From an uncultured Ruficoccus sp. (GTDB lineage: Bacteria; Verrucomicrobiota; Verrucomicrobiia; Opitutales; Cerasicoccaceae), in NCBI GenBank assembly GCA_965140785.1, contig OZ223483.1, positions 1-52,279 on the forward strand: a stretch of 52,279 nt of DNA, given 5' to 3'. Position numbers and translations under genes: made by a program. The notes beneath the pieces were generated by a model that saw only the letters and a list, made by a program, of their open reading frames with translations, did not search any database and was not told the origin of the DNA. The first letter of the stretch is position 1; each line of letters begins with the position of its first letter. Below, piece after piece: positions 1-52,279 of the stretch.

Positions 1-990
1 AAGACCCAATCCCTCCTTGCAACCGCGCTCGTCATCGGCGCCGCCTCCAGCTTGAGCGCCTATACGCTGGGCAGTAATTACAAAGCCTCGGTGCTGGCCA
101 GCACGGTCACCGCGTACGATTACACCCAGTTCGAGGGCATCTCGAAGTCGGGCAACACGCTGTACATCGGTAACTTCCGCTCGATCAAGCAGTACAACCT
201 GTCAACGGGCACGTACTCCGACTTCGGCGAAATGGCGGGCAACAACGGCATCTCGCACGTGACCTATGCCGGGGGCAAGGTGTACGCCTCGGCTTACATA
301 TTCGGCACAAAGCCCTACCCCTATACGATGTACTCGGTCAGTGCGGGCGGTACCTACTCGAATGTGATGGATATGGACGGGATTTTTGATGCCGACGTCA
401 ACGCGGGGGGCGATTTCTACTTCGTGGCCAGCCCGGACCTCAACGGGGATGACGAAGGGGACGGCAGCCGGCTGTTTCGCATGAACCTGACCGACAATAC
501 GGTGGCGGAGGTCGCCTATTTCGGGGGCGCCTCTGGCGGCATCACCTTTGACGACTCCGGTAATCTCTTTTACGCACACTACGACGACGGCGTGATCTAC
601 AGCTTCAGTGCCGAAGACCTGCTGGTGGGCAGCCTGGAGCTATCCGACGCGACAGTAGCCCTAAATCTGGACAACGCGGGGTATCTGGACTTCGACGCCA
701 ACGGCTACCTCGTCGCCAGCCACCTCGACGAGGAGACCTACGAATCCACCATCTCCCGCTACGACCTGGAAACGGGCGAGCTGATCGATGACATCTTCAC
801 CGGCACGGTCGGCGGCTTCCTCTGCGATGATGGCACCGTCTATGTCAACTCACAGAGCTGGGACGTCATGGGCGACTACGGCAGCGAACTGCTCGCGGTC
901 AACCCAGTGCCCGAGCCCTCGACCTACGCGTTGACCGTCTCGTTGCTGGCGGGACTCGTCGCGCTTTATCGCCGCCGACAGAGGAGATAG
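1..990 (+). CDS. PEP-CTERM sorting domain surface protein (5' partial; start just upstream of the window)
   Basis: Frame is open from base 1 (KTQSLLATALVIGAASSLSA, signal-peptide-like). C-terminus VPEPSTYALTVSLLAGLVALYRRRQRR is a PEP motif, TM helix and Arg cluster. The body is beta-rich and propeller-like. Confidence 0.9.
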   Translation, partial: KTQSLLATALVIGAASSLSAYTLGSNYKASVLASTVTAYDYTQFEGISKSGNTLYIGNFRSIKQYNLSTGTYSDFGEMAGNNGISHVTYAGGKVYASAYIFGTKPYPYTMYSVSAGGTYSNVMDMDGIFDADVNAGGDFYFVASPDLNGDDEGDGSRLFRMNLTDNTVAEVAYFGGASGGITFDDSGNLFYAHYDDGVIYSFSAEDLLVGSLELSDATVALNLDNAGYLDFDANGYLVASHLDEETYESTISRYDLETGELIDDIFTGTVGGFLCDDGTVYVNSQSWDVMGDYGSELLAVNPVPEPSTYALTVSLLAGLVALYRRRQRR

Positions 991-1022
991 AGCATCTCCG
1001 GTTTAATCTATCTGACCCAAAT

Positions 1023-1052
1023 AAAAAGCAGCCCCAGTGAGGGCTGCTTTTT
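1023..1052. terminator. Bidirectional intrinsic terminator
   Basis: AAAAAGCAGCCC-cagtga-GGGCTGCTTTTT between convergent genes. Confidence 0.85.
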
Positions 1053-1077
1053 GTCGGCGGAGGAAAAGAGTCTTCCC

Positions 1078-2907
1078 CTACCCTTTGGGTTCGGTGGAGA
1101 GCTGGAGTTTGCGGTCGGCTTTGGCCTTGGCCTTGATCTGGCTCTGGAGTTCGAACTCCTCGGCCATGGCTTCGAGGTCTTCGAGGTCGGGCGGCACGGT
1201 GGCGATGGCTTCCTCCATGGTGGAGATGCCGGAGCGCACTTTTTTCATGCTGTCCTGGTGGAGCGTGTACATGCCGGTGTACATGGCGATGCGCTTGAGT
1301 TCGGCGGTTTCCACCTCCTTGTTGATCCCCTCGATGAGAAGCTCTGAAATCTGCATCAGTTCGTGGATACCGATTCGGCCGCGGTAGCCCTTACCATTGC
1401 AACTGGGACAGCCGGTGCGGTTCGCGCGGTAGATGTTGCCGTCGCCCTCCTTCCAGCCGAGGGCTTTTCCGAGGATGTCCAACTCGCGCCCGACGGGCTC
1501 GTAGGACTGGCGGCAGGTCTTACACACGCGGCGCATGAGGCGCTGGGCGCAGACACACACCAGCGAGGCCGAAAGCATGAAGGGCTCGATCCCCATATCG
1601 GTCAGACGGGCGATGGTGCTGGGGGCGTCGTTCGTGTGCAGGGTGCTGAATAGCATGTGCCCGGTCAGCGCGGCCTCGACCGCGATCCCGGCAGTTTCCT
1701 TGTCACGGATTTCCCCCACCAGAATGACGTCGGGGTCCTGACGCAGGAAAGCGCGAAGGGCGTTGGCGAAGGTCAGGCCGATCTTGCGCTGCATCTGCAT
1801 CTGGCACAGGCCGGGCAGCGTGTACTCGATCGGATCCTCGGCGGTGCGAATGCAGATCTCCGACGAGTTGATCTCGTTGAGCGCGGAGTATAGCGTCATC
1901 GACTTACCCGAGCCGGTCGGGCCGCAGTGCAGGATCATCCCGTAGGGCCGGGTGATCAGATCGCGGTAGATGGTGAGATTCTCGGGCTCGAAACCCAGGG
2001 CCGTAAGCGGCAGGGTGGATTTACCCTTGTCGAGAATACGCATGACGGCGCCCTCGCCGTGATTGAGGGGCGAGGTGGCCACGCGAAGGTCGATGTTGAT
2101 CGGCTTCTTGGTAAACTGCTGGAAGACAATACGGCCATCCTGCGGAAGGCGTTTCTCGGCGATGTCGAGGTTCGACATGACCTTGATGCGAGCCAGCAGG
2201 GCGCCGGCTACCTTGGACGGCAGGGTGAGCTTCTCGGTCAGCACCCCATCGACGCGCACCCGCACGCGGCAGGAATTTTCAGCGGGCTCGATGTGAATGT
2301 CGCTGCCACCCGAGTAGTAGGCGTCTTCGATGATGCGATTGGCCAACTGGATGATGGGAGCGGATTCCTCGGCATCGCCATCGTCGTCGATCTCCGATTC
2401 CTCGAGGGAAAATTCTATGTCGAGCGCCTCGACCACATCGCCGAAGCCTTCGGCGACGTGCATCTCGGGTTTGTCATCGGACTTGAGATGGTGCAGGATG
2501 TCGCGTTCGATCGCCAGCAGCGGGTGAACCTTGCGCCGGGTGATTTCCTGGACCTTGTTGCGCACGGACATATCGAACGGATTGGCCAGCGCGATCACGA
2601 TGTAGTCGCCCACCACGCCGATGGGTAAGACCTTGTTCTCCTTGCAGAAGTCCTGATCCAGCCGCTCGAAAGTGCGCTCGTCGCGGCGGTAATGGTGAGC
2701 GTTGAAGGGCCTCAATCCGCAGGCCTCGCTCTTGGCCACCAGAAGCTGAAACTCGCTGATTTCAAAATCCTTCATCAGGAGCTTTTCGACTTCGTCGCCG
2801 GAGAGCTCCTTGTCAGTGTAAATAATCTGGTCGGCCTGCTGCTGGGTAAGGCGGTTCAGGTCTTTGAGATTATTGACGATGGCGGCCTGGATACGTGCGA
2901 GTGCCAT
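1078..2907 (-). CDS. pilB: GspE/PilB-family secretion or type IV pilus assembly ATPase
   Basis: [19 protein letters not shown], Walker [43 protein letters not shown], Zn motif CKTC...CPSC. Confidence 0.9.
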
Positions 2908-2922
2908 AATGAGCGGATGGGA

Positions 2923-4274
2923 TTATGCCGGGGGCGTTAACAGTTCAGGATAGAGCAAACCAAGTTCATCGACCTTGTTCACAGCGGTGGCCAACGCCAT
3001 TTCCACACCGAGGCGCTCCAGTAGCTTGACGAGTTCTTCGTCGGAGTCCTGAAGCATTATCTTTAAAAGCGCGTTTTGCTCCTGGCGGAGGTATTGCTTG
3101 AGCGTGGGTATATCATCCACGGACACCTCCTTACCGGTGCGGCCCAGCACCTCCGAAAGCTGCCCCCCGGTCACCGATCCCTCCGCGGTCAATGCCACTG
3201 TGCGGCGAATGACATCGGCCAGTTCCCGGTAATTGCCCGGCCAGCTGTATCCAAGCAGGCATGACAGCACATCTCCGGCCAGCTGTGTCCGTCCGGGGCG
3301 CTGCGCCTTCTCGGCGTGAAGCTTGAGCAGGCGCTGGGCGTAAATAGCCAGGTCGCTCAGGCGCTCGTGCAGCGCAGGCCAGACGCTATGCTTTTCGAGC
3401 AGCAGCTCCTTCAGTTCCGGATTTATCCGCGGAGCGCCTTCGGCAAAGAGTGACTCGTCCACCAGGTGAACGAACAAAAACGGCTCGGGCACCTCGCGGA
3501 AGACATCCACCCAGACCTCCTGCTGCTCGAAGCTGGCATGCGTGTAGCCGCACACACCGACGACCGGGCTGACGCCGGACTGAAGCTCGCGCAGGTGCTC
3601 CCGCGTCCGGGGGAGATTTCGGAGGAAACATTGACCAGGATCACGTGATCGCTCGGCTGCTGCTGCCAGCGGGAAATCTCGCGCAAGAGCAGCTCAAACT
3701 CCGAGCCGCCCGGGGCCTGAATAAAAACATGGGCCTGCTCGCGGGTCGAGAGCCAGATATCGTCCAGAAACATCTGCATCGCCACCGACTCGTCAGCCAC
3801 GAACTGGCTCTCACCGGGATAGCTGCGCACGTAGCTGCGTCCATCACGGTCAGGAATCGCCTCTTTCTGAGCGGTCTGGAGGCTCTTTTGCAGGTGGAAA
3901 TCCTCCTCCGTAAGCGGTTGGACGAAGCGCTTCACGTGGGTGAGGAAATTGTCGATATCGATCGGCTTCTCCAGCACGAGCGTCACACTCATGTTGGCGA
4001 CCTTGACCAGCTCCGGTGTATTCATCAACCCGACACGAGGATGACGGGCAGGTTGGGATTGATCTGGCGGGCCTTCTGGAGAAAGTCCGCCCCGTCCATG
4101 ACAGGCATTTTATAGTCGGAAATAACCAGATCGTAACCGCGCTCCTCCAGAGCCCGGAGCGCAACCTCCGGCTTGGTAGCGGAATCGACAAGAAAGTGAT
4201 GCTGCTTCCAGCAGGGAGTGCAGCATTTTTGCGTAATTTTCTTCGTCGTCGAGTACGAGAATCTTCTGCGCCAT
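2923..4274 (-). pseudogene. Response regulator (REC plus degenerate sigma54-activator-like domain) split by three single-base frameshifts; probably intact in vivo
   Basis: Joined frames read MAQKILVLDDEENYAKMLHSLLE / QHHFLVDSATKPEVALRALEERGYDLVISDYKMPVMDG...PVILVSG / LMNTPELVKVAN... / REHLRELQ...WPALHERLSDL...YSWPGNYREL. Breaks at about 4207, 4030 and 3610. Confidence 0.75.
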
Positions 4275-4359
4275 AAGTGGGACCGTGGGTCTCGGGATGA
4301 AGTAATATCTTAGCGTATTCGCACCCGGTGGCAAGAGCCCAATGGCACTAAAAACGGGC

Positions 4360-5034
4360 CTAGAAAAGCATGAAAGCCTCACCGATGCGCACGAGCGCAC
4401 CGCGTGAAGACAGAGGCAGGTCGCACTGGGTCAGCGCCATGAGGTAATCATCGCCGCAGTTCGCCCAGGCCCACAGGATGGCCTGCTCAAAGTCCAGGCG
4501 GATGCGTCCGCGCGGGCACTGGTGGCCCTTGAGCAGGACGTCGAGTTGAAGGATGAGCCGGGTCGCCTGCATCAGGCGGTCGTTATCGAGTTCGACGCGG
4601 CAGGTGCATTCCTCCCACTGGCTGGATTCAAAATCCCGGATGCCCGTCCAGGACACACCCGCCAATCCGCAGAGACGATCCACGACCTCGGGCCGGGTCA
4701 CATCGATCAGGTAATCGGTGGCCAGCACCTGCTCCCAGGGAACATCGTCACAATCCTCCCAGCCCGTCACACCCTCCCAGGCCTCGTAATGGTAGCTCGT
4801 ATCTTTGCGCTCGAGCCGGACAGATCGGCCCGGTTCCCAGGTGAGTAGGCTCTGCAAGGGACCGGCGTCCAGGGAGTTGCCGCAATTTTCGCAGGAGCGG
4901 TGAAGCGTTCCCAGCAGCAATCCCAACTCCGCCGTATCGACGGACTCGTCCGCACCGGTGGCCGTCAGGAAATCCTCTTCGAAATCCAGCGAGACCGTTT
5001 GCTTCAAAGGGTAGGAATGGTCAGCTGTGCTCAT
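4360..5034 (-). CDS. Hypothetical protein (224 aa)
   Basis: ATG-started ORF filling the gap between the two regulator genes, same strand; no motif recognised. Confidence 0.65.
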   Translation of the reverse strand: MSTADHSYPLKQTVSLDFEEDFLTATGADESVDTAELGLLLGTLHRSCENCGNSLDAGPLQSLLTWEPGRSVRLERKDTSYHYEAWEGVTGWEDCDDVPWEQVLATDYLIDVTRPEVVDRLCGLAGVSWTGIRDFESSQWEECTCRVELDNDRLMQATRLILQLDVLLKGHQCPRGRIRLDFEQAILWAWANCGDDYLMALTQCDLPLSSRGALVRIGEAFMLF

Positions 5035-5044
5035 GGTTTAAATT

Positions 5045-6373
5045 TTATCCGTTGTATCGCCACCGGGGGTAATGATTTCCTCCACCAGCGTTTCCCTCCA
5101 CGCCGAGGATCTGCGCGGTCAACTCCGGGTCTTCTCCGCTGAGCCGGTAGACCGCCTTGAGGTAATCGTTTCGGCGGAGCTGGAGCAGATGGTTGAGATT
5201 GGGGATGCCGTCGAGGCGGGCGTTTCCTGCCCGTGTCGAAGCCTCCTCCAACACCTCCCGCGTGATAGGAGCCCCATTGGAGGAGCCAACGGCCGCACGC
5301 ACGGCGCGTTTGAGTTCCAGCATGCCCCCGGGCCATTCGCGCTCGCGCAGGTAGGACGCCGCGGAGGATTCGAGCTCCGGTAAGGCACTCAGCCCCTGAC
5401 GGGCCGCCTCGGACTTGATCACCCGCCGCGCGATGAGGGAAAGGTCATCGCGAATGTCGCTCAAGGGCGGAACCTTTACTTCCGTGGTCCCGAGGAACAT
5501 GTACAGGTTGTCATCGATCTTGTCCTTGTCGTAGAGCACATCGATGTCCTCGTTGACAAAAAAAATACAACGCACGGGCAATTCGTACGCCTGGAAGGAG
5601 CCTTTCTTCTTAGCTGCGGCATAAACGACATCCGTCTGCTCAGGATACATCTGGTCGGGCCGCGCGATCATCAGGGTCAGGCGATTGGCCCCGCCCTGCT
5701 GAGCCTCGTCCAGTGCCTGGAGCAGGGAAGCTTCGTTGAGCTCGTCGGGCTCCATCATGGCGAAGGCCTCGCCAGCCTCAGTATCAAAGCGGCGAATGTC
5801 CTCCAGCAAGCTGGCCAGATCCGTCCCGTCCTCGCCGATCAGCACGAGATTATTTTTAAAGCCGCGCAGGGCGTGGAGTTTTTTGGCGAACTCCAGGCTG
5901 GCACCTGCCCGGCAGGGATAGCTCTCAAAGGAAAAGGGCAACCCGTGCTCGAAGTCTCCGCTCTCGTTCTCAGCGGGCCGCGCTCCGGTCGGGCGCTCCC
6001 GGTCGGCCTGGGAGGACTCGATCAGAGCTGAGGTGCGCTTGAGCAGCGAAAAGACGTTCAGGGGCTTGAGGAAGACACCACCGACGCCCTCGCGAATGAG
6101 GTTGCGGATGGTGTCGTTGTCCAGATAACCGGAGACCATGATGACAGGTACTTCCGGCTTCAGGCGCTTGATCTCTCGGATGAATTCCTCACCGCTGAGG
6201 CCGGGCATCTTCTGGTCCGTCACGACCAGGTCGAAGTGATCGTTGCGGAACAAGACCACCGCGGCCTCAGGATCGCGCTCGGACACGACTTCGTAGTCCG
6301 CTTGCGCGTAAATATCCGTCAAGAGGTTATTAAAGTCCGAATCATCATCAAGTATGAGTATCCGTTTACCCAT
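5045..6373 (-). CDS. Response regulator: REC domain, degenerate NtrC-like AAA+ domain and probable HTH
   Basis: ILILDDD...VVTDQKMPGLSG...IMVSG...FLKP; remnants VLIGEDGTD, VPPLSDIRDDL, WPGGMLEL. Confidence 0.85.
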   Translation of the reverse strand: MGKRILILDDDSDFNNLLTDIYAQADYEVVSERDPEAAVVLFRNDHFDLVVTDQKMPGLSGEEFIREIKRLKPEVPVIMVSGYLDNDTIRNLIREGVGGVFLKPLNVFSLLKRTSALIESSQADRERPTGARPAENESGDFEHGLPFSFESYPCRAGASLEFAKKLHALRGFKNNLVLIGEDGTDLASLLEDIRRFDTEAGEAFAMMEPDELNEASLLQALDEAQQGGANRLTLMIARPDQMYPEQTDVVYAAAKKKGSFQAYELPVRCIFFVNEDIDVLYDKDKIDDNLYMFLGTTEVKVPPLSDIRDDLSLIARRVIKSEAARQGLSALPELESSAASYLREREWPGGMLELKRAVRAAVGSSNGAPITREVLEEASTRAGNARLDGIPNLNHLLQLRRNDYLKAVYRLSGEDPELTAQILGVEGNAGGGNHYPRWRYNG

Positions 6374-6484
6374 GGTGCCTGTTTCTTATAGCAAGGAATA
6401 TTGGGGAGGTTCAAGCCATTCCCAAAACTCCTGTTTGGTTAATCGGCTGCCCCCTGTTGAGGTTAAGCCTGGCCGGAGTTGAGC

Positions 6485-6985
6485 TCAACTGGCGGCCTCG
6501 CTGGACTCGTCCCGTTCGACCTGGTCCAAAGCCGCCGAAATCGAGGTAAGGCTGGCCACATACCAAAGGATTTTACCCTCGAGCTGTTCTGTCCAGTATT
6601 GTTTGGCCGGTTCGCTCAGGTAGTAGCCGGTGGCGACCATGTAGAAGTCCTCCACCCGGTCAAAAGGAAGGGTGAAAGTAGCCCAACATAAATCCGTATT
6701 CAACCGCATCTCGCGGAATTTGCCCAGATCGTAGTTTCCCAGGTCGATGAGGCTGACATCGTCCTGGTCCACGAGGCTGTCGATCAGCTTGGCCTCATCC
6801 AGGGCCTTCAGCTCGAAGATGAGGATATTCAGCAGACTGGCCCCGCGCAAATCCCCGGCCTGGACGATCTCCAGCAATTTCTCGTTGGCGGCTTCCAGGT
6901 CCTCGTTGGTGACGAGACCGCGTTCGAGCAGGGCGGCGCCCAGAAAACGGTTGCTGCGCAGGACAAGCGGGCGCTGTTCAAGCAT
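6485..6985 (-). CDS. Stand-alone GspE/PilB N-terminal (MshEN-like) domain protein
   Basis: RFLGAALLERGLVTNEDLEAA resembles the RLGxxLxxxGxIxxxxLxxAL MshEN motif, followed by a TLPFDR..YMVA subdomain like T2SSE_N; no ATPase domain. Confidence 0.65.
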   Translation of the reverse strand: MLEQRPLVLRSNRFLGAALLERGLVTNEDLEAANEKLLEIVQAGDLRGASLLNILIFELKALDEAKLIDSLVDQDDVSLIDLGNYDLGKFREMRLNTDLCWATFTLPFDRVEDFYMVATGYYLSEPAKQYWTEQLEGKILWYVASLTSISAALDQVERDESSEAAS

Positions 6986-7278
6986 GATCGGAAAAGATAG
7001 ACGGACGCCCGGTCCAGGGCGATAAAAAAACAGAATCCTCTGCTCGTGCCGAATTAAGAGTGTGCTCTGTTAACCTAATCAGTTTAAGGTGGGTGCTCTC
7101 CAGCTGGCTTCTGTCTTCCGGTTTACGGCCTGACATCCACAAGCCGGGTTCAAGCTCCCAATATATGAGAAAAGGATAAGAGCAGACGATAGGTTTCGTA
7201 CACAGAAGAGGATTCTGAAAATAGCATACCCAAAGAGCCGGGTATTTCAAATGGAAAATACGTACGCGTGCAAACCGC

Positions 7279-7755
7279 TCAACGCAACGGTCCGCCGCCG
7301 AAAATACCGGCATTGGCCAGGGCGTACTTCTGCGCCAGGTAGGCTTCCACCTGCTGGGTCGCCTGCGCACCGTAGATCGTGGTCACAGCGTCCATCATCT
7401 GCTTACGCAACTGGTCCAGCTCGACTTCGACCTCGGCCGGGAAGCTGCGCCCCTGGAAGGTGCCCTCGCTCAACTCGTCCGTGCGCGTGACGATGGGACG
7501 GAGCTTTGCCACGAGTTGGGTCAGGCGCTGGGGCTCATTGTAGCGGACCGCCAGGTAGCCGACGGTATCGATCACCGGCACCCGGTACTGGACATTGAGC
7601 ACGACCTTGGGCTCGCTCCATTCGCGCTCCTCATACTCCCAACGCTTCTGGTGGGCGTCCACCGGGCGCGGGCCGGCGAGAACGCCGGGAGCCATGACGA
7701 GATCAAAAGCGAGCACGGCCCCTAAAAGGGCCAGAAGTTTAAGAGCCTGCGACAT
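7279..7755 (-). CDS. Exported hypothetical protein
   Basis: 158-aa ORF with signal-peptide-like N-terminus, 8 bp downstream of the TPR gene. Confidence 0.65.
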   Translation of the reverse strand: MSQALKLLALLGAVLAFDLVMAPGVLAGPRPVDAHQKRWEYEEREWSEPKVVLNVQYRVPVIDTVGYLAVRYNEPQRLTQLVAKLRPIVTRTDELSEGTFQGRSFPAEVEVELDQLRKQMMDAVTTIYGAQATQQVEAYLAQKYALANAGIFGGGPLR

Positions 7756-7763
7756 AAATAAGA

Positions 7764-9197
7764 TTACTGTTTTTTCTTTTTCTTTTCGTAGTAGGCGTTG
7801 ATGCGGTCGGAGACATCCTTGTAGCCGATGTCGTCCTGATAAATCTCCTTTAATTCCTCGATGGAGCTGTCTTCGTCCCCGTGCTCGGCGTAGGCAATGG
7901 CCAAGTCGTAAATGATCTCCTTCTTGAGATCGCTCATGCCGATGACGTCGCCCTTGGCGGACTTGAGCTGCTCGATGGCCATGTCGCTCTTACCGGTAGC
8001 ATTGAGGGCACGACCGAGGAAAAGAATGGCGCGGGTGCGGACCTTCGGATTGCGGCGGGCCTGCTGGAACTGCTGGATGGCCTCGTCGAACTGGCCGTCC
8101 TCGTACAGGAGCTGACCATAATCGAAACGTGCGGCGTAGTCGTTGGGATACTTTTCCACCGTTTCGCGGGCGGCCTTGAGGCGGAAGTCGTGCTCCTCCT
8201 TGCGCAGCGTATCCACCCGCTCCTTGAGCGCGGCGTCGTCGGGCTTGGCTTCGAGGGCTTCCTCGGCCTCCGCGATGCGCTTGCGCATGGACTGGACGGT
8301 CAAATCGCTGGCCAGACGCTCCAGGGTGGTGTCACCGCGGCCGGTCGGACGCTCACGGGCCATCTTGAGGTACTCGAGCGCCTTGTCGAATTCGCCCATG
8401 TTGCGGTAGCCGTTGATAATGTCCCGGTAAAGGTTCATGTTGTCGGGCTCTTTTTCCAGCAGCTTGAGATTCTTGCTGACCAGCTTTTCGATGGTCTCGG
8501 CGTCGTTGACGACGCGGGCCTGCTGCTCGAGCTCGACGGCTTCCTCCTCGTTGGCGAGCTTGTCGCGGAAGTCGGTCTCTTCCTCCCATTTACCCCGCTT
8601 CATGGAATCGGCCACGGAGGCACGCTTGATGAGCTCCTGGGCCATTTCGTTACCGGGCGACTCGGCGAGTACCTCCCCGGCCAGAAGGACCGCATCCTGA
8701 GCGCGTCCGGCCTCGATCATAGCGTTACCGAGGGAGAGCTTGATCTCCATGTTCTTGGGATCGGCCTTCTTGGCCTCACCGTAGGCGAAAGCCGCCGTCT
8801 CCCACAAACCGAGGGATTCCGCGGCCTGGCCGAGCGTGCGGTGGGCGCTGGCGTTGGAGGGATCGTTGGAAAGCATCTTTTCGGCGCTCTCCATGGCGGC
8901 CTTGGGATCTTTCTTTAGCTGAGTGCTGGCCTTGATGGCAAAGGGGGCGCTGGTCACGCTGCCCAGCAGGCGACCGAAGCCGCTGGTCTTACCACCGGAA
9001 GCGCGCTTCTGGGCGGTCCGTAAAATCTTGCGAACTTCCAGGCATCCCGGCTCGCGCTGAAGGATATTGGTGCAAATATCGATCGCGTAACTGGCGTTGC
9101 GATTGATCGATTTTTGCGCGTTTTCAACCTGTTTACGAAGGCGGGGGTCGAGATCCTTCAGTTCAACTTCCTGATAAGTACTTTCCGTGGTGTCCAT
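7764..9197 (-). CDS. Tetratricopeptide repeat protein
   Basis: Several TPR-like units (AHRTLGQAAESLG, ARFDYGQLLYEDGQFDEAIQQFQQA, AILFLGRAL, IIYDLAIAY). Confidence 0.85.
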   Translation of the reverse strand: MDTTESTYQEVELKDLDPRLRKQVENAQKSINRNASYAIDICTNILQREPGCLEVRKILRTAQKRASGGKTSGFGRLLGSVTSAPFAIKASTQLKKDPKAAMESAEKMLSNDPSNASAHRTLGQAAESLGLWETAAFAYGEAKKADPKNMEIKLSLGNAMIEAGRAQDAVLLAGEVLAESPGNEMAQELIKRASVADSMKRGKWEEETDFRDKLANEEEAVELEQQARVVNDAETIEKLVSKNLKLLEKEPDNMNLYRDIINGYRNMGEFDKALEYLKMARERPTGRGDTTLERLASDLTVQSMRKRIAEAEEALEAKPDDAALKERVDTLRKEEHDFRLKAARETVEKYPNDYAARFDYGQLLYEDGQFDEAIQQFQQARRNPKVRTRAILFLGRALNATGKSDMAIEQLKSAKGDVIGMSDLKKEIIYDLAIAYAEHGDEDSSIEELKEIYQDDIGYKDVSDRINAYYEKKKKKQ

Positions 9198-9315
9198 AGG
9201 AGTAGGAATTGGCTAAATTAGTGCTTGTGGGGCGGGCGTCAATGCCCAAGGCGTGAATACACCCCTCCGGTGCGGTTTCTAGACAAAATCGCCAAACCTC
9301 CAAGGGGTATTAAGC

Positions 9316-10671
9316 TTATTTTATCACTTCGAGGTCCTTTTTTGCCGCCTCAACCAGCAAATCCAAGCCCTTTCGACTCGCTTCCTCGCCCGAGGCTTCC
9401 ACCAGCAGGCGCAGTTTCGGCTCCGTGCCCGAATAGCGCACCAGCAGGCGACCTTCCTGACCGAGCTGGCTACTCAGTTGCTGCATGGCCTCGGACAGGG
9501 CCGGACACTGCTCAAGCGGAATCTTCTCGGTCACGCGCAGGCTCATTGTCGCCTGCGGGAAGAGCGTCACTTCCTGACGCAGGACCGAAAGCGGCTTACC
9601 TGTGTCGAGCATGACCGCGATCAACTTGATCGCCGCCAGCAGGCCGTCCCCGGAGACTGAAAAATCACGCTGAATGATGTGGCCGGAGTTTTCACCCCCG
9701 AGATTGCAGCCCAGCGCGCGCATGCGCAGCAGGACGTTGCGGTCGCCTACGGAGACGCGCTCGACCTTCCCCCCGGCATTGAGGAGGGCTTTATCGAGGC
9801 CGAAATTGCTCTGGACGGTGGCCACCAGGGTCTTGTGCACCAGGGTGCCCTTGCGAAGTGCGTGCAGGGCCAGAATGCCCAGCAACTGGTCGCCGTCCAC
9901 GATCCCGCCCTTCTCGTCACAGACCACCAGGCGGTCACCGTCGCCGTCGTGAGCGATGCCCAGCTTGGCCTTTTCCTTGCGCACGGCCTTGGCCAGTTTC
10001 TCGGGGTGCTCGCTGCCGACGCCGTCATTGATATTGGAGCCGTCGGGCTGGTTGCCAATGGCGACGATCTGCGCCCCGAAATGCTCCAGCACGGCGGGGC
10101 TGGTCTCGGTGGTGGCCCCGTTGGCCGTGTCCAGGACGATTTTCCAGCCGCGGATGCAGTGCTGGTGGAGCTGGGACTTGAGCGTGTTGATATACACGCC
10201 CCTGCCGTCGTAGGGATAGCCGCAGGTGTAGGTCTTGGTCGTGTCGGGGTCGGTGGATAACTCGGCGATGAAGCCCTCGATCTCCGATTCGGCTTCGAGT
10301 GTGAACTTCAGGCCGCGGTTGTCGAAAAGTTTGATCCCGTTGTCGGCGGCGGGGTTATGCGAGGCGGTGATGGCGATGCCCAGGTCGGCGTGAAGCTCGC
10401 GGACCACCTGTGAAACAGCCGGTGTCGGCACCACGCCCAGCAGGAGAACATGGATGCCGTTCGCGCACAGCCCCCCGCACAGGCCGCTCTCGATCTCCTC
10501 CCCCGAGGAGCGGGTGTCGCGCCCGATCACGATGGTGATGGGCTTGGTCGGATTGTGCTTTTTAAGAAAACGCGCCAGGGCGAAGCCGCAATGATGGACG
10601 AAAGCCTCATTGAGCACCGGGCCGCCCCATGCGCCCCGTATGCCGTCCGTCCCGAAATAGCGCATTCTCAT
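9316..10671 (-). CDS. glmM: Phosphoglucosamine mutase
   Basis: YFGTDGIRG, IGRDTRSSG, active-site ITASHNP, DGDGDR, GGENSGH, VRYSGTEP; start placed at the ATG overlapping the trpD stop (ATGA). Confidence 0.93.
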   Translation of the reverse strand: MRMRYFGTDGIRGAWGGPVLNEAFVHHCGFALARFLKKHNPTKPITIVIGRDTRSSGEEIESGLCGGLCANGIHVLLLGVVPTPAVSQVVRELHADLGIAITASHNPAADNGIKLFDNRGLKFTLEAESEIEGFIAELSTDPDTTKTYTCGYPYDGRGVYINTLKSQLHQHCIRGWKIVLDTANGATTETSPAVLEHFGAQIVAIGNQPDGSNINDGVGSEHPEKLAKAVRKEKAKLGIAHDGDGDRLVVCDEKGGIVDGDQLLGILALHALRKGTLVHKTLVATVQSNFGLDKALLNAGGKVERVSVGDRNVLLRMRALGCNLGGENSGHIIQRDFSVSGDGLLAAIKLIAVMLDTGKPLSVLRQEVTLFPQATMSLRVTEKIPLEQCPALSEAMQQLSSQLGQEGRLLVRYSGTEPKLRLLVEASGEEASRKGLDLLVEAAKKDLEVIK

Positions 10672-11717
10672 ACCAGATCCTCCTTGAATCGTGTTAACCA
10701 TTGGCGTAGCCCCCCTCCCATTATTTGTTCTTGTGCCTGCAGGACGCCGGTCCGGGCAGAATCCACCTGACCGGCTACCCAAAGCGCGACCCCTGCGTTC
10801 ATGGCGACGGTATCGGCCAGGCCGCGCGGGGCGCGGCCCGCGGCCAGTTCGTCGAGAATCTGGCGGTTGCGGGCGAGATCGCCGCCCTTCAGATCGGACA
10901 GTTCGCAAGAGTTCAAATCAAAGGTTTCCGGGAGCCAGACCTCGCTGAGGCCGTCGAGCTCCCCCGCTCCGGCCACCGTGTTGCGGGAGGCGCAAGACAT
11001 CTCATCGAGCACGCCGCCCTCAAAAAGCTCGCCATGCGCGACCAGAGCGCGCCGCGTGCCCAACTGCCGGAAAGCCTCGGCCAGCGGGCTTACCCACGGA
11101 CGGGAGAAAACGCCCATCACCTGATAGGGCGTGCGGGCCGGATTAATCAGGGGGCCGAGAATATTAAAAATGGTGTGTTTACCCTGAGCGCCCAACGCCT
11201 TACGCACCGGGGCCACGTGGGCGAAAGCCGGGTGGAAATTGGGAGCGAATAGAAAAGTGAAGTTGTGCTTCTCCAGCAGGGACCGGAGGGTGGCGTTGTC
11301 GGCCTCCAGCGGGAAACCCAGGTCGGCCACCAGGTCGGCGCTGCCGCACTTGGAGGTGATGGAGCGGTTGCCGTGCTTGACTACCGGCACGCCCAAGCTG
11401 GCCACCAGAAACGACGCCATGGTCGAGATATTCGCGCTGCCGGACTTGTCCCCACCGGTGCCGGCGAAGTCGAAAGCCTCTTCGGCCAGCGGGCCCAGCT
11501 CCGGGTCGCGGGCCAGGTCGCGGAAAGTTTTGGCGAAGCCCGCCACCTCCTGCGCGGTCTCGCCTTTCTCGTGCAGGGCAAGCAGGAGCTCTTGCCGCTC
11601 TTCCAGCGTGCCCTCCCCTGCGGCAAGCAGGCGGGCAACAGCAGCGGCTTGGTCGGCGTCCAGGCTTTTACCCAGCCGGAGCCCATCTGTTAATTCTGCG
11701 AGATAGCAGACCCCCAT
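10668..11717 (-). CDS. trpD: Anthranilate phosphoribosyltransferase
   Basis: GTGGD..NIST, KHGNRSITSKCGSAD, TIFNILGPLINP. Confidence 0.93.
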   Translation of the reverse strand: MGVCYLAELTDGLRLGKSLDADQAAAVARLLAAGEGTLEERQELLLALHEKGETAQEVAGFAKTFRDLARDPELGPLAEEAFDFAGTGGDKSGSANISTMASFLVASLGVPVVKHGNRSITSKCGSADLVADLGFPLEADNATLRSLLEKHNFTFLFAPNFHPAFAHVAPVRKALGAQGKHTIFNILGPLINPARTPYQVMGVFSRPWVSPLAEAFRQLGTRRALVAHGELFEGGVLDEMSCASRNTVAGAGELDGLSEVWLPETFDLNSCELSDLKGGDLARNRQILDELAAGRAPRGLADTVAMNAGVALWVAGQVDSARTGVLQAQEQIMGGGLRQWLTRFKEDLV

Positions 11718-11804
11718 AGTAGCAATTCCTTAAGATATCTACGTCAGTGTCCACTCCAAATTTTAGTTTGAGCGATTGGGACGTGCCTGCCATAGGCTTT
11801 GAGT

Positions 11805-12878
11805 ATGTTACGCACGCTGCCGGTTTTTCTCCTGCTGACGCTCCTGTCGGGCCTCCCCCTGCGGGCTCAATCCATGGAAGCCGGACAGCCCTCCAACACT
11901 GATCTAATGGGCGAAACAGCCTACGAAGCCCCGGCGACACCCGCCCCCGTCCCGGCGCGTAACCTGACCTACCTGGACGGGTTGATCCTGGGCGTGGTCG
12001 AGGGCGTGACCGAGTATTTGCCCATTTCCTCTACCGGCCACCTCATCCTGACCAATTACCTGCTCGGTCTGGACGCCCCCACCCCCCTGTTGGACCGGAA
12101 CGGTGCATTCATCCCCGGCAAGGAAATCGATCCGCTAACCGGGCTGCCCAAGCCCTTTACCCTCGGCGAGGCCGCCAACGCCTACTCCATCATCATCCAG
12201 GGTGGCGCCATTATTGCGGTAGTCATCCTCTACTGGAAGCGACTGTGGGGCATCGTGTTGGGGATTTTAGGCAAAAACAAAAACGGCCTGCTCCTGCTGC
12301 GCAACCTCATGACGGGCTTTCTGCCCGCCGCCGTGCTCGGCCTGCTGCTGGACGATTTTATCGAGAGCATGCTCTTCGGCGTCTGGCCGGTCATCGTGGC
12401 GCTGGTCGCGGGGGCCTTTCTCATGCTGCTGGTGGAGCGCTGGCGCAAGAACCGGCACGCCCCCGACGCTCCGGAGTCCGGCCCCGACCTGCACGAGCTT
12501 TCCCTCAAGCAGAGCCTGCTCATCGGCCTGCTCCAGTGCGTGGCCATGTGGCCGGGCACGAGCCGCTCGATGATGACGATCGTGGGCGGCTACCTGGTGG
12601 GCCTCTCCCCGGCCCGCGCCGCGGAGTTCAGCTTCCTGCTTGGACTGGTCACCCTCTCCGCCGCCGCCGGGTACAAGACCCTCAGCCTGGGCCCGCAAAT
12701 GCTGGCCGCCCTCGACCTGGGCCCGGTTATCTTCGGCATCGTGGTCGCCACCGTCGCCGCCGCCCTCGCGGTCAAGTGGCTGGTCTCCTACCTGACCCGG
12801 CACGGACTCGCCCTCTTCGCCTGGTACCGTCTCGCCCTGGCCGCTGTCGTCGCCGTGGTCATGCTGACAGCGAATTGA
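11805..12878 (+). CDS. uppP: Undecaprenyl-diphosphate phosphatase (BacA/UppP) with N-terminal extension
   Basis: GVVEGVTEYLPISSTGHL, PGTSRS, AAEFSFLL; multiple TM helices. Confidence 0.92.
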   Translation: MLRTLPVFLLLTLLSGLPLRAQSMEAGQPSNTDLMGETAYEAPATPAPVPARNLTYLDGLILGVVEGVTEYLPISSTGHLILTNYLLGLDAPTPLLDRNGAFIPGKEIDPLTGLPKPFTLGEAANAYSIIIQGGAIIAVVILYWKRLWGIVLGILGKNKNGLLLLRNLMTGFLPAAVLGLLLDDFIESMLFGVWPVIVALVAGAFLMLLVERWRKNRHAPDAPESGPDLHELSLKQSLLIGLLQCVAMWPGTSRSMMTIVGGYLVGLSPARAAEFSFLLGLVTLSAAAGYKTLSLGPQMLAALDLGPVIFGIVVATVAAALAVKWLVSYLTRHGLALFAWYRLALAAVVAVVMLTAN

Positions 12879-12892
12879 GGCCCGATGCTTTT

Positions 12893-13001
12893 TCCGGGCT
12901 TACGCAGCCCGGACCCGCGGCAAGCGAAGCTTGCATTTTCGATGCTGCGCATCGTGTCTGCGATTGCTGGAATCAGTTTCCCTGATTCCAGCAATCGCAG
13001 A
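12893..13001. repeat. Cluster of intergenic hairpins including a perfect 20-bp inverted repeat
   Basis: TCCGGGCT/AGCCCGGA, GCAAGC/GCTTGC, CGATGC/GCATCG, and TCTGCGATTGCTGGAATCAG-tttcc-CTGATTCCAGCAATCGCAGA (12957-13001). Confidence 0.8.
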
Positions 13002-13186
13002 GCAAAGCATCAAAACGGGGCTACCTGCTTAAAGATCGTGTACCGATTGTGGACAGGAGCCTTTCCGACTCGGAAGGGCAAATCCATCCTTTAATCTCCG
13101 GTAAAGACCCCGCAGTAGCCCCTTCCCTCCGCTCGGAGAGGAGGCAACACGATCCGTAGGATCGAGGGTGCAGAGCTGGCCCTTAC

Positions 13187-14641
13187 TTAGTCCACGGTCG
13201 CGGGGCGATCGACCTCGTAAATCCAGGTAGGGTCGTTCAGGTAGAGCCGTCCGAAACTGGGCGAAGAGCCGTTCTGGAGGCGAAAAAGCGAATCCAGCAG
13301 CAAGGGCGCTTCCATCGGTTCATTTAGCTCGAAGCGGACGTAGTTCCAGCCTTTCCACGTGATCGGTTCGCCCGGGCAGCTTACCTTGCGGCCGGTACGG
13401 TCCATGATCACCACAGAAGGAACCAGCCCGGAACCGTCTCCGTAAACCCACATCCCCAGGGCCACCGGCATCGCGTTGATGACGCGAAAGCTCTCCGCGA
13501 CCGGGTTAACCGCGACAGCGCCGCCGCCCTTTTTGAATTGGTAGAGCAACTCCATGCCGCCCTTGCGTACCGTAGGCAGGCCCTCTTGCGGAGCCCCGGC
13601 GCTCAGGGATAGCGTGGCATCCGGAGAAGCCGACGCGCGGTAGGCGGTCAGTTTACCCTCCGTGTCCACGGCATTGAAATTGCCGCCGGGCAGGAACTGG
13701 GTTAGGGGCGACTCAGCCAGGACTATCTTGCGCGCCCCCAGGCCCGCGCCGAGAGTATCGAGCAGCACGACCTGCATGGCGTAGGGGATGTCTTCGTCCG
13801 AGGCCAGCGGGATTTGAAAATCCATCGTCTTCTGCCCGCGCTTCATCGCGACCTCAAACTCGAGCGGGTCAGTCACCGGGTCGGTCTGCAGCCGCAGCTC
13901 GGCCTTGGCCCGGAAAGCTTCACCCGAGGAATTAAGAAAGCTCAGCACCAGCGCCCCGCCCACATCCGGCGAGAGCGAAATATCGATCGGGTTCATGGCC
14001 TCAACTATAATTCGCTGGTTATAACCGTTTGCGCCGATCTCGACGGAGAACGGGGTGGCCTGACGGCCCATGTCGAGCTCATTCTGGACGACGTAGCTCT
14101 CCCCGGGCCGCAGGGCGTACATCCGGGTAGCGTTATCAAGCGAGAGCAGAAAGTCCTGATCGGTCACATTGGTAAAGCGCACCGACAAGGGTACCGTCGT
14201 CGGGCCTTTGACCTGGATGCTGGGCGGCACCCGCGTAGCCGCAGCGGCAATCTCCAACATCGGGTTTTTGCCCTCAGGCACGAGAAAGACCGGCGAACGT
14301 GACAGAGGCAAGAGGACCGCGTTGTTGGGAGCATCCATCTGTCCCATCGCCTGGCCGTCGCTATCGTAGAGGGTGAACATCGTACGGCTGACCGGGATCG
14401 CCACCGTCCCGTCCGAGCCATCGGTCCACCCGGCGATGAGGATGTCCTCTCCCTGCTGAAACAGCAGTACGTGGTCGGTCTGTTCGCCGATTGCCAGGCG
14501 TTTGTTGAATTTAAAGCCCGGCAGAAACTTGTTGATCGCCTCGGCCACGACGATCTCGGGGCTCTGGCTGGCAGCCGGCTGAGCGGAAGCGGGCAGCAGG
14601 GACAGAAAAAGGAGGGGCAAGAATAAGAGGAACCTGGGCAT
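13187..14641 (-). CDS. Secreted hypothetical protein with C-terminal galactose-binding-like/CBM-like module
   Basis: Signal peptide MPRFLLFLPLLFLSLLPASA; C-terminal LGMWVYGDGSG...ITWKGWNYVRF pattern. Confidence 0.7.
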   Translation of the reverse strand: MPRFLLFLPLLFLSLLPASAQPAASQSPEIVVAEAINKFLPGFKFNKRLAIGEQTDHVLLFQQGEDILIAGWTDGSDGTVAIPVSRTMFTLYDSDGQAMGQMDAPNNAVLLPLSRSPVFLVPEGKNPMLEIAAAATRVPPSIQVKGPTTVPLSVRFTNVTDQDFLLSLDNATRMYALRPGESYVVQNELDMGRQATPFSVEIGANGYNQRIIVEAMNPIDISLSPDVGGALVLSFLNSSGEAFRAKAELRLQTDPVTDPLEFEVAMKRGQKTMDFQIPLASDEDIPYAMQVVLLDTLGAGLGARKIVLAESPLTQFLPGGNFNAVDTEGKLTAYRASASPDATLSLSAGAPQEGLPTVRKGGMELLYQFKKGGGAVAVNPVAESFRVINAMPVALGMWVYGDGSGLVPSVVIMDRTGRKVSCPGEPITWKGWNYVRFELNEPMEAPLLLDSLFRLQNGSSPSFGRLYLNDPTWIYEVDRPATVD

Positions 14642-14865
14642 TTTAGAGAGTATATCAGTATGGGGCGTAAGCCTGCCGTAAAAAAACCCCGGCGGCACGC
14701 CTGTTTTTCAAAACCCGGCAAGTGTGGAGGGATTGCTGGCGTTTGTCCAGCCATGGCGATGGCTTCGGCGCAGGGCAGGATTTCACCAGCCTGGAACGCC
14801 ATGTGCTTGAGAGTGCGTAAATAGCGTTGTCATCTCCCGGCAAATACGCTCAGACTTTCCCCGCC

Positions 14866-15168
14866 ATGATCGATCTTATTAAAAAAGGAATGCTCGCAGC
14901 CGTCGGCGCTGCCGTCGTCACCAAAGAACAGGCCGAAGGCCTCCTAAACGAGTTCGTCGAAAAGGGTAAAATCACCGCGGGCGAAGCCCAGGAGATGGCC
15001 TCCAAGATCGCCGACTCCGGTAAAAAAGAATTCGAGAAGGCCAAAAAGGAGGTCAACAGCCGCATCGACGAAATGCTCCAGGGCGGTGTCATCGTCACCC
15101 GCGTCGAAATCGAAGCGCTCGAAAAACGCGTGGCCGCGCTGGAAAAAGCCGCCCAAAAGGCTGACTAA
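14866..15168 (+). CDS. Phasin-like (PHA granule-associated family) small helical protein
   Basis: LIKKGMLAAVGAAVVTKE...FVEKGKIT...EIEALEKRVAALE; commonly paired with a downstream ABC1 kinase. Confidence 0.7.
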   Translation: MIDLIKKGMLAAVGAAVVTKEQAEGLLNEFVEKGKITAGEAQEMASKIADSGKKEFEKAKKEVNSRIDEMLQGGVIVTRVEIEALEKRVAALEKAAQKAD

Positions 15169-15180
15169 TCCCGCACGCAC

Positions 15181-16857
15181 GTGTCTCTCAATCCCCTCGA
15201 TCTTCTCAGCAACGCCGTCCGAGCCAAGGAAATCGTATCCGTCCTGGTCCGGCACGGGTTCGGTGACCTACTTGAGCAGCTGGGCATGCCCCGCGGCTGG
15301 ATCAGGCGCCTCATCCCCGAGGACGCCCAGCACCTCAACCTGTGGCAGCGCATCCGCGTCGTACTGGAGGACCTCGGTCCGACCTTTGTCAAGTTCGGCC
15401 AGATACTGAGCACCCGGCCGGACGTGCTTCCCGAGCCGCTCATCGCCGAACTCAAGCTTCTGCGCTCCAAGGTCAAGGCGGTGCCCTTCGAACAGATTCG
15501 CCCGGTCCTGATGACCGAGCTCAAGGATCCGCCCGAGACGCACTTCGCGGAATTCGACGAAACCCCGGTCGCCTGTGGCTCGATCGGCCAGGTCTACAAG
15601 GCCAAGCTGCGTAAGGACGGCTCGATCGTGGCGGTCAAAATCCAGCGGCCCAACCTGAAGAAACCGATCAAGGCCGACATCGAGATCATCGGCTGGCTGG
15701 CCCGCCAGCTCCATGAAAAGGTCGAGGAGCTGCGCCCCTACGACCTGCCCGAGATCGTGACGGAAACCGGCAAGGGCATGATGCAGGAGCTCGACTTCGG
15801 CATCGAGTGTCGCAACGCGCAGCTGTTCAACGCGCTCAACCCCGATAAGGAGCACGTCTTCGCCCCCCGCGTTTACGACGAGTTCACCACCGCGCGTATG
15901 AGCGTGTGCGAGTGGGTCGAGGGTGTCTTCCCCGGCGACCCCTCCATCACTCCCGAGGAGGGTAAGGAGCTCGCCCGCATCGGCGGCAACAGCGTCTTTC
16001 ACCAAATCGTCATCAGCGGCTTTTTCCACGCCGACCCGCACGGCGGCAACATTCTCATCACCCCCGACCGGCGCATCTGCTTCATCGACTGGGGGCTGGC
16101 CGGGCAACTGACCCGCCAGATGCGTTACTTCCTGGCTGACCTTTTCGCCGCCATCGCCTCCTCCGATCCAGAGAAGGTCGTGCGCGTAGTCAACGTCATG
16201 GCCGTGGGCAAGGACCGTCTCGACGAGGCCAAACTGGAGAAGGAGGTCGGATTCGTCCTGCGCAAGTACCAGAACAAGTTCGGCAAGAGCGAACCGGTGG
16301 GCGAGATCGTGCTGGAACTGCTCTACGTCTTCGGGCTCAACGGCATCACCCTGGCCCGCGACTACTCCCTGCTGGCCAAGGCCATCGTCTCTATCGAGGA
16401 GTCCGGCCTGGATCTCGATCCGGACTTCGACATCCGCACCATCGCCCGCCCCTACCTGAAAAAGCTCAGCTATGAGCGCTGGAACCCGGCCAACCTGCTC
16501 AAACAGAACTGGTGGGGGCTCAAGAGCCACTTCGCCCGTCTGCGCGAGTTACCGGGAGAGGTCCAACGCTTCTTCCGCAAGCTGGAGGACGGCGACATCT
16601 CGATCCGACTGCGGCATGAGGGCTTCGAGGCGCTGATCAGTTCCTTCGACTCGGGCATCAACCGCCTGTCCTTTTCGCTCATCATTGCCGCCCTCCTCAT
16701 CGGTTCGTCCTTCATCATTTCGGGGACCATCCAGGCCGGCAACATCACCGGCGGGTTATTGGTTCATATAGCGACCCTGGGCTTTATCGGCGCGGGCGTC
16801 CTCGGCGCCTGGCTGCTCTTCGATATTATCCGCCACGGGCGACATAAAAAGAAGTAG
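15181..16857 (+). CDS. ABC1/AarF/UbiB-family atypical kinase
   Basis: LGPTFVKFGQILSTRPD, ACGSIGQVYKA, VAVKIQRP, FFHADPHGGN, FIDWG; two C-terminal TM helices. Confidence 0.92.
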   Translation: MSLNPLDLLSNAVRAKEIVSVLVRHGFGDLLEQLGMPRGWIRRLIPEDAQHLNLWQRIRVVLEDLGPTFVKFGQILSTRPDVLPEPLIAELKLLRSKVKAVPFEQIRPVLMTELKDPPETHFAEFDETPVACGSIGQVYKAKLRKDGSIVAVKIQRPNLKKPIKADIEIIGWLARQLHEKVEELRPYDLPEIVTETGKGMMQELDFGIECRNAQLFNALNPDKEHVFAPRVYDEFTTARMSVCEWVEGVFPGDPSITPEEGKELARIGGNSVFHQIVISGFFHADPHGGNILITPDRRICFIDWGLAGQLTRQMRYFLADLFAAIASSDPEKVVRVVNVMAVGKDRLDEAKLEKEVGFVLRKYQNKFGKSEPVGEIVLELLYVFGLNGITLARDYSLLAKAIVSIEESGLDLDPDFDIRTIARPYLKKLSYERWNPANLLKQNWWGLKSHFARLRELPGEVQRFFRKLEDGDISIRLRHEGFEALISSFDSGINRLSFSLIIAALLIGSSFIISGTIQAGNITGGLLVHIATLGFIGAGVLGAWLLFDIIRHGRHKKK

Positions 16858-16977
16858 GCGGATTGCGCCACTCCTCAAAAAATGGTGGGTTGGCTGAGAA
16901 CCTTGGGCAGTTCAGCAATACCTTTTGTCAGTTAATCAGAGGCCTTTCGCGGGTTTTTTGGACCTTGCCGAGAACCC

Positions 16978-17667
16978 TCACTCCACCGGCTTCATGCCTT
17001 CGAGCATGGCGCTCAGCTCGGGCGATTCCTGGACCCACGCCTGGCATTCGCGCAGGTGAGTGATCATCTCCAGCGGCGTGCCCGGCGAACGGCTTAGCAC
17101 CGCGATTCCCTCCGGCACGAAGCGCAGGTACCAATCGCGGCTATCTATCGTAATGGTCAGCGTGGAGCAGTCCTCGGGGTAATCGAGCTCGACATGGTCG
17201 GGCTCTGCTTCCTCCACGGTGTCGATCAGGTCTTCGATCCGGTACGAGGCTTCAAGTGTGATCCGCACCTCGTCGAAGTGCCGGAATAGAATCGTCTGCA
17301 AGCCCGGATCGCGCAACGCCTCGGGGTTTTTGATACTGCCGAGCTGGTAGGTGATCACATAGGATTGCCGGTCGCTCTCGTCCTGGGCGTACGAGATAGC
17401 GAGGTCGAAATCCTTGGTTGTGATGAGTGCGTTGGCTCCCTCGCAGGCGAAGGTCAGTTCCTTGCGTTTGTAGCCGAAGTTCTTCTTCAACTGGTCCCGG
17501 AGTGCATTCGCCTCTTCGGCCAGGTCGTCCTCCGCGATTCGCGCGACGAACTCCCGTGTCCGGTCACTGACGGAGTCGGGAATCCGGTGGACGCCCTTGC
17601 GAAACCCGCTCAGGTCCCGCACCCGTCCTCCGACGTGTCCGAACAGGTCAATGCTCCGGAATTTCAT
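16978..17667 (-). CDS. Hypothetical protein (229 aa)
   Basis: ATG-started ORF with globular composition; no motif assigned with confidence. Confidence 0.65.
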   Translation of the reverse strand: MKFRSIDLFGHVGGRVRDLSGFRKGVHRIPDSVSDRTREFVARIAEDDLAEEANALRDQLKKNFGYKRKELTFACEGANALITTKDFDLAISYAQDESDRQSYVITYQLGSIKNPEALRDPGLQTILFRHFDEVRITLEASYRIEDLIDTVEEAEPDHVELDYPEDCSTLTITIDSRDWYLRFVPEGIAVLSRSPGTPLEMITHLRECQAWVQESPELSAMLEGMKPVE

Positions 17668-17750
17668 GCCGCGTACGTTACAAGCCTCCGCCCGCGGATC
17701 AACCCTGTTTCATTTTCCGGGCACTTTCCCCTAACACAGCCTCCCGGCCC

Positions 17751-19067
17751 TCACTCCCAAGCCATCAACGGGCGGAGAACCTCGGTCACCATCCCGGCGT
17801 GACAGTCGCGGCCATGCCCGGCAGCCACGGCGTACACGCTGCGAGCAGAGAAGCCCTGTTCGCGCCCGTCGGGAAAGGCCAGACGTGCCAGACGGAAGTA
17901 CCCCAGCGCCATATCACCAGCGCGGGTAGCCAGACGCTCGTTCCCGGCGATTTCCGCCGCCAGGCCGAGCAGGATCGGGTTGTGCTGGCGGGGCATGCCG
18001 TCTTCGTACCAGAAGGGCAGGTCCACGCGCTTGCCCACACCGGGCGGGCGCTTCTGGCGGAAGAGCGAAGCGTCCACCCCGAGCGTTTCGATCCAGTACG
18101 GGAAACCGTCCTCGGCGGCATGCAGCACGGCCCGGTCAAAACGCGGGCAGCCGGTCAGGTTGCGGTACTGGCGGATCACACCCGCCAGTGCCCCGGCCTC
18201 CGGGTCGGCCAGTTCGGGCAGCAGGGTTTCGATCAGCCGCTCAGCGGCGTAGAGAAAAGTCCCGTCCTCACGCAGTTGCCAAAGCTTGAGCAGCGCCCCG
18301 ATGGCGTCGGCGGCCAGAAACGCCTCCGCCCGCGCCAGCGGCGAATCCTCCACCGGCACATCGCCGAGTAACTGCCGGGTCTGGCACAGAGCCGCTGTTT
18401 CCTTAAAGACCGGTCCGGACGGCGAGAGAGCCAGCGGCAGGGATTTGCCCGAGAGAATGGCATCGGCCCAGCAGCAGCCGTGCAGCGAGGCGATCTCCAG
18501 ATAGCGGTCCCCCCCGCCCATCCGGTAGGCCTGGAGAGCGAGATTGACGCCGTGAAAGTGCGCCGGAACATTCAGCCCGCCGGGCGCTTGCCCGACTTCG
18601 CCCGTGCCGAGGACGACGGAGCGAAACAGCCCGCTCTCGCCGTCAAACCAGGCCGGGACGGTCTTCGTCGGAGTGAAAAGGTGTTCGGCGGCGTCGAGAA
18701 ACTGCCGTGCGGTTTCGCCATCCTGCGGGTCGAGCCGCCACAGCTCCCATAAAAAACGCTCAAAGTGCGCCGTGCCGCGGTCCACCTCCGCCCGCTGCCA
18801 CGTGCCATGCTCCCACAATCCGGTACGGGTGCAGTGCCGCGCCACCGTGTCGCGCACCTGTCGGGCCCAGGCCATCAGCGGGTGCGTCGGCTTGAGAGCG
18901 AGCACCGACATCCACCCGGTCAGAAAAAGCGCCTGGTCCCAGCCCGCCATCGGCGGCGCTCCGGCGTACGCGTCCCGGCAATGCAATGCCCACCGCTCCA
19001 CCTCTTCCCGGAACGTCGCTACGGCGACCGCAAGGCGGGGGCTTTTGCGCAGTCGGTGGTGGTGCAT
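17751..19067 (-). CDS. Hypothetical protein, possibly an alpha/alpha-toroid (glycosidase-like) fold
   Basis: 438-aa helical ORF (GGDRYLEIA, DGTFLYAAERL patterns); start codon uncertain. Confidence 0.55.
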   Translation of the reverse strand: MHHHRLRKSPRLAVAVATFREEVERWALHCRDAYAGAPPMAGWDQALFLTGWMSVLALKPTHPLMAWARQVRDTVARHCTRTGLWEHGTWQRAEVDRGTAHFERFLWELWRLDPQDGETARQFLDAAEHLFTPTKTVPAWFDGESGLFRSVVLGTGEVGQAPGGLNVPAHFHGVNLALQAYRMGGGDRYLEIASLHGCCWADAILSGKSLPLALSPSGPVFKETAALCQTRQLLGDVPVEDSPLARAEAFLAADAIGALLKLWQLREDGTFLYAAERLIETLLPELADPEAGALAGVIRQYRNLTGCPRFDRAVLHAAEDGFPYWIETLGVDASLFRQKRPPGVGKRVDLPFWYEDGMPRQHNPILLGLAAEIAGNERLATRAGDMALGYFRLARLAFPDGREQGFSARSVYAVAAGHGRDCHAGMVTEVLRPLMAWE

Positions 19068-19207
19068 CGAAAAACCAGGGGAAAGGTGCAGTCATTCCAT
19101 AGGGGAAAACGCCCCTGTCGTGCGAGCCGGAAAACCGCCCGTGCGCGATTAGTCGTTCGCCTCTGCCAATACGCCTCAGCGACTCTTGCGTGGCGAACAC
19201 GGGCTCG

Positions 19208-19798
19208 TCAGAGATGGTAGGCAACTTTGGTCCCGGAGATGGTGATCTTCTTCTCGCGCTCAAGTGCCTGTAGGACCGCTTCGAGCTCCTTCTCGGACAA
19301 TGCCTTCATGAAATACGAATGGACCGAGTTGCGGAGAGTCTTGACCAGCCGGGGACGGGAGGCCCCCAGCCCTTTCAGGCGCTGGGCGCAGACTTCGGCC
19401 CGTTCCGAGACGGACATTGGCTGAGCCGCCTTCAGAAAAGGCAGGTCACAGACGGATTCCGAACGCCGGATAAAGATTTTACGCTCCTTAAGGTGCCGAA
19501 TCAGCGGATCGAAGCCCGTGTCCTTGGAAATAATGTGAAAAAACCCATCGGGGTCGGCGGCGGACAGCCGACCGATGTAGTAGGCAATGTGGAAGTCCAG
19601 CGAGTTCCTCCCGCTGCCGGCCATTTTCACGTATTCGGCCCGCCCGCCCATCTGCTGTAACTCGGTGGCCACGGCGACGGAGATCTTCGCCTGGTTGGCA
19701 CCGACAAAAACCATGATCTTGACATGATCAAGGTTCAGAGCCTGAAGCGAATCCGGCTGCACATTTTCGAAGTCGATGAGCACGTAATTCGTCTTCAT
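19208..19798 (-). CDS. PIN/NYN-like domain protein
   Basis: YVLIDFENVQ, GRNSLDFHIAYYIG, IISKDTGFDPL acidic motifs plus a small C-terminal domain. Confidence 0.85.
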   Translation of the reverse strand: MKTNYVLIDFENVQPDSLQALNLDHVKIMVFVGANQAKISVAVATELQQMGGRAEYVKMAGSGRNSLDFHIAYYIGRLSAADPDGFFHIISKDTGFDPLIRHLKERKIFIRRSESVCDLPFLKAAQPMSVSERAEVCAQRLKGLGASRPRLVKTLRNSVHSYFMKALSEKELEAVLQALEREKKITISGTKVAYHL

Positions 19799-19859
19799 GA
19801 TATCCCCTGTTCCAGGATGTTCAAGGACCACGGACGGCCAAAGCGGGTATGAATACCCG

Positions 19860-20231
19860 CTAAATATGCCGCGAGTCGGCCTCGTCCTTGGAGCTGTAGC
19901 CGCTGTCTTGGCGGTTGTGGTTTACCTTGTTTTTCTTGGCGTAGGCGTCGTAAACATCCTGCGCGCTCATGCCCAGGACTTGGGCGAGCGAGACGAGAAA
20001 GTGGAACAGGTCCACCACTTCGACCCGGGCGTTCTGCTCGTCGAACTTCTGGTACTTGGCCCACCATTTCCACGGCACCGAGTCGATCAGCTCGGCGGTT
20101 TCCTGCTGGAGGGCGCGGGTGTAGTTGAGCACCCACTCGGCCTTGCCCTTCTCGTCGAGGACGCCGGTGTCCACGCCGATGCGCTTGTTGAGTTCGTCCT
20201 GGAGCCGGAAGATTTCCTCGAGTTTATCCAT
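19860..20231 (-). CDS. Dimeric all-alpha dUTPase / NTP pyrophosphatase
   Basis: QETAELIDSVPWKWW, EVVDLFHF, KNKVNHNRQDSGY. Confidence 0.85.
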   Translation of the reverse strand: MDKLEEIFRLQDELNKRIGVDTGVLDEKGKAEWVLNYTRALQQETAELIDSVPWKWWAKYQKFDEQNARVEVVDLFHFLVSLAQVLGMSAQDVYDAYAKKNKVNHNRQDSGYSSKDEADSRHI

Positions 20232-20484
20232 GCCCCACCCATAGCGGATCGCTCCCCGGCGGCAAGCGCATTTCCCCCTCTTTCGCCCGCCGCCCCCGCG
20301 CCGGCCCAAAAATTGGCTTGAGCTTGAGCCGGAATTCTACAGCGTCGCATTACGAGGTAACAAAGCAACCGGTCCTCACCGGCTCTTATCGTAGTGGCAA
20401 AACAGATTGCCCTCCCTCGATGTCCGCCCCGGGCGCCCAACCAAACCTGTGCCTGCCGGGCTATTCACAGAACCCAAGCTAAAC

Positions 20485-21783
20485 ATGCCTTCATACGAAA
20501 CCCCTTCGAAACGGGAAGTGCCCGAAGACGAAGTCAACTACCAACCCGGAAGCAGCGCCAAAGCCCAACAGCCTGAAAACGAGGCCGAAGACTGCGACGA
20601 AAACGACGACCGCAAGGCCATCACCTGGAGCGAGTTGGCAGAAGAAAAGGAAAAGGGCGACGACGCCCTGGACGCCCTCCTCGAAACCGGCCCCCGCGCC
20701 CCCTGCCAGATAACCCCCGACGGCTCCGCCCCTCAAAGCTCCGTCCGGCGTTACGAAGCCCCCACCGACGGTGGCAGCTTCAGCCTGCGTGCCCGCGCCA
20801 AGGCGCCGACCGCCAAAAACAAGGACGCCGCCTCCGGTGCCCAGCCCGGCGAAGTCGAGCCCGGCAGCTTTACCGAGTCCCTCAGCGGCCACGCCGCCAA
20901 GGGCTATGCCGACCAAGCCGATAAGCCCGCACGCCGGCCCCGCCAGGAACGCCGGGAAGAGGACCGCGAGGACGACGCTACCGCCGCCGCCCAGGCCCCG
21001 GCCAAGGAACGCTTTTACGCCAAGGACGAGGACGACGAAGACGATATCCCGATGGGCGCCTCCAGCGAGGACAGCTCCGACGACGATTCCCGCTCGTCTG
21101 CCCAGCAGCGATCCGACGACAGCGAGGACGGCTCCGCGCCGCGCAAGCGCCGTCGTCGTCGCCGCTCCGACCGCCCGAACCGTGATAACCGTGAGGACTC
21201 CGGCGAAGACTCCAACGAGGATTCCGGCGACAATCAGGAACGCTCCGAACGCCGCTCCGGTAATCGTGAGCGCGGTGGGCGTCAGTCGCGCGGCGAAGGC
21301 AACCGCCAGCGTGGCGAGCGCCGCGAACGTCGTTCCGACTCCGACCGTGGCGGCAATGACCGTGGCAATCGCCGCCAAGGCGAACGCCGCGACAGCCGCT
21401 CCTCCGAGCGCCCCCCCAGGACCGACAAGCCCACCGCGCAGGAACCGGCCAAGAAGCCCGGCGGCCTGTTCGGCAAGGTCAAGTCCGCCCTCGGTTCCAT
21501 TTTTGGAGGCGGTGCCTCCGAGCCCGCCAAGACCGAAGCGGAAAAACCCGCCGACCGCTCTCCCAAAAAGCAAACCGCCCGCAAGCGCTCTCGCCAGGGC
21601 CAGGGCGGCGGTAACCGCGAAGGCGGCAACCGTCAGCCGCGCGGCGAAGGCAATCGTGGCGAGGGGAACCGTGGTGAAGGCGGCCAGGGTAATGGCCAGC
21701 GCCGTCGCCGTCGGCGCCGCCGTTCCGGTGGCGGAGGTGGCCGCAGGTCCGAGGGCAGCGACAACAACCGCTCGAACGACTAG
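20485..21783 (+). CDS. Intrinsically disordered Arg/Asp/Glu-rich protein resembling an RNase E C-terminal scaffold
   Basis: Low-complexity charged blocks, poly-Arg tracts, amphipathic segment GGLFGKVKSALGSIFGG; ends 14 bp before murA. Confidence 0.7.
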   Translation: MPSYETPSKREVPEDEVNYQPGSSAKAQQPENEAEDCDENDDRKAITWSELAEEKEKGDDALDALLETGPRAPCQITPDGSAPQSSVRRYEAPTDGGSFSLRARAKAPTAKNKDAASGAQPGEVEPGSFTESLSGHAAKGYADQADKPARRPRQERREEDREDDATAAAQAPAKERFYAKDEDDEDDIPMGASSEDSSDDDSRSSAQQRSDDSEDGSAPRKRRRRRRSDRPNRDNREDSGEDSNEDSGDNQERSERRSGNRERGGRQSRGEGNRQRGERRERRSDSDRGGNDRGNRRQGERRDSRSSERPPRTDKPTAQEPAKKPGGLFGKVKSALGSIFGGGASEPAKTEAEKPADRSPKKQTARKRSRQGQGGGNREGGNRQPRGEGNRGEGNRGEGGQGNGQRRRRRRRRSGGGGGRRSEGSDNNRSND

Positions 21784-21797
21784 CCGGACGCGCCCCT

Positions 21798-23099
21798 ATG
21801 GACGTCGTCCGCATCAGAGGTGGTCAACGCCTCGCCGGTACGGTTGAGATCGGCGGGGCCAAGAACGCCTGCCTGCCCATTTTCGCCGCCTGCCTGCTCA
21901 CTGCCGAGCCGGTCACCATTCGCAACGTCCCCGACCTGAGCGACGTCCGCTTCATGGCGGATATTCTTGAGCGACTCGGGGCCACGGTGGAGCGGCTCGA
22001 CCCGCACACCTGGCGCATCACCGCCGCGCAGGTCGCCACCCGCGCCCCCTACGACCTGGTGCGCAAGATGCGCGCCTCGGTCTGCCTGATGGGGCCGATG
22101 GTCGCCCGCATGAAGCGCGCCGAGGTCTCCCTGCCCGGCGGCTGCGTGATCGGTCCGCGCCCGATCGATCTGCACTTAAAGGGCCTGTCCAAGCTCAACT
22201 GCGGCGTCGAGATCAATGCCGGCTACGTCAAGCTCGACGGCTCCCGCCTGCGCGGGGGCGAGGTCTTCCTCGGCGGTCGCCACGGCAGCACCGTCACCGG
22301 CACGGCCAACATCCTCATGGCCGCCGTGTTGACCCCCGGCAAGACCCGGATCGACAGCGCCGCCTGCGAGCCGGAAGTGGTGGACCTGTGCCGCCTGCTT
22401 ATTTCCATGGGCGCAAAGATCACGGGCGTCGGCAGCCACGCCCTGCACATCGAGGGCGTCGAATCCCTCCACGGCACCGAGCACAGCGTGCTGCACGACC
22501 GGATCGAGGCGGGCACCTACCTGCTGGCAGGAGCCATCACCCGCAGCGACATCACCGTCAAGGGCGCGCAGGCCGAGCACTTGGCCGCGTTTTTGGATAA
22601 ACTTTCCGAGGCCGGGCTGAACTTCGAAATCCAGGACGCGAACACCATCCGCGTGCGCGGAGACACCTCCGACCTGCGCCCGGTGGACGTCATCACCCTG
22701 CCCCACCCGGGCTTCCCGACTGACCTGCAAGCCCAAACCTGCGCCCTGCTCGCGCTGCTGCCGGGCCTGAGCATCGTGACCGAGCGCGTTTACCCGAACC
22801 GCTTCATGCACGTGCCCGAGCTGGGCCGCATGGGTGCGGACATCGCTATCGAGGGTCCCAGCGCCGTGATCAAAGGCGGCGCCCAGCTCTCCGGCGCTCC
22901 CGTCATGGCCAGCGACCTGCGTGCCAGCGCGGCCCTGATCCTGGCCGGGCTCGCCGCCCGCGGCGAAACCTGGGTCCAGCGCATTTATCATCTCGACCGC
23001 GGCTACGAAAAGTTCGACGAGAAGCTCGCCGCCCTCGGCGCCGACGTCGCCCGCCTCAGTGACACCGAGATGCCCAAAGACCTCGCCGTCGAGGCGTAA
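21798..23099 (+). CDS. murA: UDP-N-acetylglucosamine 1-carboxyvinyltransferase
   Basis: GAKNA, MRAS, LPGGCVIGPRPIDLH, DRIEAGT, PGFPTDLQ, DLRA, HLDRGYE. Confidence 0.96.
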   Translation: MDVVRIRGGQRLAGTVEIGGAKNACLPIFAACLLTAEPVTIRNVPDLSDVRFMADILERLGATVERLDPHTWRITAAQVATRAPYDLVRKMRASVCLMGPMVARMKRAEVSLPGGCVIGPRPIDLHLKGLSKLNCGVEINAGYVKLDGSRLRGGEVFLGGRHGSTVTGTANILMAAVLTPGKTRIDSAACEPEVVDLCRLLISMGAKITGVGSHALHIEGVESLHGTEHSVLHDRIEAGTYLLAGAITRSDITVKGAQAEHLAAFLDKLSEAGLNFEIQDANTIRVRGDTSDLRPVDVITLPHPGFPTDLQAQTCALLALLPGLSIVTERVYPNRFMHVPELGRMGADIAIEGPSAVIKGGAQLSGAPVMASDLRASAALILAGLAARGETWVQRIYHLDRGYEKFDEKLAALGADVARLSDTEMPKDLAVEA

Positions 23100-23329
23100 G
23101 GGGGTTCCCTGATCCGCCTCCCTTTTGGGGGAGAAAGGAATTTAACAGGAAGACCGGGAAGAGCGGGAGGAGCGAAAAGAAAGCCCGGCCAGGAGTTGCG
23201 TTCTTATTGGATAAGAACTCTCGCCATGCCTGCATCCCCCGTCACGCGCCCCCACAACCTCCTTGGGATTGATGATGATCAAGAAATTAAGTGGGCTGTT
23301 CGTTTGAGTCGGCGACAATCACCGTTGCC

Positions 23330-23445
23330 CATGCCGCCGCTCCATGCGGAGGCATGAGTGATGCGCGAGCATCACAGGTCCAGGACGATGTCCTGGTCAC
23401 AGGGGCAGGATGATGTCCTGGTCACAGAGGCAGGACTCTGTCTTG
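23330..23445 (-). repeat. Three-hairpin repeat, copy A, with hairpin 1 triplicated at a 25-bp period
   Basis: Minus strand: CCAGGAC-atc-GTCCTGG ACC TGTGATGC-tcgc-GCATCAC ..CATGCCTCCGC-atgga-GCGGCGGCATG; CAGGA units at 23381, 23406 and 23431. Confidence 0.75.
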
Positions 23446-23449
23446 TCGC

Positions 23450-24559
23450 TCAGCCGAAGTACGCCCGCAGCGCGGCGCAAACGGCATCTTGCTGTTCCTC
23501 GGTCATGGTCGGGAACATGGGCAGGTTGACCGCTTCACGGGCGGCGCGCTCGGCCACCGGCATCGAGCCTTCCTGATAACCAAGGTGGGCGTAGCAGGGT
23601 TGCAGGTGCATGGAGCGCGGGTAGTGGTTGGAGGTGCCGATGCCCTGCTCCTTGAGCGTGGCGATCAGCTTGTCCCGCTCGGGAGCGCGCACCGTGTAGA
23701 GGTGGTAAACGCTCTCGCACCCCTCGGCCTCGCGCGGCAGTTCCAGCGGCAGCCCGTCCAGCAACTCGTGGTAGCGGTGGGCCAGGCGGCGGCGGGCCAG
23801 GGTCCAGTTGTCGAGATTGGGCAGGAGCACACCGAGAACGGCCCCTTGAATCGCCTCCATGCGGTAGTTGTAGCCGACCTCGTTGTGGAAATACCGCTCG
23901 AACGAACCGTGGTTGCGCAGGCCCCGCCCACGGGTGGCGAGCGCGTCGGAATTGGTCGTGAGCGCCCCGCCCTCACCGGCGGCGGGCAGATTCTTGGTCG
24001 GGTAAAAGCTGAAGCAGCCCATGTCGCCGATCGCACCCACGCGCTGGCCCTTGTAGCGGGCACCGTGCGCCTGAGCCGCGTCCTCGATCAGGCCGAGGTT
24101 GTGCTTTTGGCAAAGGGCCTTGAGCGCGTCCATCTCGCAGGGATGACCGTAGAGGTGGACAGCGACAATGGCCTTCGTACGCGGCGTGATGGCGGCTTCG
24201 ACCGCCGCCGGGTCCAGGCAGAAAGTGGCCGGGTCGATATCGGCGAAGACGGGCGTCGCCCCCTGATACGAGGCGCACCAGGCCGAAGCGGCAAAGGTGT
24301 AGGGCGTGGTAATGATCTCGTCGCCGGGCCCGATGTCGAGCAGGCGCGTGGCCAGGTGAAGCGCGGAGGTGCCGCTGTTGACCCCGATGCAATGGGCCGC
24401 CTCGCTGTAGGCGGCGAAGGCCTGCTCGAAGGCCTCGACCTTCGGGCCGAGCACGTAATGGCACGAGTCGATGACCTCGGAAATAGCGGCGGCGATGGCC
24501 TCGCGGTGCGGGGAAAGCAGGGACTGCAAGTCCAGCGGCGGAACGAACGGTTGGCTCAT
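23450..24559 (-). CDS. DegT/DnrJ/EryC1/StrS-family PLP-dependent sugar aminotransferase
   Basis: VNSGTSALHLA, IGPGDEII, IEDAAQAHGA, FSFYPTKNL, GYNYRM; start MSQPFVPPLDL. Confidence 0.92.
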   Translation of the reverse strand: MSQPFVPPLDLQSLLSPHREAIAAAISEVIDSCHYVLGPKVEAFEQAFAAYSEAAHCIGVNSGTSALHLATRLLDIGPGDEIITTPYTFAASAWCASYQGATPVFADIDPATFCLDPAAVEAAITPRTKAIVAVHLYGHPCEMDALKALCQKHNLGLIEDAAQAHGARYKGQRVGAIGDMGCFSFYPTKNLPAAGEGGALTTNSDALATRGRGLRNHGSFERYFHNEVGYNYRMEAIQGAVLGVLLPNLDNWTLARRRLAHRYHELLDGLPLELPREAEGCESVYHLYTVRAPERDKLIATLKEQGIGTSNHYPRSMHLQPCYAHLGYQEGSMPVAERAAREAVNLPMFPTMTEEQQDAVCAALRAYFG

Positions 24560-24599
24560 AAAGCCGCTCAGCCTGACAGCTCCCTCCCCCCCGGTCAAG

Positions 24600-24666
24600 C
24601 AAGGGCATAGCCCTTGACCCATGATCCTTGGGATCACCGATGGCATTTCCTGGAGAAATGCCATCG
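24600..24666 (+). repeat. Three-hairpin repeat, copy B
   Basis: CAAGGGC-ata-GCCCTTG ACC CATGATCC-ttg-GGATCAC CGATGGCATTTC-ctgga-GAAATGCCATCG. Confidence 0.8.
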
Positions 24667-24721
24667 AGAATGATCGTTTCGCCGTTGTCATTAATTCGCC
24701 CTCGAGAGATATATGCGCGTG

Positions 24722-25177
24722 ATGACAAATCAGTGGCAGCGTGTGGCAGGTACGGTGATCCCCGGCTATGGGGTCGCCTCCGGCTGCGGCAATGACCCGC
24801 GCTACCCGGCAGGCACACTCGCCCTGCAGTGGCCGCACTTCGTCGCCCGTGGCCTGCCGCTGGAGGGACTTCATCGCGGCACGCTGAACATCGACATCGC
24901 CCCGCGCCGCTTCAAGCTGACCGGCGGGGACTGGTGCTTCCCGGGCGTAGACTGGTCCGCGTATATCCCGCCCGAGACTTTTTCCTTCAGCCGCTGTCGC
25001 CTCATCTGGCGGGGGACCACCCACGAAGCCCTCATCTACTACCCCCACCCCGAGACCAAGCCCGAGCATTTCCAGCGCGATTCGGTGATCGAGGTTCTCG
25101 CCCCCTGGATCGACGGCCTCGGCTACGGCTCCACCGTTGAGCTGGACCTCAGCCCGGGCGTCACTCTGGCCCCCTGA
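24722..25177 (+). CDS. Protein similar to archaeal-type CTP-dependent riboflavin kinase
   Basis: GTVIPGYGVAS, GTLNID, VIEVLAP..GLGYGSTVEL match that family's motif order. Confidence 0.55.
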   Translation: MTNQWQRVAGTVIPGYGVASGCGNDPRYPAGTLALQWPHFVARGLPLEGLHRGTLNIDIAPRRFKLTGGDWCFPGVDWSAYIPPETFSFSRCRLIWRGTTHEALIYYPHPETKPEHFQRDSVIEVLAPWIDGLGYGSTVELDLSPGVTLAP

Positions 25178-25317
25178 CGAGGGGGTGGCTGATCGGCTCT
25201 GAGCAGGGAAACCCCATGGTTACTACCCTAGCCGGAGCACGGGGGCCGCTCATAAAAATGTGTCTATTTCGTTGCAAGGGGAAGCGGTCCGCATAAGCTT
25301 CCCGGCTTTACCACCCG

Positions 25318-27229
<1,912 letters not shown>

Positions 27230-27231
<2 letters not shown>

Positions 27232-27290
27232 TCCGGCTGGACCAGCAATAAGGGGCGCTGCCCCTACGCCGCCAAAAAGGCGGCTACCCC
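27230..27290 (+). repeat. Post-stop repeat family 2, copy 1
   Basis: AGTCCGGCTGGACCAGCA identical to 43790-43807, then AGGGGC/GCCCCT and GCCGCC/GGCGGC hairpins ending TACCCC. Confidence 0.75.
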
Positions 27291-27332
27291 TGCTCGCCCC
27301 CCCTTTTTTCGTGGGCATACCATCCCTCGCGC

Positions 27333-27398
27333 CCATGGCATTTTTCAAAAAAATGCCATCCGGATGCGCAAGCATCCAGGGTCCAGGGCATGCCCTGG
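27333..27398 (-). repeat. Three-hairpin repeat, copy C
   Basis: Minus strand: CCAGGGC-at-GCCCTGG ACC CTGGATGC-ttgc-GCATCC GGATGGCATTTTT-ttg-AAAAATGCCATGG. Confidence 0.8.
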
Positions 27399-27445
27399 TT
27401 TTTATTTGACTTATTCACAATCGGTCGGTATCGAAGGTGCAACCT

Positions 27446-28033
27446 ATGAATGATACGCTGTCCAGAAGGGTCTTGGTCCTGAACCGCCTCTGGCAGGCTG
27501 TCAACATTGTGGGCGTCAAACGGGCGCTCAGTCTGCTCATGCAGGAGCACGCGCAGGTCATTGATACCTGCGACGGAAACTTTAACATCCTTGATGCGGG
27601 ACAGTGGATTGACTACTCGCTGGCCAATCCCCCCACCCTCGACTCGGAGGCCATCCACACCATCCGCCTGCGCCTGCGCCTGCCCAAAGTCATGCTGCTG
27701 CGCCAGTACGACAAGGTACCGACCAAGGAGGTGAAGTTCAACCGACAGAACGTCTTCGAGCGCGATGGGCACGAGTGCCAGTACTGCGGGAATCATTTCC
27801 ACGAGCGCGACCTGAACCTCGACCACATCATCCCGCGCGACATGGGCGGGCGCACCACTTGGGAGAACATCGTCACCTCCTGCATCAAGTGCAACACCCG
27901 CAAGGCCAACCGCCTCCCCCATCAGGCCGGTATGCACCTCAAGCGCAAGCCCGACCGCCCGCGCTACCGCCCCTTTGTCCAGACCATCCCGGTCACCGAA
28001 CGCGAAGACGGCTGGGAGTACTTCCTCAAATAG
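27446..28033 (+). CDS. HNH endonuclease (McrA/COG1403-like with N-terminal VLVLN motif)
   Basis: RRVLVLN; RQNVFERDGHECQYCG, LDHIIPR..GG..TWENIVTSCIKCNTRKAN. Confidence 0.92.
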   Translation: MNDTLSRRVLVLNRLWQAVNIVGVKRALSLLMQEHAQVIDTCDGNFNILDAGQWIDYSLANPPTLDSEAIHTIRLRLRLPKVMLLRQYDKVPTKEVKFNRQNVFERDGHECQYCGNHFHERDLNLDHIIPRDMGGRTTWENIVTSCIKCNTRKANRLPHQAGMHLKRKPDRPRYRPFVQTIPVTEREDGWEYFLK

Positions 28034-28048
28034 CAATCAAGCAGGCAG

Positions 28049-28116
28049 GCAGGACGAAGTCCTGCACCTGTGATGCTGGCGCATCACGGATGGCATTTCC
28101 TGGAGAAATGCCATGG
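28049..28116 (+). repeat. Three-hairpin repeat, copy D
   Basis: GCAGGAC-gaa-GTCCTGC ACC TGTGATGC-tggc-GCATCAC GGATGGCATTTC-ctgga-GAAATGCCATGG. Confidence 0.8.
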
Positions 28117-28339
28117 CGTCATTCGCAGAGCTATTGGGAATGCGCTCTGGTCAGGTAATGGACGGACCGATGAGGCTGCATCGGAATGGTAAGCGACCAG
28201 CTTGGCCAAGCATTCCATCGAATGGCATGAACCCCGTTTCAAATGAAACGGATTAAGCGATGGGGGCGCAGCCACTCTCCAACCGTCCCCGCCTGGGCGA
28301 GAGCACGGGGGACATGACAAGAGGCACGAAGGCCGTGCT

Positions 28340-30655
28340 CTAGGTCCGGGCCATGACTTTCTCGATGGCGGTTTCCCAGGTTTCGCGCAGGGCGTTGACA
28401 TCCCAGGTGAGGGTGTCACCGGCTTTGCAGGACAGGGTCGGCTCGTCCTGCACCTCGCCGATGACAACGGCGTCAATGCCCGCGTCGGTGGCGGCATCCA
28501 GGACGGATTCGACTTTTTTCTGGGAAACGGACAGGAGCACGCGGCCCTGGCTTTCACCGTAGAGAAGCGCGTCGAGACGTCCGGCCTTGTCGGCCATCCC
28601 GGCGAGGTCGAGCTTGGCCCCGTAGGTCTTGCCCGGAGCGAACAGCATCTCGGCCACGGCCGTGAGCAGCCCACCCTCGGAGAGGTCGTGCGCGGCCTTG
28701 ACCCGGCCCGCTCCGATCTGCGCGAGAACGCAGGCGGCGAGGCGCTTCTCGGCCTCCAGGTCCACGGCGGGCGCGGCCCCGGTCTTCAGGTCGTGCATGA
28801 CCTTCAGGTAATAGCTGCCGCCCAGCTCGTGCGGACAGCCGCCGAGCAGGATGAGGTGCTCGCCCACGCCCTTGACGGTCTGGGTGGTGATGTGCTCGGG
28901 GTCGTCCACGATACCGGCCAGCGAAACGACCGGCGTCGGGTCGATCTTCAGATTGACGTTCTCGTTGTAGAGGCTGACGTTGCCGCCGACCACGGGCAGG
29001 TCGAAGGCCCGGCAGGCCTCGGAGAGCCCGCGCACCGACTCCTTCAGCATGTAGAAGGACTCGGGCTTGTTCGGGTTGCCGAAATTCAGGTTGTTGGTCA
29101 TGGCCAAGCCGCGCGCGCCGGAGCAGGCGAGGTTGCGCAGGCACTCGGCCATGGCAATCTTGGCCCCGGTGTAGGGGTCGAGCCAGCAGAAGCGGTTGTT
29201 GCAGTCGTTGGCGATGGCGATGAATTTCTCCTTCTCGCCATCCAGGCGCAGGCGCACGACGGCGGCGTCCGAGCCGGGCTCAATCACCGTGCCGGTCATA
29301 ACCATGTGGTCGTACTGTTCGTACACCCAGCGCTTGCTCGCGATGGTCGGATGCGCAAGGAGCTTGCCCAGCGCGCCGACGAGGGTGGCCTTGTCCGGGG
29401 CGGGCAAGGAGTCGGCCTTCCAGGCGCGGCACTCGGCCATGTAGGCCGGTTCCTGCGCCTCGCGCTCGTAAACCGGGGCCTCATCCGCGAGCTTGGCGGC
29501 GGGGAGCTTGACCACGGGCTTGCCGTGCTGGTTGACGACCATGTCCTCGCCCTCGGTCACGGTGCCGATCTCGACCGCGTGCAGGTCCCACTTTTCGAAA
29601 ATCGCTTCCAGCTCCTTCTCGCGGCCCTTCTGGACGATGACGAGCATACGCTCCTGGCTCTCGGAGAGCATGATCTCGTAAGAGTTCATGCCGGTCTCAC
29701 GCTGCGGAACCTTGTCCAGCTCGATCTCGATTCCGCTGCCGCCACGTCCGGCGGTCTCGCAGGTGGAGCAAGTCAGCCCGGCGGCGCCCATGTCCTGGAT
29801 GCCGACCACGAGCCCCTCAACCGCCATCATTTCGAGGCAGGCCTCGATGAGGAGCTTTTCCATGAACGGGTCGCCCTTCTGCACGGCGGGGCGGTCGGCG
29901 GCGGATTCCTCCGAAAGCTCGCGGCTGGCGAAGCTGGCCCCTCCGAGGCCATCGCGCCCGGTGGGCGGGCCCACGTAGTAAACGGGGTTGCCCACGCCCT
30001 TGGCCGCGCCGCGCTTGATCTGGTCGTGGCGCAGGACGCCCAGGCACAGGGCGTTGACGAGCGGGTTGCCCTCGTAGCACGGGTCGAAGTACACGTCGCC
30101 GCCGACATTGGGGATGCCGATGCAGTTGCCGTAATGGGAAATCCCGTGCACCACCCCGCGGAAGAGCCGCTTGGACTGGGCCGAGGAGAGGTCGCCGAAG
30201 CGCAGGGAGTTGGTCAGCAGGACCGGGCGTGCGCCCATGGTGAAAATATCGCGGATGATGCCGCCCACGCCGGTGGCCGCCCCCTCGAAAGGCTCGACCG
30301 CGCTGGGGTGGTTGTGCGACTCGATCTTGAAGCAGATGGCCCAGCCGTCGCCGATGTCAATGACCCCGGCATTTTCCTCCCCGGCCTTGATCAGCACCTG
30401 ATTGGGCGACTTCGAGTCGGCCTTCTGTGTCGGGAAGGTCTTCAGCAGCGGGCGCGAGTTTTTATAGGAACAGTGCTCGGACCACATGACCGAAAAGATG
30501 CCCAGCTCGGTCAGGTTCGGCTCGCGGCCGATGATTTCCTGGATCAGCTCATACTCCTTGGGCGTGAGGCCGTGCTTATCGACCAGCTCGGGCGTGATCG
30601 GGACGTTCAGGACCGGGTCGGGATTCGGTGGCAGGGATTCGGAAGCGGTGGACAT
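28340..30655 (-). CDS. purL: Phosphoribosylformylglycinamidine synthase subunit PurL (small type)
   Basis: [62 protein letters not shown]. Confidence 0.96.
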
Positions 30656-30712
30656 GGTTATCTAAAAAAAATGAAAGGAGCGGCGGCGGACGTCAACCCC
30701 AGGCGGCAGCGA

Positions 30713-31300
30713 TCAGCCTTGCATGGGCGAGTCCGACGGCCGCTTTGGTGGCTGCTCCGGGGAAGGCCCGGTCTCGTCGGGCTCGGGTTCGCCAGCGGCG
30801 GAAGCCGGTTTTTTCTCGCCGGGAACGGAGTCCAGCTCCTGCGGAGGCGGTTCAGAGGCACCGGGCGGTACAGGCGACGGCTGGACGGGAAGTTCTTCCG
30901 GCAGGCCGGTAACCGCGGCGGACGGCGAGGCGGGCGCCAGGGCGGAAGACTCGGGCGATAAAGCCGTAGGCGGCACGGGCGTGGACGCAGGCTGAGCCGG
31001 GGGTTCCTCGGGCAGGCCCGTGATCGCTGTAGCCGGGGCCGAAGGTAGCGGCGGCGGGGCCTGGGGCTCGTCCGGCTCGGATTCGGCGGGCTCCCTGGCC
31101 ATGAGGCCACCGGCGATGAAGCAGACGGCCAGCCCGATCAGGAGCGTATTAAAAAGCCAGGAGACGGTCGTCAGGTAGTTGAGCGGGCTCTCGTAGTCGA
31201 GGCTGGGCGAGACGAAGTAGTCGAAAAACAGCGCGAAGAGGCCCGCGGCCAGTCCGAAGACCCCGCATACCAGTCCGGCGCATCCCAAGCCCCGGCGCAT
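30713..31300 (-). CDS. Membrane protein with Pro-rich disordered tail
   Basis: Two hydrophobic helices, then a Pro/Glu/Ser-rich tail; ATG 3 bp after the purQ stop. Confidence 0.6.
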   Translation of the reverse strand: MRRGLGCAGLVCGVFGLAAGLFALFFDYFVSPSLDYESPLNYLTTVSWLFNTLLIGLAVCFIAGGLMAREPAESEPDEPQAPPPLPSAPATAITGLPEEPPAQPASTPVPPTALSPESSALAPASPSAAVTGLPEELPVQPSPVPPGASEPPPQELDSVPGEKKPASAAGEPEPDETGPSPEQPPKRPSDSPMQG

Positions 31301-31303
31301 GAC

Positions 31304-31973
31304 TCAGGTCGCCACGGCGGCGAGTTCGAGGAAGGCCCGCAAAATCGGCAGGCCGTCGCAACTGGGCATGAAGGGCTCCACCGCGCGCTCGGGGTGCGGC
31401 ATCATGCCGACCACGTTGCCGCGCTCGGAGCGGATGCCGGCGATGTCGCCGATAGAGCCGTTGGGATTGTCCGCGTAGCGGAAAAGGATCTGCTTGTTGG
31501 CTTCGAGCTGGGCCAAGCCGGCCTCGTCGATGCGGTAGTTACCCTCGCCGTGAGCGATGGGGATGCGCACGCGCTCGCCCAGCTTGCCGGGGTTGAAGTG
31601 CTCGTTGCTGTCCTCGACGATGAGCTCGGAGGTCAGGCAGCGGAACTCCAGGCCGGTGTTGCGCACCAGCGCGCCCGGCAGCAGCCCGGCCTCGCAGAGG
31701 ATCTGGAAGCCGTTGCAAATGCCGATGACCGGCCCGCCCCGCCTCGGCGAAATCCTTCAGCGCGGCCATGACCGGCGAGAAACGCGCGATCGCGCCGCAG
31801 CGCAGGTAATCGCCATAGGAGAAACCGCCCGGCAGCACGACCGCGCCATAACCGGACAGGGAGTCTTCCTTGTGCCAGACCAATTGGGCATCCACCCCGA
31901 GCACGTCACGCACCGCGTGAAGCGCGTCGGTATCGCAGTTGGAGCCGGGAAACTGTAAAATTGCCACCCGCAT
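31304..31973 (-). CDS. purQ: FGAM synthase glutaminase subunit PurQ, with one frameshift at about 31738 (likely sequence error)
   Basis: [23 protein letters not shown] in one frame; [27 protein letters not shown] in the next; one extra G in GCGGGGCGGG. Confidence 0.9.
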
Positions 31974-32190
31974 GGGCCCCCATCATTCCCATCCGCTCCG
32001 CGCTGTCCAGTCTATACCCGAACGAAAAACCCCGGAACCCGAATTAATCGGCGGGATCTTTTTTCCGGCTCTCTGGGGTCAAAAAAATGTCAACCTGCAC
32101 CCGCCCCGGGAATTCGACTTGTTGCCCGGGCTGGCCAGGCTATTATGATTGCCCATAACGGGTGTAAAGAAAACCTCACCCCCTTTTCCC

Positions 32191-32546
32191 ATGCTAGAAG
32201 TCAATATCCGTTATCTGGAGGAAGACATGCGCACTCCCCGCGAGGGCCCCCAGCCCTTTGCCCGCAACGTGGACGCCGACGACCTGCTCGACCTGCTCGA
32301 AGACATCCGCGAGGCCTCCATTGGCCTGGGCACCCACCCCGCCCCCGAGATGTATTTCAGCGACAGCGACGGGCTCCTGCTCGTGCGAGCCGAGGAGGGC
32401 CACCTGGCCTGGTCCCGCCCCGAGATGGAGGGCACCGGCTCCGTCCCCACCACCGCCGAGGAGTTCACCAGCCCTGCCTCTTCCCGGACTTCGAGGAGCA
32501 CGAGGAGGAACCCGAGGAAGATACCCGCGTGTACGCGAACGATTAA
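32191..32546 (+). CDS. Small acidic hypothetical protein, probably frameshifted near 32465 (unshifted frame ends at 32583)
   Basis: MLEVNIRYLEED... continues more plausibly as ...QPCLFPDFEEHEEEPEEDTRVYAND* in the shifted frame. Confidence 0.45.
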
Positions 32547-32563
32547 ACAGGTATCAACTGCTT

Positions 32564-32628
32564 CCATTCTTCACCCCAAGTGAAGACATCCAGATGCGCT
32601 GCATCTAGGATCCAAGGCTATGCCTTGG
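32564..32628 (-). repeat. Three-hairpin repeat, copy E, overlapping the prfA stop
   Basis: Minus strand: CCAAGGC-ata-GCCTTGG ATCC TAGATGC-agc-GCATCTG GATGTCTTCAC-ttggg-GTGAAGAATGG. Confidence 0.7.
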
Positions 32629-33700
32629 CGTTGAGCGCCTCCAGGCGGGCCTGGAGATCGGCGCGGCGAAGCGCCTCGACGAGGTCGTCGAGATCGCCCT
32701 CCATCACCTGGGGCAGCGACAGGCTCAGGCCAATGCGGTGATCAGTCAGGCGGTTCTGGGGAAAGTTGTAAGTGCGGATGCGCTCGGAACGGTCGCCCGT
32801 GCCAATCTGGCTGCGGCGGTTGGCGGCGTACTTCTCCTGTTCCTCGCGCTGCTTCTGCTCCAGCAGGCGTGAACGCATCACGGTCAGGGCCTTGGCACGG
32901 TTCTTGTGCTGGGAGCGCTCGTCGGCGCAGTACACGGTGACGCCGGTGGGCTTGTGGGTCATCTGCACCGCCGAGTCAGTGGTGTTGACGTGCTGCCCCC
33001 CCGCCCCACTGGCGCGGGTAGTGGTGATTTCCAGGTCCTCGGGCTTGATCTCGATATCGACCTCCTCGGCCTCGGGGAGCACGGCCACTGTCGCTGTGGA
33101 GGTGTGAATGCGCCCGCTGGCCTCCGTCACCGGCACGCGCTGCACACGGTGCACACCGGATTCGTACTTGAGGACTTTGTAAACATCCTCGCCGGTGATG
33201 AGGAAGGAGATTTCCTTAAACCCGCCCGCGTCGGACTCGCTCGCGCCCATCGGCTCGACCTTCCAGCCGCGCACGTCGGCGAAGCGCTGGTACATGCGGG
33301 TCAGATCCCCGGCGAAGAGCGAGGCCTCGTCCCCACCAGCCCCGGCGCGGATTTCCACAATCGTGTTGCGCGAATCGCTCGGGTCGGGCGGCAGCATGGC
33401 CAGCAGGAGCTCGTCCCGCTTTTGGGCGACCGCCTCCTCCAGCCCGGCGACTTCCTCCCCAGCCAGTTCCTTGAGTTCAGTGTCGGCCTCGGGATCGTCG
33501 ATGAGGGCGCGATTGCCCGCCAGATCGGCTTCGAGTTTCTCGGCAGCGTCATACATGCCGATGATTTCGCTCAGCCGGGTATGCTCGCGCGAGAGCTCGG
33601 CGGCGCGGCGCTGGTCGGAGAAAAAGTCCGGCTGCGCCATCTGGGCGTCGAGTTCTTCCTTGCGGGTGCGAAACGGAGCGATATCGGGAATGCCTTCCAT
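32618..33700 (-). CDS. prfA: Peptide chain release factor 1
   Basis: [25 protein letters not shown] (PxT motif of RF1), [24 protein letters not shown]. Confidence 0.95.
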
Positions 33701-33756
33701 AGGTTTTCTAAACACCCCATCGCCGCAAAGCCCTTGAACAAAGACAAGGATAAAGA

Positions 33757-33855
33757 TTTTTCTGGTTCTTAGTTCTTAGTGCTTTGTTCTTGGTTATCAA
33801 ACGACCTGCGACTAATAACTAAGCACAAAGAACCAAGCACGAAGCACCAGAAAAA
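33757..33855. repeat. Inverted arms built of 7-bp tandem units
   Basis: TTCTTAG/TGCTTTG-type units at 33757-33796 mirrored by CAAGCAC/AAAGAAC-type units at 33816-33855. Confidence 0.75.
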
Positions 33856-34887
33856 ATGACTTCTTCGACCAACAAGCTGAACAACCGCAACGTGGTGGCG
33901 GTGGTCTGGGACTTCGACAAGACCCTGACGCCCGGTTACATGCAGGCGCCGATCTTCGAACGCTACGGGATCGACGAGGAGCACTTCTGGCAGGAGGTCA
34001 ACGCCCTGCCAGACATCTACGCCAAGCGCGGCATCACCGTCTCGCGCGAGACCGTTTACCTCAACCACCTGCTCAGCTTCATCAAAAACGGCCCCCTCAA
34101 GGGCCTGCAAAACCGCCACCTGCACGAGCTGGGCGGGAAAATCCCGTTCTTTCCGGGGCTGCCGGCGTTTTTCGGGCAACTGAAGGACTTTGTCACCTCC
34201 AAAGCGGATTACAAAAAGCACGAAATCCGCCTGGAGCACTACATCATTAGCACCGGCCTGGCCGAGATGATCCGCGGCAGCCAGATCGCCGGCGCTGTGG
34301 ACGGGATTTTCGCCTGCGAGCTGATCGAGTGCCCCCTGCCGCCGTACTTCAGCCGCCAGGACGAGCTCCAGATGCAGATGGACTTCGAGATCAGCCAGAT
34401 CGGCGTCATCGTGGACAACACGATCAAGACCCGCTACCTCTTTGAGATCAACAAGGGCTCGAACAAAAACCCGGCCATCAACGTCAACTCCAAGATGGCC
34501 CAGGAAGACCGCCGGGTGCCCTTTACGAACATGATCTACATCGCCGACGGCCCCAGCGACGTGCCCTGCTTCTCCGTCGTGCGCAAGGCCGGAGGCAAGA
34601 CCTTCGCCGTCTACAACCCCGAGAGCGAAGCCGAGTTCGCCCAGAACGACCGCCTCTGCGAGGACGGCCGCGTCCACAACTACGGCCCGGCCGACTACAC
34701 CCCCGGCTCCTCCACTGCCCGCTGGCTGCGCCTGCAGGTAGAGAAAATCTGCGACCGCATCGTCGAGGAACAGGAGGACCTCCTCGCCCGCCGCGTCAAA
34801 CAGCCCCCGCGCCACCTCCACCGCGACGCCGACGGCGACCCCACCCCCGAGCCCGAACCCCAACCCGAGCTGCACCTGGAACAGTAA
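33856..34887 (+). CDS. HAD-superfamily hydrolase
   Basis: Motif I WDFDKT, motif II IISTG, motif III K, motif [10 protein letters not shown]. Confidence 0.85.
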
Positions 34888-34941
34888 GGGTTTCTCTTTA
34901 CAATGTTGATATTTAAATTATTGACCCGACCCCTTCAGGTG

Positions 34942-35418
34942 ATGCTGGGGGTGTTATTATTAATCCCTTGTTTGGGATGCTCATTGAATAAAGGGCATGA
35001 TGATTTAATGACGGTTTCATTGGATGCATATAATGCTGTAGTAAATAACGATTATGGTGATTTTAAGGATATTGCAGGTACGACTCAACTGAGTAGGATG
35101 GATGAAAGGTATGTTCGTTTTTATTTTAATATGATTAGTGATGAGGTTAGCCGATATCCAATTAAGGATGGGGTCAGCCTCGAGGTATCTGAATACAGCG
35201 AGGGCTGGGTGGATGTTTTAAAGATGCGTTATGACAGCGGGGTTTTTTCTGTATTTAATGATGATTGGAAATATTACGAGGTGTTTTATGTTTTTGCTGA
35301 TGAGCGCTCATTTACGCTGACATTTGTGAAGACGAGAACTGATATTTTCTTATTAATACCCATATACAAGAAACCCATGCCTATCGAAGACAAGATAGGG
35401 GGTCAGCCAAAGAGATAA
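34942..35418 (+). CDS. Putative lipoprotein, cassette gene 1 (start uncertain; ORF is open from 34903)
   Basis: Hydrophobic stretch and lipobox-like LGC; AT-rich codons; last codons (GGQPKR*) derive from the repeat. Confidence 0.6.
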   Translation: MLGVLLLIPCLGCSLNKGHDDLMTVSLDAYNAVVNNDYGDFKDIAGTTQLSRMDERYVRFYFNMISDEVSRYPIKDGVSLEVSEYSEGWVDVLKMRYDSGVFSVFNDDWKYYEVFYVFADERSFTLTFVKTRTDIFLLIPIYKKPMPIEDKIGGQPKR

Positions 35419-35422
35419 GGGC

Positions 35423-35494
35423 CAGGTCAATAATTTAAATATTGATTGCAGTCTGACTTGTGTAGTTATTCTATATGATTAACATGACCCCTTC
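35423..35494 (+). repeat. Inter-cassette hairpin spacer, copy 1 (72-bp core)
   Basis: CAGGTCAATAATTTAAATATTGATTGCAGTCYGACTTGTGTAGTTATTCTA-WATK-ATTAACATGACCCCTTC; 3 differences from copy 2. Confidence 0.9.
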
Positions 35495-35522
35495 ATTTAC
35501 CTGACCCCTTCATTTACCCTAA

Positions 35523-35936
35523 ATGAAAAATATATTTATTTATTTGTTTGGTGCATTTATTTTTGTGTTTTATGGTTGTGGGCCAGGTGTTATGGACTCC
35601 TCAAAAGAAATACGCAACGGATACTATTTTTATAGAAACAATTCAATCGATCAATTCATTGCACCTAAAGTTTGGAATGATGATACCCCTATGATTCCAT
35701 CGCGTGTAGTTAGATATGAAGTTGCGGAAAGATATGTTTCAGCAAAAAGAGAGACTATTGCTGTTGGAAGTTCTGGCTCTCGTATCGGTTCCGGCCATTA
35801 TGACTACTGGTTATTGGACACGCAGTCTCCATGCGTCTATGGGCCGTTTACATTTGGTGATCTTGAGAAGAAGATTAATGAAATGAACTTACCTAAATCA
35901 TTAAGTCAGAGGGGGACGAAGGGATCAGGTCAATAA
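35523..35936 (+). CDS. Putative lipoprotein, DUF3997-like, cassette gene 2
   Basis: MKNIFIYLFGAFIFVFYGC signal/lipobox; IPSRVV...YWLLD...VYGPFT pattern (family assignment from memory). Confidence 0.65.
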   Translation: MKNIFIYLFGAFIFVFYGCGPGVMDSSKEIRNGYYFYRNNSIDQFIAPKVWNDDTPMIPSRVVRYEVAERYVSAKRETIAVGSSGSRIGSGHYDYWLLDTQSPCVYGPFTFGDLEKKINEMNLPKSLSQRGTKGSGQ

Positions 35937-35968
35937 CTAAACGTTGCAGGGGGTCAGGCCGAAGAGGT

Positions 35969-36040
35969 CAGGTCAATAATTTAAATATTGATTGCAGTCC
36001 GACTTGTGTAGTTATTCTAAATTATTAACATGACCCCTTC
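35969..36040 (+). repeat. Inter-cassette hairpin spacer, copy 2 (72-bp core; 80-bp palindrome at 35961-36040)
   Basis: Near-identical to 35423-35494; arms GAAGAGGTCAGGTCAATAATTTA and TAAATTATTAACATGACCCCTTC pair at 20 of 23 positions. Confidence 0.9.
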
Positions 36041-36072
36041 GTCTCTTATGACCCCTTCATCTCTTATGCGTT

Positions 36073-36861
36073 ATGAATAAAGAAGATTTTAACATCTATA
36101 ATTCTTTGTACTTTTATAAGATGGACAAGTCCTGCCTCTTCCAGCTTTTAGCGGAAACTGACTACTTGGCGTTCAGAAATATGTGCCTATTAGAGCAACC
36201 AGCTATTTCGTTAATACTTTTTGCAGGACAGCAGACGATTGAAAAGTCTCTGAAGGCGATCATCTTGCTACATGGCGGAAAGACAAACAATTTCGGACAT
36301 GATTTACTAAATCTCTATAATGAAGCGAAGAAACTAGAGCCGAAGTTGCAGAGGCAAAACACGGCGATGTTCGATAAGCTAATAACAGAATTCAATGGTG
36401 CAGAGTTTTCGAGGTATGCATCTTCCGATATTCGTGTTGAAGAGTTACTGCACAAGCGCCTAGACACCTTTTTCATAACGCATCTCAGAAAAGCGTTTTA
36501 TGATGCTTACTACTCGGTAAACGGAAGTATTCGGATTCCCGACAAATTTACCGAAATACTCACCTACGCGAAATGGTTCCCGAACTCGCATCATGCGTTA
36601 ACTTTTGATAATCAATCGTTAGGATTCACGAACCCAGGTCAGATATCGACCATCAGACCAATCAGCTATAAGATAAAACCTGTGATTATTCTGGGCGAGC
36701 AGGAATGCAAGAATCAGAAAGAATTAGAAAAACGACTTGGTATTCGAATTTCAAACACTGAGTTTCAGCAGACATTTCTCTTGGAAGATGAAGAGCAAGA
36801 GGTTCTAGAGTCACCCGATCTTATGAATGAGTTAATTAATAGAAGAAATCAATGTTCATAA
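36073..36861 (+). CDS. HEPN domain protein, cassette gene 3
   Basis: DYLA...QQTIEKSLKA...GHDLLNL...SRY is the classical HEPN pattern, plus a C-terminal extension. Confidence 0.75.
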   Translation: MNKEDFNIYNSLYFYKMDKSCLFQLLAETDYLAFRNMCLLEQPAISLILFAGQQTIEKSLKAIILLHGGKTNNFGHDLLNLYNEAKKLEPKLQRQNTAMFDKLITEFNGAEFSRYASSDIRVEELLHKRLDTFFITHLRKAFYDAYYSVNGSIRIPDKFTEILTYAKWFPNSHHALTFDNQSLGFTNPGQISTIRPISYKIKPVIILGEQECKNQKELEKRLGIRISNTEFQQTFLLEDEEQEVLESPDLMNELINRRNQCS

Positions 36862-36869
36862 CAAGTCGT

Positions 36870-36934
36870 CAAAAGATAAGGGGTCCAAAAGATAAGGGGT
36901 CCAAAAGATAAGGGGGCATCAAAAGATAAGGGGG
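36870..36934 (+). repeat. Four tandem copies of CAAAAGATAAGGGG
   Basis: Copies start at 36870, 36886, 36902 and 36920 and run into the right terminal repeat. Confidence 0.9.
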
Positions 36935-37132
36935 CAGGTCAATAATTTAAATGTTGATTTCAATCCTCGGCTTTCCGCCGAGGCATGCGGGTGGCGAGAT
37001 CTGTCCGCACACTGTTTCCGGGTGCGCTTTACCCATCTGTTCAAGCATGGAAACGACTAAAAGATTTAAAGTGTCGGGCCGGTGTATGGCTGTTAACTGG
37101 GACGCTAACCCGCAGGAGCGGCGCGGTGTGTC

Positions 37133-37148
37133 CGGCACGGATTTTGCA
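37133..37148 (+). promoter_or_regulatory. Candidate sigma54 (-24/-12) promoter upstream of gltB
   Basis: CGGCAC-GGATT-TTGCA matches YGGCAC-N5-TTGCW. Confidence 0.55.
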
Positions 37149-37213
37149 GCACATTTCGGGGCAATCCGGCGAAAACTGCGATTTACCGCCCCGCGGGCGG
37201 GCTGCTAAGCCGT

Positions 37214-37229
37214 TGGCATAGCGGGTGCT
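37214..37229 (+). promoter_or_regulatory. Second candidate sigma54 promoter upstream of gltB
   Basis: TGGCAT-AGCGG-GTGCT with correct GG-N10-GC spacing. Confidence 0.45.
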
Positions 37230-37443
37230 TAAGGAGGCTATAAATAAAAAATTTGCATTTCCGTTCCCGACGCCCAATTTTACTCCGCTCGCGAGGGAAA
37301 GGTGTCTTGCTTCTCCATTCCAGGAATGGCTGAGGGTGGCTCGTACACCCGTTTTCCGCGCGGACCACACTTTTCCGCCTCCCATCTGCCCCGGCAGTGG
37401 GGGAATCTATGACCTCTTAACCCAGAATTACAAAAACACGCGT

Positions 37444-42123
<4,680 letters not shown>

Positions 42124-42130
42124 CATTAAC

Positions 42131-42268
42131 GTTTGAGAGTTTGAATGTTTGAGAGTTTGAAAGTTAGCGAAATCGCCCAACGGATTTTTCACTGATGATC
42201 GGATTCTCAAACCTTCGGACCTGAACGCCAAAAAACTCTCAAACTATCAAACCCTCAAACTTTCAAAC
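42131..42268. repeat. Inverted arms built of 8-bp tandem units between gltB and gltD
   Basis: (GTTTGANN)x4 at 42131-42165 mirrored by (NNTCAAAC)x4 at 42233-42268. Confidence 0.8.
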
Positions 42269-42276
42269 AGTTAGAA

Positions 42277-43767
<1,491 letters not shown>

Positions 43768-43789
43768 CAAGCGCTCGGCGCTTGACCCG

Positions 43790-43888
43790 AGTCCGGCTGG
43801 ACCAGCATTCAGGGGCTACGCCCCTAGCGGGTTACACCCGCTGGCTTTCAGGGGCAAGCCCCTACGGAGCCAGAAAGGCTCCTACCCC
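43790..43888 (+). repeat. Post-stop repeat family 2, copy 2
   Basis: AGTCCGGCTGGACCAGCA, two AGGGGC/GCCCCT hairpins and GGAGCC/GGCTCC, ending TACCCC. Confidence 0.75.
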
Positions 43889-43911
43889 GGATACGCTCAA
43901 CACCTTCTTTC

Positions 43912-43946
43912 AAAGCCGCGGCGCGTTCATCGCCCGCGGCTTTTTT
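43912..43946 (+). terminator. Intrinsic terminator of gltBD
   Basis: AAAGCCGCGG...CCGCGGCTTTTTT. Confidence 0.7.
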
Positions 43947-43960
43947 GTGAAGAGAACACA

Positions 43961-44166
43961 GGTCGCGAAGGACACAAAGGAGACACGAAGAGCACGAAGG
44001 ATTTTTCATTCCAAACCCTCCGAGTTCACGATCCTTTGGGGTAACAAAGGATTAACCACACAGACATTGAAAAACACAGAGGCAATATTAAGGGGCTATT
44101 TATATAGGCCCTCTACTTAATCCTCTCCTTCGTGCTCTTCGTGTCTCCTTTGTGTCCTTCGTGACC
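43961..44166. repeat. MITE-like element with 41-bp terminal inverted repeats
   Basis: GGTCGCGAAGGACACAAAGGAGACACGAAGAGCACGAAGGA (43961-44001) versus 44126-44166, one mismatch; AT-richer noncoding interior. Confidence 0.8.
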
Positions 44167-44173
44167 GCTCCCC

Positions 44174-46120
44174 CTACAAAAACACCGGATGCACCGTCTC
44201 GACGGAGCGGCGGGGCGGGTAGGTGAAGCTTTCCTGGGCGGCGCGGGAGTTGCGCGAGAGGAAGATAAAGAGCACCTTGAGCGGGTACCACAGGGTGCGG
44301 GCGCGGGTGATGAAGACCCGCTCGCGATTGAAGTGGAAGAGCACGTCGTCGATGTCGATCGTCGCCCCAACCTCGTCGCGGGCGTACTTGAGGAGTGCAA
44401 GCAGGTCGGGCCGCTCGCGGTAGCCGTAGCGAAAGGTGATGCGGAAAAACCCGTGGTCGAGTTTCTCCATTTCCACAATCCGGCCATGCTTGACCTTGGG
44501 CTTCACATCCGGGATAGCGGTCAGGAGTATGTTCTGCTCGCGCAGCACGTCGAAGAAGTCCATCTGGTCCGTGAGCGCGACCGGCACATAGGTGTTGTCC
44601 GCAGTGAGGAAGATGGCCGTGCCCTTGAGCGGGGTGTAGGATTTTTCCGGCAGCTCCTTGAGGAAATTCTCCAGCGGCGCCTGCTTTTCGAAGAAGGAGC
44701 GCAGGATCGTCCGACGCCCCAGTCGCCAGGTCAGCATGACCACGAACAGCCCGCCCGCGATGAGCAGCGGGTAGTAGGCCCCGGAAAAGAATTTGAGGAC
44801 GTTCGAGGCGAGGAAAGATAAATCGATAATCCAGAACAGCACCAGCAGCAGCAGGCTCAGCCCCAGGCCCTTTTCCCAGACCTTGACCCGCACATAGAAG
44901 TAGGCCAGCGAGGTGATACCCATGGCCGCCGTCACCGCCATTCCGTAGGCAGCGGCGAGGTTTTCCGAGGTTTTGAACATGATCACCGTGACAACGCACA
45001 GGATGCACAGCAGCAGGTTGACGATGGGGACATAAATCTGCCCCTCCACCTTGTTGGAGGTGTGCACGATGGGAAGATTCGGGCAGTAGCGCAGCTGGAT
45101 GGCCTGCCGGGTCAGGGCAAAAACACCTGAGATCACCGCTTGCGAAGCGATGATGGTCGCGACCGTGGCCAGGCCGACCAGCGCATAGGTCATCCAGCCC
45201 TGCGGCACCAGGCCGAAAAAGAGATTTTCCGGCAGCTTCGGGCTGGAGAGCGCCAGCGCCCCCTGGCCGAAATAGTTGAGCAGCAGCCCCGGCATGGCGA
45301 CAAAGAGCCAGGCCCGTTGAATCGCTTTGCGGCCAAAGTGCCCCATGTCCACATAAAGCGCCTCCACCCCGGTCACGCACAGCACCACGCCCCCGAGCAC
45401 CATCAGCGCCTGCCCCCGCTCGTGCCAGAGGAATTCCACCGCGTACACTGGGTTGACCGCCATGAGAATTTGCGGACCGTGCTGGAAGAGTTGGTACGCG
45501 CCCAGCCCTCCGAGCACGGCGAACCACAGCAGCATGACCGGCCCGAAGGCCTTGCCGATACCGCCGGTCCCCAGCCGCTGAATGGCGAAAAGCCCCACCA
45601 AAATACCCAATGAGATCGGCACCACCAGGTGCCCCATATCCGGCCCGGCCACCTCCAGCCCCTCGATCGCACTGAGCACCGAGATCGACGGTGTGATAAT
45701 ACCGTCACCCACCAGCAGCGCCGCCCCGAAGGCGATGAGCAGAAAAATGAAGGGTGTCTTGTTGCGCGTCTTCATCTTCTCTTCCAGCAGCGCGTGCATG
45801 GAGAAGTCGCCTCCCTCCCCTTCGTTGTCGGCCTTCATGATGAAGAGCAGGTACTTGATCGTGACCACGAGCAAGAGCGTCCAGAAAAACAGCGAGATGA
45901 TGCCGAGGATGGAGGAGCCCAGCCGGTCGGGATCGGCGAAGGCGACGGTAGCGTTGACCGCGTAGAGGGGGCTTGTCCCGATGTCGCCGAAGACCACCCC
46001 GAGCGCCGCGAGCGTCAGCCCGGCCCGGAAGCCCTCCACCTCGACCGGCTTGCTGGGCGCCGCCGCCGGTTCGGCTGCCTGGTTGCCGGTTGGCTTCTCT
46101 TCCCCCCCGTTATCTGCCAT
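44174..46120 (-). CDS. kup: KUP/HAK/KT potassium transporter
   Basis: LGVVFGDIGTSPLYA, ADNEGEGG, GDGIITPSISVLSAIEG, EALYVDMGHFG, GQIYVP. Confidence 0.95.
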   Translation of the reverse strand: MADNGGEEKPTGNQAAEPAAAPSKPVEVEGFRAGLTLAALGVVFGDIGTSPLYAVNATVAFADPDRLGSSILGIISLFFWTLLLVVTIKYLLFIMKADNEGEGGDFSMHALLEEKMKTRNKTPFIFLLIAFGAALLVGDGIITPSISVLSAIEGLEVAGPDMGHLVVPISLGILVGLFAIQRLGTGGIGKAFGPVMLLWFAVLGGLGAYQLFQHGPQILMAVNPVYAVEFLWHERGQALMVLGGVVLCVTGVEALYVDMGHFGRKAIQRAWLFVAMPGLLLNYFGQGALALSSPKLPENLFFGLVPQGWMTYALVGLATVATIIASQAVISGVFALTRQAIQLRYCPNLPIVHTSNKVEGQIYVPIVNLLLCILCVVTVIMFKTSENLAAAYGMAVTAAMGITSLAYFYVRVKVWEKGLGLSLLLLVLFWIIDLSFLASNVLKFFSGAYYPLLIAGGLFVVMLTWRLGRRTILRSFFEKQAPLENFLKELPEKSYTPLKGTAIFLTADNTYVPVALTDQMDFFDVLREQNILLTAIPDVKPKVKHGRIVEMEKLDHGFFRITFRYGYRERPDLLALLKYARDEVGATIDIDDVLFHFNRERVFITRARTLWYPLKVLFIFLSRNSRAAQESFTYPPRRSVETVHPVFL

Positions 46121-46343
46121 GCCCTGAGACAAACTCCTACCCGGCACCAAGTCGAGCTTTCGTTGGGGTCGCCGCCCCGCTCAACCATGAACGGCCCGGG
46201 CTATTGTCCTTGCTCATCACCGCCTCCCCTCCTCCATCAAGCACCCCTTGCTCACCGCCTGGTAGAAATAAACCTCAATTCTGGATTGAGTAAGGCGGCG
46301 GGGGCCAAACAATAGCGGATCAATTCCCTCTGTCCCCGGACGC

Positions 46344-48914
46344 ATGACCGCCGCCCGCAAGAAACGCAAATACGCCCACTTCAAGGCCACGACCAGCAAG
46401 CGCGATGAGCTCACCCATCCCGCCTCTGGCGAGGCCTCGCCCTACGCGCCGGTACTGGAGGTGATCGAGTCGCTCAGTCCTTCCGAGCTGCACGAGCATC
46501 AGGAGCGGCTGGAGCGCTCGGCCCGCGACGTGGGCATCCACTTCGGCGTCATCGAGGAGGGTAAGCCCCGCGAAGCCGACTGGCGACTCGATGTGCTTCC
46601 GCGCATCATCCCCCGCGACCAGTGGGAGCTGCTGCGCGAGGGCATCCTCCAGCGTGCCAACGCCTTCAACGCCTTTATCCGGGACATGCACACCGGACAG
46701 GACATCCTGCGCCAGCGAGTGCTCCCACACGGTATCGCGCTGGGCGACCCGGCTTTTCAGCGACCGTTGACCACCATTGATGTGCCCGAGGGGCAGTACT
46801 GCCAGATCGGGGCCTTCGACCTGGTGCGCGGCGAGGATGGAGTGTGGCGGGTGTTGGAGAACCACATGGCGACGGCCTTCGGCCTGTCCTTCGTCATGCA
46901 GAACCGCCGCATGCTGGCCCAGGCCTTTCCGGAGCTGTTCCAGTCGATGGACATCAGCCCGGTGGCGCCGTTCATCACGCAGTTTTCCGAAAACCTCCGG
47001 GCCGCTTCCGGCCAGTCCAATCCGCATATCGTCCTGCTCACCCGGGGCGAGACCAACCAGGCCTACTTCGACGAGAGCTTCCTGGCCCGCCAGCTCGGGA
47101 TCGCCATGGTGCGCCCGGCGGACCTGCTCATTCGCGAGGGCAAGGTCTTCCTGAAGACCATCCGGGGGCTGGAGCAGGTGGACGTGATTTACCGGCGGCT
47201 GGCCAGCGCGGCGATCGACCCGATCGCCTTCGCCGAGAGCGGCCTGCCGGGCATCCCGGGCATCGTCAACTGCGTGCGCAACGGCACCGTGCGCTTTGTC
47301 AACGCCCTGGGCTGCGGCGTGGCCGACAACCGCGCCCTGCTGCGCTACTCGCGGCAGTTGATCGGCTTTTATCTCAAAGAGCACGCCATCCTCGACTCCG
47401 TCCCGACCTTCAACTGCGGCGACCTGGACCAGTTCGACTATATCCTCTCGCACAAGGACGAGATGGTCCTCAAGCCCATCCAGGACTCTTACACACTTTA
47501 CCGTTACTTTGGGGGCAAACAGTTGAGCGAAAAGCGCAGCCAGCTCCTGCGCCTGGCCCGCAAATGGCCGCACCTCTTCGTCGCCCAGCCCTACCTGCAC
47601 CCCTCGCAGCTCCCCTGCTACGGGGACGAGGGCTTCCAGTCGCGTAGCGTTTACCTGCGGGTGTTCTTTCAACTGGGCGCAAAGCCGTCCGTCCTGCCCG
47701 GCGGGCTGACTCGCCAGAGCTGGGGCCGCCGCCGGGACAACCCGCTCACCATCATGTCCGAGGGCATGAAAGACACCTGGGTCCCGGCCCAGCCCTTCGA
47801 GTACGCAACCACCCCCGGCACCGTCACCCTCAACCCCGACGAGTACTCCATCAGCTCCCGCCTGGCCGAGGGGCTTTACTGGACCGGACGCTACCTGGAG
47901 CGCATGCAGAACACCGCCCGGCAGCTCAACATCCTGGAAACCCTGCGTTGGGACCAGCTCGGCCGCGCCGCCCAGCGCAGCTACTGGCCGCTGTGGAAGG
48001 CCGTCGCCGCCGCCAACGGGAAAAGCCAGTGGTCCCGGCGTAAGAGCCCCCCGCGCGACACCCTGACCATGACCCGCGCCCTTGTGCTGCGGGCCGACGA
48101 GCCTTCGTCCATCCTCTCCAGCGCCACCGCCGCCTACCTGGGAGCGCAGCACATCCGCGACTCCATCAGCCCGGAGGTCTGGCAGGTGCTGAGCGAATTT
48201 TACTGGTTCCTGCAGGAAGCCGCCAGCAAGCCCAAGGCCTCCCGCACCCGCCTGCGCGAAATCTGCCAGCGCATCGTGGACGATGCCGCCCGCCTGGCCG
48301 GGACGGCCGACCGCACCATGCTCCACGACGACTCCTGGCAGTTCTTCCGCATCGGCTCCTTCGTCGAGCGGGCCCAGGGCACGGCCACCGTTCTGCGCGA
48401 GGTGCTGGCCTGGGTCAGAGCCAACCGTGAAGAGGGCAACTCCGACGAGGCCGACCTGACCTCCCTCCTGCGCCTGCTGACCTCGCTCGACGCCTACCGG
48501 CGCGAGTTCCGCTCGCGCGCCTACCTGGAGCGCGTGGTCAACCTGCTCCTGCAAAACACCTGCAACCCCAGTTCCGTCAGCCATTGCCTGCGCCAACTGC
48601 GCTACTCCATCGGCACCCTGAGCATCACCGACCGCAACAACGCGCCCACCACGCTGGACGAGTCGGTCGATAAAATCATCAGCCGGGTTGAGAGCCTGCC
48701 GCTGCACCGGCTCATGCCCTCCTCGGTCCAGGAGCTCGATCACGGCGAGACCGAGACCGCGACCCCGCACCCGGAAATGAAATTTATTCTAGAATCGCTC
48801 ACACGGGAACTGGAAATGCTTCACGAGCAGTTCGAAGACACTTTTTTCAGCCACCAGACCGAATTCTATCCCGACCGGCAGCTGCCGCTCAGTTGGCCCT
48901 CCGACGACGAATGA
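46344..48914 (+). CDS. Circularly permuted type 2 ATP-grasp protein fused to an alpha-E domain
   Basis: WRLDVLPRII, WRVLEN, VDVIYRR, VNALGCG, VLPGGLTR, KDTWV; alpha-E part SRLAEGLYWTGRYLER and F.RIGSFVERA. Confidence 0.9.
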   Translation: MTAARKKRKYAHFKATTSKRDELTHPASGEASPYAPVLEVIESLSPSELHEHQERLERSARDVGIHFGVIEEGKPREADWRLDVLPRIIPRDQWELLREGILQRANAFNAFIRDMHTGQDILRQRVLPHGIALGDPAFQRPLTTIDVPEGQYCQIGAFDLVRGEDGVWRVLENHMATAFGLSFVMQNRRMLAQAFPELFQSMDISPVAPFITQFSENLRAASGQSNPHIVLLTRGETNQAYFDESFLARQLGIAMVRPADLLIREGKVFLKTIRGLEQVDVIYRRLASAAIDPIAFAESGLPGIPGIVNCVRNGTVRFVNALGCGVADNRALLRYSRQLIGFYLKEHAILDSVPTFNCGDLDQFDYILSHKDEMVLKPIQDSYTLYRYFGGKQLSEKRSQLLRLARKWPHLFVAQPYLHPSQLPCYGDEGFQSRSVYLRVFFQLGAKPSVLPGGLTRQSWGRRRDNPLTIMSEGMKDTWVPAQPFEYATTPGTVTLNPDEYSISSRLAEGLYWTGRYLERMQNTARQLNILETLRWDQLGRAAQRSYWPLWKAVAAANGKSQWSRRKSPPRDTLTMTRALVLRADEPSSILSSATAAYLGAQHIRDSISPEVWQVLSEFYWFLQEAASKPKASRTRLREICQRIVDDAARLAGTADRTMLHDDSWQFFRIGSFVERAQGTATVLREVLAWVRANREEGNSDEADLTSLLRLLTSLDAYRREFRSRAYLERVVNLLLQNTCNPSSVSHCLRQLRYSIGTLSITDRNNAPTTLDESVDKIISRVESLPLHRLMPSSVQELDHGETETATPHPEMKFILESLTRELEMLHEQFEDTFFSHQTEFYPDRQLPLSWPSDDE

Positions 48915-49807
48915 GATTCAAGGTTACCCATACCACCCGCTACAAGTATAAGACCCCGGCTTCGGAGTCTTACGCCGAGTTGCGCGTATGGCCCCAAAAC
49001 GGCCCGACCCAGAAAATCCTCAGCCACAAGCTGGAGATCACGCCCGCCGTCCCGGTCGATCACTACACGGACTACTTTGGCAACAAGGTGGAGTACTTCT
49101 CCATCCCGTTCCGGCACAGCGAGCTCTCCGTCAACGCCGTGGGCGAGGTCGAAACCCACGAAAACCCCGACCTCACCCGCGTGCTGGAGACCCGCGTGGG
49201 CGACGCCCGCCAGATCCTTTCCAGCCAGCCGATCGGCATTTTCGACTTCCTTCAGAACACAGAACTGGTGCCCTTTCACCGCCTCCTGGGCGAGGTAGGA
49301 CGCCCGAACTTCCGCGACGCGGAGACCCTCGGCGAGGCCATCCACGGGCTCAACACCTGGATTTACGAAAACTTCGCCTACTCGCCCGGCAGCACGGACA
49401 TTGGCACCCCCCTGCCCACCGTATTGGAAACCCGCCAGGGCGTCTGCCAGGACTTCGCGCACCTCATGCTGGCCATTCTGCGCATGCAGGGCATCCCGGC
49501 CCGCTACGTCAGCGGCTACATTGAGCCTTACGATCCGACCAAGCCCGGTCAGGAGATGACCGGGGCCGCCGCCAGCCACGCCTGGGTCGAGGTCTATCTG
49601 CCCGGCGGATTCTGGTACGGGCTCGACCCGACTAACAACCAGGCTGCCGGGGTCCGGCACGTGCGCGTGGCCGCCGGTCGCGATTACAACGACGTGGCCC
49701 CTATGCGGGGGGCCTACAAGGGCGCCCAGGACCAACGGCTCCAAGTCATCGTCACCCTCAAGCGCCGCCGCGCCGCACATAAAAGGGCAAAGCTATCAAA
49801 TGGCTAA
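48911..49807 (+). CDS. Transglutaminase-family protein
   Basis: HTTRYKY N-domain; GVCQDFAH, ARYVSGY, SHAWVEVY, DPTN, GRDYNDVAP. Confidence 0.92.
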   Translation: MRFKVTHTTRYKYKTPASESYAELRVWPQNGPTQKILSHKLEITPAVPVDHYTDYFGNKVEYFSIPFRHSELSVNAVGEVETHENPDLTRVLETRVGDARQILSSQPIGIFDFLQNTELVPFHRLLGEVGRPNFRDAETLGEAIHGLNTWIYENFAYSPGSTDIGTPLPTVLETRQGVCQDFAHLMLAILRMQGIPARYVSGYIEPYDPTKPGQEMTGAAASHAWVEVYLPGGFWYGLDPTNNQAAGVRHVRVAAGRDYNDVAPMRGAYKGAQDQRLQVIVTLKRRRAAHKRAKLSNG

Positions 49808-49900
49808 TGGTTATGAAAAAACCAGCCCGTGCTCTCCCAGCCAGCACCCCCCTCCCGAACGACTAACCATCCGCCATTAACCATTTAGCCATTTCACCAT
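49798..49900. repeat. Degenerate inverted 7/8-mer arms
   Basis: AAATGGCTAATGGTTA versus TAACCAT CCGCCAT TAACCAT TTAGCCAT TTCACCAT. Confidence 0.55.
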
Positions 49901-49920
49901 CAACTCTTTCCCACTCACCC

Positions 49921-50808
49921 ATGATCCAGGTTGAAATCGACCACACCACCCGCTACCGCTACGACAAGCCGGTCAGCTTCGGTCCGCACCAGTTGTTCCT
50001 CTATCCGCGGGAGAATCAGGTCGTGCGCGCCCAGGATTTTGCGATGGAGGCCTACCCGGCAGCCACCCATCGCTGGGTGCGCGACTGCTTCGAAAACGTC
50101 GTCCTGCGGGCGGATTTCGGTATCCATATTTCTGACCGGCTGGAATTTACCGCAAAAATCCAGGTCCGCCTGCGCGTGGAGAACCCCTTCGACTTCATCC
50201 TCGATTCGCACGCGCTGACCTACCCCATGCGCTACCACTCGCACGAGACCCAGGCCCTTGGGGCCTACCTGCAAGACGGCGTCAGCGCAGGGGCCAACCG
50301 GGTGCTGGACTGGTTCTACCACGCGGTCAAGAATCCCAACCACTCGGACAACATCGTCGCCTTTCTCTCCGAGATCAACACCGCCATCTTCAACGACATC
50401 ACCTACCAGCGCCGGGACGAGATGGGCATCCAGACCCCGGACGAGACGCTGGAGAAGCGCACCGGCTCGTGCCGGGACATGGCCGTGCTGATGATCGCCG
50501 TTTGCCGCCAGATCGGCCTGGCCGCGCGCTTCGTCAGCGGCTACCTCTACGATCCGCCCACCCAGGACGGGGACCACACCTTTAACCGCGCCCACGGTTC
50601 CATGCACGCCTGGGTCGAGATTTACCTGCCCGGAGCCGGGTGGAAGGGCTTCGACCCGACCAACGGCATCTTGACCAATCACTATTTCATCCCCACCGCC
50701 GTCTCCAGCGACCCGGCCTGGGTCAACCCCGTCCAGGGCCGCTATTACCACGACGAGCCGGTGGATTCGCACATGGAATTTGACCTCAAAATTCGGGAGA
50801 TTACATGA
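49921..50808 (+). CDS. Transglutaminase-family protein
   Basis: HTTRYRY; GSCRDMA, ARFVSGYL, HAWVEIYLPGAGWKGFDPTNG. Confidence 0.92.
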   Translation: MIQVEIDHTTRYRYDKPVSFGPHQLFLYPRENQVVRAQDFAMEAYPAATHRWVRDCFENVVLRADFGIHISDRLEFTAKIQVRLRVENPFDFILDSHALTYPMRYHSHETQALGAYLQDGVSAGANRVLDWFYHAVKNPNHSDNIVAFLSEINTAIFNDITYQRRDEMGIQTPDETLEKRTGSCRDMAVLMIAVCRQIGLAARFVSGYLYDPPTQDGDHTFNRAHGSMHAWVEIYLPGAGWKGFDPTNGILTNHYFIPTAVSSDPAWVNPVQGRYYHDEPVDSHMEFDLKIREIT

Positions 50809-51900
50809 AGCCAACACCGGAAAACCTTGCCGCCGCCGTCGAAACATTTTTCGCCGGCCATGACATCCACCTCACGATGGGGGGCGAGCCGACCTTCGTG
50901 CCGCTCCAGCCCGACGCGTCCGAGTGGAACAACGCCGCCATGGGCGAGGAAAAGCTCGGCTACGCCCGGCGCTTCACCGCCAAGCTGCTCAAGCTCGCCT
51001 ACCCCGGCGGCCTCGCCATGCAGGTCTTCGGCAAATGGTATCCCGGCGAGCCGCTGCCGCGCTGGAACCTCCTCACCCTCCACCCGCAGGACGGCCCCGC
51101 CCTGTGGCCCGAGCCGGAGCGCCTCCTGCTCGACGACGTGCCGGGCAAAAACGCTCCCGAGACCGCCCGCAAGCTGATCAAGAATCTCTCCTCGGCCCTC
51201 GGACTGGACGCCTTTACGCTGCCCGCCATCGAGCAGGGTGAGCGCAAGACCGCCGCCTGGGTCCTGCCCCTAGATCACGTTAAGGGCAAGTGGGTCTCCG
51301 ACGAGTGGCCTTTCAACAGCCGCCGGCCGGCCCGGCTCATCCCCGGCGACAGCCCGGCGGGCCTGCGCCTGCCCCTGTCCGAGCTGCCGGAAAAACTCCT
51401 CAAACTCGCCCTCACCGTCGAGGTCCGCCGAGGAGCACTGGAGGTCTTTTTCCCGCCGCTGGCGTGGAAGCCCTTCCGCGAACTGGTGGGGATCATTTTT
51501 TCCCTGGCGCAAAAGCACGACCTGCGCGAGATGGTCTTCTGTGGCTATGGACCCTCGGGCTGCGGCAGCGCGGTGGAGAAGTTTTCCCTCGCCGCCGACC
51601 CCGGCGTGCTGGAGGCCAACCTGCCCCCCTGCCCGGACTGGCGCACCTACCAGCGCTGCCTGGACCAGATGTACTCCACCGCCGAGGCCACCGGCCTGCG
51701 CGCGATCAAGCTCCACCTGAACGGCTCCATCCAGGCCACCGGCGGTGGTTCGCACCTGTGCTTCGGCGGCCCCGATGAGGCGCGCAATCCCTTTCACCAC
51801 CACCCGGCCCTGCTCGCCTCCATCCTGCGCTACTGGCAGCACCACCCGGCGCTGGGGTACTTCTTCACCGGTCAGTACGTCGGCACCGGCTGTCAGGCCC
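50805..51900 (+). CDS. DUF2126 putative amidoligase, truncated at a chimeric junction (absent from the ORF track)
   Basis: ATG overlaps the previous stop; own translation gives [62 protein letters not shown]. Confidence 0.85.
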
Positions 51901-52279
51901 ATCAGCTGATCTCCATCCGCCACAGCGCCGGTTTCATCGAGGATCATCACCCGATCCGCATCGCCATCCAGACAAATGCCGACATCGGCGCCATGTTCCA
52001 CCACAGCTGCGGCGGCTGCGTCCACATGGGTCGAGCCGCAGTTGTCATTGATGTTGCGCCCGTTCGGTTGCGTGCCGATTTCGATCACATCGGCGCCCAG
52101 TTCCCAAAGCACCTCTGGCGCGGTGCGATAGGCGGCCCCATGGGCGCAATCGATCACCACCTTGAGCCCCTGCAGCGACAACCCGCGCGGCAGGGTGCCT
52201 TTGACACGTTCGTTATAGCGAAAACGTCCATCATCAATGCGTTTCGCCCGACCGATGTTTTCCGCCTGCGCGGCTTCAA
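51893..52279 (-). other. glmM: Internal fragment of a second, foreign-looking glmM (alphaproteobacterial style)
   Basis: [15 protein letters not shown]...[23 protein letters not shown]...NCGST...CLDGDADR...DGDQLM, ending abruptly. Confidence 0.85.

What the first reader, a model, noticed from the sequence alone, without database searches (positions are those of the whole stretch)
23330..32628. Dispersed three-hairpin element with compensatory base changes (at least 5 copies in 9 kb)
Seen: copies at 23330-23396 (-), 24600-24666 (+), 27333-27398 (-), 28049-28116 (+) and 32564-32628 (-) share one layout: 7-bp stem, ACC-like linker, GATSC/GSATC stem, then a longer stem with a short, usually 5-nt, loop (CTGGA, ATGGA, TTGGG). 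Stem sequences differ but stay paired (CAGGAC/GTCCTG, AAGGGC/GCCCTT, CAAGGC/GCCTTG). Three copies sit just 3' of a stop codon in sense orientation, one overlapping the prfA stop. Inference: a structure-selected REP-like mobile repeat or an RNA motif affecting mRNA stability or termination. I do not recognise it as a named family.
Basis: partly seen in the sequence, partly recalled or inferred. Interest (0 to 1): 0.75.

Follow-up and report, generated by a model that had tools for sequence, protein, structure and literature searches.

The report
Three-hairpin palindromic repeat at gene ends
A roughly 70-base DNA repeat made of three perfect hairpins in a fixed order sits just behind the stop codons of unrelated housekeeping genes in a verrucomicrobial genome, and it looks like a lineage-specific cousin of the REP/BIME repeats of E. 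coli rather than a new RNA gene.

Summary
All five copies are real (covariance-model scores 72-87 bits, E 2e-15 to 5e-19). They fold into three adjacent hairpins (z -4.9 to -7.2).

The window holds two more divergent copies at 12916-13006(+) and 13117-13189(-). A related MAG, Verrucomicrobiota bacterium JB024, holds six.

Across the 13 copies, 95.5% of stem cells pair and 16 of 24 pairs carry changes on both sides. Almost none are G-U, so these are Watson-Crick palindromes.

There is no Rfam match, no GTAG/CGTC tag, no terminal inverted repeats or target duplications, and no U-tract. No transposase appears in about 90 kb.

JB024 contig L017 is syntenic with window 23457-32551. The same spacers carry copies there, but at other positions, in other orientations, or with swapped modules. 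This points to turnover at the DNA level.

Hairpin 1 faces the nearest stop codon in 9 of 10 evaluable copies. It often starts exactly at that stop codon.

Best reading: a REP/BIME-like modular palindromic repeat lying in 3' UTRs. It is a new variant of a known kind, of moderate interest.

The parts
23329..23396 (-). Copy 1: hairpin 1 (CCAGGAC/GTCCTGG), ACC linker, hairpin 2 (GTGATGC/GCATCAC), hairpin 3 (ATGCC.CCGC/GCGG.GGCAT). It lies behind the stop of the DegT/PseC-like aminotransferase gene (stop at 23450-23452).
   Evidence: R1 87.3 bits, E 4.6e-19. MFE gives three hairpins, z -5.59. Gene.
23397..23446 (-). Two extra tandem 25-nt units of hairpin 1 plus linker. They are 88% and 72% identical to the unit inside copy 1 and fill the gap up to the aminotransferase stop codon.
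   Evidence: the repeat finder family D16; sequence.
24600..24666 (+). Copy 2, in the 153-nt spacer between the divergent starts of the aminotransferase gene (start codon read by eye at about 24560, - strand) and ORF 24713-25177(+). It has an orthologous copy in JB024 (L017 8920-8994).
   Evidence: R1 85.3 bits; z -5.27; pairwise alignment A4.
27333..27398 (-). Copy 3, antisense, between the class-II glutamine amidotransferase gene (25318-27231 +) and the HNH gene (27437-28033 +). On the + strand its hairpin 1 followed by TTTTTATTT reads as an intrinsic-terminator-like site.
   Evidence: R1 82.8 bits; z -5.26; terminator scan site 27383-27398(+).
28049..28116 (+). Copy 4, in sense orientation 12 nt after the stop codon of the HNH endonuclease gene (TAG at 28034-28036).
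   Evidence: R1 86.4 bits; z -7.17.
32564..32628 (-). Copy 5. The prfA stop codon (32618-32620) lies in the loop of hairpin 1, so the last four prfA codons are encoded by the element.
   Evidence: R1 71.8 bits; z -4.89; prfA; sequence.
12916..13006 (+). Copy 6 (divergent), 41 nt after the stop of the BacA/UppP gene. Hairpin 3 is a 20-bp perfect palindrome.
   Evidence: R1 33.8 bits, E 1.8e-6; R2 50.4 bits (though this copy was part of the set R2 was built from); z -8.60; gene.
13117..13189 (-). Copy 7 (decayed; hairpin 1 is broken). It starts 1 nt after the TAA stop of ORF 13187-14698(-).
   Evidence: R1 28.1 bits, E 4e-5; R2 60.1 bits (also part of the R2 training set); fold z -0.54.
43768..43888 (+). 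Variant hairpin array that abuts the gltD stop TAG (43765-43767). It has a hairpin-1-like stem (CAAGCGC/GCGCTTG) plus ACCC, followed by 'type II' hairpins. A classical terminator follows at about 43916-43947.
   Evidence: R2 20.5 bits, E 0.009; sequence; DNA fold z -5.19; repeat D19.
27232..27290 (+). 'Type II' hairpin array (GTCC..GGAC, GGGGC..GCCCC, CGCCGCC..GGCGGC, TACCCC). It starts at the base after the amidotransferase stop TAG. Relatives lie at window 43789-43888, L017 17482-17534 and L017 about 9600-9643.
   Evidence: Repeat D19; regex hits; sequences; fold.

Best explanation
This is a lineage-specific, REP/BIME-like modular palindromic DNA repeat in a Ruficoccus-like member of the Puniceicoccales (Verrucomicrobiota).

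The standard unit is about 65-70 nt. It has three Watson-Crick-perfect hairpins in a fixed order and polarity, H1-ACC(C/T)-H2-(N)GG-H3.

Shown:
- The unit is repeated.
- Its stems differ between copies yet stay paired.
- Copies lie in spacers or over the last codons of unrelated housekeeping genes.
- H1 faces the nearest stop codon.
- Copies are gained, lost, shifted and recombined module by module between two genomes that share 79-90% nucleotide identity across this region.

Inferred:
- The family spreads and is homogenised at the DNA level. The likely routes are insertion through a hairpin-forming single-strand intermediate and/or gene conversion between nearby copies. The enzyme was not found in the sequence available.
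- Because the copies lie between stop codon and terminator, they are transcribed into 3' UTRs. There the three stable stem-loops, with the strongest last, most likely block 3'-to-5' exonucleases.
- Where H1 abuts the stop codon, it may slow terminating ribosomes, as reported for E. coli REPs.
- One antisense copy has been co-opted as the hairpin of an intrinsic terminator.
For: Repeat family. There are 13 copies at E<=7e-5 in 89,963 bases: 7 in the window and 6 in JB024. The other 47 loci scanned (part of 712,580 bases) gave 0 hits at E<0.01.

Structure.
- 95.5% of 291 cells are paired, against 77.9% in shuffles (0 of 500 reach the observed value) and 34-40% when partners are slid by 1-3 columns.
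- 16 of 24 pairs have changes on both sides.
- The cells comprise 274 Watson-Crick, 4 G-U, 2 A-C and 11 other. Three of the four G-U cells sit in one doubtful outer pair.
- The pair flanking GAT..ATC in H2 takes all four Watson-Crick types (T-A 4, A-T 4, C-G 4, G-C 1; 13 of 13 paired), read off the rows printed.

Turnover. L017 is syntenic with window 23457-32551.
- In the amidotransferase-HNH spacer, the JB024 copy is sense and starts in the stop codon. The window copy is antisense, about 100 nt further on.
- In the geneX/prfA spacer, the orientations are opposite.
- At the one orthologous copy, H1 plus its linker has been replaced as a unit: three pairs change on both arms while the left flank, H2 and H3 are conserved.

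Modularity.
- The H1 unit is tandemly triplicated (D16).
- Two types of H3, and 'type II' hairpins, combine freely with H1 and H2.

Location and polarity.
- 9 of 10 evaluable copies are sense to the nearest stop codon (P=0.011).
- 5 of 8 evaluable arrays start within -2..+1 nt of the stop (P about 3e-7 under uniform placement).
- prfA and JB024 queD end inside the element.

Literature on REPs.
- REPs are mostly downstream of genes, have sub-families with alternative complementary stems, and can enter ORF ends (PMC3733652, passages).
- REPs raise mRNA stability and can terminate transcription (PMC3479197, passage).
- REPs can regulate translation termination (PMC6815119, one passage).
Against: - No transposase of any kind was found among the ORFs scanned in the window, L017 and L037. 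No TSD or TIR is present, so mobility is inferred only from differences between two genomes.
- Copy number may be low. The exact H3 pattern occurs in only 2 places in the JB024 assembly, and 5 of the window's 7 copies lie within 9.3 kb. This is unlike classical high-copy REPs.
- The 4 syntenic spacers that carry a copy in the window also carry one in JB024. The strict polarity towards stop codons points the same way. Both would also fit selection for a function at the RNA or translation level.
- The sample is small: 13 copies from two genomes. Two JB024 copies were found through a pattern on H3. Alignment A3 is fitted to the model, so its pair counts lean towards that structure.
- No expression or 3'-end data exist.
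Confidence: 0.6

Rival explanations
1. The element is a structured 3'-UTR RNA kept by selection at the RNA level. It could be an mRNA stabiliser, a protein-binding site or a translation-termination modulator. On this view the hairpins are maintained because the RNA must fold, and presence in particular spacers is itself selected.
For: - Sense polarity towards the nearest stop codon in 9 of 10 evaluable copies.
- H1 starts at the stop codon far more often than uniform placement predicts (5 of 8).
- The 4 syntenic spacers occupied in the window are also occupied in JB024.
- Very stable folds: z -4.9 to -8.6 in 6 of 7 window copies.
- A T-G wobble extends H2 on the sense strand in several copies (MFE, rows).
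Against: - Stems are almost purely Watson-Crick (274 of 291 cells; 4 G-U versus 2 A-C), so both strands fold equally well.
- One copy is antisense (27333) and one orthologous pair lies in a divergent promoter spacer.
- The host genes share no function: aminotransferase, HNH, prfA, uppP, queD and amidotransferase.
- Orthologous spacers carry different copies at different positions.
- No Rfam family matches.
Confidence: 0.25
2. The elements are Rho-independent transcription terminators. They look repeated only because terminators share a hairpin shape.
For: They lie at gene ends and have GC-rich stems. On the + strand, the antisense copy at 27383-27398 followed by TTTTTATTT matches the terminator consensus.
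Against: - 0 of 13 copies have 5 or more T in any 8-nt window after H3 in sense orientation.
- The terminator scan of 22900-32900 picks up only that one antisense hairpin among the five copies.
- Linkers and loops are conserved in sequence (78% mean column identity), which convergent terminators would not show.
- A classical terminator follows the variant array after gltD, so the arrays lie upstream of the real terminator.
Confidence: 0.05
3. The repeat is mobilised or homogenised by the neighbouring HNH endonuclease, in the way REPs flank their RAYT gene. That would explain why copies cluster around this gene in both genomes.
For: - The HNH gene has a copy on both sides in the window (27333-, 28049+, as inverted repeats, I10) and in JB024 (L017 10463-10534 and 9638-9702).
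- 5 of the window's 7 copies and 4 of the 5 on L017 lie within about 5 kb of the HNH gene.
- The exact H3 pattern is otherwise almost absent from the JB024 assembly.
- H2 is a short restriction-site-like palindrome.
Against: - The protein belongs to a large conserved family: 5022 hits at E<=0.001, 58-93% identical among the 120 listed, in Ruficoccus, Rubellicoccus, Cerasicoccus, Coraliomargarita and Lentimonas. It keeps its synteny with the amidotransferase gene, so it does not look mobile.
- The flanking copies are inverted in one genome and direct in the other.
- Only the generic HNH domain is recognised.
- No biochemical or comparative test was possible.
Confidence: 0.07

Closest known systems
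REP sequences and BIMEs of enterobacteria and pseudomonads (REP/RAYT system)
   Same: - Short GC-rich palindromes, repeated and extragenic.
- Mostly downstream of genes and sometimes reaching into ORF ends.
- Sub-families whose stems differ but stay complementary.
- Assembly of units into mosaics.
- Proposed roles in mRNA 3'-end protection, termination and translation termination.
(PMC3733652 passages; PMC3479197 passages; PMC6815119 passage.)
   Different: - No conserved GTAG or CGTC tag: GTAG in 1 of 13 copies, CGTC in 3 of 13 at unrelated positions.
- Stems are perfect, without a conserved bulge.
- The unit is three different palindromes in one fixed order and polarity, not two REPs in inverse orientation.
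- No RAYT was seen in about 90 kb.
- Copies are clustered and possibly few rather than in the hundreds.
GTAG-17 to GTAG-20 REP families of Opitutus terrae (Verrucomicrobia), Di Nocera et al. 2013, PMC3733652
   Same: Same phylum. Small palindromes with 6-9-bp stems, several coexisting families, close-packed dimers, and frequent overlap with coding ends (passages).
   Different: - The sequences differ. REP-encoded peptides of O. terrae (Additional file 3, part 1 of 3) match no six-frame translation of the 13 copies better than 3-5 of 7-8 residues.
- O. terrae REPs often lie inside genes, whereas none of the 13 copies does.
- Figure 1 with the consensus sequences is not held, so the DNA consensus could not be compared directly.
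Bacterial MITEs (Correia/NEMIS, RUP, BOX, ERIC, RPE)
   Same: Small non-autonomous intergenic repeats that are transcribed into mRNAs, fold into stem-loops and can alter mRNA stability. BOX elements are also modular. (PMC3479197 passage; PMC2229807, search listing and abstract only; the rest is recalled.)
   Different: No terminal inverted repeats (0-9 of 14 positions match) and no target-site duplication (the longest shared flank word is 2-4 nt and is not at the junctions).
Integron attC sites
   Same: Structure-conserved, sequence-variable imperfect palindromes that start at or overlap the stop codon of the preceding ORF and share its orientation (recalled, not from a call).
   Different: - The R'' / R' core motifs are found in only 1 of 13 copies.
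- The host genes are housekeeping genes on both strands.
- No integrase was seen.

Membership tests
REP (GTAG/CGTC-tagged repetitive extragenic palindromes) | Conserved terminal tetranucleotide GTAG (or CGTC) at one foot of the hairpin, kept in more than 90% of members and required for RAYT binding and cleavage (PMC3733652 and PMC3479197 passages) | tested here: not met
   GTAG occurs in 1 of 13 copies and CTAC in 2 of 13. CGTC occurs in 3 of 13 at three different positions, and GACG in 1 of 13. The 4 nt before H1 have no consensus. The only conserved flank is ACC(C/T) 3' of H1.
REP (GTAG/CGTC-tagged repetitive extragenic palindromes) | Unit is a single 20-40-nt palindrome with a 6-9-bp stem | tested here: inconclusive
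   Each of the three hairpins on its own has this size: 7-bp, 5-9-bp and 6-20-bp stems. However, the repeated unit is the ordered triplet of about 65-70 nt.
REP (GTAG/CGTC-tagged repetitive extragenic palindromes) | Association with a RAYT (Y1/HUH) transposase gene flanked by the repeats | tested here: inconclusive
   No Y1_Tnp or any other transposase domain was found among the ORFs scanned in the window, L017 or L037. Only about 90 kb of two genomes could be seen.
REP (GTAG/CGTC-tagged repetitive extragenic palindromes) | High copy number, dispersed over the chromosome | tested here: inconclusive
   The window has 7 copies in 52 kb, 5 of them within 9.3 kb. JB024 has 5 on a 17.7-kb contig and 1 in a 20-kb locus. 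Only 2 exact H3-pattern matches occur in the whole JB024 assembly held in genome contigs. Whole genomes could not be scanned.
REP (GTAG/CGTC-tagged repetitive extragenic palindromes) | Extragenic, mainly downstream of coding regions, with sub-families of alternative complementary stems | tested here: met
   All 13 copies lie in spacers or overlap at most the last 28 nt of an ORF. 9 of 10 evaluable copies are sense to the nearest stop. 16 of 24 pairs have changes on both sides.
BIME | [quoted passage not shown] | tested here: not met
   The unit is three different palindromes in one fixed order and polarity. The reverse strand scores only 13-19 bits against 72-87 bits for the sense strand.
MITE | Terminal inverted repeats and a target-site duplication | tested here: not met
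   TIR identity is 0-9 of 14. The longest word shared by the two 14-nt flanks is 2-4 nt and is not at the junctions.
Rho-independent terminator | GC-rich hairpin followed directly by a U-tract | tested here: not met
   0 of 13 sense copies have 5 or more T in any 8-nt window within 20 nt of the end of H3. Only the antisense hairpin 1 of copy 27333 qualifies.
Any Rfam 15 family | Score at or above the family's gathering threshold | tested here: not met
   The whole window at the gathering threshold gives only 6S RNA at 7033-7214. Region 23000-33000 at E<=5 gives 0 matches.
Integron attC | R''(RYYYAAC) and R'(GTTRRRY) core sites at the ends (recalled definition) | tested here: not met
   Each motif is found in 1 of 13 copies with 10-nt flanks, on either strand.

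The most novel reading that the evidence does not exclude
This could be a new class of non-autonomous hairpin element. It would lack the GTAG/RAYT signature, TIRs and TSDs. It would be placed directionally, hairpin 1 first, exactly at stop codons of whatever gene it enters. It would spread mainly over short distances. The agent would be an enzyme other than a Y1 transposase, conceivably the conserved HNH endonuclease that is flanked by copies in both genomes. Alternatively, the process could be coupled to translation or transcription termination.
Probability: 0.1. Interest if true: 0.7.

Novelty: new variant of a known kind. Interest (0 to 1): 0.35.

Why it matters
Small palindromic repeats shape the 3' ends of bacterial mRNAs and drive local genome rearrangement. 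They are well studied only in a few proteobacteria.

This family gives Verrucomicrobiota (Puniceicoccales) a defined, modelled example (covariance models R1 and R2). It has three features worth testing:
- a fixed three-hairpin grammar without the GTAG tag on which the RAYT mechanism depends;
- a strict hairpin-1-first polarity towards stop codons, often starting at the stop codon itself;
- rapid module swapping between copies.

If the stop-codon placement proves to be targeting rather than selection, it would point to an unknown insertion mechanism. If not, the family is still useful. It can serve as an annotation mask, because it creates false ORF extensions and supplies new C-termini and stop codons for prfA and queD. 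It can also serve as a strain-typing marker.

Tried and rejected
- Rfam: no match at the gathering threshold or at E<=5 over 23000-33000.
- blastn (distant mode) of one copy against plasmids and phages: no match.
- Genome-wide collection scan with the H3 pattern: 49 loci. Of these, 47 were single chance palindromes in unrelated taxa with no model hit. Only the two JB024 loci were informative. The window's own genome was not found in the collection.
- Model R2, rebuilt from the 13 copies, found no further full copies in the window, L017 or L037. The best new hit was 22.3 bits, on the reverse strand of a known copy. The variant array at 43764 scored 20.5 bits.
- HNH gene as a mobile cargo flanked by inverted copies: rejected as the main reading. 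The gene belongs to a large conserved family and is syntenic. It is kept only as a low-probability rival.
- Attributing the amidotransferase-HNH inversion to recombination between elements: rejected. Only one junction carries a copy in each genome.
- Classical REP, BIME, MITE, attC and intrinsic terminator: each failed a defining feature.
- IS200/IS605-like targeting: no conserved tetranucleotide lies 5' of H1. The definition used is recalled.
- A stop-codon-like TRR target: found directly 5' of H1 in only about 6 of 14 cases, by reading.
- Identity with Opitutus terrae REPs: not supported by the peptide comparison. Additional file 1 of that paper held nothing relevant.
- Literature: PMC5009743 was listed for 'REP sequences' but the held text has no such passage. 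Searches for 'Verrucomicrobia' plus 'repetitive extragenic palindromic', for 'JB024' or 'Verrucomicrobiota' and for 'Ruficoccus' found no description of this repeat. That is the basis for saying it is not in print in the held library.
- The Liang, Rudd and Deutscher 2015 paper on REPs near stop codons is recalled. It was seen only as a citation in PMC6815119.

Full report
OBSERVATION

When aligned in a common orientation they share 72-78% mean column identity.

Each folds on its own into three adjacent hairpins:
- H1, a 7-bp stem with a 2-3-nt loop;
- H2, GATSC..GSATC, extendable to 7-9 bp;
- H3, about 10 bp with a 3-5-nt loop.

The linkers are ACC(C/T) and (N)GG. Fold energies lie 4.9 to 7.2 standard deviations below dinucleotide shuffles, and 0 of 200 shuffles do as well.

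A covariance model of the five (R1) was run over the whole window with filters off. It returns them at 71.8-87.3 bits (E 2e-15 to 5e-19). It also returns two further, more divergent copies at 12916-13006(+) (33.8 bits) and 13117-13189(-) (28.1 bits; decayed, fold z -0.54). The next hit is 17.1 bits.

RELATIVES AND ORGANISM

Rfam 15 has no match. One copy finds nothing in the plasmid or phage collections.

R1 then hit only the two loci from 'Verrucomicrobiota bacterium JB024': five copies on L017 and one on L037. The other 47 loci gave nothing at E<0.01 in a search of 712,580 bases. Those 47 serve as a negative control.

The HNH protein of the window is 91% identical to that of Ruficoccus sp. 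ZRK36. It has 5022 homologues, among them proteins of Rubellicoccus, Cerasicoccus, Coraliomargarita and Lentimonas (taxonomy). The window therefore comes from a Ruficoccus-like member of the Puniceicoccales. This inference rests on one protein plus the synteny described below.

PAIRING

The 13 copies were aligned to the model as A3. Results:
- 95.5% of 291 stem cells form standard pairs.
- Shuffled partners give 77.9% (0 of 500 shuffles reach the observed value).
- Sliding partners by 1-3 columns gives 34-40%.
- 16 of 24 pairs have changes on both sides (47 cells).
- Only 1 cell is changed on one side.

Listing the cells gives 274 Watson-Crick, 4 G-U, 2 A-C, 11 other and 21 gapped. Three of the four G-U cells lie in one doubtful outer pair.

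Read directly from the rows printed, the pair next to GAT..ATC in H2 is T-A in 4 copies, A-T in 4, C-G in 4 and G-C in 1. That is 13 of 13 paired, using all four Watson-Crick types.

Caveats:
- A3 is fitted to the model.
- Two JB024 copies were ascertained through H3.
- Repeat copies are related to one another.

The pairing is real, but it is palindromic: both strands fold equally well. It therefore does not by itself show selection on an RNA.

CONTEXT

All 13 copies lie in spacers or overlap at most the last 28 nt of an ORF. The host genes are unrelated in function: a DegT/PseC-like aminotransferase, a class-II amidotransferase, HNH, prfA, uppP, queD and unknown ORFs.

Orientation relative to the nearest stop codon on either side:
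- 9 of 10 evaluable copies are sense, with H1 facing that stop (P=0.011).
- All 7 scored copies in convergent spacers are sense.
- The exception is 27333(-).
- Three copies could not be evaluated. Two are 24600(+) and its orthologue L017 8920, which lie in a divergent-start spacer. The third is L017 3675, whose upstream ORF is unverified.

H1 starts within -2..+1 nt of the stop in 5 of 8 evaluable arrays (7 scored copies plus the variant at 43768). Under uniform placement in the present spacers P is about 3e-7, which is a crude model.

In two further cases the ORF ends inside the element. The prfA stop TAG is in loop 1. JB024 queD reads through H1 and stops at the TAG of the linker.

No sense copy is followed by a U-tract (0 of 13). 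The antisense copy 27333 places its H1 directly before TTTTTATTT, and this is the only one of the five picked up by the terminator scan. After gltD, a variant hairpin array lies between the stop codon and a classical terminator. These arrays are therefore inside 3' UTRs.

COMPARISON WITH JB024

L017 is syntenic with window 23457-32551 at 79-90% nucleotide identity. The amidotransferase-HNH block is inverted. The four syntenic spacers that hold a copy in the window also hold one in JB024, but the copies differ:

(a) Amidotransferase-HNH spacer. JB024 has a sense copy whose stem begins in the stop codon TGA. The window has a 'type II' hairpin array at that spot and an antisense copy about 100 nt further on, next to the conserved HNH upstream region.

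(b) Behind HNH. Both genomes have a sense copy. It abuts TAG in JB024 and lies 12 nt away in the window. The H3 types also differ.

(c) geneX/prfA spacer. The window copy serves prfA and the JB024 copy serves geneX, starting right after its TGA. The JB024 contig ends before prfA.

(d) The divergent-start spacer holds the only positionally orthologous pair. The left flank, the H2 stems and H3 are conserved. H1 plus its linker differs by three fully compensated pairs and matches window copy 28049 instead (also the 91% blastn match). This is replacement of a module, not stepwise compensatory mutation.

Further signs of modularity:
- The H1 unit is tandemly triplicated at 23372-23446.
- H3 comes in at least two types, which combine freely with H1 and H2 variants.
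- A second family of hairpin arrays co-occurs with this one.

WHAT IT IS NOT

- GTAG or CGTC tags are absent.
- There are no terminal inverted repeats and no target duplications.
- attC core motifs are absent.
- No transposase domain appears in the ORFs scanned from the window, L017 and L037.
- Peptides encoded by the Opitutus terrae REP families do not match any frame of the element. The DNA consensus in Figure 1 of PMC3733652 is not held, so that comparison is indirect.

INTERPRETATION

The best reading (confidence about 0.6) is a REP/BIME-like modular palindromic repeat that turns over and recombines at the DNA level and lies in 3' UTRs.

The RNA consequences are inferred from what is reported for REPs: exonuclease block, and an effect on terminating ribosomes when H1 abuts the stop (PMC3479197, passages; PMC6815119, one passage; PMC12320835, one passage).

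The main rival (0.25) is a selected 3'-UTR RNA element. The polarity, the stop-codon abutment and the shared occupancy of spacers speak for it. The Watson-Crick-only stems, the antisense and promoter-side copies, and the positional turnover speak against it. The two readings are not exclusive.

What remains unexplained:
- the exact placement at stop codons of all three kinds (TGA, TAG, TAA), at positions conserved between the genomes;
- the local clustering, with only 2 exact H3-pattern matches in the whole JB024 assembly.

A link to the flanked HNH gene cannot be excluded, but there is no positive evidence for it.

LIMITS

- Only about 90 kb from two genomes could be examined.
- No expression data exist.
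- Copy number, the mobilising enzyme and the function are therefore open.

Noticed in passing
window 27232-27290, 43789-43888; L017 17482-17534, about 9600-9643: A second, co-occurring family of hairpin arrays ('type II': GTCC..GGAC, GGGGC..GCCCC, CGCCGCC..GGCGGC, ending TACCCC/TGCCCC). It also starts directly at stop codons and is sometimes fused to hairpins of the three-hairpin element.
   Followed up: partly
window 33757-33855, 42128-42263, 43961-44166; L037 3388-3422 and 6627-6661: Long imperfect inverted repeats in spacers, built from short reiterated words (GTTCTTAG-like, TTTGAGAG-like, CACGAAG-like; 83-98% complementary arms of 31-41 nt). The TTTGAGAG type recurs in JB024 at 91% identity. 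This may be another repeat family.
   Followed up: partly
window 31304-31973 (-): purQ (GATase_5) is split over two overlapping ORFs in different frames in the window. It is intact (222 aa) in JB024 at L017 16073-16741. The cause is a frameshift or a sequencing error.
   Followed up: partly
window 25251-28035 versus L017 9696-12510: The amidotransferase-HNH gene block is inverted between the two genomes. JB024 also carries an extra small ORF, read by eye as a possible secreted protein, between the amidotransferase gene and purL (L017 12510-13083).
   Followed up: partly
window 34900-37200: A low-GC island (49% against about 62%). Repeated upstream units of about 75 nt (35420-35494 and 35966-36040 are 95% identical; partial copies at 34909-34936 and 36928-36966) precede small ORFs, including a DUF3997 protein and a HEPN-domain protein. 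No PADLOC match was found.
   Followed up: partly
window 7033-7214 (-): 6S RNA (RF00013, 77.3 bits), the only Rfam match in the window.
   Followed up: no
L017 10427-10498 (+): An H1-like hairpin plus ACCC lies on the opposite strand, next to the palindromic H3 of copy 10463-10534(-). This may be a remnant of a head-to-head pair sharing H3 (R1 18.3 bits).
   Followed up: no
window 23489-24610 (+), 25264-27375 (-), 28688-30961 (+): Long antisense 'shadow' ORFs with no family match. The hairpin copies extend some ORFs artificially; for example, the 539-aa reading of the aminotransferase gene runs through copy 24600.
   Followed up: no

Follow-up and report, generated by a model that had tools for sequence, protein, structure and literature searches.

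REP arms of a RAYT system frame small AT-rich genes in an uncultured Ruficoccus and may serve as points of gene exchange

The DNA analysed here, a stretch of 52,279 nucleotides from an uncultured Ruficoccus sp. (the window), contains a group of AT-rich genes that are separated from each other by repeated palindromes and inserted between genes of ordinary composition. The locus raises the question of which kind of element these palindromes represent, and whether the genes between them are exchanged at these sites and by which enzyme. The initial annotation had read the locus as an integron-like array of gene cassettes delimited by hairpin sites of a new kind.

The island and its repeat arms

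The interval between a HAD-like gene and gltB holds three AT-rich genes, all on the plus strand, in an island at 34905..36959. According to window composition, the GC content is 0.34-0.44 across ~34950-36900 as compared to 0.58-0.72 in the flanks. Cassette 1 (34945..35418, plus strand, ORF start at 34903 or 34945) is a small lipoprotein-like gene with the lipobox LGC, a GC content of ~0.38 and no family; a comparison of its protein with the protein atlas yielded only unnamed 'lipoprotein family' clusters. Cassette 2 (35523..35936, plus strand) is a DUF3997 lipoprotein-like gene (32 bits against DUF3997, cut-off 25). Cassette 3 (36073..36861, plus strand) codes for a HEPN-domain protein of 262 aa (29 bits, cut-off 22) that has two homologues only among 5.8 billion proteins and is absent from all others among the 251 genomes of the order. 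NCBIfam gave no match for any of the three proteins, no immunity family was matched by them in domain-family searches, NCBIfam or PADLOC, and none of seven cassette proteins was matched by PADLOC.

The three genes are separated by two imperfect palindromes of ~85 bp, and inverted single arms close the island. The left terminal single REP arm (34902..34938, minus strand) starts 15-20 nt past the stop codon of the HAD gene, reads GAAGGGGTCGGGTCAATAATTTAAAT on the minus strand and scores 31.8 bits with an nhmmer arm profile. The right terminal single REP arm, together with the first part of a spacer (36928..36966, plus strand), reaches 27 bits with the same profile. Both terminal arms (34909-34936 and 36928-36952) are inverted and 92-93% complementary to the junction arms. 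Junction 1 (35415..35498, plus strand) is a degenerate REPIN that consists of arm+ (35419-35440), a 34-nt spacer and arm- (35478-35494), and its fold is no better than that of shuffled sequences (z 0.35). Junction 2 (35958..36042, plus strand) is a REPIN with the same order of arm+, 34-nt spacer and arm- and represents the best-kept hairpin of the window: its arms, 24 nt each with 34 nt between them, are 88% complementary, and in single-stranded form its fold reaches z values of -3.5 for one strand and -5.1 for the other strand relative to shuffles. An extra partial arm copy, GAAGGGATCAGGTCAATAACTAAA (35914..35941, plus strand, 13.6 bits with the arm profile), includes the stop codon of cassette 2. 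Short tandem repeats, here called stutter, adjoin the arms. A 17-nt unit, CTGACCCCTTCATTTAC, is present twice on the cassette side of arm- after junction 1 (35472..35511, plus strand), an 18-nt unit, ATGACCCCTTCRTCTCTT, is present twice after junction 2 (36030..36065, plus strand), and four units of 16-18 nt, AAAAGATAAGGGGKMM, lie 3' of cassette 3 and run into the right arm (36858..36933, plus strand). The 13-mer GGTCAATAATTTA, with up to two mismatches, was counted six times in the window where 0.25 occurrences would be expected, and none of 100 shuffles reached six. ORFs, GC content and repeat alignment thus confirm the initial description of co-oriented AT-rich genes with repeated palindromic junctions and inverted arm ends. 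A search of Rfam with E values up to 1 gave no match at the junctions.

Junctions 1 and 2 share 75 nt with 95% identity (35420-35494 and 35966-36040) and carry identical arm mismatches; we therefore assume that each was copied locally as a unit and was not imported together with a cassette in the fashion of attC. Chance or an assembly artefact is ruled out as the origin of the repeats: arms were detected at at least seven loci, six genomes carry them, and so do independent metagenomes. The stretch was also found in two runs of one study on fragmentary contigs, where none of the pieces listed covers it from end to end and the only joint listed is in the HAD gene; loose contig ends at arms in these two runs lead to other arm-bearing loci. 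The sources listed for the stretch included no RNA data set.

RAYT genes, REPINs and cassettes in this genome and its relatives

The initial annotation had named IntI and RAYT (HUH/Y1) enzymes as those that process known hairpin sites, and had proposed a search for a Y1/RAYT transposase or tyrosine recombinase gene between identical arms. For the former this search was positive at two other loci of G000, the genome carrying the window; the sites are single-strand hairpin sites that go with a Y1/RAYT enzyme and not with an integron integrase. The only two Y1_Tnp genes of G000, at C10:480129-481055 and C43:224708-225634 (C10, C43 and C39 are contigs of this genome), both sit between arm+ and inverted arm-, and they share 99% identity over a region that extends from approximately the first arm to the second. 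They encode a RAYT-like Y1/HUH transposase of 308 aa (Pfam Y1_Tnp 39.4 bits, cut-off 23) in which the HUH motif reads HYH and the catalytic tyrosine belongs to GRY. The copy on C43 has a Cys instead of the near-invariant Arg that precedes this tyrosine. The C-terminal extension of the enzyme is conserved, and for its 173 aa Pfam returned noise only. H62 and H64 of the HxH motif and Y104 are invariant among ten aligned RAYT homologues. The best match of the enzyme is NCBIfam NF047646 (REP_Tyr_transpos) with 67.4 bits, yet this is below the cut-off of 80; the NCBIfam IS200 model reaches only 18.7 bits (cut-off 55).

A decayed RAYT 5' remnant with its upstream region (36953..37110, plus strand) follows directly after the right arm of the island. 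Its DNA aligns with the upstream regions of the RAYT genes on C43 and C10 and of that in G002, and BLASTP found 16 of 39 residues identical (E 9e-07). The window becomes homologous to the empty site of G001 again only near 37205, past this remnant. The initial annotation had assumed an enzyme that acts in trans, with none in the window, but the window does contain this remnant of its gene. A 185-bp junction in G003 retains ~125 nt of the RAYT upstream and 5' region. To judge from these sequences, the junctions correspond to copies of an arm-RAYT-arm unit that have lost internal sequence.

The repeat is not confined to this locus and was detected, as anticipated, at other loci of G000 and in relatives. 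An inverted repeat of at least 15 nt surrounds the gene in 16 of 27 examined RAYT homologue loci, most of these repeats having the form GGGGTCAGGCCG..TTGTT; the RAYT gene of L084 is likewise flanked by inverted REPs. Most of the RAYT homologue loci have ordinary neighbours. Outside the genomes, the exact arm 23-mer is present in 27 metagenome stretches, and viral contigs gave no match to it. In the metagenome organism the arm forms compact palindromes in DNA with a GC content of 0.64-0.72, and a RAYT beside these REPINs is 54-55% identical to that of the window genome. No cassettes accompany the REPINs there, and 13 of 15 flanking proteins belong to ordinary enzyme, helicase or transporter families of the housekeeping type. 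The hairpin sites are therefore no new kind of site, as had been claimed, since they correspond to REP/REPIN elements of RAYT that are ordinary dispersed REPINs in another organism. We are highly confident that they belong to a REP-RAYT system that is native to Verrucomicrobiota of the Opitutales type.

Small AT-rich genes are the near-constant neighbours of the arms in this genus and in two sister genera. In 47 of 53 cases the 300 nt that adjoin the arm on its GAAGGGG side have a GC content of less than 0.50, a value found in only 10% of the windows of G000. Every one of the ~10 doublets of G000 lies within an AT-rich island. The RAYT gene is enclosed by arm+ and arm-, whereas the cassettes are enclosed by arm- and arm+, i.e. 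inside-out relative to the duplicated RAYT unit. Arm counts are 27 (G000) and 6 (G002) with a full-length RAYT gene, 11 with a partial gene (G003), 4 with a pseudogene (G008), and 5, 2 and 0 without a RAYT gene (G001, G007 and G004, respectively).

Sister arrays include polymorphic-toxin immunity genes, orphan toxin stubs and variable RHS toxin tails; a family was found for 7 of 25 proteins and none for the other 18. Their content comprises Imm30, Imm22 (DUF4284), DUF4274 beside an AHH stub, Sel1, and RHS with DUF6973, and RHS proteins of 2204 aa and 1622 aa are encoded directly upstream of arms. Judging by this content, the array of the window most likely holds orphan immunity-type genes. In a distant clade, L032 carries four gene units in the interval from ribonucleotide reductase to RAYT; an arm+ comes after each unit, and the first unit is the gene pair SMODS and SLATT_4. 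This ribonucleotide reductase-RAYT neighbourhood is common to L023, L024, L032 and L040; the interval measures ~0.5 kb in L023 and L024 and contains a NACHT gene in L040. Empty-site counterparts were also sought for the arrays on C43 and C39, the flanks of which are variable and carry a multi-copy IS-like element.

Proposed exchange at the arms and its alternatives

The HAD-gltB interval, for which a comparison between strains had been suggested, is indeed empty or differently filled in related species. Three cassettes follow 3' of the HAD gene in G000. In G002 a single, different cassette occupies this site, bounded by a left arm orthologous to that of G000 and by a similar right arm. The 363 bp of G001 contain an arm-like remnant at the position of the left arm, and G004 has ~316 bp and is empty. 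The left arm is thus retained in G000 and G002 beside differing content. A DDE-type transposon with inverted ends was ruled out as an explanation, since the single cassette of G002 shows no target duplication.

We consider it probable that the arms are points of content exchange. Cleavage within or next to the REPIN spacer would release or admit an arm-gene-arm unit, and an exchange of such units would leave half sites at the ends of an array and whole REPINs between neighbours. As a single-strand nuclease-ligase, RAYT may be the maker of these cuts and joins, although for its role as the catalyst we would claim somewhat less than an even chance. The complete reading, in which REP-RAYT arms frame AT-rich toxin-immunity genes that are exchanged at the arms by cuts and joins of RAYT, we regard as evenly poised. 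The further idea that RAYT has been recruited for cassette capture as an HUH counterpart, acting on single strands, of the integron integrase, and takes up, stacks and swaps toxin-tail and immunity genes at REP arms for interbacterial conflict, is speculative and in our opinion rather unlikely. In this regard the initial claim of an enzyme that stacks single-gene cassettes was conjecture, as neither a circular form nor a read joint was found and no cassette turned up at two places: one assembly duplicate apart, a comparison of 35 segments revealed nothing in common at the level of DNA or protein.

The same arrangement could arise if the REPINs were passengers that are copied locally into the gaps of ordinary, fast-turnover toxin-immunity islands. 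RAYT would then move REPINs only, and the content would change via host recombination, either through RecA, with the arms of 25-35 nt as its substrate, or through hairpin breakage and repair. This is a serious possibility, if on the doubtful side. Junction spacers and variants are array-specific, and the two junctions of the window are whole-unit copies of each other; the sole recent duplication that was seen, arm+ RAYT arm-, has the geometry of a REPIN. Identical REPINs are classical intergenic elements in the metagenome organism, and arms remain in G001 and G007 without a RAYT gene. However, if REPIN halves had been lost at random, the observed polarity of solitary arms would not be expected: 24 of 27 have the AT-richer DNA on the GAAGGGG (cassette) side, 1 has the reverse and 2 are similar on both sides. 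Nor is the distribution explained by a simple preference for AT-rich sequence: arms touch only 10 of the 147 AT-rich islands of G000, and the large islands are without arms, while the REPINs of the GC-rich metagenome organism enter GC-rich DNA. Stutter repeats, finally, accompany 16 of 53 cassette-side arms as compared to 1 of 45 classical ones.

It is improbable that the arms are instead elements of 3' gene ends, such as terminators or mRNA-stabilising or regulatory hairpins, that arrive with the cassettes from a common donor pool and mark the ends of modules without being recombination sites. Their location, mostly 0-170 nt past the stop codon of a cassette gene, would agree with such a function, as would the presence of a 3' arm only in G008 and L032 and the near-identity of the arm sequence in three genera. 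A promoter and terminator scan, however, gave no signal at the junctions, with promoter-like sites being fewer than in shuffles, and single arms fold at the level of shuffles. Moreover, the RAYT gene is itself flanked by identical arms, and the left arm of the HAD site was kept while the adjoining content differs. A tyrosine recombinase that acts in trans on attC-like sites, as in integrons, would account for small co-oriented cassettes with imperfect palindromes of attC-like length between them and is nevertheless highly improbable. Of the 14 Phage_integrase (PF00589) matches in G000 none is in or next to an array, save a C-terminal fragment (C10:481106-481288) beside one of the RAYT copies. 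Neither GTTRRRY nor RYYYAAC boxes were recognised by eye in the junctions and arm ends, and the junctions derive from the RAYT unit by deletion.

Exchange at the arms remains our preferred reading. The function of RAYT and REPINs for the host is called unknown in the accessible part of bioRxiv 10.1101/2024.07.17.603846, and cassette capture by RAYT, if true, would provide a concrete cellular function for these systems. A lineage with few repeats, all of which border exchangeable toxin-immunity genes, and with a RAYT gene inside such arrays makes a specific function testable. If RAYT plays no part in the movement of cassettes, the REPINs would still mark the breakpoints of hypervariable islands. 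In the full-text literature that was searched, with subscription journals outside its scope, no paper connects RAYT or REPINs with cassettes of genes, with Rhs loci or with immunity arrays. One paper covers both RAYT and Rhs and treats each apart.

Comparison with known systems

The combination of REP/REPIN elements with RAYT has reportedly been termed 'REPtron' by Nunvar 2010 and Bertels & Rainey 2011. As far as described in the accessible parts of PMC5581495 and bioRxiv 10.1101/2024.07.17.603846, the present system shares with REP/REPIN-RAYT systems a Y1/HUH gene between inverted REP arms, hairpin doublets of 60-190 bp, a low copy number of the gene, gene synteny in relatives and fewer repeats after gene loss. 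Compared with the same parts of these sources it differs in having ~27 arms per genome, not hundreds, which are almost always located at small AT-rich foreign islands and frame single genes. Stutter repeats beside the arms, a C-terminal extension of the enzyme of ~170 aa, a score below the NCBIfam RAYT cut-off and two gene copies with 99% identity are further differences from these descriptions.

Integrons with IntI and attC arrays, including CALINs, resemble the present arrays in their single-gene cassettes of one orientation, in imperfect palindromes of similar length and in many cassettes without relatives. Here, however, there is no IntI at the arrays, R and L boxes were not recognised by eye, the sites are near-identical within an array whereas those of integrons are cassette-specific, and the arrays end in inverted half sites. 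Members of the IS200/IS605 family move by peel-and-paste single-strand transposition and have the Y1 HUH catalytic domain and the reliance on single-stranded DNA hairpins in common with the RAYT system, but the ends are inverted here, not direct, and the gene, with its two copies, is not multiplied as in an IS. The Rhs elements of E. coli have AT-rich core extensions and an IS-like element, H-rpt. They share GC-rich RHS cores, AT-rich variable tails, orphan modules of tail plus immunity gene and a transposase-like gene nearby, yet the associated element in the present case is a RAYT, the REPINs of which mark off each module.

The recombinase-associated acquired interbacterial defence clusters of Bacteroidales (rAID-1) and polyimmunity loci, to the extent that the accessible parts of bioRxiv 10.1101/471110 and PMC3482391 describe them, are similar in their co-oriented arrays, made up here of putative orphan immunity-type genes, with low GC content relative to the host. 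Repeated intergenic sequences, a content that varies between relatives and, within or next to the array, a gene for an enzyme that breaks and joins DNA are likewise shared with these descriptions. In contrast to them, the enzyme here is a Y1/HUH RAYT and not a tyrosine recombinase of the XerD family, no gene of that family is present at the 5' end of the array, the arrays comprise 1-4 genes at at least seven loci, and the repeats are REPINs. Verrucomicrobiota are not among the phyla listed for extended polyimmunity loci in the accessible part of PMC3482391. The loci resemble an independent invention of the Bacteroidales orphan-immunity arrays with a different enzyme chemistry. In its kind the system is known, namely REP/REPIN-RAYT; unusual is that its arms frame small foreign AT-rich genes.

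Content of the island between the HAD-like gene and gltB

The window is the whole of contig C12 in the source assembly (G000; 4.36 Mb, 50 contigs, GC 0.59). Between the HAD-like hydrolase gene (33856-34887) and gltB (37225-42123) the GC content drops to 0.34-0.44, and the interval is filled by three plus-strand open reading frames for a lipobox protein without a family, a DUF3997 protein and a HEPN protein. Both gene-gene junctions have 75 nt in common at 95% identity. The second is an imperfect palindrome of 24-nt arms that are 88% complementary and 34 nt apart, and both island ends are inverted single arms. The arm 13-mer occurs six times in the window versus 0.25 expected, a count reached in no shuffle. 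As DNA, junction 2 folds far better than shuffled sequences (z = -3.5 and -5.1 on its two strands), unlike the degenerate junction 1 (z = 0.35) and the single arms. Beyond the right arm comes a stretch, now decayed and frameshifted, that can be aligned to the RAYT gene from its upstream region into its first codons. For the HEPN gene, 5.8 billion proteins yielded two homologues, and it turned up in none of the others among 251 genomes of the order searched. None of the three genes matched an immunity or defence family; they might be called immunity genes by analogy only.

The same interval differs between relatives. It measures 363 bp in G001, with an arm-like remnant immediately after the stop codon, and about 316 bp in G004, with no arm; G003 has a 1-kb GC-rich gene and no arms. 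In G002 a single, different cassette (a weak Imm74 match) is bounded by an orthologous arm on the left and a similar one on the right, with 3.6 kb of GC-rich DNA beyond, and G000 has three cassettes plus the RAYT remnant. The HAD-side arm therefore predates these species, and its cassette-side content has changed.

Two further features lie nearby. The prfA-HAD gap contains a long inverted repeat (33757-33855; 41-nt arms, 83% complementary, 17 nt apart) that in Rfam matches only miRNA-like hairpins below threshold and has only four weak partial matches elsewhere in the genome. Upstream of gltB, TGGCATAGCGGGTGC (37214-37228) is a sigma-54-type -24/-12-like motif within the block GGCATAGCG.GTGCTTAA...TATAAATAAAAAATTTGCAT, which is conserved in G001 and G003.

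The RAYT gene and its REPINs

With a profile made from 25 copies of the arm, 27 arms (E < 0.01) were detected in G000, on contigs C10, C12, C39, C43 and C48. At two of these sites about 970 bp of GC-rich DNA takes the place of the 34-nt spacer between arm+ and the inverted arm-; the two copies agree at 99% of positions, roughly from one arm through to the other. Each codes for a protein of 308 aa in which a Y1_Tnp domain is recognised (39.4 bits, cut-off 23); among NCBIfam models RAYT matches it best, with 67.4 bits, under its cut-off of 80 (IS200, 18.7). These are the only Y1_Tnp genes of the genome, and their position between arm+ and arm- bears out the first of the two enzymes that the initial annotation had proposed to look for between such arms, a Y1/RAYT transposase or a tyrosine recombinase. 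The HxH motif and the tyrosine are invariant among ten aligned homologues. The C43 copy (C43:224708-225634; L062:5709-6632) has Cys immediately before the catalytic Tyr, where nine of the ten have Arg, and may be inactive. No tyrosine recombinase was found at the arrays except a C-terminal fragment (domain positions 111-168; C10:481100-481534) that begins about 20 nt beyond the arm to the right of the RAYT copy on C10 and is followed by AT-rich genes (C10:481631-483446).

RAYT homologues of 37-84% identity occur at 32 loci in Verrucomicrobiota assemblies, mostly Opitutales. An inverted repeat of at least 15 nt, mostly GGGGTCAGGCCG..TTGTT, surrounds the gene at 16 of 27 of these loci examined.

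The junctions are REPINs. Those of G003 measure 185 bp and, ahead of arm-, retain some 125 nt from the 5' region of RAYT, from which it follows that junctions derive from the arm-RAYT-arm unit by internal deletion. Exact copies of the arm 23-mer are present in 27 metagenome stretches, where they form compact palindromes within DNA of GC 0.64-0.72, next to a RAYT that shares 54-55% identity with that of G000. They lie between genes such as those for fumarase, arginyl-tRNA synthetase, MTHFR and RecD2, and 13 of 15 flanking proteins belong to ordinary enzyme, helicase or transporter families. Viral contigs yielded no arm copies and Rfam no match at the junctions. Most of the five features compared place the sites and their enzyme in the REP/REPIN-RAYT kind. 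On a 3.6-kb metagenome contig (L076, GC 0.45) an arm+ precedes, within AT-rich DNA, a reverse-strand RAYT C-terminal fragment (aa 236-299, 64% identity); this may be another cassette array.

AT-rich cassettes beside the arms

Arms accompany small AT-rich segments in G000, three of four other searched species of its genus and two sister genera; the motif was found in 6 of 41 relatives searched, its reversed control in none. On the GAAGGGG side, 47 of 53 arms have GC < 0.50 over 300 nt, as do only 10% of G000 windows. Among 27 arms without a detected partner, the AT-richer DNA lies on that side in 24, on the other in one and is similar in two; since the genomes are kin, a binomial figure makes this skew look stronger than it is. 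The best array, on C43, reads junction, 212-aa gene, junction, 110-aa gene, arm+ RAYT arm-, 88-aa gene, junction, 127-aa gene, arm+, all on a single strand, with cassettes of GC 0.26-0.40 versus 0.58 for RAYT. Directly to its right lies a multi-copy IS-like element (C43:226792-227616; L062:7893-8625) with many copies in G001-G004. Apart from one assembly duplicate, 35 segments (GC 0.33-0.47) had nothing in common at the DNA or protein level. Tandem stutter repeats, each unit made up of 5-9 unique bases and GAAGGGGTCA, adjoin 16 of 53 arms on the cassette side, as against 1 of 45 classical REPIN arms, and are also seen in L032, another assembly.

Arms can also be read as coding sequence (C10:294942, C39:143668, C43:224064; G002 C83, L049:9317-9994): arm- gives ATG ACC CCT TC, so that several toxin-stub ORFs begin MTPS, and arm+ gives ..KGSCQ and then a TAA stop that closes some cassette ORFs.

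Seven of 25 sister-array proteins have a Pfam family and 18 have none. The families include Imm30, Imm22 (DUF4284), DUF4274 adjoining an AHH nuclease stub (AHH below cut-off), Sel1, Imm74 (below cut-off) and an RHS protein with DUF6973. RHS-repeat proteins with AT-rich tails (at least 2204 aa on G000 C10; 1622 aa in L037, whose RAYT is 37% identical) each have a small ORF downstream and an arm after it, and in G008 there are two modules of RHS tail plus lipoprotein, both of which end in arm+. Four assemblies (L023, L024, L032, L040) have a RAYT homologue downstream of ribonucleotide reductase. The interval is about 0.5 kb in L023 and L024 and holds a NACHT gene in L040; in L032 it holds four gene units (SMODS + SLATT_4; Rieske/FMN reductase; a CAP protein; one without assigned family), each followed by a cognate arm+. 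At most other loci with a RAYT homologue the neighbouring genes are ordinary.

Exchange at the arms and comparison with known systems

Array ends retain the cassette-side arm and a piece resembling the adjacent spacer half. A cut inside the REPIN spacer would leave an array or cassette with such half-site ends, and joining them would restore a junction; the obvious candidate would be a Y1/HUH enzyme, which cuts and rejoins single strands beside hairpins. The state of the RAYT gene and the number of arms also go together across seven genomes: two full-length RAYT copies and 27 arms in G000, one full-length copy plus a stub and 6 arms in G002, a partial gene and 11 arms in G003, a pseudogene and 4 arms in G008, and no RAYT with 5, 2 and 0 arms in G001, G007 and G004. 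Other results speak against the enzyme. Arms persist in G001 and G007, where the gene is absent, the arm geometry of the RAYT unit is opposite to that of a cassette, junction spacers are array-specific, and the same arm mismatches in the window's two junctions point to local copying of whole REPINs; no mobile intermediate was seen, nor a repeated cassette among the 35 segments compared. Host recombination at the arms, with the REPINs as passengers, is therefore a serious rival. Gene capture, as the initial annotation had claimed from an integron-like array at non-attC hairpins, is a plausible hypothesis.

The literature searched offered no account of cassettes bounded by a RAYT or by REPINs. 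Integron membership fails on the integrase, the C-terminal fragment being the only trace of a tyrosine recombinase at the arrays, and rAID-1 membership fails since the arrays have no XerD-type recombinase. In the way they work, the present loci are nevertheless much like rAID-1 clusters and polyimmunity loci (bioRxiv 10.1101/471110; PMC3482391).
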